Origin: Octopus sinensis | Lineage: Eukaryota | Assembly (NCBI RefSeq): GCF_006345805.1 | Contig: NC_042998.1 | Span: 104,780,001-104,844,000 of the forward strand | Length of the DNA stretch: 64,000 nucleotides | Direction of reading: 5' to 3' | In this document: positions 1-64,000 of the stretch, piece after piece | Numbering within the stretch: the first letter of the stretch is position 1 | Layout: each line of letters opens with the position of its first letter | The notes under the pieces: model-generated | Told to the model about the DNA's origin: nothing | Databases searched by the model: none | Seen by the model: the letters and a program-made list of their open reading frames with translations, nothing else | Made by a program: the position numbers and the translations under genes

Positions 1-284
1 ACATCACCAACTAGTGAAAAATACGTAAATACATAATGAGAGACAAGTACAGAAGAAAATACCAAAATAAATCTAACCCCTCCTCAGTTGTCGACTGTTA
101 ATTACTCCCGGTTTCGAACTTTCAACGACACGATAGGAAAGCTTCACAAAACAGCAGTATCCAAAAATTTTTTAAACATAAAATTTTTAGTGAGTTAGAG
201 CTTCGAACGAACAAACAACGACAGAGTGGACGTACAGATTAAACAGTCGACGAATACGAACATTAATGGCCGTTAAGCGAAGAC

Positions 285-575
285 GCATCGTAATGGGTAA
301 TGCCTGGGAGAAATTTTGAAAGGATACAGAATACATAGAAGAAAAGAAAATAGTAGAAGAATCGTTATCGTAACCGTGATGCCAACTTTAAGACAATCAA
401 TAAGAAACATTCAATATCTATGGCAGATTTTGTATGGCACCTGAAGGAGGATAAAACAAAGTACAGCATTAATTGGTCCATAGTAAGGTATGCGAAACCA
501 TACAATATAATTTCCACGAGATGCTATCTATTCTGTGGACTAACGAGAAGATAATAGAATTTCTGAACGACATCT
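285..575 (+). mobile_element. Penelope-like element, decayed GIY-YIG C-terminal fragment
   Basis: Manual translation gives NG*CLGEN...MADFVWHLKEDKTKYSINWSIVRYAKPYNIISTRCYL...EK, matching the remembered PLE linker/GIY-YIG tail pattern (W.LK...I.W.I...A.PY...RC.LC..EK); frameshifted. Confidence 0.55.
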
Positions 576-1099
576 CAAGCGTACGCATATAAATGTACTC
601 TCCCACAATGCAGTGAGTATGAATTTTGAGCAACCGCTAACTTAATTTGCTTTAAGGTATGGATGACTTAAGTTTACATTTAACTTCTCCATCCTTATAA
701 ACATCAAGTAGATAACTAACTCGCTTTGTGATCATGAGTGCACCAAACCTCACGTGTGCGTATGGTTGCATTTTTGCGGATGCTTGTATGAGCGAGTGTA
801 CTCGCGCCATGCAGATTGCCCGAGGGCGTTTATACATCCATATCTGTTAACGGCTATTCGTAATACTTTTCTCGCTGGATTGCGTGTTCGTTTCTCTTTT
901 TGCCATCTGTGATTTTATTTTTGATCTTCTATATAAATGAAGATATTTCCTCCCCCTGGCTTCTTTTCTTTCTACAAAACGGAAAGTTACATTGCGGAAC
1001 AGTCATTTTAAAGAGTTGTATTTATTTATCACCCGACGAGATACATCTGCACCATCGGATGCTCTTGAACTAGTTGTTGAGTGTCCCACCCAAGAGGAA

Positions 1100-1650
1100 T
1101 CGACGCTAGATGTGTCGAAACAATTGTCGTGATTAATAATAATATCTCGTATATTCCACCTTCTGCTTTTCAGACTAGTTGAGGGTGTGAGTGATGATGG
1201 TCCTAGCATTGAATCTAAGCATCGACGAGAACAGTCTGAGTAGCCTCTTTCAGAGGACCTACAGGTTGAAGATCATGGACAATTTCCAAAAGCCTTTGGC
1301 TTGGCAGTACTACAGAGGGGCATTTCCTGTTCGAGACAAGCACTTCAGGCATGGAAGTGCCAAAAGCCGAACTTGCTCGAGATACTTGCAGGGGAACGTA
1401 ACCGTCTAGGATGCATTAGAGAGTTGTAGGATTGTGTGGAGCAGCTGTGTCGGGAATAAGACGAATTCAGCTGTCTGAGAGTGCATAGCGAATATCGATG
1501 CACCACCTTCCTTTTGGAGAAAAGGAAGGCAGATTTTTCTCTGCTTAGTGATTGTGGTAAAAGAGGCTATGTGGTGGGCTAGTTTGAAAGGTTTGAAGAC
1601 AGGTACATTCCTATCTGGTGAAACCCTCATCAATTTCTTCATCATTTGCT
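1100..1650 (+). mobile_element. Tx1/L1-like LINE 3' remnant (zf-RVT region)
   Basis: ORF 1191-1409 DNFQKPLAWQYYRGAFPVRDKHFRHGSAKSRTCSR..TV*DAL, then PPSFWRKGRQIFLCLVIVVKEAMWW in another frame; resembles the Tx1-type ORF2 C-terminus with a decayed CCHC. Confidence 0.5.
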
Positions 1651-1654
1651 TTCT

Positions 1655-2790
1655 TTCTCAGTTAACATTATGTCTGGTTTCCAATTCTTTATTTCATGGT
1701 CGCACTGAATCATAAAATCCCATAGGGTCTTTGCATTTCGATGATGCCTTCGGGTTTATATTCGTACCACTTTTTTGCTCCGTCAAGTTCATACTCGTTG
1801 CAAAGTATCCAATGGACAATCATTGCTATATTGTCATGACGTCTCATATTCTTTCTGGGATAGTGGCGTACATTGAGTGGTAATATGCCATAAGGTTTCA
1901 CCATTTAGTCCACAAATTCTGTACTTACCACTTTCTGATGTGTTGTCTATTTCCGTTTCCGGTTTTTAATCACTTTTACCCATCCATAGCCATATTTTCT
2001 TCTCACTGTATCTTATCTTCAACATCCCTATGAAATTGTCCATGCATTCTTTCCTTTATCTACCTATTTTCAGTTTCATTCATTCTCAAGTGCTTGTACA
2101 GTGCTTTATCTTTAAAATCTTCCATCCTACACGAGCCTGACCTTCTTACTTCCAACAATAGTGGTTCTGTGGCATATTTTATATACCATGCTATGTTGTT
2201 TTTTTCTGCTCTAATGCTGTGCTCGCATCCACTCAGTTCGCTTCCCCTCTTTTTCTTGGTATATAGTCTGTCTGTGTCACATTTTGGGTGGAGCATACCA
2301 TATCTAATCAGCAACTTCCTTGTCTTTCTGTCTAAGCTCTTTAGTTCGTCTACTGTCCATGCGATTAGCCCTGCTCCTCTAAGTAGTGAAACCGCCCAGG
2401 GGTTAATATCTTCAGTCTTATTCGGTCCGTTTAATTTCTCAGTCTCAGTCTGCGCACGTATTCCACCTTGAATTTTTCCGTCATTTCTCTCTCCATGAAT
2501 TTATCCATTTCCAATATCCACATGTACTAACAGTCCGTCTCTTCTATCTGCTTCATTACCTCCTCCGACGGTATCGCTAGCTCGTCCATAAATTTAATTT
2601 TGCCCCTCTTCATGACTAACACACCACACTTTTTCAGACCGAAGTCCATTCCGATATCAACACTGAAAATATACACCGTATCAACGAAGAAACTGACTTG
2701 GGATTCATTTTTATAATAAAGTTTGAGGTCATCCATAAATAACAAGTGGTTGATTTTCTGTTGGCGGCTTTTGAATATATACGCAGCCTT
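1655..2790 (-). mobile_element. R4/Dong-type (RLE) non-LTR retrotransposon, 5'-truncated pseudogene
   Basis: RT motifs INHLLFMDDLKLY...FGLKKC (ORF 2527-3069), LHPKCDTDRLY (2060-2314), RRHDNIAMIVHW..C...KWYEYKPEG (1710-1904); abuts an (AAT)n array. Confidence 0.85.
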
Positions 2791-2800
2791 ATCATCATTA

Positions 2801-2852
<52 letters not shown>

Positions 2853-2868
2853 CATTATCATTATCATT

Positions 2869-2964
<96 letters not shown>
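2790..2964. repeat. (ATT)n/(ATC)n compound microsatellite
   Basis: Seen directly. Confidence 0.95.
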
Positions 2965-3520
2965 GAGTGAGAGAGCAGTGCATGCCATCAAAGTGACATT
3001 GTGGTAAAATATACGAAGTCCAGTATACCCATCATGACTACCCGTCTGACAAGGGTACACTAGGCACATGCATCACAACCATATGTGCGCGACATAGTGA
3101 TCTCATATCAAGATAAACAGCACATGACCTTGCAGGTGGGGCCCAGTTAGAATTTTCTTCTGGTCGAGTAACCCATCCGCTCAAAAGGTCCCTGAATAAG
3201 GGTTGTTTAAGGATGTTGAACGTAACACCCATATTTCCAGAGGTGAATTATTCAAACCCCAAAGAATCCCTCTCAACACATGACTATGATGCTCCCGCAC
3301 TACATCTGCTCGTGATCAGAGATACACATATCGTCAGCCACTAAGGGACATGCTGAACTGGTTACGGTCAAACAACTGACAAGCAAATCTGTGGTATTGA
3401 GCAGAATATTTGCTGTAGCTCATCTTTTATACCAAGACAAACCAATGTACATGATAACACTTCCAATCAGTTAAAAATCAACAGCCATGAGAGCCACTGT
3501 CTGGTACTGCATCAGGGCAT
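2965..3520 (-). mobile_element. Non-coding interspersed repeat ending in (AAT)n, probably a LINE 3' UTR or non-autonomous derivative
   Basis: Clearly homologous second copy at 47683-48136; both copies end in an (ATT)n tract on the same side. Confidence 0.75.
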
Positions 3521-3535
3521 ATATTATTATTATTA

Positions 3536-4442
3536 TCATTTACTTTTAATCTGCATGTTTGATGCAATCACTTGCCGGGGCACACCCAGCGCCCTAGGGC
3601 AAGTGAAGGTTAAGAGTTGTTGAAATATAGCTGAAAGCTTGGGGAGAGGAAGTAGAGAAATATCTCCATGTAATACAACACAAACATTTACATTGATAGG
3701 GTTTTTCTAAGGATGTGGGCAGTACTTGTTAGCACAATCTTTTGGATTTCCTTGAGACATGGTTCTCCAGGGATATTGTCTAGATGTTTCTGACATCCCT
3801 TTTTTTATCATACCAAGGGCACCTACAATAACAGGAACAGTTTTTGTTTTAAGATTCCACATCTTTTGTGTTTCGATTTCCAGGTCCTTATATTTACTAA
3901 GTTTGTCAAATTCCTTTACAGATATGTTTTTATCAGTGGGGATGCTTACCTCTATTAGTCTGATATAAAATTTCTTTGCATCTGTCTTAAAAAATTTATT
4001 TTGTCGATAAAATTTGTTTCTTTTGTCATACCTTCTAAGCCGTTGGGCTTTCAACTGTATCCGTTGTTTCAACAGTTCCTTAGTTGCAGGGAGGTTTATG
4101 AGATCTTTGATTTTATATTTTTGCTTGATTTTTCTAGCTTTTCTCGACTTAATATTCACTCCTCTAGCAAGCTCATCGAGAACTGAAACATCCGTCCGCA
4201 GAGATTCAATCTCTTTTTGTATCGCTACTTTCCACTTAGGAGGTTCATTGACATGCCTGGCCTTTTTCTTTGTCATCTTAATACCTAGTTGGGTAATTAC
4301 TACTTTAGCAGTGGAATAGATGAGATTATTTAATGTTGTCAGATCATTCCCCTTATTTCTTAAGGGGCAACGTTATATGTCATCATTGTGTTGTTATTCC
4401 TTGTGCCGTTTGAAAACTTTGGTAGCGGTTCTCTATTTAACC
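3536..4442 (-). mobile_element. R4/Dong-type LINE with internal deletion of the RT domain
   Basis: ORF 3707-4276 joins the pre-RT block (PPKWK...KQRIQLKAQRLRRYDKR..FYRQN..F.TDAKKFY) directly to the RLE endonuclease (LIEVSIPTDKNI...KYKDL...PVIVGALG); (ATT)n on both sides. Confidence 0.85.
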
Positions 4443-4585
<143 letters not shown>

Positions 4586-4588
4586 ATC

Positions 4589-5066
4589 TAAGGCGGTGAG
4601 CTGGCAGAATCGTTAGTCGATGGAGTCGATGTAATCGATTCATCACCACAACGAAAATTACTGACCTTACGGCAAAATTTGAAACTATTATAATTATCAT
4701 TATTACCGTCCATTCAGAACAGATTTACGCTTCGCACTAAAATTCTTTTTTATAAGCATTTTCTTGCAGAACGTTTCTATGTGATTGCTTAACCGACATA
4801 TATACGGTTCCGAATTTGTTGGCAGTGTGTCCGCGAGCGTTCTGATAATTCTTTCTAATTTTTGCACAAGTCCTGCAATTCTGAGCGGGTTGGACAAGTC
4901 GATTACATACCCGCTCAGTATTTGATTTGTACTTGTTCTATTGACTCCAAAAGTATTAGACGCAAAGTCAGCCTCAACTGGATTAGAACTCAGAGCATGA
5001 AGACCAACGAAATATCAGCAAGTATTTTGCCTAACGTGCTAAGGCTCTTGCCAGCTTACTGCATTT
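4589..5066. mobile_element. Two decayed SINE copies of family A (4589-4700 +, internally deleted; 4880-5066 -)
   Basis: Head AAGGCGGTGAGCTGGCAGAATCGTTAG and tail GTCGATGTAATCGA are shared with many copies in the window. Confidence 0.7.
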
Positions 5067-5935
5067 AGGCCACTATACGTAATGATTTATGGTTATTAAT
5101 TGTAGCACATATAGCTGCTTTCTCCTCTCTTACTTCAGTTCCTGACGAGACAAACTTAGAATATCATCCCATTATGGTCAATAAAATGAATGTAAGTCAT
5201 GTTCTGAGACCAATTCAATCGATTCTGTACTACTTTAGGATGTGCTTCTTTGCATGCACATTTTTCAGAAAGAATTCAGAACAAGTAGCGCTTAAGATAT
5301 ATTTCATGGGGTATCAGTAATGAAAGAAAAACAAATCTGTCGATTTATATATATGAGAAATAGAAAATAAACAGAAGTTTATATTATAGCTCCTACGCGC
5401 GTTTCCTCTTTATGGTTGTTTAGCACACTGCGGCAAGTATTCCAACTCAATTTAGTCACTGAACGTATAATCAGATAACACTTTATTGCATAGGTACTAA
5501 TTTATATTTATTTATTTATCTTTATGAATGCTAAAAATAATATTGAAAATTCTAAGACCTGGCCACATTTAAAACGAGAAAAAGCATGACTTAAATGTAT
5601 ACATGTTAAAGTTTTACCTGTCTATTGGTATTGTTTTTTAGTCTCTGCTAAACGTTGATCAAGTAGACTTATGATCAAAGATAGTCCAAAGATAATTGCG
5701 TACGTTGAGGAACGCAATACCAAATAATTTCCTTCGTTTGATAAGAATGTAGAATGTGAATTGAGCACGATTTGTCTACTCTTTCTGTAGGCAGCTATTC
5801 TTTGTCCCCTGGTAGCTGCTTAATGAACTTACATGAGGATTTTGAAAGTGAACATATTTCTATTGCTCGAAATTCATAAATTTCACATAGATAAATTTCA
5901 TTATTCAACTGATAAAACCGAAGTTTTTAACATAC

Positions 5936-6055
5936 CTGTTGGTTCTTTTTTCCACTTATATCCAGTAAATGATGAATACGTACAAGTAAGTCTGTTACAT
6001 GTCTTTAAATTTATAATTTTACCACTCCTATAGCATCTGTGATTCAATCTACAGC
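5936..6055 (-). CDS. Internal coding exon of a putative secreted Cys-rich protein (module 2)
   Basis: Acceptor ttaatttttccag|, donor ACAG|gtatgt, 120 nt, phase 1-1, open frame (G)CRLNHRCYRSGKIINLKTCNRLTCTYSSFTGYKWKKEPT(G). Confidence 0.75.
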
Positions 6056-6578
6056 CTGGAAAAATTAATAAGTGAATTTCTTATAATCACAAAATATTGT
6101 TCAGAAAATATAGAAATCTTTCTCAACTAATCAAATTGAAAATATTGAATATTCACTTAAGATTAATTAAGTTACTTATGTTTTATATTTGGATTCTGCT
6201 AGAATGTTTCAGTGCAGCGATAGCCAGCTTATTGAAACAATAAAATGGGATACAAAGGTGGATATTTATATTGGTTTGTGCAACCTTTAACATGAGTACA
6301 GAGACCCTAACACGCAAACACAGATACACAAAGATAAAACATACATAACTACACAAGTGTGTATGTGTGTATATGTATGTGTAAGTGTGTATATATGAAT
6401 AGTTCAGATTATCATCTATCTGACAGCCAGGAATTAAGATATATGTGTGTGAGTGTAGATATGTGTATGTGCATATTTATATGCACTCACACACACACAT
6501 ATATATAAATATACATGCATTCATACATACATACATACACACACACACACATACACACACACACATATATATATATAT

Positions 6579-6800
6579 GGAGGCGCAATGGCCCAGTGGT
6601 TAGGGCAGCGGACTTGCGGTCGGAGGATCGCGGTTTCGATTCCCAGACCGGGCGTTGTGTGTGTTTATTGAGCGAAAACACCTAAAAAAGCTCCACGAGG
6701 CTCCGGCAGGGGATGGTGGTGATCCCTGCTGTACTCTTTCACCACTCTAAAAGGCGGTGCTCCAGCATGGCCGCAGTCAAATGACTGAAACAAGTACAAA
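6579..6800 (+). mobile_element. tRNA-derived SINE (family C head joined to a family B 3' tail)
   Basis: A-box TGGCCCAGTGG and B-box GGTTTCGATTCC; ends AGGCGGTGCTCCAGCATGGCCGCAGTCAAATGACTGAAACAAGTA like family B. Confidence 0.85.
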
Positions 6801-6802
6801 AA

Positions 6803-6835
<33 letters not shown>

Positions 6836-7118
6836 TTCAACAATTGAGGGTAAAATTAATTAATTAATCAATTTCACCAAGTATTCAGTATGCAAAGGGA
6901 CCATTTAAGGCGAATTCAAATTATTACATTATATAAAAGGGCTTAGTAAAATAAATTACTTTGCCGCATACTGAACTCATTAGAAATAGCAGCTAAAAAA
7001 ACCTTTTTTTAAACTATATCTAATACTTAAAGAAAACCTCTCTCATATAGTGTTTGCTCAATTCAACTCACGAAAGTATGGGGGTAGAGATATTAAAAAA
7101 TCAAATGCAAAGGTTATT

Positions 7119-7171
7119 TGAGAACGTACGTTTCAAGATTAGTCAAACTCGACATTTCTATCATCAGCTCA
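7119..7171 (-). ncRNA. Type I minimal hammerhead ribozyme (mirror copy)
   Basis: Reverse complement of 7234-7286. Confidence 0.8.
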
Positions 7172-7233
7172 GAACTCCCTGGTTTGGATTTGAAAACATG
7201 TGTTTGTGTTTTCAAATCCAAACCAGGGAGTTC

Positions 7234-7286
7234 TGAGCTGATGATAGAAATGTCGAGTTTGACTAATCTTGAAACGTACGTTCTCA
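7234..7286 (+). ncRNA. Type I minimal hammerhead ribozyme
   Basis: Stem I UGAG/CUCA, core CUGAUGA (7238-7244), stem II AGA..GUC/GAC..UCU, GAAA (7271-7274), palindromic stem III ACGUACGU, GUU triplet with cleavage after 7282. Confidence 0.8.
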
Positions 7287-7478
7287 AATAACCTTTGCAT
7301 TTGATTTTTTAATGTCTCTACCCCCATACTTTCGTGAGTTGAATTGAGCAAACACTATATGAGAGAGGTTTTCTTTAAGTATTAGAAATAGTTTTAAAAA
7401 AGGTTTTTTTAGCTGCTATTTCTAATGAGTTCAGTATGCGGCAAAGTAATTTATTTTACTAAGCCCTTTTATATAATG

Positions 7479-7520
<42 letters not shown>

Positions 7521-7522
<2 letters not shown>

Positions 7523-8625
7523 AACAAAAACGCGATAGAGGGAGTTAAAACAGTCGGACAATTGACGACACAAAGGCGGACAAGAGAAACAACATTTAGG
7601 ACAGGCAAAAAAGACAGTTCATTCGTGGCATTCTTTCTTCGGTCAAGTACCAGAAGTCAGGACCATTTCGGACAGTTACACTTGAGATGGTTCGATTTGG
7701 TTGTCCCCAAAAAAGTCCAAGCTAAGAGCCCTTTGGAAGAAAGCTAGCGAAAGTGTACGGCAACAAAGACAACAAAAAACAAACAAAGAAAAAACGGAGG
7801 ACATGGTACAGAAATACGAATACAAACAACAAGAAATAACAACAGGCGTCTTTCGACTAATAACGATTCAAATTGAGCTGGCGTGTATGTAGTGAAAGCC
7901 TAAAGGCAGGAACCTGGTAGATGGACACAAGACGTGTTGACAGTCGGCAGTCAGGCCAAGAAAGAAAGATCGTGGCTGGCTGGACACCGGTCACGTGAAA
8001 AGAGGAGAAATGAGTAGGGGACAGCGGAATTGAAGGATTAGAAAAAGATCAGAAACAAAGGGAAAGGTGCAGGGGAGAAAAACGAGTGGGAAAGTGGGAA
8101 ATAGTGGGAGTTAAAGAAAGAGGGCGAGGAAATGTGAGAGAAGGAAGAAAAATGAGAGGGAGAATAAAAGATAGAGTAAGGGTCGTACAAAATTTAGATA
8201 CATACCTACTATAAGGTGAGCACAAGGCTGAACATACGCCGCTATATATATATATATATATATATGCTTAGAGAAGCATACCGTGCATATATACATGGAA
8301 CAAAAACGCAATAGAAGGCATTAAAATGTTGGACAGATAGACGACAGAAAGGCGGACTAGAGAAACAACAATTAGGGGAGGCAAAAAAGGCGGGTTATTC
8401 GAAGTAGGTCGTTTTCTTCATTTATTTTATAAAACGGAAATATTGTGAATTTTCCTTGTGCACAGGTGTCTAAGTGCTCGCTGCACAGTATGCTTTTCTA
8501 AGCGAGAGATGTTTTATTTGGTGTCTATGCACATTTGCACGTTTGGTTAATTTTGTTTTGGTTTCTCCAACATAGTTTTCCTTGCATTGTGGGCATGTGA
8601 TACATTATATCATTATATACAGACG
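7521..8625 (-). mobile_element. Penelope-like element 3' remnant: GIY-YIG fragment plus direct repeats
   Basis: 8420-8620 translates ITCPQCKENYVGETKTKLTKRANVHRHQIK...LDTCAQGKFTIFPFYK; diverged direct repeats start at 7521 and 8297; interior 7840-8240 is homologous to 41690-42200. Confidence 0.75.
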
Positions 8626-8929
8626 ATAACACAGCTGGTTTGAGGTTCATTACTATTGTTTCGGGCGTTAATTAATTTTCGTTGTGGTGATGAATCGATC
8701 ACATCGACTCCAATGTTCAATTGGTACTTATTTTATCGACCCCGAAAGGATGAACAAAAATATATCATGTAAAAAGTTTGTTTTCCTCGAGTGGAATAAG
8801 AGTAAAATTTAATAATTAGGACTCTTCACATAAGTAGAACGTCGTGGAAGTTGACTCTCCCATCTTGGGGCAGGGTCAACTGCAACTGAAACAGTCACAG
8901 TGAACCTCAAACCATTTCTGTTATTGTTT

Positions 8930-9125
8930 ATAGTTCACCACTTTCAGAACTTCTCCTGCTTTTGGATCACTAGCGTTTAGTCAACTGTGGGATACGTGCC
9001 ATAATGGTACTCCTGTGTGACTTTCGTACACGTTGTGTATTCGGCCATAACATGGTGGGATAAATTCGTATGTACTTTAGTCCGTACACATTGTTAGTGC
9101 ACAGGTGCGCCATCTCTGACTCTGT
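8930..9125 (-). mobile_element. Possible Tc1/mariner catalytic-domain remnant
   Basis: Degenerate DGAPVH...LWPN motif only. Confidence 0.35.
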
Positions 9126-9469
9126 CTGGATGCTTTTACTATGTAATTACCTTGATTCTATTGGATCCTGAAAATCTAACCCACACACACATACATAAAT
9201 ACATACATACATATACATATATATATATGCATACATACATACATACATACATACACACACACATATATATATATAAATATTTATATATATATATATATAT
9301 ATATACGTGTGTGTGTCTGTGTGTACACACACACACGCGCGCGAAAAGTGTTCATTAAAGATTTCCCGTATCTTTATCCTTTGAAGGCAGATCGAGAAAT
9401 TACTTTTTTGTAACCAAACACTTTGGTAGACTATGGTAGATTATGCCATATAAAACATCTTTTACTTTT

Positions 9470-10200
9470 AGTGTTGTTGAGAAAAGTTTGTATTTTCAAA
9501 GTTGTCGTATTTCGGTAATTTCAGCCAATCAAGGACAGGAAGTCTATTGTTGGGGTACCTGGTGAAGTAATCTACAGTTACCTTGATACTTTTGTGGATG
9601 GGGTTAGCTACGTGCTGGATGCTCCCTATTATGCTCCTCTCTGTTTTTACATTATCATTCCTAGAGTTGGTCTCAACTAGAATATTAACGTCATTTACAC
9701 ACCTACAGTAATATAAAAGAGTTTTGGACTGTTCTGAAGTCTTCTGTCTCACCAGGTCATGAAAATGCAGGCCACATCTCCAGCTACACCGACACCAATG
9801 GCTGAACCTTGAACCTGCATGTATAATTTCCTGTTAAACTTTACTATGTGGTTCTTCTATGTGGTTTTTATACTAGCCCCTGTTGCATGTGCAATCATTC
9901 TTTTCGCCTGATTGTTGTTCTCAGTGTCCAGCCACTCCAGCGCTCTGCGTTGCTTTTCTTCACTGCTGAGGTGATTGTGGGTGGTCTTCCCCTCTGTAAT
10001 CTGATGGGTGCAGAATCTACTAAAGTCATGGTTGTCTAGATAGTTGCTGTCATAGCTTAGTTTAAGAAGGAGTCCCAGTTCCCTCGTGTTGACTGCACGG
10101 AACTCTACTTCAGTCTCACAGATAATCTCAATGTGGAAAAATGCTGAAGAAATGCATTGAGAGTGAAGTAGAGTTCTGTGTTCAAACATATTCTGCCATA
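9470..10200 (-). mobile_element. Penelope-like reverse transcriptase fragment
   Basis: QGSAIGVGVAGDVACIFM, YCRCVNDVNI (decayed YVDD), IANPIHKSIKVT.DY...NNRLPVLD. Confidence 0.7.
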
Positions 10201-10343
10201 CACGGCTCTCAACATCTACTACTATGTTTGAATATGTTTAAATAATAGATATAACTTTCTATACCTAATTATCGAAAAATAGTAAATTCTGGCACGTATT
10301 ATATGATATAAATTTAGAAAAGAAAAAAGAACAACAAGCCTAC

Positions 10344-10463
10344 CAGTTGCTTCATACCGCACATTAGATAGATCTCCTTTTCGTTCACAAACATAAACCA
10401 TGCAAGAAAGGGCCTGTTTTATTTTTTTCCCATATGGCTGACAAACTCCATGTATCCAACAAC
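10344..10463 (-). CDS. Internal coding exon of a putative secreted Cys-rich protein (module 1)
   Basis: Acceptor tttctttttaattcatag|, donor ACTG|gtaggc, 120 nt, phase 1-1, open frame (G)CWIHGVCQPYGKKIKQALSCMVYVCERKGDLSNVRYEAT(G). Confidence 0.8.
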
Positions 10464-10601
10464 CTATGAATTAAAAAGAAACACAATGAGTTTTGTATGT
10501 TTTCTATCAACAATGTTTATGAAATACATGCTAGTTCTTGTAAATTATCAAAGAGTGAGTTCCATTTTCAATGATAATGAGTTTTAATCGTAGTTCTAAA
10601 C

Positions 10602-10808
10602 AAGGCAGCGAGCTGGCAGGATCTTTTGCACTCGGGAAAAATGCTTAGCGGCATTTTGCACGTCTTTGCGTTTTGAGTTCGAATTCCACCGAGCTTTGCT
10701 TTCATCATCTCTAGGTCGACAGTATGAGTACCAACTGAGCACTGTGGTTGATTTAATCAACTTGTCGCCTACCCTGAAATTGCTGACCTTGTGCCAAAAT
10801 GTGAAACC
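10602..10808 (+). mobile_element. SINE family A
   Basis: AAGGCAGCGAGCTGGCAG head, GAGTTCGAATTCC B-box, GAAATTGCTGACCTTGTGCCAAAA tail. Confidence 0.85.
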
Positions 10809-11169
10809 AACATTAGTTAAAACTAGGATGCGTGAGAAAATGTCACCGTTTTTGCTGCAAAATTATACATAAATATGTTTTTTTAAATTTAAATGTTATT
10901 ATTTCAAATTTTGAGTATAACAATTGATCAGTAAGTAAATGTATAACTGTATATAAGACGACAGGCGAAATTGAAATTTGACTTGGTATATAAAACAAAA
11001 GAAAATGCGAGTTTCTTTCTTTTTACTGTCAAGAAAGGTAACGACTGAACAAATAAGTAACTGCTAATCTGCGCATTTGTCGTTGTATGTGTCTCACTAT
11101 ATCGTTTGGTGCATGAACATGTGAGTTTGTGTGTCTCTGATTGTGTGTGTGATACATATGCGCAAATTT

Positions 11170-11540
11170 ATATTCACCGACACCAGGATTTTTACCTAAC
11201 ATTTCAAATCATATGCCATGCATATCTGGTTTTATATCAAAGTGATCGTGTCCTAGAGACATGCCTTAGCAAAAATGACTTTTCAACAGGCTGAACGCCA
11301 ACCCCGAATTTCTAAATCTCTCTACTCTGAAGACGGGGACCGAATTTATCGTAATGTCTATATGTATCCACTATTGATTGCATATTCTCGACTTTTTGTG
11401 AACTACATCTGCCAACATCATTTCGTAATTCTGAATCCCCAGAAACAGCTGTCGGACCTATAATACCATGCCTTCTTCCCCTAGTTTTCTGTGTCATTGT
11501 ACTCTGTAAATCTGCTCTGTTCATATACAAATATCTATAC
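11170..11540 (-). mobile_element. Possible CR1-like RT C-terminal remnant
   Basis: Weak: IDITINSVPVFRVERFRNSG resembles the ITIN....VE.FKYLG motif. Confidence 0.3.
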
Positions 11541-11590
11541 ATGACTTTCCATCGTCTGAATATTTTCAGTCTTTTTTTCCCACTATTTAC

Positions 11591-11591
<1 letters not shown>

Positions 11592-11623
<32 letters not shown>

Positions 11624-11730
11624 TGTATGTATGTATTATGTATGTATGTATGTATGTATGTATGTATGTATGTATGTATGTATGTATGTATATATTATGT
11701 ATGTATGTATGTATGTATGCATGTATGTAT
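11592..11730. repeat. (TATG)n microsatellite
   Basis: Seen directly. Confidence 0.95.
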
Positions 11731-11989
11731 ATACGATATTCTGGTATTGTGTTCCTCTTTGTTGGGAATCTATAGGTATTGGTTTTTAAAATTGAATACT
11801 ATTTTCTATTAGTAGCTTTCAAGTCGTTCTTCTCTAGTATCTACATCATAAATAATTTTCCTGATTAGACAATATGGAACAATACTTTATGAATGTGCTA
11901 TATGTCATTATTAGAAGTTCAGGTACGGATGTGTATAATTTATATCCTTTTTGATGTTGATATTTTTAAATACTATTATATTGAGAAAT

Positions 11990-13000
11990 TATTATTTTGC
12001 ATAGCTCATCTTCGTGCATTTCAAAGTTGGATGTAGATTGTTTAGCTAGAAGTGACTTCTTCCAAACAGCAGATTTTCTCCGAATTAGAAAACAATCATC
12101 TTTTCCGTGCACCCTGTCTATATTCTTTTTAATGTGTACCATAGGTTTCTTCTACTCTTTGATAAGCTCTTGTCTAGAGTTTCCCATTACTGAATTTTCA
12201 TAAACTGCAGCAAATTTGCTCCCATTACTACGTTTCTAATTTAAAGTTAACTTTCCGCGTTGTAAAAATAATGGTATAGCTATGGGGAATCCAATGGAAA
12301 TTACTTCTCTGTTTTTCGATCTAATATTTAATTACCACTATTGCTAAATCACGTGGAAAATTTGTATTGTGGTTTACTACAAGAAATTTAACCAGCACCG
12401 AATTTGCTCTGTTGTTTTAGATAGAATGGGAAAGCAATGTCATCCCGAATGAATTTCAGTATGTGGGTGTATAGAGGTTTCAAAATTACATCAGCAACAT
12501 TGCTTAGTTGATGGGTAGATCATACCGGACTAACTATGAGAGATCTAAATTTTGGGTACGTTAGTTGTAGCAATTTTATGTATTCACCTCCTTGTTCCTT
12601 TTTTGCGTGTTGTATTTCATATGACATGTATTTGTTAGTTAGCCATAAATGTTGTCAGGTTTGGGTTCAAAATTCGTAATACATTCACTTTTATAAGTGG
12701 TGGTTTATGACGTTTTGAAACCAGATTATCAGGCTGCTTTATATTGTGGTGGTCTACACTTGTGCATATTTCAGAGTAAATGGTTGTTCTTCAACTAATC
12801 TTCATCGAAATACTGATAATATTCAGCATCCATTATGACAATGACAATAACACCACTCCTATCTGCTTCTTTAGTCACTATTGTATCATCCTTTTGGAGA
12901 CGTTTAAGTGTAGACTCTCAAATTTGGAAAATACTTCATCTGACACTATTTCATCTGCTTAAGCGGGAATTAGGAACAGACATCAATATACTAGTTTAGA
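11990..13000 (-). mobile_element. Penelope-like reverse transcriptase, decayed
   Basis: KRLQKDDTIVTKEADRSG; KEQGGEYIKL...KFRSLIVSP..THQLSNVADVILKPL..ILKFIRD; VMGANFAAVYENSVMG; RKDDCF. Confidence 0.75.
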
Positions 13001-14119
13001 CGTGTATTTCTTCTCCTTAGCATCATAGATGATAAGCACAGTGACACAGTTGAAACATATTAACCGGGTCAACCTGTTGATAAGGTGTGTAAAACTATGG
13101 GTTGCAAATGATGTCATCCGATTGTAGGACGAGTGTTTCTGCGTCGTTATCTTACTTTTCCATATCCTACGAAGAAATTCTATTATTATACGTAAAAACA
13201 GCAAATAATAAATTTGGCAGTGTATGCAAAGCGTCGTAAAACAGGAATTAATAATTAGAGACACATTTAACAAAGCCTAGCAACGTCAGCAAGATATTTA
13301 CTATTTCGTGTGTTTGAGGGAAGAGACAACTGTATCTAGAAATATAACGAACAATAGATATAAAAATGCAAAGAAATGCAATCAAAAGTAAGTATGTCAA
13401 ATAAACTAACCCTTGTATCTAGTTGAATAGATTCCGTTAGTATTTTCTTTTTTCACGCATGGTTTTGATAAACCTAAAAAGTATAAAGAGTCGAGAAAAT
13501 AAATAATTAATAGTAAATGAGTGGTAAATATAAGAAGGTAAATAGTTGGCTTTGGACGTGTTAACCCACACATTTACGCGTGCGCGCACGCACGCACACA
13601 CGCACGCACGTACGCACACACATTGTCCAATATATTATTTGAAAAACTTTTCTAGAATTAGAAGTAATCAATTTAAAATTAACATGATTTATCCCTATAT
13701 AGATAAAATCATTACAGCGGAGCAATAATAATAGAACTGTATGAAGAACAACTGTATTGATATCACAGTAAAATTGAATATTAATTCCATGCGACCAGCT
13801 GCAATACCTGTATTGTATACGTGAACAGCTAATGGAAAGTTGTGGTACTTAATCTTCCACAAAAGAATTTTCGTTCTAATGTGGTGCGGTCAGTTGAAGT
13901 ACGAAAAAGAAACGGTTGGGTAATTTACTACTCTAGGGTACACTCACAAGCACTTTCGCACACAATCTAATTATAAATTAGATCAGAGCACCTAATTACA
14001 AATTTACACACATATCTTAATTGAATTTATAATTAGATTTGCACCTCCCTTTTTAGACAAAATGAACTTAAATAATATCATTGATGAGTAATGTTCCTCC
14101 ACTATTACTTCTGTTTAGC

Positions 14120-14121
14120 CC

Positions 14122-14187
<66 letters not shown>

Positions 14188-14188
14188 C
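14120..14188. repeat. (CT)n microsatellite
   Basis: Seen directly. Confidence 0.9.
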
Positions 14189-14879
14189 CATGATGGTATA
14201 CTTGGCCTGTGGAATCCTCGCCTGACACGATGTTCCAATAGCGATGTTCTAGAAACAGCTATTAGAGACTTTGTACACCTTTTTATTATATAGCTAAATT
14301 AAATGCCCTCGTCAAATCTTGCCAAACCGTCTGCTTATTATTTCTGTTTTTATCTACACACACACATATAGACTTTGAAATCGAATGAAACTCTTTTCAC
14401 GTAGCTGGATTAAATCCTTCAATTACGATATGGTCTGTTGATCTTTCGTTTCAGTATGCAGCACCAGTTTGTTCAGTTAATCAACACGTTTTTTATTACC
14501 AAGCATTACATTCTTGTATCAAACAACTAATTAAATTAGTGACAAAAAATTTTTAAACTTCATTAGTATGTTAATAATATTTAGTTTTATGCATACTCAT
14601 AGTACATTATATCAAAATAGAGTAGGTTTATTTTACTACATCTAGTAGGACTGAAACAGTTCATTTTTCGTAATTTTTCTACACATTTAAACAGAAGTCA
14701 GTAGATTCCGTTGATAGTTATTTATGAGTAATAATTGTATATTTCTTTTTGTATTTGTTGCTTAGTAATTAATATTGTTTTATTTTGGAATGGTCAGTTT
14801 CTTTTCCAACATAACGCAAGCGTTGTTCTGCTTTTCTTTTAATTACTGTGTCAGAAGGAAGGATTAGTCCTCATGCTAT

Positions 14880-15249
14880 TTACAGCCTTCCCCTTGAGAC
14901 TAGGAAGTTTGATACCGTTAATGTTCCGGTTCAACTGTTACAAGTCAACAGCTGCAGGATATATATGATAAATTCCAGACAACCGATGTTCTGGAAAAAA
15001 ATAGGACTGGAAATAGCGGTTCCTACAAAGCTAAGAAGTTGGATAATACAAGAGTGATGAAAGCTGAATGGATCAGGAGTGCCTTACTGAAGGAGGTACA
15101 AGACTAACCAGCTCTGAGGTATAGGGGCTATTATAGTAGCAATGGGAGAGTAGAGTTGTCACTCTTATTGGCCAGATGAACGGAACATGTCTGTGAGTGA
15201 TTTAATGCCAATCAGTTGATTGGTTCTTTTTCTGTATGAGGGCCATTAC

Positions 15250-15288
<39 letters not shown>

Positions 15289-15900
15289 CATGCGTGTGTG
15301 TGTGTGTGTGTGTGTGCGTGCGTTCACGTAACAATAGCACCATCTCAGATTGGCGCAGTTTAGGGTGGAATTGGACGCACGAATTAGATGCACTAAAGTG
15401 TGCTTCGAAATGCCAGAGTACATTTCCGTAAAGATTGAAAAGTAAAGGAGTTCATTTAGTATGTGGTAAAGTTTTTATCATAGTACTTGAATGCACTGGA
15501 AGGAACATTGTCTGAACCACTGGATCTGTTGATCTGAAATAAGAGTAGCATGATGTGTATGCAGCACAGTGGAAACCTTGGTCGAATTGAAGTAGATGAA
15601 TTTAGAGAGAACTGGTCACATGTGCTCAGTGTGGAGTTAGACGCAAAATGGGCTGAGAAAATGAAAAATTTCTGCATACATTTATTTCTCACAGAGTCAT
15701 TATTGTTGAGAGGTGGAGGAAAAGAGCATTCTGCAAAGTTGGTGAAAATTCTTTTCGCAAGAGACCAGAAAGATTGGATGCAGCTTTGGAGTCTGGAATG
15801 CTTGAGAGCTGTGCTATGCACGAGGCGGTCCTTTGCAGACTGGATAGGGGTCTTATGGGAAATGGATTGTACATTTACGCTCAAGAATGATATAAAATAT
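14880..15900 (-). mobile_element. CR1-like LINE ORF2 fragments
   Basis: SFWSLAKRIFTNFAECSFPP...FSAHFASNSTL (ORF 15456-15884) and C-terminal TSELVSLVPP...FFPRTSVVWN; resembles 59720-60540. Confidence 0.65.
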
Positions 15901-16683
15901 GATATAAGGGATCTGATAAGCCATTCATGTGTGACTAATGTGTCGGTGTTTAAAAGGATGGGGAACCGAGATGCTTGAATCTATGTTTTTATTTTTGGTA
16001 TCATAAGGAATTATAGAAGGCTGTGATACGTGGATAGGTTATGGAAGTCCAGACCAGAGATCTGGCCCGAAAGCCTACAGCTGCATGAATTCTACGAAAA
16101 GCACACTCAAGGTCGTAAGGGTCATGTTTAACCTACCTCCTTCATAAAAGGGCGGAATATCTACACTTTATGAACGGGGAACACTAATCAGTTTATCAAA
16201 TTTTATTATTACACTGCTGTGAACTTTTCAATGACTTTTCAAGCTACGGATATTTATTTCTCTTACGTTTGTTTTGCTGTCTTATATAAAGCAGTCGTGT
16301 GTTGTTCAGGTTGCGTGTGATTTGGTGTGTCATCGTGTTAATGTTTTGTTTCCATGAATACAGCTTTATTTTTTTGTTTTTCATTTTATTTCTGCTTTTC
16401 TTGGTACAACAATAATCACGCAAATGAAAATATGAAAATATAAATGGGCGCAATGTAAACAAAGCAGAAACACGACAACATAACACGCACATGGGTCTTG
16501 ATCACCTATACATATATAATACTCGGCAACAGAGCGAAAACCAGTTGGAGAATGAGAAGTCATGAATAGAAGTCGTTACAATTTTGTGCTTAAATATTTC
16601 TAACAAACTGGTTAGTAAAATAGGCAACAACCTGTACTAAAACCTGTGCGATTGTTTTATATGATCAGAAAAATCTTACTCAC

Positions 16684-16721
16684 GTAAGTAGAACTAATGT
16701 GTTGCAACATCAAACTGGAAC
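16684..16721 (-). CDS. Candidate small exon of the secreted-protein gene
   Basis: ataactacag| ... TAC|gtgagt; 38 nt, phase 1-0, (G)SSLMLQHISSTY; 84-nt intron to the signal-peptide exon. It needs a further phase 0-1 exon, which was not found. Confidence 0.45.
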
Positions 16722-16805
16722 CTGTAGTTATAGGCTGTTCACAGATGAAAGTGACAAAGGATTATGGAGTTTACCTATTTACATGAGATTACAGTGTTTA
16801 CCTAC

Positions 16806-16866
16806 CTTGCGATGTTGCTGGTGTGTATGCTACACATAGGCTGATTAAGAGCAGCAAACACCTCAT
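16806..16866 (-). CDS. First coding exon (signal peptide); the exon spans 16806-16876
   Basis: Acceptor ttttcctttcag|, ATG at 16864-16866, MRCLLLLISLCVAYTPATSQ(G), donor CAAG|gtaggt, phase 1. Confidence 0.75.
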
Positions 16867-16944
16867 CTTTTTTTTCCTGAAAGGAAAATTATCACAAAAG
16901 TAAATGTTATGTACACACACACACGCACACACACACACACACAC

Positions 16945-16989
<45 letters not shown>

Positions 16990-17053
16990 CATACACACTA
17001 ACACACATACACACACACATTTTTATACACACACACATATGTATGTATATATA

Positions 17054-17237
17054 TATTAAGGTAATAAAGTTACTATCTGGTCATAGAGTGACCAATGGTT
17101 CCACATCCACGAAAGCTGTAGCTTCGCGGACAACTCTTCGGATTAGAGTCTGATGAAGCGTCCGCGAAGCTACAGCTTTCGTGGATGCAGAACCATTGGT
17201 CACTCTATGACCAGACATTAACTTTTTAACTTTAATA
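17054..17237. repeat. Foldback element (core arms 17076-17131 and 17160-17215)
   Basis: 56-bp arms with 2 mismatches, looser outer extension, 28-nt spacer containing CTGATGA; next to (TA)n. Confidence 0.85.
17145..17206 (+). ncRNA. Hammerhead-like fold, one A short of GAAA
   Basis: Stem I AGAGU/ACUCU, CUGAUGA 17150-17156, long stem II GCGUCCGCGAAG/UUUCGUGGAUGC, GAA, stem III ACC-AUU-GGU, GUC triplet. Confidence 0.55.
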
Positions 17238-17566
17238 CGTTACTGCTCTATACTTTAGCGTGTGCTTCTCTTTCGGATATATGATATATTGACTATATAT
17301 ATATATATAAACTGCTGGATCTCACTCATAAGGGAATCTTAGATTCTGTATGAACTCTATGTTTGGAAGGACCCATTTAAAATTCTGTTGGACTTTTGGA
17401 CTTTACTCATAGGGTATTGGAATATTACATATATACCATTCTGCCTAAAAAATGGATTTGCAACTTCAATATCCATACATATCTTGCATCTATTTTCTTT
17501 CCTCCCCCTCACTCTCTATTTTGTATCACATCTAAACTAACTATGACTTAATCATCCTCTCACACC

Positions 17567-17617
17567 GTCTCCGATGAAGGGATATAATTAATAAATATCT
17601 GGAAACAGCTGTAAGAC
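17567..17617 (+). ncRNA. Minimal type I hammerhead with U4C change, in a probable Penelope pseudo-LTR
   Basis: Stem I GUCU/AGAC, CCGAUGA, stem II GGAUAU/AUAUCU, GAAA, palindromic ACAGCUGU, GUA triplet; followed by (TA)n. Confidence 0.6.
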
Positions 17618-17765
17618 CTTCTATCTATAAATGTTCTACTTTCTACACAGCCTTGGTTTTTTATTTTATTACGCAAAAATTCTTTTATATATATATATAT
17701 ATATACATGAATGTATGTATAAACATATATATATATGCACGTATGTACATACACATACATAATAT

Positions 17766-17800
<35 letters not shown>

Positions 17801-18689
17801 CATATACACACACATGTATGTATACACACACACATATACATACATACATACATGCATACATACATTCATACATGGCGATGAAAGAACTGCAACGAACTTT
17901 GCCAAGATTTCCGGAAGATCTTGAGATTGGTAAAGGAAATGAGGCAAAACCATAAATGATTCATGCGTAATTCCACGATAAGTCTGGTCTAAATGTTTAC
18001 AAGGCAGTGGAAGCCGCTAAATGAACCCAAAAGCCAGGCGTTTGTCATTTTACAACAATAGGCAAAGTCTTGTTGAGAGAGATATTTTAACATTTCCGTT
18101 TACCTTACTGCACACTTAAGACTCGACACAAACTATAACAACAGCAGATGAAGAATGCTGAGTAAAAATCAACAGCGGAACTATTACAGATAGAATTATT
18201 GTGAAATAATATTACTGAAAGGATAAAAAAATAATTGAAATTAAAGGTTGTGGAATTTTGGCTGCTTCACCTATAATTAATGGTATATAGCAAATTGGTA
18301 CAGAGTATCACTATTCCATACGGACAATATCACTATCGAAATTATGTACTAAAACCTCACTCAGATATCAAAAATTTCGGAGCAAGGTGTAAACTTGATT
18401 CTAAAACGCTACAACGCATATCACTTAAGAATGTCGTTTTGTACTCTGCCTATTTTAGGTCTCTTTCTGAAAATACACGCACGCTCTCGCATGCATACAT
18501 ACACACACACAACACACACACTAACACACACACAAACAAACATATAAACACATACATGCATACTTATATATACATAAAGAGAACAGAAATGGTGTCTAAA
18601 ATTTGCGACAGCTGACTCGGTAGAATTTTATTGATGTATCCAGGGATTACATAAGATACAATCTACCATGTTCAGGAAAAGTTTTACAC

Positions 18690-18740
<51 letters not shown>

Positions 18741-18942
18741 ATATATATATATGAAGGGAAAGTTTACGAAAATAAACAAAAGACGAAGGCAGGTGGTGTA
18801 CAAACAAACAGATGTATTAGTATAGCGCCCAGGAATAGAAAAAGTCTTTTACGTTTCGAGCCTACGCTCTTCTACAGAAACATACACAGAAAAAAACAAG
18901 GAGAGTGAAAAGGAGCGAAAAAAAAATATATACATATATAGT

Positions 18943-19280
18943 GTATTTAGGGTTGGTCATGTTACCGGTTTAGCCAATAAAAACACACGCACTATATATT
19001 TGGTGTTAATTTGCTTCAGCCTTATTTATTTTTTTTACATTAATCTTTTTTGTGTGTCTCCTTACTAACGATGGCTGATCGTTAGTAATGAAAGACACAA
19101 AAAAAGAAAGAAGAAAGCAAAGGACCACTGATGAGTTCACAGAAGTGTGACGAAAGAACTATGGCCGAAATAAGATTAAGATTAATGTAAAAAATAAATA
19201 AAGCTGAAGTAAATTAAAACCAAATATATAGTGCGTGTGATTTTATTGGCTAAACTGGCAACATGACCATACCTAAATAC
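18943..19280. repeat. Diverged inverted repeat (about 18943-19047 and 19178-19280) enclosing a hairpin and a hammerhead
   Basis: GTATTTAGG...ATTAATCTT versus AAGATTAAT...CCTAAATAC. Confidence 0.75.
19122..19166 (+). ncRNA. Minimal type I hammerhead
   Basis: Stem I GG(A)CCA/UGGCC, CUGAUGA 19128-19134, stem II GUUCAC-AGAA-GUG(U)GAC, GAAA 19152-19155, 1-bp stem III with GAAC loop, CUA triplet. Confidence 0.6.
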
Positions 19281-20246
19281 AAAAACATCTGTTTCAACAC
19301 ACGATTTCACATCAAGAATCTTGCAAAACAAATATAAAATATATATATATCATATCATATCATATCATATCATGTTGTTCTGCATTGCTCAACACTCCCT
19401 TCATCAGAGACCACAATCCGATCCGGAGAATTTCTGTCAGTGACTCTCTTTCGAGCAATACCAAGCAGCACTATTAATACTAAAACATCATGGAGCATGT
19501 TTTAATGACATTGCAACACATTCTTACTTCTGACGACTATGTTGCTATTACCACAAACTTTGAACTGTTGCAAAGATATAAACTATTCTGTAGTAAGTAA
19601 GTATTTATAATCTGCTATTCCATTCCTTTATTCTTTTGTTGACATTTCTCATAACCGTGGCGACACATACTGTCATTCTTTCCGTCACAGACCACCGACA
19701 ACTCATCTATTCTGCCACCATTGCACTCATCTATTTTCATACATCATACTGTTCGACTAAATTCTATGCCCTCGGTAATCTAAGCCTGAAAGACACGGGC
19801 ATCTATTAGAGAGCTGCGAAAGTTGTATGGACCCGAATCAAAGTGTTTTAAATAATACATGTAACATCTATTAAATTCGATGAGTGCCTTCCTCTTTCGT
19901 TTGTCCTTTCACTTGTAAATATAGATTGTGTATGTGTGTGTGTTTGTGTGTACATGAGGTACGAAGTGCCTGATTTCCTATTACAAGTATAATCCAAGGA
20001 AAGTTTAGAAATAAGGATTTTATATTTTGAGATTGCAGTCTAACTGATCAAGGAAAATTTAAACTTACCTAAGTGATTTGAGTCGTACTTGGAAGCGCAG
20101 ATACCAGTAATGACTGAATAATTTCCGGAAAGCTTCAAATCATATATAAGCACACGCATTCATAACTTACTCTGCCTGTCTTTGCTTATTTTTTCTTCCT
20201 CTCTCTTCCAACCTACCAGATTGTTTCTTTTCTGGCATAATTACAC

Positions 20247-20321
<75 letters not shown>

Positions 20322-20463
20322 ATACATACATATATATATATACATGTATATATATATATATAATACATGTATATATATATATATGTGTGTGTATGTGTCT
20401 GTATAGATACATGTATATGTACATATATCTATAGCTATATCTATACATATACATAAGCATGCA

Positions 20464-20515
<52 letters not shown>

Positions 20516-21054
20516 GAGAGAGAGGGGGGTTGGGGGAGATACAGATATATACTTACCTCCCTTCCTACATACATGCATCCATAATAGATACATACATATA
20601 TACATACATGCATACATACGTATACAAATGTGAGATGTGAAAATTTGCTTCGGTATTTTAAAGTAATGGACATCAAAGAGATATTTAAGAGGGACACTTC
20701 TGTCAATAAATCAACTAGAAAACATCATAACAATGAAACCATAAATATTTACAGTCATCATAACAAGCTATTGTTTATTTAAATATTATAATATCTGTGC
20801 AGCCTACTTACGCCATTTTTGCATTCATAGTATTTTCGACTGATGTGCAACGGATCAGGAAATGTAATTTTATCTTCAGAAAGTGATAGTGAAAGGTTTT
20901 CAACCATCATTGCCAATGTGTGTGTACATGCCTGCGTGTATGTGTATGTCTGTATATATATATGTATTATGTATATGTATACACTTACACACACAACATA
21001 CACACACGCACACACACATATACATATACATACATACATACAGACAGGCATACA

Positions 21055-21103
<49 letters not shown>

Positions 21104-21108
21104 TATAT

Positions 21109-21129
<21 letters not shown>

Positions 21130-21139
<10 letters not shown>

Positions 21140-21398
21140 GAGGGCATTATACATACATGCCAGAAGGCATTATACATACATGCCACACGCTAAGAGGGAC
21201 AATTAGTCATTTCTACCAAAAATATTACTAATCCCACCGAATGCAATTTTTCAAAGTAAGACAATGTCTTACTTTGAAAAATTGCATTCGGTGGGATTAG
21301 TAATATTTTTGGTAGAAATGACTAATTGTCCCTCTTAGCGTGTGGCATGTATGTATAATGCCTTCTGGCATGTATGTATAATGCCCTCTATATATAAA
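21130..21398. repeat. Perfect palindrome, 134-bp arms, 1-nt spacer (centre 21264)
   Basis: AGGGCATTATACATACATGCC...AAGACA a TGTCTT...GGCATGTATGTATAATGCCCT; next to (TA)n; same family as 22756-22893. Confidence 0.9.
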
Positions 21399-21515
21399 TT
21401 AATATGTTCAATAAGAAATAATTATTTTCGAAATTTTTTCTCTTGTGAGGTTTTCACGCTATCTACCTGACAATTTCTTGTTAAGTTTTCCTTATTAAGT
21501 AGTTGTCCTTAATTG

Positions 21516-21550
<35 letters not shown>

Positions 21551-21589
21551 CATATTATTTTTTCTTCCTCTCTCTTCCAACCTACCAGA

Positions 21590-21632
<43 letters not shown>

Positions 21633-21636
<4 letters not shown>

Positions 21637-22630
21637 TTACTTGGAAAAGGATGCATGGCGTTCGATCATATAATAATATAAATAATATATAATTATATAT
21701 AAATATATGCATATGTACCTACATCTATATGTATATATATACATGCATAAATGGGTACAGAACATCAAAAAACGTTGAACACAATGAGAAACGAAAACAT
21801 AAAAACAATAACATAGAAAACGAACTTTTTTTTCGAACAACGAAAAAAACAGAGAAACGAGACATACAACATAAAGAACATTCCCCTTCTTCAGTTGTCC
21901 CTGTTTCATCTACTCTGCGTTTTGAAGGCAACGTCGTTGAAACAGTCCTTCCCGCAAAGCAAATTAAATAAAATTTGGGATTTTTTGCGGAGGGTGAGAG
22001 TGGTAAGAAGAACAGAACAGTGAGAACAAGACAGTAAAAATAAACGATGAGGGCTGTTAAGCCAAGACGATAGAAAAACTATTATGAACGCGAGGAGGAC
22101 GAGCTTACGAGAGGAGACAAGTATAAGCACGTGTTGTTTTTAGGAAGGAAATGGGCAGAAAGATAGATTCCCTTTTGTCACGTGTCAGCGACGAGAGAGT
22201 CAAGGAGGAAGAGCAAGAGAGAGGGTACGGTGAAGAGGAGAGGAGAAGAATAGGGAAGGGTGGGAGAGAGAACCAGAAAGGATGAAGAACAAGAGAGGAA
22301 GAGAGATAGACAGAGCAGAGAAGAGATTGTAAAGATAGAAGAGTGCGCATCGTAATTTTTAAGATGAAACTTACTTGGAAAAGGATGCGTGGTGTTCGAT
22401 CATATAATAATATAAAAAATATATAATTATATATAAATATATGCATATATACATATATATATATACATACCTACATATATATCTATATATATGTGCATAT
22501 ATGGGTAGAGGACATTAAAAAACGTTGAACACAATGAGAAACAAAAACATAGAAAACGAACTTCTTTTCGAACAAAAAACAAACAAACAGAGAAATAAGA
22601 CATGTAACATAAAGAATATTCCACTTCATC
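21633..22630 (-). mobile_element. Direct-repeat-flanked non-autonomous element, probably Penelope-derived
   Basis: Direct repeats about 21633-21890 and 22367-22630; purine-rich core; CTGAAGA/TTGATGA at equivalent positions; (TA)n at both ends. Confidence 0.6.
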
Positions 22631-22755
22631 AATATATATATATACAATTTAAAATTAGGATAAAATATTTATAAGAAATTATCAAGTAGTTAGCGTGAAA
22701 ACCCTCATATGGAAAACTTTATTAATTATTCCCTTTGAATACATTTATTTATATT

Positions 22756-22893
22756 AAGGTCATTACTATACATAAATGCCTCACGCTTGGAGGAATTCTT
22801 AATGCCAAAACTACCATAGTAAATGTTTATTATGGTAGTTTTGACTTTAAGAGTCCCTCATAACGTGAGGCATTTATGTATAGTAATGCCCTT
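22756..22893. repeat. Older imperfect palindrome
   Basis: Arms roughly 85% identical around 22824-22825; terminal GGCATTACTATACATAAATGCC is related to the 21130-21398 family. Confidence 0.75.
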
Positions 22894-22967
22894 TATATAA
22901 ATAAATATATATACATATACATACATACATAATCATATATATATATATATATATTTACATATATCAG

Positions 22968-23590
22968 TAATAATAAAAGGTAAAATTAATTAATTAACTA
23001 GTAATTAATAATTCCACCAAGTAGAATTCGGCATGAAAAAGGACCATTTTTCGGTAAACTTAAACAATAGTTTATAATTACGAGTATAATTATAATTAGG
23101 GTTCAGCAAAGATTTGCTTTACCACAGACCGAAGTTTAGAAATAGCAGCCAAAGAACCTTAGCTATTTCTTCTACTATAAGAAGAGACTTCTGGACAAAA
23201 CAAAATACTCGAAATAACCCACGCAGAGAGGAAAAATAACGAAATTCACTCGGTATTTGATTACGTGTGGGCGCGTTCCGGAATTAGATCGGTATGAAGA
23301 ATGTAAAGATCATACATCACCCAAACATTTTCCTCTTCAGCACAGGATTCCACGATATTAAATTTGAGAGCACTAGAAAAATTGAACATACCTATCCAAT
23401 TCAAAACTATCAGACAGATCACATTCAACGTCCAGTACCGACGAATTGAAAACATACGAATGGGGTTCCTCATCTTCCCTCGCCCATCCACGTGTGATGT
23501 CGAGTATAGTTTATTATCAATAATAATAAAGGGTAAAATTAATTAATTAACTAGTAATTAATAATTCCACCAAGTAGAATTCGGCATGAA
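22968..23590 (-). mobile_element. Penelope-like pseudo-LTR, partial tandem
   Basis: About 70-bp direct repeat at 22968 and 23520; homologous to 6845-7030; carries a decayed hammerhead. Confidence 0.65.
23266..23344 (-). ncRNA. Decayed minimal hammerhead
   Basis: UGUG/CACA stem I, CUGAAGA, GGAA/UUCC stem II, GGAA in place of GAAA, palindromic CGCG loop, CC in place of UC. Confidence 0.5.
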
Positions 23591-25159
23591 CACACACACA
23601 CACACACACACTATAAATTAAAAGCAGCGCTAGTATTGTAAACATTAATTGACCGCATATACTTAATGTACCGATGTAATTCAGGTACGTGGTGTTGATA
23701 AGCCTCAAAAATGGCAAAATATCGGTATCCACCACTCCTGAACGAGATTGGGGCGAGTAGTCTCGCCTGTCTAGGACTTGCAGGTGTTTTAACGCCCATT
23801 GCTATGAGGGAGTCCTCCCCAAAGTGCTATGCAACAGTGAGACAATAAACAAGCAAAACACATTCACTGAGTATAAGCGGTCGCTAACGTGTGTGTATAT
23901 GTGTGTATATATGTGTGTGTGTGTGTATGTATATATATATATGCGTGTGTGTGTATGTGTGTGTGTAAATTCTTTAAAGTATTTCAGCTTTATAACTACG
24001 GTCATGCTGGGGCACCACCGTTGGCTGTGCTACACCATTACTTGAAACTCCTCTTATATGTGCTGCCATAATCTGTTTCCTGTCGTAAGGTAGACTCATC
24101 CGGAATCCTTGACACGAGGAGATCCAATTCTGGTTTCAAGACACCTACATGTGTGTGTATTATATATATATATATATATATATCAAACATTATACTATAG
24201 GATATGGATTCAGAGGATCCGGTAGCTATCACAGAAAGCTCCTCTAACGGACTAGGATGCACTGTTTCACGTCAGTTAGAGTACTAGAGAGAAGTTCAGA
24301 GAATTGACCATCCTTAACGTTAACAAAATACAGGAAGGGATAAAAATGAGGAAGTAGAGTAATTAAAAATAGCTAACGTAAATATATAAAAATAAGTATA
24401 TATAAAATTTACATATATATATACACATAGACAAACATATATTCCCACACATACTAACACAAGGAAACACACACACACGCACATACACACACGCGCACAT
24501 GCACACACACATACACACATAATGTAACATAATATAGTATAAATGAATTAAAGAGATAGCAGATATCAGGTGATATAGAGATTAAACAAAGAAAGAGTAC
24601 TGAAAAAATGGAAGCTTCAAATAGGGTTAGAAGGTCATAAGACCATACATAAAAACGTAGGGATCTAAAATTTTAGTCTTATTTTCTAAATACATCTCAG
24701 AATACATTATAACCCGGTGCACTGTAACAAAACCGAAACCGGGCATATACTTATGTATAAAGCACAAGCACAAATACCCCCACCATCACTACCAAAAAAG
24801 TACAACCACACTCACACAACCATATTATCTTTTGTTCCCTTGTGTATACATATAGACCACATTCGCCTCCACATGAGCTTATGTGTACATATATTATATA
24901 TATGATATGTATACTTCACTAAAGTGGACGAAGGTCCTAATCAGCATTCGTATTCCTAGAAGTAAAAGTCAAAACAACTCAATAGCCACAAAAGCATTAT
25001 CTTAATGAGCTGACAAAAGAGAAAAGGTCTCTACGGTCACAGACAGAGCCAGATCACTGATGATTTTACATTTTGATGCTTAACGCACCTTAACGCTCAT
25101 CAGTGGCTCTCATTGCGCCTTGTTAGCTGATAAGATTTCCGTTCAAATCATACGCAGAG

Positions 25160-25380
25160 GAGTGGCTATGTGTTAAAAAGCTTGCTTCCCAATCACATGG
25201 TTCCGAGTTCAATTCAGCTGCATGGAACCTTGAGCGAGTGTCTTCTACTATAGCTTCAGGCCGACCAAAGCTTTGTCAAGGATTTGGTAGACGGAAACTG
25301 AATGAAGTTCGTCGTGTATATATATGTGTGTGTGTGTGTGTGATTTCCCCCCCCCACCACCAACTGCCTGAAACAAGTAA
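25160..25380 (+). mobile_element. SINE family B, internally deleted
   Basis: GGAGTGGCTATGTG...GGCCGACCAAAGC...GGTAGACGGAAACTG...GAAACAAGTAAAA. Confidence 0.8.
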
Positions 25381-25795
25381 AAACGTAATGAGTGAAAGAG
25401 TATACATAAATGCATACACATCTACACATACACACATAGAATATATTATATATTATACCTATTTGTATATTCAATATATATTATATATATATATATTATA
25501 TATATATATATATATTATATATATATATATATATTATATATATATATATACATATCTATACACATATATATGAATATATATACGTATGTATATATATATA
25601 TATATATACGTATGTATATACATATATATATATATATATATAATATATATATACGTATGTATATACATATATAAATATATATATACGTAGGTATACGCAT
25701 ACACACACACACAATCATATATATATATATATAAATATATATATATATACGTAAGTATATATATATATATATAATATATATATACGTATGTATAT

Positions 25796-25847
<52 letters not shown>

Positions 25848-25989
25848 CGTATGTATATATGTATGTATATATCTATATATGTGTGAATGAAAGTGTATGT
25901 GTGTGTGTGTGTATGTAAATGTCGAACGAAGGGAATGAGTGCTCAACAACACATTGGTGGATATAACTTCTTTATTTGTCAATTGAGGC

Positions 25990-26560
25990 TACCATTGGTT
26001 TCATGTTAAGAAAATTTGGAAAATATCCTGCTATCTTAATTTTTCAGGCCGATTACGTGGAGAAAGGTATTCGACTCAATTGTGGAAAACAGCCTTCCTT
26101 GAATTTGTCATTAGGGTAAATTTTGTGATTAATTTGTTTGTATTATTTCGCATTATTTTGTTTTTGTTCTGGGCATGGTGTTCTTAAACTTGTTTGCTGA
26201 AATAGTTCGTCATTGGAGTATATTTCTTCTTTGTGTGAAGCTCGTGTGCTATGTGTGTTCCCGTTTAGGAAAGGGGCTATCCTGGTAGGGCAACCCTCGC
26301 GTGAAGGGGCTCTATGAAATATTTGAGTGTAAAATATTGACTATATATGCAGGGAGAAAAAGGTTTCATTTCTAATGTTTAGGACGTTAGTTGTTGATTG
26401 TATGTTTAATTTTTCAGTAATAGAGAGTTGACATTTGGTACCCCATCCTCTGTATTTTTTGCCTTTAGCAATGATTGTCTATTCTATCTGGGGGTTGCTT
26501 ATTCCACCTTCTTTCAATGTCCGTATCACATTTGACATGAATGCCGCATGTTTTTGATCT
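25990..26560 (-). mobile_element. Penelope-like remnants (GIY-YIG tail and linker-like segment)
   Basis: IE*TIIAKGKKYRGWGTKCQLSITEKLNI...VLNIRNE at 26330-26560; weaker KIKIAGYFPNFLNMK near 26000-26080. Confidence 0.5.
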
Positions 26561-26714
26561 GGATGACGCCAAATGGTTTATATATATATATGTGTGTGGG
26601 GGGTGTATACATACACACACATTATACGATATTGTATTATTTTATATATTATATTGTGTTATATTATATTATATTATATTATATTAAATTATATTATATT
26701 GAATTGTATTATAT

Positions 26715-28050
26715 TATAGAACGAATCATCAAGAAGAAACAGTTAATGTTCCTAGATGAAGATGACTTACTGAACGGCGCACAGCATCGCTTCGGCCCAG
26801 GAAGAAGCTACCTCACACAACTCCTACGACAGTATGACTGGGTTTTGAAACAGCTGCTTAACCATGCAGATGTCTATGTGATATATCTTGATTATACAAA
26901 GGCCTTTGATAATGTAGGTCATGGCATGGTAATTCACAAGCTGCGAGACCGTGACATAGCTGGAAACCGTGTGAGTGACTGCATGACTTCTCAAAAGATA
27001 GAAGTTGCTGCCAAAGGTGCCCTCTCTGAGAAAACACAACTTCTAAGTGGTGTCCCACAGGAAAATTATCTTGGGGCTATTACTATTTATAACAGCTCTC
27101 TAAGACATTCCCACGGTCACCCTGACAGCCACTTTCGCAAGCTACGCCGATGATACAAAATTATCATAAGCAATAAAAAATCCAGACGATGTTGCAAGCT
27201 TAGAGCGGGACCTGATTACAATATACAAGTGGGCAGAAATAAACTACATGCATTTTAATGCTGGAAAATTTCAAGCACTGCTCTATCAGCTCAAAAGAAT
27301 GTACTACAGCCTGCATATACAGGGCTCGAAGGCACCGCAGTATCAGAATCATGAGCAGTGAGACACTTGGGGACCAGTATGCGCAATGATGAATCATTTC
27401 ATAAGCACACTACCAAGATGGTAGTAAAGTACAGACAACTTGCAGAATGGATACCAAGGTCCCTCGAGACAAGAGACTAAGGGCTTATGTTATCCTTGTG
27501 GAAGATCTTGTTCTCAGGCACCTGGAATAATGCTGTCAGCTATGGTTTTCTCATGGTGCCATATTAACAGCAGGGCTTGAAGCGGTCCAAACCAACTACA
27601 CTAAAAAGGTCTGTAACAGTGCAGGAGATGAACTACAGAGAGAGACGCAAAAACTACGACTTTACTCCCTGGAGCGAAGATTCAACATATATTTAATAAT
27701 CTATATAGGGAAAATTCTGGAAAGGCTAGCACTTAATTTTGGCATTGAGGTTTATTCAACTGCCCGAACTGGACGCCTTTGTATTGTACTCTTTCTAAAT
27801 CCAGGAACAGGTACTGAAACAGCTTAGGTTTTAAAGGCCCACAGCTCTTCAATGCCCTGCCGCGAAAATTAAGAAATTTACACACTATAGATGTGGATAT
27901 CTTCAAAAAGGTACTGGAAATCCTCATCTCGTCCATACCGGATGAACCAGCGGTCCGGTATGAGATACAGATGAGGGCATCCGTATCAAACGGCCTCATA
28001 CACCAGAAAGGTCAACAGACAAGGCAAAAGCACATAGAGGAATGATGCTA
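26715..28050 (+). mobile_element. CR1-like LINE, 5'-truncated RT pseudogene
   Basis: AQHRFGPGRSYLTQLL...VIYLDYTKAFDNVGHG...SGVPQ, then (YA)DDTK and GFKGPQLFNALP. Confidence 0.9.
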
Positions 28051-28159
28051 TGAAATACCATCATCCTCAAGAAATCAGCCAAAGAATAATCCTGTCCAAG
28101 GTGTGCCTGTTCGCGCCTCTAGAGATTGCTGAAGTTTCATCTCTATATAGGCCAAAGCG

Positions 28160-28850
28160 GGCCGAACAAAATGCTTAGCAGTATTTCGTGCGTCTTTACT
28201 TTCTAAGTTCATATTCTGCCGAAGTCGACTTTACCTTTTATCCTTTCAGGATCGATAAAACCAGTAGCAGTTAATCACTGGCGCTGATGATATCGAAATC
28301 CCTCCCACCAAATTGTTAGTGAGTTACTTTGATTATGAACATCAACGCCTCTAATTTTGAACCGTACTTCATAGATTTTCTGGCAAAATTTAGAATTTTG
28401 TTTGATAATATTATTTATGGCATTAAGGAGGCGAGCTGGCAGAATCCTTAGAACGCCGGACAAAATACTTCGCGGCATTTCATCCGTTTTTACGTTCTGT
28501 GTTCAAATTCTACCGAGGTCAATTTTGCCTTCCATCCTTTCGGGAATCGATAAAATTAGTATCAGTTGAGTACTCGGGGTCAATACACAAAACTTACTCC
28601 CATCCCCGAAATTGCTGGCCTTGTGTCAAAATTTGAAAATAGTATTGTTTAAAGCATTAAGCCGGCGAGCTGGCGTAATTGTTAGCATACTGGGCAAAAT
28701 GCATAGTCCATCTTTATGTCCTGGGTTCAAATTCCGCCGCGGTCGACTTTGCCTTTCATAATTTTGGAGTCGATAAATAAGTACCAGCTGATCACTGGGG
28801 TCGATGTAAACGATTTACCCCTGCCTTGAAATTGCTGGCCTTGTACCCTC
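28160..28850 (+). mobile_element. Three consecutive SINE family A copies
   Basis: Heads at about 28160, 28426 and 28660 with shared GTCGACTTTGCCTT..CATCCTTTCGG core. Confidence 0.85.
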
Positions 28851-29415
28851 TTAATTGAGTGAAACCTAAGCTGTTTTACCTCGTCATACCCAACGTGCAA
28901 ACAAATATTTTTTTGCTAAAAATGTCAACAATTTTCTCTTTGAAGTATAGTGGGGAATAGTGGGAGGTAGTCATGCTTGTTGTACTAGCATTAACGCTGA
29001 GTCAGTCATTTGCTTTGGAGCTTTTGCTTATCAAAGCAAAAAATGTCCACCTCTCCCAGTCACCCCCACGAAACAGCAGGGCATCGTTGCTTTGACAGTT
29101 ACTGAGGACGAAAAGTGGCGAGAGGTTTTGTAACAGCAACAACCTGTCGATCAGTAATTACAACAACAATAACAACATTCAGTGTGAAGAGAAAGTTATT
29201 AAAAACACCAAAACCAAAGGCAGAAATAAGAACAGCAACAGTGACGACGACGACGACGATGATGACGACTACAACAACAACATCAACAAGACCAAACGTT
29301 GAAGTAATAAGAGCAATGACATGCAAAACGGCAACAACAATGCAATCACTTCAACCACCACCACCCCACCGCTTCCACTGCAGCTGCTCGCTACCACCAG
29401 CAATAGTAATAATAA

Positions 29416-29813
29416 TCTTTTCTACACTAGGCACGAGGCCCGAAATTTTGGGGCAGGGGGCCAGTTGATTAGATCGACCTCAGTACGTAACTGGGACTTA
29501 ATTTATCTACCCCGAAAAGATGAAAGGCAAAGTCGACCTCGGCGGAATTTGAACTCACAACGTAAAGACAAATGAAATACCTATCTCTTTACTACCCACA
29601 AGGGGCTAAACACAGGGGGAACAAACAAGTACAGACAAACGGATTAAGTCGATTACATCGACCCCAGTGCGTAACTGGTACTATATTTATCGACCCCGAA
29701 AGGATGACAGGCAAAGTCGACCTCGGCGGAATTTGAACTCAGAACGTAACGGCAGACGAAATACGGCTACGCATTTCGCCCGGCGTGCGAACGTTTCTGC
29801 CAGCTCGCCGCTT
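29416..29813 (-). mobile_element. Two SINE family A copies with different 3' tails
   Basis: 29416-29580 and 29581-29813; the second has tail CTACCCACAAGGGGCTAAACA, also seen at 39635. Confidence 0.85.
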
Positions 29814-30529
29814 TACAGCAGATACACAAGAAAGGTGAGCGGTAATGTCACTCTGGTGAAGGAGCTCGGGTAGAAATGCACGTCCATGAGAAAAAGTATT
29901 CGCTGGTTTTATGCAAGTAAAACTATTTTGTTACTCGCAGCAGAAAATATGAGTGGTTGGAGATTAGCGACCTCTTTAAGGTCAACACTGAGAGTCGACC
30001 CTCTCCTGTTAAGAGAGAGAACTTTATTCCTTTTCTGTCAAACATGGGACGGTAGCTAATAAAAGTGCCATTGGTGGCTATACTGCCATAAATAAGCACC
30101 ACTTGGCCTGTGACAGCTGTTTTGAGTGACGAAGATATCTCAACGATCCAGAAAGCCCATAGGAAGTGAAGACATCGGTTTGGGGATGATGATCTTCATC
30201 TATTCGGTTCAAAATTTAAGAAAACACCTCTAAATCATCTGTGAATTGATCGAACAGCCAAGCAACAGTAAGCTGTTTGTAGTAGAATTCGTTTTTGTTC
30301 CAACACTCTTTACCTACTATACTTCAATGACCTCTTTCACAACCTTACATCATCCCTCCACAACCTCACACCATAAACCAAACCCACACCAATACTAAGA
30401 ACCGGTGTCTTGAAACTTACCTTCGCCGAAGAGATTCCAAAGGTTGTCTTTTTCCTTGACAAAAGAATACACAAGTCTGCATCTTAATTGAAGTAAATGA
30501 TGATTGCCTACTTATAAGGTGATTCTGAA

Positions 30530-32770
30530 CAATTTTTTATTCGGAACAATTTTTTTATTCGGAACAATATTTTAAAATTCTGAACAATATTTTTAGTTTT
30601 AGATTATCACGTACAGATTTTGCACAAATGGCTGTCAAAAATATGATTTTTCTTGATCTTCATTCCCTTTGGTGGCAGACTTTTAGATAAAAGTATGATG
30701 AAATTAAGAACAAATGACTATAATAACAATAAAAAGAGATATGAATAATGTATTAACTAAATATATTTTTTTAATGCACTTACCATGGCTTTAAAGCAAT
30801 TTTACTCCTTTTCAAACTTCCTTTTCTTTGGTTTCATTCCAGCTTTTGGTAGTTGATTGCAGTCTCTCTTTAGGGTTTAGGCAGTAATCCGCTATCATGT
30901 TTGCATTCCACATCCCCTCCTCGCACCTCCCCTCCAGTCCTTTAATGATCTGGTGAAATCTCTCGATTGCCAAGGTTCTCCGGGAAATAGTCGAGTTGTA
31001 AGTGAATGAAGTACATTTTAACACTCATGTTACACCCAATTTTTTTAAGTTTAGCAACTATGAGTTTGTAATTTGAACACTTATTGTTTCCCCAAAAGTT
31101 CTCGACAACACACCTGAAGTTCACCATGCCTGTTTTTGAGATTCCGACTTGGATTCCTCAGAATATGGGTCTTTCATTAGTATACAAATGTCAGGACCAA
31201 CAAATATTCCTACTTTAATTTTCTTACTAGTTATATTTGGGAATGTTTTTCAGAGATACTGCAAACACGATCCAACGAACAGTTTCATCAAATCCAGTTT
31301 GATGTGTAAAATTGATAACAGTACTTTTGTAGGTTCAACCAAGGGCGCATGCAGAATGTTTTTGGATCCAAGTAACAAACTTCTCCTTTGTGGCCAGTCG
31401 TTAATCATTCAGTGCTTTTCTTTAGTTCCGTTGTCCCGTTCACATAAGAATCATGGCATGTTTTTGTAGCCTACCTACTGGCCTAAAAGCACACCTACAA
31501 TTTTGAAATCTACACAAAATTGTCAGTGGTATTCTGCATACTTAATATTTAATAAAATTATGTTTTTGCATTTTCATACGTCTCCTTTAGTTGTACAGAA
31601 TGCGCCACTGGAATAGATACTTATTTCTATTGTGTAGCAAAACAGACTTCAAACTCCTTTTGGAAGAATCAATGAATAGCCTCCATTTGGAGGGATTGCT
31701 CCCCATCTCAAAACAGTTTAACAGGTTTAGAATATTACAGCAAAACACCATTGATATATCCTCAGCAAAGAATGGTAACAATTCGTATTCCCCTTGAGGC
31801 TGCTAAGAGAAGAGGGTTCCTGGTAACAAAAGCTTTTACATTTTTAGCCTAGAACCAGGAAGTTCTGCTTCATCCTTTGGTAGATTCAAATCTCACATCA
31901 AATCATTGAGTTTTTCCTGTGTTCATAACTGAGGAAATTCGACTTCTTCATGAGTGTGGCTTTCAATTTCTCCTTCACATTTATCATCTTCATCACTATC
32001 TGATGTAATATTCTCCAAAACAAGTTGGGGTGAGGAAGAAATAGAATGTCCACCCCATGTGCAATTGGCCGTATAGCCGCAGGAATACTATGATACATTA
32101 TCGTATGTTTGTTTTTTGCACTCTATCCATCAACTTAAGTAATGCATCAACATGGCTATTCCGCTCCCGCCTCACTACTGGTGTTCTAAAGGGCATTTCT
32201 TTATTCTTACCGGTTTTTCTGAGTCTCAGCCCTTCGAAACAAGTGTGTCATACTTTGTGAAGCCCAAGGTTTGTCTCCATCACCGAGTTTAACACCAAAA
32301 TAAGTGAACTATAGATTTTTCACAAGATCAGTTATATTTTGTCGCTGCTTAATGTCAACATATCTGCCACAAATGGAGCAGAATATGTCTGGATTGTTCA
32401 CGCACGTCTATATGCATTCATTTTAAATGGAGTTTATACGTAAATATCACCAATGACTAACCTTTGGAGCTGCTAAAACAACACTATAGCCTCAGTTGGC
32501 AATCGTGTACACAGTTTTCCAAGGTCACGTCGTTTGTCAGAATAGCAAACAACTTTAATAAACTTTATATTGGCTGCTGTTCTAACTTTACCAATATTAG
32601 ATCAGCATTGATTTATAGCAATCTATTTCTTTTGGAAAATAAATCAGATAATCATTGTCATCTGATTTTTTGATACCATAATACAAAAAAAAAGCTTTAT
32701 TATAGAATAACTAGATGTGATGGAGAAAAACTAATAACAGATCTCAACACCAGCGTAAAACATTGCATTA
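30530..32770 (-). mobile_element. Chapaev3-like (CMC) DNA transposon, decayed transposase
   Basis: CVNNPDIFCSICG...YFGVKLGDGDKPWA; AIRPIAHG; WRLFIDSSKRSLKSVLLHN; VENFWGNNK..NY; GCNMSVKM.F.H.QLDYFPENLG; ERFHQ.IK...WNANMIADYC. Family name is from recall; termini are approximate. Confidence 0.7.
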
Positions 32771-32869
32771 AAAGTTTATTTGAACATAAAACTTTATGCA
32801 TACTTGTGATATCATCACGCTACGTCCCCTTAATCATGAGCAGCACAAGAGTAGAGCCCTCATAACGGC

Positions 32870-33420
32870 TCTAAATGTTGGGTGTAACTATCACGGAGGT
32901 CCTCTCCAGCCGAAAACTCGTTTTTAACATAGCTGGGACCGCAATGGCAAAAAATGTCCTTTTTTTCAGTACTAGAAAATGCCTCAGCTTTCAACGATTG
33001 TTGACACTCTACAAAACACAGACGAAACCTCCATAGCATTATTCTCTCACATTTAGAACGAGGTCATTGCTACACACACAGACATCCACGCATGCAACCA
33101 GGAAAGGATCATCCAACTGACTGACATAAAGCCACTCACAGAGATGCTCCAGCCTCTTGCTCATAGGCACTCTGTCCCACTTCACTATAATGGTATTTCT
33201 CCTCAGAGCTGGCTGAATAATACCACCTGTACAGACGTCTGAAAATTACCCATCCCTCCTCCTCTCAGGATTCTTTTTGGATCCATGTATCCCCAGACTT
33301 CGCATTCAGTTCTTTTTCAGAACGCCATACATTTGGAGCTCTCATTCTGCTCATACCGTATGCGCAAGTGGAGATTTGTAATGTTTTGAGAGGAATATTA
33401 ATGACATCTGTTTTACTAGT
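32870..33420 (+). mobile_element. CR1-like LINE 3' RT remnant
   Basis: LGVTIT..LS...LLTLYKTQ... homologous in pattern to 59720-60540. Confidence 0.6.
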
Positions 33421-35420
33421 CATGGATAACCTGCGAAGCCCATGAGCACCATTCTATCTTTCAGACCCAATATATGAAAAAAGCAAAAAGAGACTCGAGT
33501 ATCTGTTGTCCAACGAAGTTGATCGGGCTCGTTGCAAGGGGCTTCGTCTGAGCGAAGAAACCAGAAATAAAACAGACTCACCGCCACACTACCATCGCTA
33601 TAACCTCAACAACAACTATTAACATTTACCACTGTCACACTAACGAAGGAGACTGTACGTGGCCTCTCAACTTGGTAGAAATAGCAATCAAATCTCCCTT
33701 AAATTACAATCTTGTTTCGTTAAAAAGACCCGTTGGAAAATATGGATCTGGAAAATATGACAAGATGGTGACGAGGAATATACTCTTTATCATGGATGTG
33801 CTTAGTTAGGGTTATCTATAGTTAAACTACAATACCAACAAAACCGATAACAAATGAAACATCCCTCTCCAACTACACAGAGGAAAATAGAAACATTGAG
33901 CTGATGAGGTACATAGCAATACGACACCTAAATAAATTAACTTTTTTAAGATCTCCTCTCCATCATTTCCCCGATATCTACATATCTCTAAACTCAAATA
34001 TCGAGGAGCACCACTTTAGTCTTACTGAAAACACTCGAAGTCATAATTAGCTCACTCGACACTTATGAGTGGACTAGTGTCTTCATTTTAATTTTCAAGT
34101 CACAACGTTTTGGTTGTTGATTTTATGATCTTTTCAAATTGAACATTTTAATAACTATACGAACGATAGATTATTCTCATTCTGTTGACTCTACCAGGAG
34201 TATTTTCCGATTATTCTCTTACATGTTAGGTCGCCTGTCCGTTCCTCTTGACCCCAAGTTTATATAGTTTGAGTGACCCAAGATTGAAATCACTCCCACT
34301 GTATACACTATGATATTTGATATTTCACAATTAGTTAGTGCTTATAATTACAATCCCATTATTCTGCACTTAAAGGTTCGGATTGAAATTCCGGAAATAC
34401 TAGCGAGTGCAACGGGCAACTGAAGAAAGCCGGAGGGTAGAACGACCGACACGTAGTGACTCCAAGTAGGACAAGTAAATAATAATTTACCATTTCAAAA
34501 ATTCAAATAAAATGACTATGCTCGATTATGTCTATGCGTTATTATAATTAGTTTTCCTAAATTATCGCAACAATCTTATGCATAATCATAAAAAGATAAT
34601 CAGAATCAAATTTGACATGATTTTAACCATCACTGCATAGTATAATCTGGTTTCTAAAAATAAGCTCAAAGACAGATTCTCAATTTGACATAAATTTACA
34701 AGAAAAATACATAGTTATGTAACATAACTGTTGGGAATCCTTAATGGTTATTTCAAACAGTGACTGTACCTGAACTTGGGTGATGCTCTGCATTGCAAAG
34801 TGATGAGAGAAGCAATCAATAACTAAGACAACTAAGTAAGTATATATCTCTTTACTTGAGGATCAGTTTCCCACAGAGAAATCACTCGAGCGAATTAAGT
34901 GCATTAAAAGCAAAATATATATGATACGTCGGCGTTCTATCGCATAACTGGGGTTTTGCCTTCAAATATATTCAACTACAATAAAGTACGTTTACACAAT
35001 TTTTGAAAGCTCAGGCACTTTTGGTCAGTAAATATTTAAGCATGCAAGCTTTAAGGATTAAAACCCCCGCAGACAGAGAAGTTTATGTTGTAGACATCGA
35101 GCATGTATTGAGTCTACATATCAGTCAGTGAGATGCAATATGGATCAACCATGGTCAGAAAATTGCAGAAAGTGAGTTGTAGAAGAATGCAGCAGCTTCT
35201 ACCTATCCTGCAGCATGACTCGAAGAACCTTCATCTGCATATTCCATAAAGTGCTGCTGTAGATCATATGTCATTTGTCCTCCACAAGAGATATCAGTAC
35301 AGCCTAATCTAGGTCATATTTATGAATAGCTTAGTCAGGTCATTGATTATGAATGATATCAAAACGTTTTTAGATTGTAGTCTCGCCAAAGTACATGGCC
35401 AATTCAGAATAACTGCACTG

Positions 35421-36192
35421 GACTGTTTGTGAAAATCGCCAAGTAGTGCTCAACTGGTACTTATTTTATCGCCCTGCCCCGAAAGTATGAAAGGCAAAGT
35501 CAACCTCGGCAGAATTTGAGTTCAGAACGTAACGATGGATGAAATTCCGCTAAGCATTTTGCTGCCCGGCGTGCTAACAATTCCATCAACTCGCCGCTTG
35601 AGAAAAATGGTAATATTTCACTTTTATGTAGAGAGCTATGATATATAGCGGAGTTGTGTGGGGCTGTGTATCATTCATGACATTCAATGTCTTATTAATA
35701 ATAGCTATGTTGATTTAAAAACAACTTAATCGATTACATTTATGGTTACCTGGGAATTTCATACAATATTGTCTCTAACTAGATTAGAACTTCTATCCTC
35801 AGTAACTGTAGTAATAGGGGTTTGAGAGATTTCTGTAAGTCAATAGAATGTCGCACTATCAGTCGAAATATCAATGATTTGCACTCTAGTGGTGATAAAC
35901 ACATTTATGTATGTGTGTAAGAATATGTATGTTTGACTGTTTGTGAAAATCGCCGAGTAGTGCTCAACTGGTACTTATTTTATCGCCCCGCCCCGAAAGT
36001 ATGAAAGGCAAAGTCAACCTCGGCAGAATTTGAGTTCAGAACGAAACGATGGATGAAATGCCGCTAAGCATTTTGCTGCCCGGCGTGCTAACAATTCCAT
36101 CAACTCGCCGCTTGAGAAAAATGGTACTAATATTATTTCACTTTTATGTAGAGAGCTATGATATATAGCGGAGTTGAGAATATGTATGTTTG
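35421..36192 (+). repeat. Local duplication: 35421-35656 copied to 35936-36176, flanked by a 16-bp direct repeat
   Basis: Near-identical SINE plus unique flank; AGAATATGTATGTTTG at 35920-35935 and 36177-36192. Confidence 0.85.
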
Positions 36193-36829
36193 TTGTTTTG
36201 AATAAAGAATAAATCACAAACTGCAAGATTTTCTTTATATCGGTTTCTTTAATTATTTGTTGGTTCTGACTTACTCCGTTTTCTTAACTTTTTCATAAAA
36301 TAGTACGTCTGAAACCAGTTATCATTCCCTTAAATATTCTAAAACAAGTAGAGTAATGCCCCTTGAGAAATGATATCTGGAGACTAGTAACGAATTCTAT
36401 ATAAATTTACCGCTTGTGGGATAATAATTATCTGTACTTATCTATAATAGAAGCTAATTAGTAGCTGTCAACTAATTATAAGGTGTTTCTGACAAATTTT
36501 CTCTCTTTTATTGAACTGCTAGGTAAGATAATAGACTAATAAATTGAAGAAAGGAAATCGCTGTCACTTTATTTCACTTGTCAACAAATAGATTAACATT
36601 TTCCTTTCGTTTTTCGTTCGAAAAGTCAACTCGAATTAAAGTTATGGTTTACTATTAAATATTAGAAAAATAAACAAAATAGCATCGAATTTTCGATTTT
36701 CTTTCGACTAATGATATTTTGTCTGCTTATTCTGTATGGTGAAGTGCTGTAGTGTTAAATAGCTAAAATATAATTTTAATAAAAGTAGATATTAACGTGC
36801 GATAGTCGATAACCCTCGACTCTAGCATT

Positions 36830-37405
36830 TTACAAGTACTTAACTTTATCATCCACCCACCACAAGGATGGAAGTAAAAGATGATCTCGGCAGAATTTGA
36901 ACTCAGAATGTAAATAGCCGGAAGAAATAATGTAAATCATTTGTCCGACACTCTAAAGATTCTTTTAATCTACCGCTCTGCTCTTGCCATTTAGTATTAA
37001 TATTATCCATTGCTTAGCAGCATTTCTTCAAACTTTACGTTCTGAGTTCAACTTCCACCGAGGTCGACTTGGCCTCTCATTCCTTCGGGGTCAATAAAGT
37101 AAGTACTAGTTGAGCACTGGGGTCGATGTAATTGATTTAGCCTCTCACCGGAAATTGCTGGCCTGGTGCTAAAATTTGAAACCAATTACGCAGCGAACTG
37201 GCAGGATCGTTATTGCGCCGGACAAAATGATTGATGGCGTTTCTTCCGAAATTATGATCTGAATTTAAATTCTACTAAGTTGACTTTGCTTTTCATCCTT
37301 TCGCGGTCGATAAAATAAGCACCAGTCGAGGAGTGGGGGGTCAATGTGATCCACTTATCTTCTGCACCGAAATTGCTGTCATAGTATCAAAACTTTGAAA
37401 CCAAC
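36830..37405. mobile_element. SINE family A cluster (36830-36975 -, 37000-37190 +, 37190-37405 +)
   Basis: Shared core and tail motifs. Confidence 0.8.
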
Positions 37406-38427
37406 ATCGTCATTTGCAAAACACGTCCGGAGTTATCACCCCTACTGGTAAAGCACTAAAATATTTGCCGTTGAGTGAATATCTTATAATACACAACTGT
37501 TATTAATAATATTCAAGTACTATTAATTAAGAGACTTTTTTCTTCATTACTACCGCGATTGTTATTATCACTGGTGCCCTTTATTACATCACTCACTATA
37601 TCTATTGATTCTGTATATGTTAAACGTGGACCGGCTCAATTAAATGCATTTTAGGTTCTTTCTCATATCATTTGTCCAGGGAAGAGCATCATACCGATTT
37701 CTCAAATGAGTGTAAACCTATACATTTAGCGGGGATGGGGAGAGTATATTCGTTATTATCGATCCCACTTTAACTGGTACTTATTCTGTAGACTGTCCAT
37801 AACGAAGTAAAGAACTGTAAACGAATACCGCATCACATTTTCTTCGATGGTGTTTATGACTTCCCTCGATTAATTGCACGAAAAAAAAAACACAAATTAA
37901 AAGAAAGGGCCCTTCCACGACATGAGAGGCTTAATTCCTCGCAGTCTCAACGATAGCGTTAACTATTGAACATACTGCTCGTCAAATTATACGCTTTTTC
38001 CTTTACTGCGATATGTACGACACAAGTTGGATTTTTATGCGTTCAATTTTAAATGCACATCCACTCACTTAAGTGTATTCCTTTATTTCATTACTGGTGT
38101 CAAACACGGGCCAGCAACTATGCAGGAGCACAACTTTCAAGGAGAATTTTCATCGATTGCATGCATGCATGAGCAATAATGATTACTTGCATAAAGGGAC
38201 GCAACTCAGTGTAACATACTAACGAATTACCAATTTGTTTTCTCTCTTTGATGCACTACGCACAAAAATAAGCACACTCATTGATACATATACACCCATA
38301 TACTCATATGCGTACCTACTCAAATACGTGTCTACCTGCGTGTATACATACATACATACATACATACATACATACATACATACATACATACATACACAGT
38401 GGACAGACAGGCAGACGCACACGCATG

Positions 38428-38459
<32 letters not shown>

Positions 38460-38479
38460 CACACAGAGGCTGATGTATT

Positions 38480-38945
38480 TGTTATGTATGTATGTATGTA
38501 TGTATGTGTTGTACGCAATGTTTCGAGTGACACAGAAACCGGAAGAACGTCCCTGGAAGACGATAACCGATCTGAATGACCTGCCACGAGCGTCACCCCT
38601 GGAAATGTGGTATTGTACAGTCAATCATGACGTTTTAAAGCGTTTGAGGGAGGGCATTCGGCGAAAGCGACCGCCTTTGTGAAGCGCGAAGAATTGGATT
38701 CTTCATCGAGCTCTCCTCACTCATGAGTTTATCGCAAAACACAACATGGTGTTGCTTCCGCGGACTTTCATCTTTTCCTCAACCAGCTCAAAGGTTGCGA
38801 TTTTAACACCGTTGTGGAAATCCAGAGCGAAACGCAGAAGGTCCTCACTCGTTTACGGAAAATGACTTCCAGGCCGGATTCCAAAAGTGGTAGGAACGCT
38901 GGTACCGGTGTATTGCTGCGCAAGGTGACTATTTCCAAGGAGTTA
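38480..38945 (+). mobile_element. Mariner transposase relic, internally deleted
   Basis: GRTSLEDDNRS; LKRLREGIRRKRP..W.LH; DFHLFP; FQKW*ERWYRCIAAQGDYFQG. Confidence 0.8.
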
Positions 38946-38958
38946 AAACTTAGGTAAA

Positions 38959-39358
38959 TACTCTTTACTCTTTACTCTTTTACTTGTTTCAGTCATTTGA
39001 CTGCGGCCATGCTGGAGCACCGCCTTTAGTCGAGCAAATCGACCCCGAGACTTATTCTTTATAAGCCCAGTACTTATTCTATCGGTCTCTTTTGCAGAAC
39101 CGCTAAGTGACGGGGACGTAAACACACCAGCATCGGTTGTCAAGCAACGCTAGGGGGACAAACACACACACATGTATATATATATACATATATACGACAG
39201 GCTTCTTTCAGTTTCCGTCTACCAAATCCACTCACAAGGCATTGGTCGACCCGGGGATATAGCAGAAGACACTTGCCCAAGATGCCGCGCAGTGGGACTG
39301 AACCCGGAACCATGTGGTTTGTTAGCAAGCTACTTACCACACAGCCACTCCTGCGCCT
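38959..39358 (-). mobile_element. SINE family B, full length
   Basis: Reverse complement of the AGGCGCAGGAGTGGCTGTGTGG...GAAACAAGTAAAAGAGTA unit. Confidence 0.9.
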
Positions 39359-39634
39359 AAGTCATTTTTTAAAATTAAACATAACCAGTCCGGGAATCTT
39401 TTGATACCACCTCGTATATTACAGGTACAGATGTAAAGCTGCAATGTTTGCTTTACAATTATGTGGTTCCTCTTTCGATTAGGCTGTGGAGCACCCCAAA
39501 GGGGTTTCTTTCGTTAGCAGTCTTCGATTGACCAAAGTTCTGTGTATGAAACTTATTGGACGGAAGCCCATCGTATTGTAATTGTTTGTGGGTGATATGA
39601 TGGCCATAATTAATCACTATGTGTAACACAACTA

Positions 39635-39857
39635 CCTATTTCTTTACTACCCACAAGAGGCTAAACATAGAGGGGACAAACAAGGACAGACAAACGGATT
39701 AAGTCGATTACATCGATCCCAGTGCGTAACTGGTACTTAATTTATCGACCCCGAAAGGATGAAAGGCAAAGTCGACCTCGGCGGAATTTGAACTCAGAAC
39801 GTACCGGCAGACGACAATAGACTAAGCATTTCGCCCGGCGTGCTAACGTTTCTGCCA
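39635..39857 (-). mobile_element. SINE family A, 5'-truncated at a hairpin
   Basis: Same tail as 29581-29813; the head is replaced by hairpin 39855-39882. Confidence 0.85.
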
Positions 39858-40478
39858 AATGAACGACCTGTCGTTCATTTGGTAGCTTTTGTGTAGTGCA
39901 CCCTTCTATTATAAGGAACAGTCTATTCTTATGGTAATTCTATAGTTGATTTGATGAGTTGCTTTCTACTTTAGCAGCTAAGCAAACGAAATATTCTATT
40001 ATCGTTCCTCGTCAGTTTGGACTTCCTAGAAAAAAAGTGCTACTCTCGCTTATCTGATAAAGCAATGAAGACACACAACTGGCCATATACCTATAAGTGT
40101 AGTGTTGACGCGTACATGCGCGCGTGTATGTGCGCGGGTGCGTATGTTCCTCTATGTGTGTGCATGTGTGTATGTGTGTGCGTGTGTGTGAGCAAGTCTG
40201 TGTATGTAAACCTGTGCATGCATGGGTGCATGTCTACAATAAACATCTAGACCACATAAGTACTTATAACTGCCATAAAGGAGAGAAAGGGCGTGAAATG
40301 AAATTTATACCTGTCGTAATTTTTTCCTTTGAAATAGTGGCACGCACACATACAAACACATGTATACGTAATTACATATATATTCGCACATGCATACTTA
40401 CATATACATACATATATATATGCAAATATATATATATATATATATACGCGAGAAAGAAGCAACAAGAATGGATAGGTA

Positions 40479-40567
40479 TTTAGTACGATCGTTTCATACA
40501 AGGACAGGTTTTATTAAAAGTTGCAAAGATTACAGCATATAAACGAGTCCCGTACTCATCAGCTAAA
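40479..40567 (-). ncRNA. Type I hammerhead ribozyme (mirror copy)
   Basis: Reverse complement of 40745-40833. Confidence 0.8.
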
Positions 40568-40744
40568 ATACATGTAAGTTCTCTAGACATCCTAGTGTTT
40601 GAGGCTATACTCATGAAGTAATGTAGATAATTAAACAGATTTCTAAAGTTCATTAAAGTTGAACTTTAGAAATCTGTTTAATTATCTACATTACTTCATG
40701 AGTATAGCCTCAAACACTAGGATGTCTAGAGAACTTACATGTAT

Positions 40745-40833
40745 TTTAGCTGATGAGTACGGGACTCGTTTATATGCTGTAATCTTTGCAACTTTTAATA
40801 AAACCTGTCCTTGTATGAAACGATCGTACTAAA
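40745..40833 (+). ncRNA. Type I hammerhead ribozyme with large stem II loop
   Basis: Stem I UUUAG/CUAAA, CUGAUGA 40750-40756, stem II GUACGGGAC/GUCC(U)UGUAU, GAAA 40817-40820, palindromic ACGAUCGU, GUA triplet with cleavage after 40828. Confidence 0.8.
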
Positions 40834-40980
40834 TACCTATCCATTCTTGTTGCTTCTTTCTCGCTTATAATCACCCCACATTACTGTATTGTTAAATCAG
40901 TATAGTTTTTTTTGGTGCATCTAAGTTAGGTACCATATTCAAGTAAATTTTTTTAAATTAACTTGAATCTTTATTGCTCT

Positions 40981-41025
<45 letters not shown>

Positions 41026-41071
41026 GTATATATATATATATGTGTGTGTGGTGTGTGTGTATGTGTATACA

Positions 41072-41275
41072 CTTTTCTACTCTAGGCACAAGCCCCGAAA
41101 TGTTTGGGGAGGAGGTCAGTCGCTTAGATCGACCCCTGTACGCAACTGGTACTCAATTTATCGACCCCGAAAGGCAAAGTCGACCTCTGCGGAATTTAAA
41201 CTCAGAACGACGTAAGACACGAAATACCGCTAAGATTTCGCCCGGCGTGTTAACGTTTCTGCCAACTCGCTACCT
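41072..41275 (-). mobile_element. SINE family A
   Basis: Core and tail motifs. Confidence 0.85.
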
Positions 41276-41382
41276 TGATATATATATATATATATATACA
41301 CATGTGTGTGTGTGTGTGTGTGTCTGTGTGTGTGTGTGTTTGTGTGCATATATATATTATATATATATATATAAAATATAAA

Positions 41383-41602
41383 ATGGGACAAGAACGCAAA
41401 ACATTCAAAAAGACGATACAAAAAACACGGACGGGTCATTCGAAGCCTCTAATCTTCAGTCAAGAACCGGATCATCCTCGCAATTTCGGCTGGTTAATCT
41501 TGAAAAGGATCGAATGTATACGAAACAAGGACAGAAAAACGGACGATGTTACACGAATATAAATACAAAAAACAAAAAATAATACGAATATAAATACAAA
41601 AC

Positions 41603-41684
<82 letters not shown>

Positions 41685-42345
41685 GGACATAACAACAGGC
41701 GTCTTTCGACTTAGACGAGTTGAACTTAGCTGGCGTATTTGAAAAATAATGCCTTACGGCAGACGGAGAATACGATGTTATCGTGGCGCTGATCCGAAGC
41801 GGAAAGGCCAGCGGTCACGTGAAAAGAGAAGAGCGAGAAAAAAGGGGCAAAGGAATTAAAGAGAGGGAGAAGAGAGAGAAAAAGAGGAACAAAGGTATTA
41901 AGGAGGGGGAGAAGAGAGAGAAAAAAGGAATTAAGGATGGGGAGAAGAGAGAGAGCGTGCCAAGGATTGGCGAGACAAAAGAAAGACAGGGTCAGTGAAA
42001 TGTAGAGTAAGAAAGGCAAAGAAATGTGAGAGAGTGGGGAAAGGGGAGACCGAAGAATCAAGGAGGCGAGAAAAGAGAAATACAGAGACAGTGAAGTACA
42101 AAGTAAGAAAGACAAAGAAAGTGTGTGTAGAAGTCGTACAAAGTTTAGAGGAATGTTTACAAACATATAAGAGAATAAGGTGTACGTACGCCGCAATAAT
42201 ATATATATAAAAAATACAAAATGAGACAAGAACGCAAAACATTCAAATAGACGATACAAACATTCTTCAGTCAAGAACCGGATCATCCTTGCAATTTCGG
42301 CTGATTAATCTTGAAAAGGATCGAATGTATGCGAAACAAGGACGA
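41383..42345 (-). mobile_element. Direct-repeat-flanked Penelope-related element
   Basis: Direct repeats from 41383 and 42221; interior homologous to 7840-8240 (ACAACAGGCGTCTTTCGACT, CGGTCACGTGAAAAGAG, GTCGTACAAA); internal (AAT)n. Confidence 0.65.
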
Positions 42346-42425
42346 TCCTTGTCACCAAAACACAACCAAAACCACCATTGCTCCCTAAAAAGTTGATAGT
42401 CACTGTATGGTGGTCAACAAAAGGG

Positions 42426-42470
<45 letters not shown>

Positions 42471-42471
<1 letters not shown>

Positions 42472-43075
42472 GCCACACCTCGAATACTGCTACCCCTTGT
42501 GGTCTCCCCATACAAAACAAAACATCTCTAAAACTGAATCACTACAGAGGACATTCACTAAACGAATTAAAGGCATAACGGATCAAGATTACAAGGACCG
42601 CCTTAAAGCCTTGAAACTTTACTCTCTCCAGCGCCGCAGCGAGCGGTACATCATTTGCACAATGTGGAGAATGCACCGCCAACATTGCCCAAACAACCTG
42701 AACATTAGCTTCAAGGTTCATACAAGGCTAGGACCACGGGCCATACGTCCCCAACCCAATTCAGGATCACAACATATGGGTACTCCGCGACACAATTTCT
42801 TTTCTTCAATAGGTCCTGCCCTATTTAACATTGTCCCAAAACAGATCAAAGAAGAAAAGGATCCCATTACCTTTAAACGGAATCTGGACAAATTTCTTCA
42901 AGGAATACCAAACAAGCCACCTAAACCTGGAATACAACTCACTCAACAAGAACCCTTTACTCGAATGAACCATGATACCACAAAACTTGACTTAAATAAT
43001 ATTTCGATAATCCCATCAGGTGGTGCTATTAAGTTAGACATGGCCTGGACCAATATTTGGTCGAAACATATCTAA
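42471..43075 (+). mobile_element. CR1-like LINE 3' end
   Basis: PHLEYCYPLWSP..ESLQRTFTKRI...RLKALKLYSLQRR...GPALFNIVP...LDKFLQGIP; 3' stem-loop. Confidence 0.85.
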
Positions 43076-43170
43076 GTTTATATGTAATACAATTTTTAAT
43101 CTTCGGATTTTTAAATATACTAAGCCACTGGTTTTAATTGGTTAACATCAATTTCTACCCTTATTATTTA

Positions 43171-43247
<77 letters not shown>

Positions 43248-43248
<1 letters not shown>

Positions 43249-44460
43249 GGCGCAGGAGTGGCTGTGTGGGAAGTAGCTTGCTAACCAAATGCGTGGCATC
43301 TTGGGCAAGTGTCTTCTGCTATAGCCCCGGGCCGACCAATGCCTTGTGAGTGGATTTGGTAGATGGAAACTGAAAGAAGCCTGTCGTATATATGTATATA
43401 TATGTGTGTGTGTTTGTGTGTCTGTGTTTGACCCCCTAGCATCGCTAGACAACCGATGCTGGTGTGTTTATGTCCCCGTCACTTAGCGGTTCGGCAAAAA
43501 AGAGACCGATAGAATAAGTACTGGGCTTACAAAGAATAAGTCCCGGGGTCGAGTTGCTCGATTAAAGGCGGTGCTCCAGCATGGCCGCAGTCAAATGACT
43601 GAAACAAGTAAAAGAGAAAAAGAGAAAAGAGGCGCAGGAGTGGCTGTGTGGTAAGTAGCTTGCTTACGAACCACATGGTTCCGGGTTCAGTCCCACTGCG
43701 TGGCACCTTGGGCAGGTGTCTTCTACTATAGCCTCGGGCCGACAAATGCCTTGTGAGTGGATTTGGTAGACGGAAACTTTAAGAAGCCCGTCATATATAT
43801 GTATATATATGTGTGTGTGTGTGTGTGTATATGTTTGTGTGTCTGTATTGTCCCCCTAGCATTGCTTGACAACAGATGCTGGTGTGTTTACGTCCCCGTC
43901 ACTTAGCGGTTCGGCAAGAGAGACCGATAGAATAAGTACTGGGCTTACAAAGAATAAGTCCGGGGTCGAGTTGCTCGATTAAAGGCGGTGCTCCAGCATG
44001 GCCGCAGTCAAATGACTGAAACAAGTAAAAGAGAAAAAGAGAAAAGAGGCGCAGGAGTGGCTGTGTGGTAAGTAGCTTGCTTACGAACCACATGGTTCCG
44101 GGTTCAGTCCCACTGCGTGGCACCTTGGGCAGGTGTCTTCTACTATAGCCTCGGGCCGACAAATGCCTTGTGAGTGGATTTGGTAGACGGAAACTTTAAG
44201 AAGCCCGTCATATATATGTATATATATATGTGTGTGTGTGTGTGTGTATATGTTTGTGTGTCTGTATTTGTCCCCCTAGCATTGCTTGACAACAGATGCT
44301 GGTGTGTTTACGTCCCCGTCACTTAGCGGTTCGGCAAGAGAGACCGATAGAATAAGTACTGGGCTTACAAAGAATAAGTCCCGGGGTCGATTTGCTCGAC
44401 TAAAGGCGGTGCTCCAGCATGGCCGCAGTCAAATGACTGAAACAAGTAAAAGAAAAGAGA
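43248..44460 (+). mobile_element. Three tandem SINE family B copies (starts 43248, 43630, 44047)
   Basis: 417-bp period between copies 2 and 3; mosaic diagnostic variants. Confidence 0.95.
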
Positions 44461-44817
44461 AAGAAAGAAAGAATATATATATATATATATGTATGTGTGT
44501 CTGTGCGTGCGTGTGTATGTGTATGTTGCGTGTATGCGTGTGTGTGTGTGCGTGTGCGCGCGTGTGCGTATGTATATAGGTATGTAAAAGAAACTCTATA
44601 GACAAGCATATATGAAAATGTACTTATATAGTGTGGGTTGAAGCGTCAGTATCGGTGCTGATATGTATATTTGTGTCGCAAATTATTGTCGTCTTTCTGT
44701 TCAGCTAAAATATTTCAATCGACCAAGCGGAACGTAAATAACTGATCATAAACATAAAGACCAACACGTATACCTCCTTGCTTAGAAACTGAATGTGTGT
44801 GTGCGTGTGCGTGCGTG

Positions 44818-44887
<70 letters not shown>

Positions 44888-44976
44888 TGTGTAATTGTAC
44901 ATTTGTATTTGTGGGCGTGTGTAAGTTGTATGTTTGTGTGTACGCGGGTGTCCGTGAGTAGGTATTATATATGTAT

Positions 44977-45018
<42 letters not shown>

Positions 45019-45399
45019 GTATATGTTTGAAATATTTACATGTATGTGTGAGCATTTATTTATCATATTTAAGAGATAAAATATATCGCCGCTTTTACCT
45101 GAAGTAATCTATTTCGTTGACAGCTGAGTAAGTAAACGTTTCTATATTTTGTTTTCCCGAAATACGTACGTATGCCCGCATGTATGTTGATACTCAGCTT
45201 CAGGACTGGCAGAACTTAAACAGAATTGTTAAGTAAACCCAGCAGTGCCCACTCGATTATATCTTCAGATCTTCATTATTTTTTTTTTTTTTTCGTAAAT
45301 TTAAATGGTACGGGAAACTTGTTGGATAATCTGCTACTATTTTCAGAAAGTCGAACAACGGCATATAACATCCTTCATTCGCTCGTTAATATGTATGCA

Positions 45400-45420
45400 C
45401 ATATGTATGTATGTATTATG

Positions 45421-45454
<34 letters not shown>

Positions 45455-45596
45455 TGTATGTATGTATGTATGTATGTATGTATGTATGTATGTATGTATG
45501 TATGTATGTATGTATGCATGTATGTATTTATGTATGTATGTATGTATGTATGTATGTATGTGTGTGTATTTATGTATGTATGTATGCATGTATGTA

Positions 45597-45627
<31 letters not shown>

Positions 45628-45985
45628 ATGTATGTATGTATGTATGTATGTATGTATGTATGTATGTATGTGTGTATGTATGTATGTATGCATGTATGTA
45701 TGTGTGTGTGTATGTATGTATGTATGTGTGTGTATGTATGTATGTATGTATGTTTGTATGTATGTATGTATGTTTGTATGTATGTATGTTTGTATGTATG
45801 TATGTATGTATGTATGTATGTATGTGTATGTATGTATGTATGTATGTATGTATCTATGTATGCATGTATGTATGCATGTATGTATTTATGTATGTATGTA
45901 TGTATGTATGTATGTATGCATATATGTGTGTGTATTTATGTATGTATGTATGTGTGTATGTATGTATGTATGTATGTATGTATGT
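45400..45985. repeat. Long (TATG)n/(TG)n compound microsatellite
   Basis: Seen directly; source of the MYVC ORFs. Confidence 0.95.
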
Positions 45986-46814
45986 TGCATCTATGAATGT
46001 ATGGAGGGATGTAGGTTTGTATGCAAGCATGGAGTTTATATGTACAAATGCGCGAGTAATTTTTACATTTGTGAGGGTCACTACGTATGCGTGTTAGGGC
46101 ATGTATGTCGATGTTTAAAAATATATCCATATTACCCGGAATTTTTTCCATATCAATTTTACTGTTGTTATTCCGTTACCCTAGGTTAGCCTGGGGCGAG
46201 CAGAGCTATTTGTGTGACTACAATATTTCATTCACATATATTTTTCTCTTCACATTAGATAAAAAGACAAATTCTCACAGTTATATGCTTAATAGCATCA
46301 CTCATTCTTCGTTTTATGTATAAAACAAGATGAAATTAATATAATTAGTGTCTCTATCAAGTTTTTTGTAGTTTCAGGCGAACTTATAGACCAACTCTAG
46401 GTGCATGTTTATCTTTTTAAAATGTGTGCAGCACCATCATTTAAGAGTATAGCACACTGCTCTTAAGTAGTACATATGTACTATTTAAATATATACTATA
46501 TATGTCTCGCTATGTTGAGAGATTTTTGTTTTACTTTATTGTGCTACTTTAGAGTTTCGTAATGAATAGCGAGAAATAAGAATTGTATAGTTTTGTTGAA
46601 TATTGATTGTGTTTCGCAACTGTAGTGTAACTTATGTTACGTGGTTTAGTGTCGAGTGACGCTTGTGTTTTGTGTAGATTATAATTTTTATAATTTCATA
46701 GAATATGAGTTTAGCCGGCGGCGGCCTGTGAAATGCGTTGTATCATCACAGATCCATATCTATGACAAGTAATGATTATGGAAATATGAACTCTATTTTA
46801 CAGTATTTACTGAT

Positions 46815-47660
46815 TATGATCACTAAGTATCCGGACTGTTGCCATAGTGTCGAAGCTAAATCATACAGATTAAAGCCGCTTGGCACAGATTGACCTTGTA
46901 CTCTGCTGTGTATGTGCACTAAGTTTTAATATTCGAGATTACATCCGCTGTTTACAGCAGTGCTTGGAAGGAAGGTATGTAGCGTGTGATCGTCGCGTTG
47001 ACCATGACAGAGAAAGTTAAGCAGAGAATTTTGCCAAAAGCTTGGCGATACCTGCTCAGATGCCTACGCAAGGTTCTCAAAAAGTTTTCATCGTTCTCGA
47101 CACAATCAACGAGATCTTGTGCATCTGAAACCCAAGTGTCATTTTGGCCAGCTGAAAGTGGTTTGGGCACAAAGTTAACAGATATGAGTCTCATACCCAA
47201 ATCTTCAGTGATAATAGACTGAACTGAACTGTATCTAATCTGCACATCCTCTGATAACTTACGGATTGTGATTCAACCACTTCCCCTCACAGTTGCACGC
47301 ACATCTGCGATGTTTTTCACAGTTCTGTTGGTTGCAGGTCTCCGAGAACGTTCGTCAATAACGACTTTTTTCGGCCATCCTCGAAAAGTTTGAACCACTC
47401 GTACACTTGTGTACAGCTCATACACTCCTCTTCATACATTTTCTACAACTTAGCGCAGGTCTCTGAGCAGGTATCACCATTTTTCTGTATCATGGTCAAT
47501 GCGACGATCACTCACTACACAACTTCCTTCCAAGCACTGCTGTAAACAGCAGAGGTGAGCTACAACGTTGAAGCTTAATGTGCATGCACAGCAAAGTTTA
47601 AAGTCAATCTTTGCCAAGCGGCTTTACTCCGCATGCTTTAGCTTCATTACTATGACAACA
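46815..47660. mobile_element. Mariner relic built from two inverted 5' ends
   Basis: 46843-47072 (+) is homologous to the reverse complement of 47440-47654; minus strand encodes HTH (VYEWFKLFEDGR) and DLGMRLISVNFVPKPLS. Confidence 0.75.
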
Positions 47661-47682
47661 TATTATTATTATTATTATTGTT

Positions 47683-48136
47683 GAGTGAGAGAGCAGTGCA
47701 TGCCATTAAAGTAACACTGGGGTAAAATATACGAAGCCCAGTATACCCATCATCACTACCCGTCTGATAAGGGTACACCAGATACATGCATCACAACCAT
47801 ATGTGCACGATATGGTGATCTCACATAAAGATTGACAGCGTATGACCTTGCAAGCGGGTCCAATTAGAATTTTCTTCAGGTCGAGTAACCCATCCCACTC
47901 AAAAGGTCCCTGAATAAGGGTTATTTAAGGAAGTTGAACGAAACAACCATGTTTCCAGAGGTGAGTTATTCGATTCCCAAAGAATTCCTCTCAACACAGG
48001 ACTATGACACTCCCCAAATACTTCTGTTCATGATCAGAGATGCACATATTGTCAGCCACTAAGGGCCATGCTCAACTGATTTAAAGTCAAACAACTGACA
48101 AGCAAATCTATGGCATTGAGCAGAATATTTGCTGTA
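47683..48136 (-). mobile_element. Second copy of the (AAT)n-tailed repeat at 2965-3520
   Basis: Colinear homology; (ATT)n at 47661-47680. Confidence 0.8.
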
Positions 48137-48139
48137 ATT

Positions 48140-48290
48140 TCTTCTTGATTTACGCTTTAAGTTGAAATTCCGGCCAAGTTGGCTCTTTACCTTTCATTCT
48201 TTCGGGACTGATGAAATAAGCACCAGCTGAGTATTAGGCTCAATGTAATAGATTAGCTCTTTCCCCAACAAAACTTCACTCCTTGTGACT
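48140..48290 (+). mobile_element. Decayed SINE family A
   Basis: TTTCATTCTTTCGGGACTGATGAAATAAGCACCAG core. Confidence 0.6.
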
Positions 48291-49479
48291 GTAATAGAAA
48301 GAATTATTATTACTAATGTTGTTGCTAAATTTACTACTGTTCCTCTGTGCTAGTGGATTGATAGAAATTATTGAAAGCTGGATTAAATGCAGTGTGTTTT
48401 TATTGCCATTATAAATGCGTGTGCACACACAGACACACACGCGCGCGCGATAAATATAAAGAACATATGTGTATGTATGTATGTATGCAGGAATATATAG
48501 CTATTAGGAACATCATTAGAAAAATGATGTATTTGTTACAATCAAGTAAAGGTTTGGAACTGAATGCATGTTTGTCTTATTGTGGTTAGCTTAATATTTT
48601 TACTTATTTATGATTTCACGACAGGATCCAATACTTACCAATGATCTATAAAACTTAGTAATTTTTAGTTTACTGAAATCGATGCAGATTAATGAATAAA
48701 TCAGTAAAAGATTTAAGAGTAATCGTATACAATGGTTGTGCGAGTCGTTTTGTCTTCTAATTGCTTAGAGCTACTCAGTTGATTGAAGTATTTCAACTTA
48801 TTATACGTGAGACTTAGATAATTTATATTTAATACGCAAAATGTTCCATTGTGCTATTTCCCCGTTGGCTAGAGGCCCTTCTATTTTAGAGCTCGACATG
48901 CTATTAACATGAAATTACATCTCCTTCCAATTGTAGTATTCTGGATTAAGAATTGACACGTTAGATAATGTGGTCCTGTGTCACTGAGAAAACGACTAGG
49001 GTATATGAGTAAAAGACTAAGGGTGTCTTTGGTCTCCAGTGGAATATCTTTAATCAAAGATCACTTGACTAAGATGTGTTTGATACTAAACAACAATAAT
49101 AACGGCAGCAATCAATCAGTTTCATCACGTATAATCCAAACAGGATAGTGGCAACTTGATAAAGTCATGCATTTTTTATAAAATGAAACCGTTGGTGAGT
49201 AATGCGAGGTTTTGCTGGAACCTGTGGTGTACATCTCTGATGCAGCTAATTACGATCATTACAAACGTTGACGCATGCGCCGTTTGAAGTCACATACATA
49301 TGTTTATGACTAATATCATAATAATTCGATCTGCAGTTGCCATATGGAATGCAAAGCTGAAGGCAATCAATAATTTATCAAAAATTGCGGTTGATAAATA
49401 CTGTTATTAGAGATAAACAGCAACTGTTTCAACAGAAAAAGAAATAGGAATGTTATACTCTGTAATTCACTATATATCA

Positions 49480-49800
49480 CATTGTATGTGTGTTGTTAAA
49501 ACGTATGTGTTGCCAACATAAACAATGTGAAAGCGAACTCATGTCGTATGAGCAATATGGAAAACACAGTAAAGAACCAAAATGCAGATATCCTGCGACA
49601 ACAGCAGCAGCGGGAAAAACCAACGTGTAACTTCAGCAACAGAAAGACCTGACTGATGAAAAGCTACAAACCCGTAATAACATGTTATACTGCGCAAACT
49701 TATCTACTTACAAACTTCAATCTGCAGTATAAGGCGGGCGGAAACCACATTCAAGAAAAGGCCAAGACCAACACAGTAGCTCATTTCACCACTGCATCGT
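49480..49800 (+). mobile_element. Penelope-like linker/GIY-YIG remnant
   Basis: NNVK...MSNMENTVKNQNADIL...TCN; AETTFKKR. Confidence 0.5.
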
Positions 49801-51339
49801 GAATGAATGGAAATCATTAATACACAGGAATTAAATGATGCAGAAATAGACACACGTGTGACTTCAAGCATAATGTGTTGAAATTAGGAATTTATTTTAG
49901 ATTAATTATTTTTCAATAACTTGTGTTTCTTTTATGGTTTGTTTGGAATAGTAAAATATATCTTGACCTTAGTCTTATCATACGATCTAATTTGTTGTTA
50001 TTTATCATTAAATTAACTTTAAGTGAACAAACCTATGATTTAAGGTGTTCCAGTATAAGCAATTTATCTTACCATTCCCCATAGTCCTGAGCATGTGATT
50101 TGAGAACAATTGGTCAATCATTGTGAGAAAACTGAGGAAGCATATAGTGTTTCCTTGCTTGTTTCTTTATTGCATTGTTTAAGTAAATGGTACCTTCCTG
50201 TGTTGTGGAAGTTCCAGAAAAACTGAAGATTTGATAAACTTGCCGGAAATATTATAACTAAGAAAGAAGTAATCTTTTAAGATAAAGGTATAAAAGTCTC
50301 CCGACACTGATAAATGTCTATGCTATTTTATCCAAGACAAATGGTAAAAATTCTTTCAGAGAATAGGGAAAGTACTTTCATATAAGTGATAAATTTGAAA
50401 CACAGTTATGTTCTCGAAATAACATGTTTAAAACCTAAATAATTAACTACAGAATATGTACTGAGTTCATTATTAGATATATGTTTCATATACCGATAAT
50501 ATATACGAGCGGGACCCGTGAATATTTCACGGAATTAATGGTAAACCTATTGGGTTATTTTTGAAAACTTTATCTAAAAAACTGAAAGCGTTGCCGGTGT
50601 TGTGTCTGTATGGAAAGATGGTCGCTTATCTGCTACTGATTGAAAAAATGAAAGAAATTGGAATATGATGATTACTTAATGCACTTTATATACTTTCTTC
50701 ACAATTTTATAGACTTAATACACAGCACTCATAAAATAAATATTAACTCTTATTTTTCCCATGTTTCCTCATAAACAAGCAAAAAGAATCCTATACCTAT
50801 GATACAACCTTTAGTTAAACTGCATATATCAGCTACGTAAATAAGAGTGGATGTTTCACGGAATTGCACTTATATGCATGCGTTAAGTGATAGGTGATAT
50901 TAAAAAAAGACAGTTCAATTTAAAAAAATACACTTTTCACTATCCAGTCACCACCGTCACCTCCACCGCCACCACCTCCACCACCACCACTTCCACCACC
51001 ACCTCCATCTCCACCACTACCACCATAATCATCATTATCATAAAGATACACAATTACTATTATTTTGTGTAAAATAAACAACAATTTTTACATAATGCGA
51101 ACGTCATTCTTTATCAGACAGCAATGGCTATTTAACGTTTATATTTTACTCTTGAACAAAGTTCACTGTGAACCATTATGTGACATCGCGTGGACAACCA
51201 ATCAGTTGCATTCTGAAACCTTTCATATCATCTCTAAATACTAATTTCTGTTTGATAAAGTACGCTTAATTTTAAGTATTGCATGATGTAAATAATTAAC
51301 TATATTTCATATATAAAAATAATATTACTATTTACATTA

Positions 51340-51965
51340 AAGCGGCGAACAGGCAGACCGGAAAAAATGCCTAGCAGTATTTCGTTCGTCTTTACATTCT
51401 GAGTTCAAATTCCGCCGAGGTCGATTTTGTCTTTCATTCCTTTCGGGGTCGGTAAAATAAATACTCTTTGATCACTATAACCGATGCAATCGATTTGCTC
51501 CATCCCCAAAATTGTTGGTCTTGTGCCAAAGTTTGGAATCAATATTTCCTTTAAGGCGGCGAACATAGCAGCATTTCGTCCGTCTTTACGTTCTGAGTTC
51601 AAATCCTGCCGAGGCTGGCTTAGCCTGTCATCCTTACAGGGTCGATAAAAAAGATACCAGCTGAGTACTAGGGATCGATGTAATCGATTTACACCCCGCC
51701 ACACTCCAACCAAAAATGCGCTGTGTCAAAATTTGAAAATCAAGATTTACAGTAGGGCGGTGAGCTGGTAGAATCGTTACTGCACCGGGCAAAATGCTTA
51801 GCGGCATTGCATGTCTTTACGTTGCGTGTTCGAATTCCACCGAGGTCGACTTTATATTTCATCCTTTCGGAATCGATAAAATATGTCCCAGTTGATCACC
51901 ATCGTTGATGTATTCAACTTTCCTTTTCCTCCGAAATGGTTGGTCTTGTGCCAAATTTGAAACTA
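51340..51965 (+). mobile_element. Three consecutive SINE family A copies
   Basis: Heads near 51340, 51553 and 51753. Confidence 0.85.
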
Positions 51966-52123
51966 ATATTAATAATTACATTGTTTGGAATCTTTGTTTA
52001 TACATGTTCAAGTGTCGCGTTACTTCAAATAAATTCTGTCACTACAAACTCTTATATATGTATGTTATAATATGTGTGTGTGTGTATGTGTGTGTGTGTG
52101 TAATTATATATTAATTTATACAT

Positions 52124-52315
52124 AGGCGCAGGAGTAGCTGAGTGGTAAGTATCTTGCTTAGCGACCACATGCTTCCGGGTTCAGTCCCACTGCGTGGCAC
52201 CTCGGGCAAGTGTCTTCTACTATAGCCTCGGGCCGACCAAAGCCTTGTGAGTGGATTTGGTAGACGGAAACTAATTGCAAACGTTATCTACAACGCAATC
52301 CGTCGTATATATGTA

Positions 52316-52388
<73 letters not shown>

Positions 52389-52610
52389 GTGTGTGTGTGT
52401 GTGTGTGTGTGTGTTTGTCCCCCCAACATCGCTTGTCAACCGATGCTGGTGTGTTTACGTCCCCCGTAACATAGCGGTTCGGCAAAAGAGACTGATAGAA
52501 TAAGTACTAGGCTTACAAAGAATAAGTCCTGGGGTCGATTTGCTCGACTAAAGGCAGTGCTCTAGCATGACCGCAGTCAAATGACTGAAACAAGTAACAG
52601 AGTAAAGAGT
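52124..52610 (+). mobile_element. SINE family B with a 28-bp foreign insert
   Basis: Full unit; 52275-52302 replaces the usual GAAAGAAGC. Confidence 0.9.
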
Positions 52611-53111
52611 ATTTCAATAATGTCTGTGTATTCGATCTATATTGCTATGCAAATACGAACCATGTTTATAGGCGCAGGTGTGGCTCTGTGGTAAAAGGTT
52701 TGCTTTTGAACCACATGGTTTCTGGTTCAGTCTCCCTGAGTGACACTTTTGACAAGTGTTATCCTACAATACGACTTACCTCCTCACCCGAAATTACTGG
52801 CTTTGTGCCAACATTTGGAACCAATATTTCTCAAGCCTACAATCATGACAGAAGATGGCTCTATTACTAATGTAAGGGATGGAACATGCGGCGTGAAGCA
52901 TCGCCACCTCGGGTGTGGGCTGTTCTAACTTCACGTGAAGCAGTGTCCTGCATAGCGGTTCAAAAGGTACTATGCGGAAGGTAAAACGGGAAACTACATC
53001 TAAATGCTTCTCAAGAAAAATCGCGGATTTTTAAACTTTGAGGAGGTTAGCGATCACCTAAAAGACGGGTATAACACTTGAAGAGAAAGAGAAAGAGCGA
53101 TAGAGAAAGAC

Positions 53112-53142
<31 letters not shown>

Positions 53143-53879
53143 TTGAGAGAGACAGACGGAGACAGAGAGAGAAAGGGGAAAGAGAGAGAGAAAAAGAGAG
53201 ATAGAGGAAAGTAAGAGATTCCTCGCTCAGGAAATTAAACATTGTAATTAAAACAAAATCCTCTATGGCCAGAAAAATATATCGATTTATCTAGTTTCAG
53301 TCATTTTTACAGTTTCATCAGAGATCAGATATGGAATGTTCTTACCATTGTAGCCCAAAATTATCTATAGTATTTACAAACTGGCATAGTACTGATCTGT
53401 TCTGCCCTCTTCTACATGGTAGAACATCAGATTTTTAAAAAAGTGACAAAAATAAAAAGCAGGTTGATCATTTCATTCTGGCCACAACAAGGAAAAAGTA
53501 ACGTGTGACTTAACAACGGCACCAAATTTTCCTGATAAGGATAACAATAAGTGGTTACTATAAATACACCTATATAAATTCATTCATTTTATACATCCGT
53601 TTATCAAAGCACCATGTGGTGCTTCTCAGTCAATCGTTAAAGTGTTGACTAAAATGACTTGCGGATTTTTTTTTTCTTTTTTACTCTTAACGTCCTCTGT
53701 TAAAACCCCACCGGAGCTATCTTTAGCTTTTCTCATTCTAGAGTAAAAAAAAGTACCAGTCAAAAACTGGAGACGGTTTGATTAACTTAATATACTCAGT
53801 CTAAAAAAAACAGAAAACGATAATAATAATTCAACGTTGCCAAAGCTTGCGCTAAATAAGAGCAAAGTTTAGATCTATG

Positions 53880-54080
53880 TTTATATATATATTGGTTTCT
53901 AATTTTGGCAAGGCCAGCAGTTTCGGAGAGAGAGTAAGTCGATTTCAAACACTCCAGTGATAAACTGGTACTTATTTTATTGATCACGAAAAGTCGACCT
54001 TGGCGGAATTTAAAAGCTGGACGAAGTACTTCTATGCATTTTGACCGGCGTGGTAACGATTCTACCGGCTCACCACCTTA
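53880..54080 (-). mobile_element. SINE family A
   Basis: Core motifs. Confidence 0.75.
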
Positions 54081-54094
54081 CTGTTTATATATAT

Positions 54095-54495
54095 ACTAGC
54101 AGTATCACCCGGCGTTGCTCGGGTTTGTAAGGGAAATAACTATATAAGCATTTTTAGAGAGTTATAGCCAAAAAATAGCAAAAAAATGCATTAAAAATTG
54201 AAAGAAAATGATGGAAAATTTTTTTTTAAATCGTTGACTCATTGTAGACATTTTTAGAGAGTTACTTCCCTTATATAATAGCGAGAAAATGCATTCAAAT
54301 GGAAAAAAAATTATGGTAAATTATTTTTAAAATCGTAGACTCATCGTAGACGCACGCTAATACCCAGAAGGGCTCGATATGAATCACGACTATAAGATAC
54401 CCGGTTTTGGTTAAACTGCACCGCAAAATGTGAGAGTAGTTAGGAATCTAAATCGTAGGAGACAGACACACAACCTCACTTTTATATATAAAGAT
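54095..54495 (+). mobile_element. Non-autonomous Helentron/HINE-type element
   Basis: Starts ACTAGCAGTATCACCCGGCGTTGCTCGGG and ends GACAGACACAC...CTTTTATATATAAAGAT; architecture resembles DINE-1/Lep1-type elements. Confidence 0.65.
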
Positions 54496-54664
54496 ATATA
54501 ATAGGAAAAGATATTACCTACTACTCTCTCTGTGGTCAGGGGAATAAGTAACCGATTTGTGATTAAGCCGGTAAAAAAAGAAACACAGGCTAATTATGTC
54601 GGTTACCATTTCATGACCACGACGAATACACGATGAGAATAAATTGTGGTTATTATTAATACAC

Positions 54665-54850
54665 AGTGGCAAAATGCTTAGCCGCATTTCGTGCGTTTTT
54701 ATGTTCTGAGTTCAAATTCCACCGAGGTCGACTTTGCCTTTCATCCTTTCGGGGTCAATAAATTAAGCACCAGTTGAGTACTGGGGTCGAAGTAATCGAC
54801 TTACCTTCCCAACCACCCCATCCCCAGAAAAATTTTCAGGCCTTGTCTTT
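54665..54850 (+). mobile_element. SINE family A
   Basis: Core motifs. Confidence 0.85.
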
Positions 54851-55299
54851 AGTAGCGAGAAATATTAATACAGTCATTCCCTTACAGTTTCCCTTAATTT
54901 GTTTTTAAATTGAAACTATCAACAATACTTAGGATTTTATGTAGGCCTCGTCTAAAATTCAACTATTTTGGATGCAACCAATCGACCTCTTCAGCAAGGA
55001 CATTTGTCAGTTTTATAAACAATGATGCAAAAGGGATATTTTAAACCAAAACTGGATTGACGTTCATATAATACAGCGAGTGCCTGTCCTTGAACTTAAT
55101 ACGAGTCAACAACTGGGACAAGGCGCAAATTAATCAGGTTTGTTAATCAGGAGTGAAGAGAATACGACGCATGTGTATGTGACCTTGTCTATGTGTATAT
55201 ACAAAAATGCCAAAACGTTTTGAGTTAAGAGACTTCACGGTGTTTGTAGAAATGTGGTTGAGTTAGTGTGTTGGTTGAACTGGCAATGCACATATCTAA

Positions 55300-57200
55300 T
55301 TGTGTGCATCTATCCATCTAAGGAATCTCAGATTGAGAATTTTAGGAATGACTTACAAATCTTCACTGTGACGCTAATAAATTGGATGTGGAGAATCAGA
55401 GTCAGTTTCTTTTGCTCTTTCTTCGAAAATCCTAGTATTTCAAGGTTTTTGTGTAAATTTATAGGTACACAGCCTAATGCGCCTATGATGATAGGAGCAA
55501 ATGGGAATTCATAGTCAAGGTACAAGAACTGTAAAATCCATATTAATACACCATAAATTTTCTCTTTTCCCTGGACTTGTCAGCGTACATACACATCCGC
55601 TGGGTGGCTGACCTCTACAACAGTGCATGAATTTTGTTCCTTGTTCCGCAGAAAAATATCAGGTCTGTTATGTTAACACCGAATTGATACCAGTATTCCT
55701 TGTTTTTATAGGCATGAATACGTGCTGGTTCTGACAATATGAACTTAATACATACTAACATTATGTCAAGGAAATTCTTCCTGCGGATAGCGTTGTAGAT
55801 AACCTTTGCAAGTATATCATGTCTCAGGGACAACTATTATTTTGTAGACATTTTGGGGCAGCTATTAATGAAGTGTGCGATATCCTCCACAACGGTAGAG
55901 GTTTAGAGATATATTTGTCCCTCTTGTTTATCAGGTGTCTGGTAGCTACCTCTTGTTCATGGATAGCGAAACTATATCCTTCTAGATCGTGATGTAATTA
56001 TTGGGTCATCTCATAAATAATGCGCTTTTTTTCAATAGTATGAACTAAAAGTCGGAAGAGGATAGGATAAACTCCCTGCATCAACTTGCTATTAAAGCAG
56101 GTGTAATTTTGCCTTATACTTATTCTTAGTGCTAGTTTTGAAGAAGGCAGTTCGATTTTAAGTTATTTTTCAAAACTATAATGGAAGTGACAAAGGCGTA
56201 TATTCGGCATATTTTACTTTATGAGTTCAATAAAGACAACAACGCGACGGAAAGTGCGATGAATATTAATGCAGTATATGGGGATCGGACAACAAGCGTA
56301 ACCCAGTGTCAGCGGTTGTTTCAGAAATTCCGAGCCAGAAACTACAGCCTAGAAGACAAGCCTCGTCCTAGAAGGTCTGTAGAGCTCGACGAGGACGTCC
56401 TGCAAACCCTGGTGGGAGAAAATACCATCGTAAATTTTGTGGAACTAGCAGAGAAGCTTGGATTTGGTCATTCAACGATTCATCGACACCTGAGCTAGAA
56501 GAAAAACGACCATCTTTCGTTTGAAGACGAAAGCTGTTCTACCATCAGGATAATGCTCGGCTACCTACAGCGAGGATGACATTCCAAAGGCTGGAGCAGT
56601 TTGAATGGGAAACGATGCCCCACCCACCATATTCGCCGTAAATTGTCCGATCTGATTATCATTTATTCCACAGTCTTTGAAATCATTTGGACGGAAAAAA
56701 TATCAATTCTGTAGACGTCTTCAGAACAGTACTGAAGGAGTATTTTTCGTCACAGACAAATGAATTTTGGAAGAGGGGCTTTGCAAGTCTACCAGATAGA
56801 TGGAAGAGTATTGTAGAATATGAAGGAGTGTATATTTTAGCTTAAAAAAGAACTTTACCTTAATTTTGAAAAATAAAAGAAGTATAAAAACAACCGCATT
56901 ATTTATGTGATGACCCAATATCTATTGCAGGTCCAGGAGAGGCTATTCTTCGTGGCAATACTGGCGTTGCTCCCTCACTTACGGGATATGTATCCATGCA
57001 TTGCTTTTTGATGGTATGATACCCGCTTCTCCTTTGAGCTTCTGTTTAGGTAGGCCTCCTTCAGGTCACATGGGACATTTGTAATCTCAGAGAACCTGCT
57101 CATTAGTTCATCTCCAACTCTGAAGATGTTACTCTCTCACTTTTAAGTATGCATGTAATGTATTCATCTCTTTATTTACTGATTAGCAGATGTTATCTAA
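55300..57200 (-). mobile_element. RLE (R4/NeSL-like) LINE 3' half, split by a mariner
   Basis: YHQKAMHGYISRK...SLSW (56930-57120); AIHEQEVATRHL..VEDIAHFINSCPKMS..LRHDILAK; PIIIGALGCVP...VKICK. Confidence 0.8.
56001..56918 (+). mobile_element. Mariner element with intact TIRs and TA TSD, internally deleted
   Basis: TA|TTGGGTCATCTCATAAATAATGCG ... CGCATTATTTATGTGATGACCCAA|TA; HTH ORF 56181-56498; QDNAR and HPPYSP motifs; WVPHEL/first-D region missing. Confidence 0.9.
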
Positions 57201-57300
57201 GTGATACAATGTGACATTAAAGGATGTATGTATGTACATACGAGCGTATGTGTGTGTGCTTGTATGTATGAATGTGTACATTTATGTATATGAAAGTATA

Positions 57301-57680
57301 TGGTTCACAGGCTAGAGCGTCGGGCTCACAATCATGAGGTAGTGAGTTTGATTCCTGGACCGGGCTTTGTGTTGTGTTCTTGAGCAAGACACTTTATTTC
57401 CCGTTGCTCCAGTTCACTCAGCTATAGAAATGAATTGCTACGTCACTGGTGCCAATCTGTATCAGCCTTTGTCTTTGCTTTGGATAACATCGGTGACATG
57501 CAGAAAGAAAACTGGTCTTCCAGAAATAAGCTTTCTTGGATTTGTACATCGGAGGGTAACTTTCTAGGTGCAATCTCAAGGACAATATATGTCATTATTC
57601 AGTTTATTTCGAGATTTCTTGCTAATAGAGAAATAACCGGTTTCTAACCTAGATCCAAGGCTCCTTCATTGGAATTTCAT
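57301..57680 (+). mobile_element. tRNA-derived SINE, family D
   Basis: TGGTTCACAGGCTAGAGCG..GAGTTTGATTCC..CTTGAGCAAGACACTTTATTT. Confidence 0.65.
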
Positions 57681-57701
57681 CATCAACAAGGTATTTTTGA
57701 A

Positions 57702-57855
57702 TGTATGTATGTATGTATGTATGTATGTATGTATGTATGTATGTATGTATGTATGTATGTATGTATGTACGTACGTATGTACGTACGTATGTATGTATGT
57801 ATGTATGTATGTATGTATGTATGTATGTATGTATGTATGCATGTATGTATGTATG
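57702..57855. repeat. (TATG)n microsatellite
   Basis: Seen directly. Confidence 0.95.
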
Positions 57856-57929
57856 TGAAGATTTGTATGTTTTATGCATTGTATTCTCATGCATATAGTT
57901 GCATATCTATACATGCTCATATATATATT

Positions 57930-58140
57930 TAAATGATAAACTTCTGGAAAGTTTTACAGATATTAACAGTTCTAGTGATGGATTGGATCTGTAGTCTTCG
58001 AATTAGCTTTCTCCTTTCTGGTTTTGAGAAGCCTAATTTCTCAAGATTGGTATTTAGGCAGTGTGTTACATATCCCAGGGCTCCAGTAATTACAGGTATA
58101 AACCTGAATTTGTAATCTGGATAGAGTAATTACAGATGTC
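57930..58140 (-). mobile_element. RLE LINE extreme 3' coding fragment
   Basis: FIPVITGALGYVTHCLNTNLEKLGFSKPERRKLIRRLQIQSITRTV.ICKTF; same family as 55300-55525. Confidence 0.8.
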
Positions 58141-58545
58141 TCAATGTATGTATGTATGTATGTATGTATGTATGTATGTATGCATGTATGTATGTATGTG
58201 CACGCGCACACAGACTGACACATACACACACTCACACAAACATACACACACACACAAACACTCACACTTGTTTTGATTTCTCCGCAAACTTAATGACTTT
58301 CTTAGCAAAGTTTGATAGACAAACACTCGATTTTATTTTATCTTCGTTCTTAGTTTAGATATGGATATCATCTTCCTTCTTCTAATATGAATTGTTTATG
58401 AGACTATTTATTAGAATGATAACTAGTCAAATCAACTGGTGGTTTGACTATAAATCAGATTTTCATTTATGTCAAAAATACTTAATTTGAAACATAATGA
58501 ATAAATGAATAAAGTATGTAAGGAACGAATAACTGTATAGCTTAC

Positions 58546-58630
58546 GAAAATCTCATTGGTTTGCCGTAGTGAGCTGAAGTCTGCAACTGGAATCGATGGC
58601 ATCGTCTGTTCACTTCTCAAAACATTGTGC
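58546..58630 (-). CDS. Candidate orphan exon
   Basis: cttttttatgcag| ... TTC|gtaagc; 85 nt; single open frame HNVLRSEQTMPSIPVADFSSLRQTNEIF. Confidence 0.35.
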
Positions 58631-59719
58631 CTGCATAAAAAAGCTATTTTCCAAATATATCATTATTGTCATGTAAATTTTAATATATAACAGACTAATC
58701 TTTAAGAAGCGGATATACCATTATTCGTCTGTAAATTTTTTGAATATCACAGATTAATTTTTATGAAACTATGTTGCCTTTTATTCGCTGTATAAGTTGT
58801 TTTAACTTCTTAAAGAGAAAAATGCGCGTGCAATGCATTATGTCCTGCCGTGTGCTTGTGTAGCATATGATTACCATTGATAGAACTAGGTATGATGGAA
58901 ATGAGAAAATACGTAAAGCGCAGAGAAAACGGGGAGGAGACAAAAAGAGAGATAGGTGGGGGAATATCTAAAAATAATGGATAATTGAGAGAAAGAGAAA
59001 AATAAAAAGAAGAGGAGATGAAATACATGAGAGAGAAACAGAGACAAAGAGAAATGGAAAATTATGAATGGATGGTGAGAATAAAATAATAGAAAAGAGA
59101 AAAAGATGAGCATAATTTGAAAAGGGAAATGAGACAAAACCGAATAAAATTTAGAGTGAATATGAAATAGAATGAGGAGATATGTCCAAAGGTGAAGTTG
59201 GCAAAAGAACATGGTGGGTAGTGGAATGTGGATAGAGTGAAAGACTGTAGGATGGAGAAAGAGAGAGAGAGAGAAATGGAGAGAATGGGGGAAAATAGAT
59301 GAGTAGAGGAGGAAGTTATAAAGGTCAGAGGAAATGGTCCTTCTATGTGATCGACCTTATTCCATATTTACAGTCAGTTAACTTCAGCTTCCATCCTTTA
59401 ATTCACTTACTTTCGAATGCAGTATTTCATCATATATTCTGTTATAAAATTTTCCTTTCGTCAGCTAGGAAGCCATTTTATTCTATTTTGTTTGACATGG
59501 AAGTATTACAGACAAATTAAAGAATTTTACATTGCAATTAGATTCTTGAGATTTTCACGTGATAGTTTCACGTGATTTTCGACAAATATCCGATTAAAAC
59601 AGAAAATGAAGCTTTAATTTTGATACTATCAACTTGAGACTCTCTACATGTTTTTCTTTCTTATATTCTCATTTGATGAGCCTTGAGAAGTGGGTATTGC
59701 CAATGACCTTTGCATACCT

Positions 59720-60540
59720 TGAGAAACCGGTTAGTTTGATGTCGTTAATATTCTGAATTTGAGCTGTTGTAGTTCAACTCCTGCAGGAAAGATATGAACA
59801 GAGAAGTGCTTCCAGAGGACCGATATTCTGCTGGAAATGGTCTGGGTATACTGGATAGTAAATGTTAACTGAGAGGATTGAATGAATATTCAGGGTAGTG
59901 GGGCTGGTCTGGGCATAGTGGATGATAAATGTTCACCGAGTGGATTAGACGAAAGATGGAAAGATGAGTAGGTCGTAGGTGCGTGAGTAGTTGGGATGCG
60001 AGACAAACCAGCTCCAAGGAACAGAGATTATCATGACAATGATAGAAAAGGCAGAGTGGTGACAGCACCTCTGAGAGTCAGAAGTTAAGTAGTGTCCGTT
60101 AGTAACTGAACTCCAATTAGTCGAGTAACCCATGTCTGGTCGTGACGTAGAATGTCTTTGTGCATAGATGTAACATCGTTTCAAATATGTGAGCAGTATT
60201 CTGTTGTGGATTTCGCCTGAGCTTTGTAGAATTTCAGCAGCTACTGAAGGCTGAAATACCTTCTGGCCCTAAAGAGAAGAGCTAGTCTTTGGGATTCTGT
60301 CATAACTCGGCTAAGGATGCGCTTTTGCCAGGAGTGATCATCGGTGATAGTGGGTCCAGCTTTTGGAATAACTGGGGGTGGGGGCTGTAACTGAGTATCA
60401 CTAATGTTTAGTGGGAGTGTGATGCGATGGTATTTTCTTGAAATGAGAAGTGTTTGAGAATTTCGCTTTCGACAGAAACAAGGTCGGTACAGCACCCCAA
60501 AGAAAGATTCTCTCAATGTCAATTTATGTAATCAAACCAG
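59720..60540 (-). mobile_element. CR1-like LINE 3' RT fragment
   Basis: TITDDHSWQKRI...SQRLALLFRARRYFS...KAQAKSTTEYCSHI; LCLFYHCHDNLCSLEL. Confidence 0.8.
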
Positions 60541-61089
60541 GCTTGATGTGTCTTGGTTGCGTTTGAATGACGCATGGTCATGGAAAGTTATAGAAGTGTG
60601 TAAGATAGTGTGGGTGTTGTCAGATGTGGATGAGAATTAGGTCATTAGTGTATAAAACTGAACACAAGAGCGGACTGAGAGGGGAATTTTATTTTAGCTG
60701 CAATATTTTAAGTTCTTTTATTTTATTTTAGGCTTTCTCCTTGTCCTGTATTTTCCCAGGTTTATTAAATACCTAAGAATATTGTTATCCATTGCTCGCA
60801 TTTTTCATTCTAGTCCACTTTTTTTATAGGTTATGCAGAAAATTTGATAATTTTTATTCTAACAATAAATTTAGCTTACTTTTGCATATTTCATTTCTTA
60901 TTGATCAATAGTTCATGCCTATTCATTTTTGTTAGAAATTTTAAATTGAGTCTTATGAAATCTGCCCAATTAGAATCAATTTTATAATTAATATTTATCA
61001 GAAAAAAATTAAGAGGGCAATAATAGAAAAAATATAAAGCATTAGCTATGAGCAATGAGAAATCTAATGAATTAGGTCGACTAGAAAAC

Positions 61090-62400
61090 TGCAGTGTGCT
61101 TCACACTACACTGGAGCAGTCGTCCGTAACGCTTTCACCTCACCACCAGCAATAGTTCACTTTACTACCTTGACAATGACTAATCTTCTTTTCACCCAAA
61201 GCTTCAAAGAGCAGATGTCTAGTTGACACCTCATATACGCCAAGTAGTCCAGACCTAAGAGACAAGGATACTTCATCTTCACCACGTAGACTGGAAGCAC
61301 CACCTTTTGTCCTGCAACTTCAATCAGGACATCAACCGGTTCTTTCAGTTCAGTACAGTGTCCGATAACAACTGCCGTGGTGACTCTGGTAGGCCTCGAT
61401 GCTATAGCATCTTGGGTCTCACAAAAGTCTGCTCCGAGGCCGAATCAATCACAAGGCGACACTTCTGGCCGTCAATTCTACCATCTACTTGTATGCTGTC
61501 AATTACAGTCCTTTTACATCTTCTCGGGGCTGGGACTTCTTTGGAATATTCGGCTAGCGGTTGCCCCTTAACGCCAACACCTTTTAGTTTTCCAACTCTC
61601 CTTTGTTTTTCGTTACCTTCTTACTATCCTTCTTTCGTATAGGGCAGTCAAAACTGAGATGTTCCTTTTCACCACATGTCCAACACTCTATCGTAAGTGT
61701 GGACTTTTTACTGCCGTCCTCCCTTTGCTCTCCCTTCAAGCTGTAGCAATTTTGCATCATGTGTCCTGGCTTCCTACAGTGCCAACAATGTATTCCAACA
61801 ATCTCTTATTCTTTCTTCTTTTATGTCCGACCTTCTTGCAGCACCAACAACTTTCATTAAATTTTCTTCCTGCTTCACGTACTTCCTTACTTTGAATCCG
61901 GAACTGTAGCCCACCTAGAATCTTCTGGTGCAAATCCTTACATATGACTCAAATTCCAGAGCTCTAGGCAATGCCTGTTTCACTTGAACTTAGAGCTATG
62001 TACCGCCCAAAGTGTGCATAAACTGCTCTTTCAGAAGAAGAGCAAAAAGTTTCTAGGCAAGCTGTTCTAGTGTTTCTCTAGCTCTTACGCAGGTCCGAAA
62101 TCGTTACTGTACACTTAAAAGATATGGCACAAAATGCCATATCTTTTCTTTAGCAATTCAACTAAGGAAGAATAACAGCTTCTGTCCTCCACAGGCAACT
62201 GGCTCATTACCTCTAGTACATCTCCCTTTAGACTAACAGCAAACTGAACTGTTCTTTGCCCATCGTCCCATCCATTCTGGTCAGCCAATAGCTCAAACTG
62301 GACTCAGTATGCCTCCCATGACACACTGCTATCAAATTCTTGTGGCTGCTCCTTAATGAAGACTCCACTGCGGCCTAGAACTTTTTGCACCAATATTTTG
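61090..62400 (-). mobile_element. Ty3/Gypsy gag-protease remnant
   Basis: Zinc knuckle ECWTCGEKEHLSFDCP (about 61642-61689); protease IQVDGRIDGQKCRLVIDSASEQTF...CLLGLDYL. Confidence 0.75.
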
Positions 62401-62849
62401 TCTACTTAAAGCTACTTAACTTTCTTTCCAATATTTTTTAACGAGATCTGTACCAAAAGATTCTGTTCATCGAGTTCATTTAAATAGTTATAATTAAAGT
62501 ATAGTTTTTTTTCAATAACTCGGAAATTTCGAGTCAAAGTAAATATTAGGCATTACTCTCCCATTTTTGACCCTACATTTTTTATAACTTTTTTCTATAG
62601 AACCAAATTTCGATTATTTTGTGCCAAACTGTTGCTTACTATTGGTCCATCATAGTGCAAAAATCCGAATTAATGTTGAGATAAAACTGAATTAGTGATA
62701 AAGTGTTGAATTGGCCGCGAGTGAGTAAAAGTTGGAAACAACATATCACTTCTTTCATCACTTAAAGCTGCATAACTTTTTTATATCTAATATCTTTTAT
62801 GGGGGTTTTCACAAAAAAGATTCTACTCATCGAGTTCTTTTTAAAACAT

Positions 62850-62880
62850 ACTAGCATTATGACCCGGCGTTGCCGGGTCA
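62850..62880 (+). mobile_element. Helentron/HINE-type 5' end
   Basis: ACTAGCATTAT-GACCCGGC GTT GCCGGGTC hairpin, like the start at 54095. Confidence 0.5.
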
Positions 62881-62884
62881 GACT

Positions 62885-63740
62885 GGAATATATAACAGAC
62901 TGGAATTGTTGGCCCGTCTCTTGCAATTTCGATCAATTGTATCTTGTCCTCCCTCTTGTATAGAAGTGTGGCTACAATCCAGCCTACCTCTACTTCTGGG
63001 GGGACATTTTAAATTTTTATCCGGGACATCCTACGTCCCAAATATAAAAGTAAAAATAAAATATTTCCACTTTGCAAAGTTCGAGTCGAGTACTCCCTTG
63101 CATGCTCCGTTGACTCGAACCTTGCTTCTATTGTGGCGAATTTACCGCCTCTGGATAGATACTTGATATCTTTCATAGTCGCACCAAGACACTTTTCAAT
63201 GGTGCTTTCCTCCAGGTGTTCAAATCTTTTTTTCTCTACATTGTATACTTTATAGACAATAGTTTTTTCTTTAATTTAATTTTTTATTTTGTTTGATGGT
63301 GTTATCCTAGATTCATCGTCTTTGTTGGTGATCAATCCGAAAAAGGTTTGTATTTCTTCCATTTTAATTTTAATGAGTTCGCGCCCGCTGACGGCTGCAG
63401 CGAAATTCATTTTTGGACTTTCTTCTATCGAAGACATTTTAACAAAAATGCTTCCGTATAAACGGTGAAAATATTGTCAATTTCCCCAAACAGGGACACA
63501 ATTCAATTTTTAAACAATAACCAAAGGTTTTCTCCAAAAGGGGGAGGGTTACGGCTTACAATTATTTAACAAATGCAACACAACAATGCTTTCCTTACGA
63601 GGAACCAACAAACGTGATAACAATAGTTAAACAGTAATGATAATTACAACAAACCTTACGGTGAATCAAAAAGCAGTACTCAGTTGAAGCTATAGTCCTT
63701 TATGGATCAGAAATAAACCAAGCAGTACTCAGTAGAAGCG
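62885..63740 (-). mobile_element. Possible LINE 5' UTR plus ORF1 (gag-like) remnant
   Basis: ATG near 63437; EKTIVYKVYNVEKKRFEHLE...YLSRGGKFATIEARF..CPPEVEVGWIVATLL; family not established. Confidence 0.35.
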
Positions 63741-64000
63741 TCTGTTCGAGAAAACAGACATTATATACAGCCAAACTTCATATAGATACTTAATGCTAGC
63801 TAATTGACAGATAATCTAATGTAAAAGCCGTGGTAAATGGTATGTGCACAGTTCCATCTGGACTATTCCATTTCTGCACTTAAATTTTATTTTCTATTTA
63901 TTCCTATTCATATGAAACCACTTATTCAAGTTCAAGTCATTGATGCAATTTTATACCAATTGCTATTTTTACTTTTAATTATTATGTTACGATTTAATTA

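Follow-up and report, generated by a model that had tools for sequence, protein, structure and literature searches.

A front-half gene model for Octopus sinensis LOC115222431, encoding a predicted secreted, basic protein of tandem four-cysteine, Fn1-like modules

The minus strand of the stretch of Octopus sinensis DNA analysed here (64 kb, hereafter the window) carries exons which, as judged from the exact identity of their translations, are the 5′ half of LOC115222431, a gene already annotated as 'uncharacterized'. All lines of evidence taken together are probably best explained by this front half of LOC115222431 contributing to a secreted, basic protein of six modules with a predicted Fn1-like fold, putative shifted disulfides and a candidate extracellular binding role. 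A sequence-only reading had proposed that the minus strand encodes, in several exons, a secreted protein rich in cysteines, and these exons are indeed identical to those of LOC115222431; 'hidden', as it was called there, the gene is not, being a RefSeq locus. When translated, they show 100% identity to XP_029648495.1 and XP_029648493.1; among 1.84 billion representative sequences searched with phmmer, XP_029648495.1 was retrieved (E=1.4e-66); and window positions 1-26866 correspond to CM016860.1 at 100%. The features of the locus, in the direction of transcription, are as follows.

50033..50094, minus strand: probable first 5′ leader exon (inferred), donor CATAG/gtttgt after 50033, start as drawn approximate
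45099..45214, minus strand: probable non-coding 5′ leader exon (inferred), acceptor tttaag/TTCTGCC, donor CTTCAG/gtaaaa, splices to the acceptor at 16876
16806..16876, minus strand: first coding exon, starts at 16876 after acceptor AG at 16878-16877, 10-nt leader
13411..13473, minus strand: cap exon, 63 nt, phase 1-1, acceptor ctttttag/GT, donor AAGG/gttagt
10344..10463, minus strand: module 1 exon, 120 nt, phase 1-1, acceptor ttcatag/GT TGT, donor ACTG/gtaggc
5936..6055, minus strand: module 2 exon, 120 nt, phase 1-1, acceptor ttccag/GC TGT, donor ACAG/gtatgt
L001 28269-42785, outside the window, past position 1: modules 3-6 and the 11-nt terminal exon, from exon mapping to the annotated protein

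Read directly off the minus strand, the three exons proposed earlier (first coding exon, module 1 and module 2) show canonical AG/GT sites, phase-1 boundaries and, for the two module exons, lengths of 120 nt, so that coordinates, lengths, phases and cysteine patterns hold and the exons, once joined, give the open frame proposed. The first coding exon opens with ATG at 16866, its coding part (16866-16806, 61 nt) specifies MRCLLLLISLCVAYTPATSQ plus the first base of Gly21, its donor CAAG/GTAGGT follows 16806 in phase 1, and its translation is identical to residues 1-21 of XP_029648493.1. The module 1 exon encodes GCWIHGVCQPYGKKIKQALSCMVYVCERKGDLSNVRYEAT with the pattern C-x5-C-x12-C-x4-C and shares 80% identity with the module of the O. 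bimaculoides orthologue, all cysteines being retained, while the module 2 exon encodes GCRLNHRCYRSGKIINLKTCNRLTCTYSSFTGYKWKKEPT with the pattern C-x5-C-x11-C-x4-C; its donor (5936) splices on to module 3, about 1.4 kb past window position 1, and the annotated isoform X4 omits it. The direct splice from 16806 to 10463 does not stand, as the annotated mRNAs insert the 63-nt exon 13411-13473, whose product GLSKPCVKKENTNGIYSTRYK, in frame as (G)LSKPCVKKENTNGIYSTRYK, contributes the lone Cys26 and which was found in every retrieved isoform and in the orthologues. The frame of the proposed 101-aa product is open, but relative to the annotated 280-aa protein that product lacks the Cys26 exon, four modules and the terminal cysteine exon. 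Exon calling by eye was accurate to the base, and a low-information exon of 63 nt with one cysteine is the kind that such reading misses.

Upstream, the segment 45099..45214 corresponds to the extra N-terminal part of the O. vulgaris model CAI9717957.1 (P0012), and is read as 5′ UTR because a 1-nt difference in the window puts a stop codon in the upstream frame; the translation of 50033..50094 is a 100% match to residues 1-20 of the same extended model. Of 3079 open candidates bounded by AG...GT in phase 1-1, counted over both strands of the window, only the two module loci show the four-cysteine pattern, and it appeared in 0/30 first-order Markov shuffles of the window, a result which is supportive but yields no strict p-value, the pattern having been defined post hoc. 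TG/TATG microsatellites are abundant in the window and generate many spurious cysteine-rich open frames such as (CMYV)n. Neither a phase-1 exon scan nor tblastn detected further modules in the 64-kb window; the four further module exons of the gene (120/117/117/114 nt) lie past window position 1.

The coding region of LOC115222431 spans about 32.8 kb and consists of nine exons of 61, 63, 120, 120, 120, 117, 117, 114 and 11 nt, all with canonical splice sites and an intact frame, and every intron is in phase 1. This map translates exactly to the annotated 280-aa precursor XP_029648493.1 (P0011) with the end of exon 8 at L001 41391, before a GTGAGC donor, a boundary set by hand from the sequence; an end at 41394 would read ...KSGCS. 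Isoforms X1, X2 and X4, all database models, were retrieved, the numbering implying an X3, and the annotated differences consist in the skipping of whole modules (X2, X4). As had been proposed, each four-cysteine module is one phase 1-1 exon. The suggestion of module duplication by exon shuffling is likewise upheld in the form of exon or segment duplication: the regions of modules 1 and 2, including intron flanks, match those of modules 3 and 4 at 67-79%, modules 1/3 and 2/4 with their intron flanks being collinear duplicates.

The encoded protein comprises a signal peptide, a 21-residue one-cysteine hairpin cap, six tandem modules of about 40 residues and a final cysteine on its own mini-exon. 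Signal-peptide cleavage probably occurs near Ser19/Gln20 by our own reading of the -3/-1 rule. The mature protein is computed to be strongly basic (about 30 kDa, pI 9.5, net charge about +34, 26 cysteines) and contains no N-glycosylation sites. The modules follow the consensus C-x2-N-G-x-C-Y-x2-G-x8-9-C-x4-C-x15-16, ending in G, with a cysteine spacing across modules of C-x5-C-x10-12-C-x4-C-x15-16.

Orthologues are O. vulgaris CAI9717958.1 and O. bimaculoides LOC106869873, the latter with 63-73% identity; the exons, whose absence from related octopods, together with a lack of junction-spanning reads, had been named as grounds for giving up the gene, are conserved in both species. In the octopod paralogues LOC115232515 and LOC106869870 every module cysteine and both end-capping cysteines are invariant, and the O. 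bimaculoides paralogue likewise has one module per exon. More distant multi-module relatives of 799-1213 aa come from limpet and another animal, and include Patella proteins (XP_050416036.1, KAK6173882.1) as well as a 799-aa transcript contig; the Patella proteins share the 40-residue module (phmmer E 9e-6 to 1e-23), in about 23 copies with a more degenerate spacing than in the octopus protein. These relatives were detected only by exhaustive phmmer search, as word-indexed homologue searches with the joined 101-aa peptide or a 39-module alignment as query returned none. No paper on LOC115222431, on the accessions or loci of its relatives or on the module family in general was found.

The family had not been recognised by the sequence-only reading, and no Pfam family matches the octopus module as far as profile searches tell. 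With hmmscan at E<=10, no fn1 (PF00039) match in Pfam-A emerged for the 101-aa peptide, P0001, P0010, P0011, P0013 and the paralogues; a related signal came solely from Fn1_2, which matched the C-terminal region of the distant relative P0004 below threshold (E=0.012). Names attached to relatives by databases point elsewhere. UniRef labels the orthologue A0A0L8HLT6 a 'Sushi domain-containing protein'; Sushi/CCP was rejected, there being no Sushi match at E<=10 for P0013, P0010 and P0011 and the unit measuring 40 residues versus about 60 with a conserved Trp. The Patella names 'extracellular matrix protein A / prestalk protein' reflect automatic similarity to Dictyostelium repeats; the 24-residue ecmA/prestalk repeat was rejected too, with no such Pfam family at E<=10 for the Patella relative P0005.

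Structure prediction suggests what the profiles do not. The AF2 models have a pLDDT of 82 at full length and of 91 for the di-module encoded in the window, with values <50 for residues 1-18, as expected of a signal peptide; the cap forms strands at residues 26-32 and 35-45, and in each module of the di-module the strands run in the order short-short-short-long-long. The protein is hence predicted to be a string of all-beta modules, each with a short A-B hairpin and a C-D-E sheet with a long D-E hairpin, the topology of Fn1 and of subdomain 1 (SD1) of VWC. In Foldseek searches of the PDB with the di-module, the top three matches are Fn1 pairs (2cku, prob 0.99, TM 0.47/0.52; 1fbr, prob 0.95; 9a3x_B, prob 0.96), with weak E-values of 0.09-0.17 and a predicted model as query, followed by VWF C4 (6fwn); NEL/NELL chains are also matched. 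The whole elongated model produced mostly meaningless global matches to beta-propellers. A non-overlapping set of two-module segments was aligned with MAFFT. A profile of the di-module matched among PDB sequences solely a VWF C domain (7p4n), below threshold, with five cysteines aligned at E=0.28 (0.28-1.5 over the profile searches). The earlier guess of an Fn1/VWC-like module agrees with both results.

The likeness to Fn1, as in fibronectin, tPA and factor XII, extends beyond the fold. Both are all-beta modules of about 40-45 residues with an A-B hairpin on a C-D-E sheet, which for the octopus protein is seen in the AF2 di-module model, both have four cysteines per unit, and both form tandem arrays, in the octopus protein predicted, that make up rods. 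In vertebrates each Fn1 module has an exon to itself, flanked by phase-1 introns, which is the layout of the octopus gene with its module exons of 120/120/120/117/117/114 nt. In contrast, the cysteine spacing differs, C-x~25-C-x-C-x~9-C in Fn1 versus C-x5-C-x11-12-C-x4-C in the octopus module, with which a 1-3/2-4 pattern would emerge only across the boundary between modules, and the octopus module, which occurs in molluscs, matches no fn1 sequence profile. To our knowledge, Fn1 is regarded as essentially chordate.

The putative disulfide pattern is the 1-3/2-4 one of Fn1, offset by one cysteine relative to the exon. C2 would be bonded to C4 within each module and C3(i) to C1(i+1) between neighbours, so that the disulfide unit would comprise C2, C3, C4 and the C1 of the next module. 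By this shift of one cysteine each exon unit would be covalently bonded to the next; neighbours would be interlocked, a capping cysteine would be needed at each end of the array, as provided by Cys26 and Cys279, and skipping of any module exon, as in X2 and X4, would restore a legal junction. This disulfide map is based on strand register and cysteine bookkeeping, not on model coordinates. The end cysteines conform to it, as the spacing Cys258-x20-Cys279 is the C3-to-C1′ spacing, and Cys26, at the base of a shorter hairpin, has the same relation in strand register to Cys43 as C3 to C1′. Correlated cysteine loss points in the same direction: in P0004 and Patella, where one module is missing its C3, the following module is missing its C2, and the first-in-series module of a relative has C1, C3 and C4 but not C2, three cases in all that were read by hand, the HMM having recovered degenerate modules only in part. 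An extra cysteine in P0004 ('GCC') is unexplained by the scheme. The arrangement suggested by the x15-16 spacing, C4(i)-C1(i+1) with C2-C3, was rejected on the strand register: C4 sits in the middle of a strand, about four residues ahead of the D-E turn, which puts a cysteine eleven residues past the turn out of reach. It is further disfavoured because it leaves the paired losses of C3(i) and C2(i+1) unexplained.

As to function, the leading candidate, though held at somewhat below even chance, is a non-enzymatic extracellular rod which would bind multivalently, through its basic beta-sheet faces, to polyanionic or extended ligands such as matrix, mucus, glycosaminoglycan-like polymers or microbial surfaces, and in which exon skipping would tune module number. 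On the other hand, the protein could be a component of venom, saliva or a defensive secretion of the SCREP type, with a target in prey or microbes and no role as a matrix or binding scaffold, a reading we consider unlikely. The signal peptide, the repeats in tandem with their many disulfides and the strong positive charge of the mature protein would fit, as would lineage-restricted paralogues with the fairly fast divergence from O. bimaculoides, and toxins built of tandem cysteine-rich repeats are a recognised architecture (PMC6262176). Like SCREPs of animal venoms, the octopus protein is secreted and repeats a small domain rich in disulfides in tandem (a signal-peptide exon and six modules), but SCREP domains have knottin, Kunitz or similar folds with self-contained disulfides, unlike the octopus modules with their putative bonds between neighbours, and the very large distant relatives look more matrix-like than toxin-like. 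Six accessions (UniProt, with one RefSeq accession for the salivary set) were absent from the O. vulgaris posterior salivary gland, skin mucus and ink proteome supplements, which argues weakly against venom, as the identifiers may differ.

Less probable still is a VWC-type modulator of BMP/TGF-beta, i.e. a divergent chordin/CV2-like protein binding its ligands through SD1-like modules. The octopus module has the start motif 'C..nG..Y..G' in common with VWC SD1, the subdomain through which CV2 binds BMP in its first VWC domain (PMC6270503), and the weak profile match to the VWF C domain and the Foldseek matches to VWF C4 and NEL/NELL chains can be added. However, a VWC domain has ten cysteines with CxxCxC and CCxxC motifs and SD1 followed by SD2, whereas the octopus units, repeated back-to-back every 40 residues, have four cysteines each, neither motif and no SD2; the Pfam VWC match (PF00093, E=8, 7.3 bits) is far below the cut-off of 27.6, and there is no counterpart of the N-terminal clip segment that, in CV2, helps the first VWC domain to bind BMP. 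That the exons are open frames arisen by chance, or belong to a dead pseudogene, and yield no protein, as the microsatellite-derived frames might suggest, is scarcely credible and already contradicted at the sequence level by exact identity to annotated proteins in two species, conserved orthologue and paralogue exons with all cysteines kept, the nine intact exons, the shuffles and confident AF2 models.

While the gene is known from the RefSeq and O. vulgaris annotations as an uncharacterized protein, what is added here is a family outside the existing Pfam models, common to octopods and limpets, with an Fn1/VWC-SD1 fold predicted at good confidence and a vertebrate-Fn1-like exon layout. It is conceivable, if doubtful, that the 40-residue unit represents an undescribed molluscan, possibly lophotrochozoan, domain family of Fn1-like, register-shifted interlocked units with capping exons that permit module skipping. 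If the inter-module disulfide register is right, the repeat architecture would be built to tolerate exon skipping. Should the module share ancestry with Fn1/VWC-SD1, Fn1-type modules would go back far beyond the chordates, and the family provides a handle on the question whether they predate them.

The joined peptide of the sequence-only reading, which had proposed a hidden minus-strand gene for a small secreted protein with exon-encoded four-cysteine modules (16806 joined to 10463, 10344 to 6055), returned nothing from Pfam and nothing from a word-indexed homologue search; exhaustive phmmer comparison with 1.84 billion representatives retrieved five relatives, the best of which (XP_029648495.1, E=1.4e-66) is 'uncharacterized protein LOC115222431 isoform X2 [Octopus sinensis]'. 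The gene is not hidden: it is already annotated, as an uncharacterized protein. XP_029648495.1 is identical to the proposed exons, inserts 21 residues after the signal peptide and ahead of module 1, and has more modules C-terminally, so that the exons stand but the transcript is incomplete, the 63-nt exon at 13411-13473 having been left out and further modules following beyond 5936. Isoform X1 (XP_029648493.1, 280 aa) maps to the surrounding genomic locus, L001 (GCA_006345805.1, CM016860.1:104754082-104806866), to which positions 1-26866 of the window are 100% identical (L001 26866-1), so that the window derives from this O. sinensis assembly. LOC115222431 has nine coding exons, with every intron in phase 1 and all splice sites canonical.

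Coding exons of LOC115222431 (minus strand, window positions)
16806-16866: exon 1, 61 nt, signal peptide
13411-13473: exon 2, 63 nt, cap with Cys26, overlooked by the sequence-only reading
10344-10463: exon 3, 120 nt, module 1
5936-6055: exon 4, 120 nt, module 2
Beyond the window: exons 5-8, 120, 117, 117 and 114 nt, modules 3-6
Beyond the window: exon 9, 11 nt including the stop, Ser-Cys-Ser

Exons 5-9 are located 1.4 to 15.9 kb past window position 1, and elsewhere in the window neither an additional module nor a paralogue was found. Among the annotated isoforms, X1 has 280 aa, X2 240 aa and X4 200 aa, the shorter forms omitting module 3, or modules 2 and 3.

Direct reading of the minus strand bears out the original sequence statements (signal-peptide exon, two 120-nt exons, phases, cysteine patterns) to the base, and the interpretation built on them is largely correct. 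The ATG at 16866 starts MRCLLLLISLCVAYTPATSQ, with a strong donor, CAAG/GTAGGT, after 16806; 10344-10463 and 5936-6055 are exactly 120 nt each, preceded by a polypyrimidine tract and AG, followed by GT, both phase 1-1, and encode C-x5-C-x12-C-x4-C and C-x5-C-x11-C-x4-C, respectively. When every open AG...GT phase 1-1 candidate was scanned, the four-cysteine pattern was confined to these two exons, and none of 30 Markov shuffles contained it, which, as the pattern was picked post hoc, counts as supporting evidence only. Extended microsatellites of (TATG)n, (ACAT)n and (TG)n (11594-11730, 20170-20700, 38220-38680, 45226-46190 and others) translate to pseudo-ORFs rich in Cys, for example 'CMYVCMYV...', which reach 294 aa and dominate naive ORF lists and Cys-pattern scans of the window.

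Upstream, the O. vulgaris model CAI9717957.1 uses the acceptor at 16876, the end coordinate given in the sequence-only reading. The N-terminal extension of this model maps to two exons, 50033-50094+ and 45099-45214 on the minus strand, which have canonical splice sites and splice to 16876. In the window a 1-nt difference introduces a stop in the extension frame; the two exons look like non-coding 5' UTR leaders, and the O. vulgaris model of 343 aa looks like an over-extended ORF. Leader exons at these positions would mean that transcription begins 33 kb or more upstream of the ATG.

Conserved orthologous exons, as the first reading would lead one to expect in related octopods, are present in O. 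vulgaris (CAI9717958.1, identical across the window exons) and O. bimaculoides (LOC106869873, 63-73% identity overall, 80% in module 1 and 78% in module 2). Paralogues are O. sinensis LOC115232515 and O. bimaculoides LOC106869870, the latter again with one module per exon, and all module cysteines, the lone cap-exon cysteine and the C-terminal cysteine are invariant across these orthologues and paralogues. Distant relatives from Patella caerulea and P. vulgata are 617-1213 aa long, the module occurring in them up to about 23 times. The Logan contig L002 (run SRR26897527, 2827 nt), which looks like a transcript, holds an intron-less, uninterrupted 799-aa ORF with about 12 modules; an EGF-like motif tail precedes them, and the C-terminal region after them is rich in Cys and has an Fn1_2 match below threshold (E=0.012). 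UniRef names the O. bimaculoides orthologue A0A0L8HLT6 'Sushi domain-containing protein', and NCBI names the Patella relatives P0006 and P0007 'prestalk protein' and 'extracellular matrix protein A'; A0A0L8HLT6 and the Patella cluster representative P0005, scanned rather than P0006 and P0007, gave no Sushi or Dictyostelium-repeat Pfam match, so these labels are without Pfam support.

Within the gene, modules 1 and 3 share 55% protein and 78% DNA identity and modules 2 and 4 share 44% identity, and the intron sequences flanking modules 1 and 2 (window 5509-6433 and 10286-10994) are collinear with those flanking 3 and 4 (L001 27876-28449 and 33781-35722) at 67-79% identity. Since the collinear similarity reaches into the introns, it points to an intragenic event in which a segment of two exons was duplicated in tandem before the octopod species diverged. 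Apparent remnants of mobile elements also occur in the window, the retrotransposon-like ones inside and upstream of the gene.

Putative mobile elements and repeats (window positions)
2527-3069, minus: decayed retrotransposon-like ORF, running through an (AAT/GAT)n repeat that yields poly-Asn/Asp
3707-4276, minus: decayed retrotransposon-like ORF
26548-27153, plus: decayed retrotransposon-like ORF
42497-43075, plus: decayed retrotransposon-like ORF
~61617-61804, minus: short open frame encoding a CCHC-type zinc knuckle (zf-CCHC in Pfam, E=1.7e-9), probably left over from a retroelement gag
38955-39359, 43290-44486, 52394-52611, both orientations: ~400-bp dispersed repeat, 88-95% identity, with another copy downstream of the gene (L001 46471-46883)

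Sub-threshold RVT_1 matches (E 1.5e-4 to 3e-3) back two of the four retrotransposon-like ORFs; in the zinc-knuckle frame one zf-CCHC stretch passes and a second CX2CX4HX4C-like motif is visible by eye. The ~400-bp repeat looks like a SINE-type element.

As to the kind of module, no Pfam family is significant on any member (VWC, E=8; no fn1, Sushi or Dictyostelium-repeat match), in keeping with the initial failure to recognise a family, and the module family appears undescribed. Searched against PDB sequences, a 39-module profile (E=1.5) and a two-module profile (E=0.28) matched a single family, a VWF C domain (7p4n), below threshold and with five aligned cysteines. AlphaFold2 predicts an all-beta full-length protein (pLDDT 82) with a disordered signal peptide and, from an in-register family alignment, models the window-encoded cap and modules 1-2 at pLDDT 91 and pTM 0.67, each module comprising three short strands and then a long hairpin. 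With this shorter model the three top-ranking Foldseek matches in PDB are all fibronectin type I module pairs, namely 2cku (prob 0.99, TM 0.47/0.52, rmsd 4.2 Å over 89 columns), 9a3x_B (0.96) and 1fbr (0.95), followed by VWF C4 (0.51), at weak E-values of about 0.1 that are expected with domains this small; the full-length query also finds 2cku (prob 1.00). Vertebrate Fn1 modules are encoded one per exon between phase-1 introns, and LOC115222431 is likewise organized. The early description as loosely Fn1/VWC-like is thus borne out by the predicted fold and by the gene architecture, though not by sequence-family membership, and the module is best grouped with disulfide beta-modules of the Fn1/VWC-SD1 kind.

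Of the 26 cysteines in the mature protein, the cap carries one, each of the six modules four (C1-C4) and the C-terminal end one. In the predicted strand register, C3 is located at the base of the D-E hairpin, C1 of the next module comes directly after strand E, C4 falls in the middle of strand D and C2 within strand B; Cys26, at the base of a shorter hairpin, relates to Cys43 as C3 does to the next C1, and Cys258-x20-Cys279 repeats the C3-to-C1' spacing. Read by hand, a C3-less module is followed by a C2-less module in relatives (P0004 192/234; Patella ~306/352), and the first-in-series module of P0004 (19-62) retains C1, C3 and C4 and is devoid of C2. Register, end-cysteine spacing and correlated losses suggest the pairing C2-C4 plus C3(i)-C1(i+1), with C1-C4 as fallback; C4-C1' plus C2-C3 was rejected on geometry and the correlated losses. 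Compared with Fn1/VWC, the 1-3/2-4 pattern would be retained, offset by one cysteine relative to the exon; the predicted bonds begin with Cys26-Cys43, Cys49-Cys67, Cys62-Cys83 and Cys89-Cys106. Neighbouring exon units would then be interlocked by covalent bonds, two dangling cysteines would be capped by the 63-nt exon and the terminal mini-exon, and any module-exon skip would restore a legal junction; the transcript lacking the cap exon would leave Cys43 unpaired.

The mature protein (~30 kDa, pI 9.5) contains 50 Lys+Arg versus 16 Asp+Glu and no N-glycosylation site. A putative saliva, venom or antimicrobial role, the main rival as to function, is unlikely. The accessions, as searched, are absent from the supplements of the O. 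vulgaris skin-mucus, ink and salivary-gland proteome papers, and no mention was found in the main text of the searched literature. A VWC-style growth-factor modulator is a minor and quite improbable candidate. The product is secreted, without catalytic motifs, and is predicted to form a rod of beta modules; the proteins related to it are extracellular, very large and built of many modules. Tentatively, it may be a multivalent extracellular binding or matrix-associated protein, the length of which would be tuned by exon skipping.
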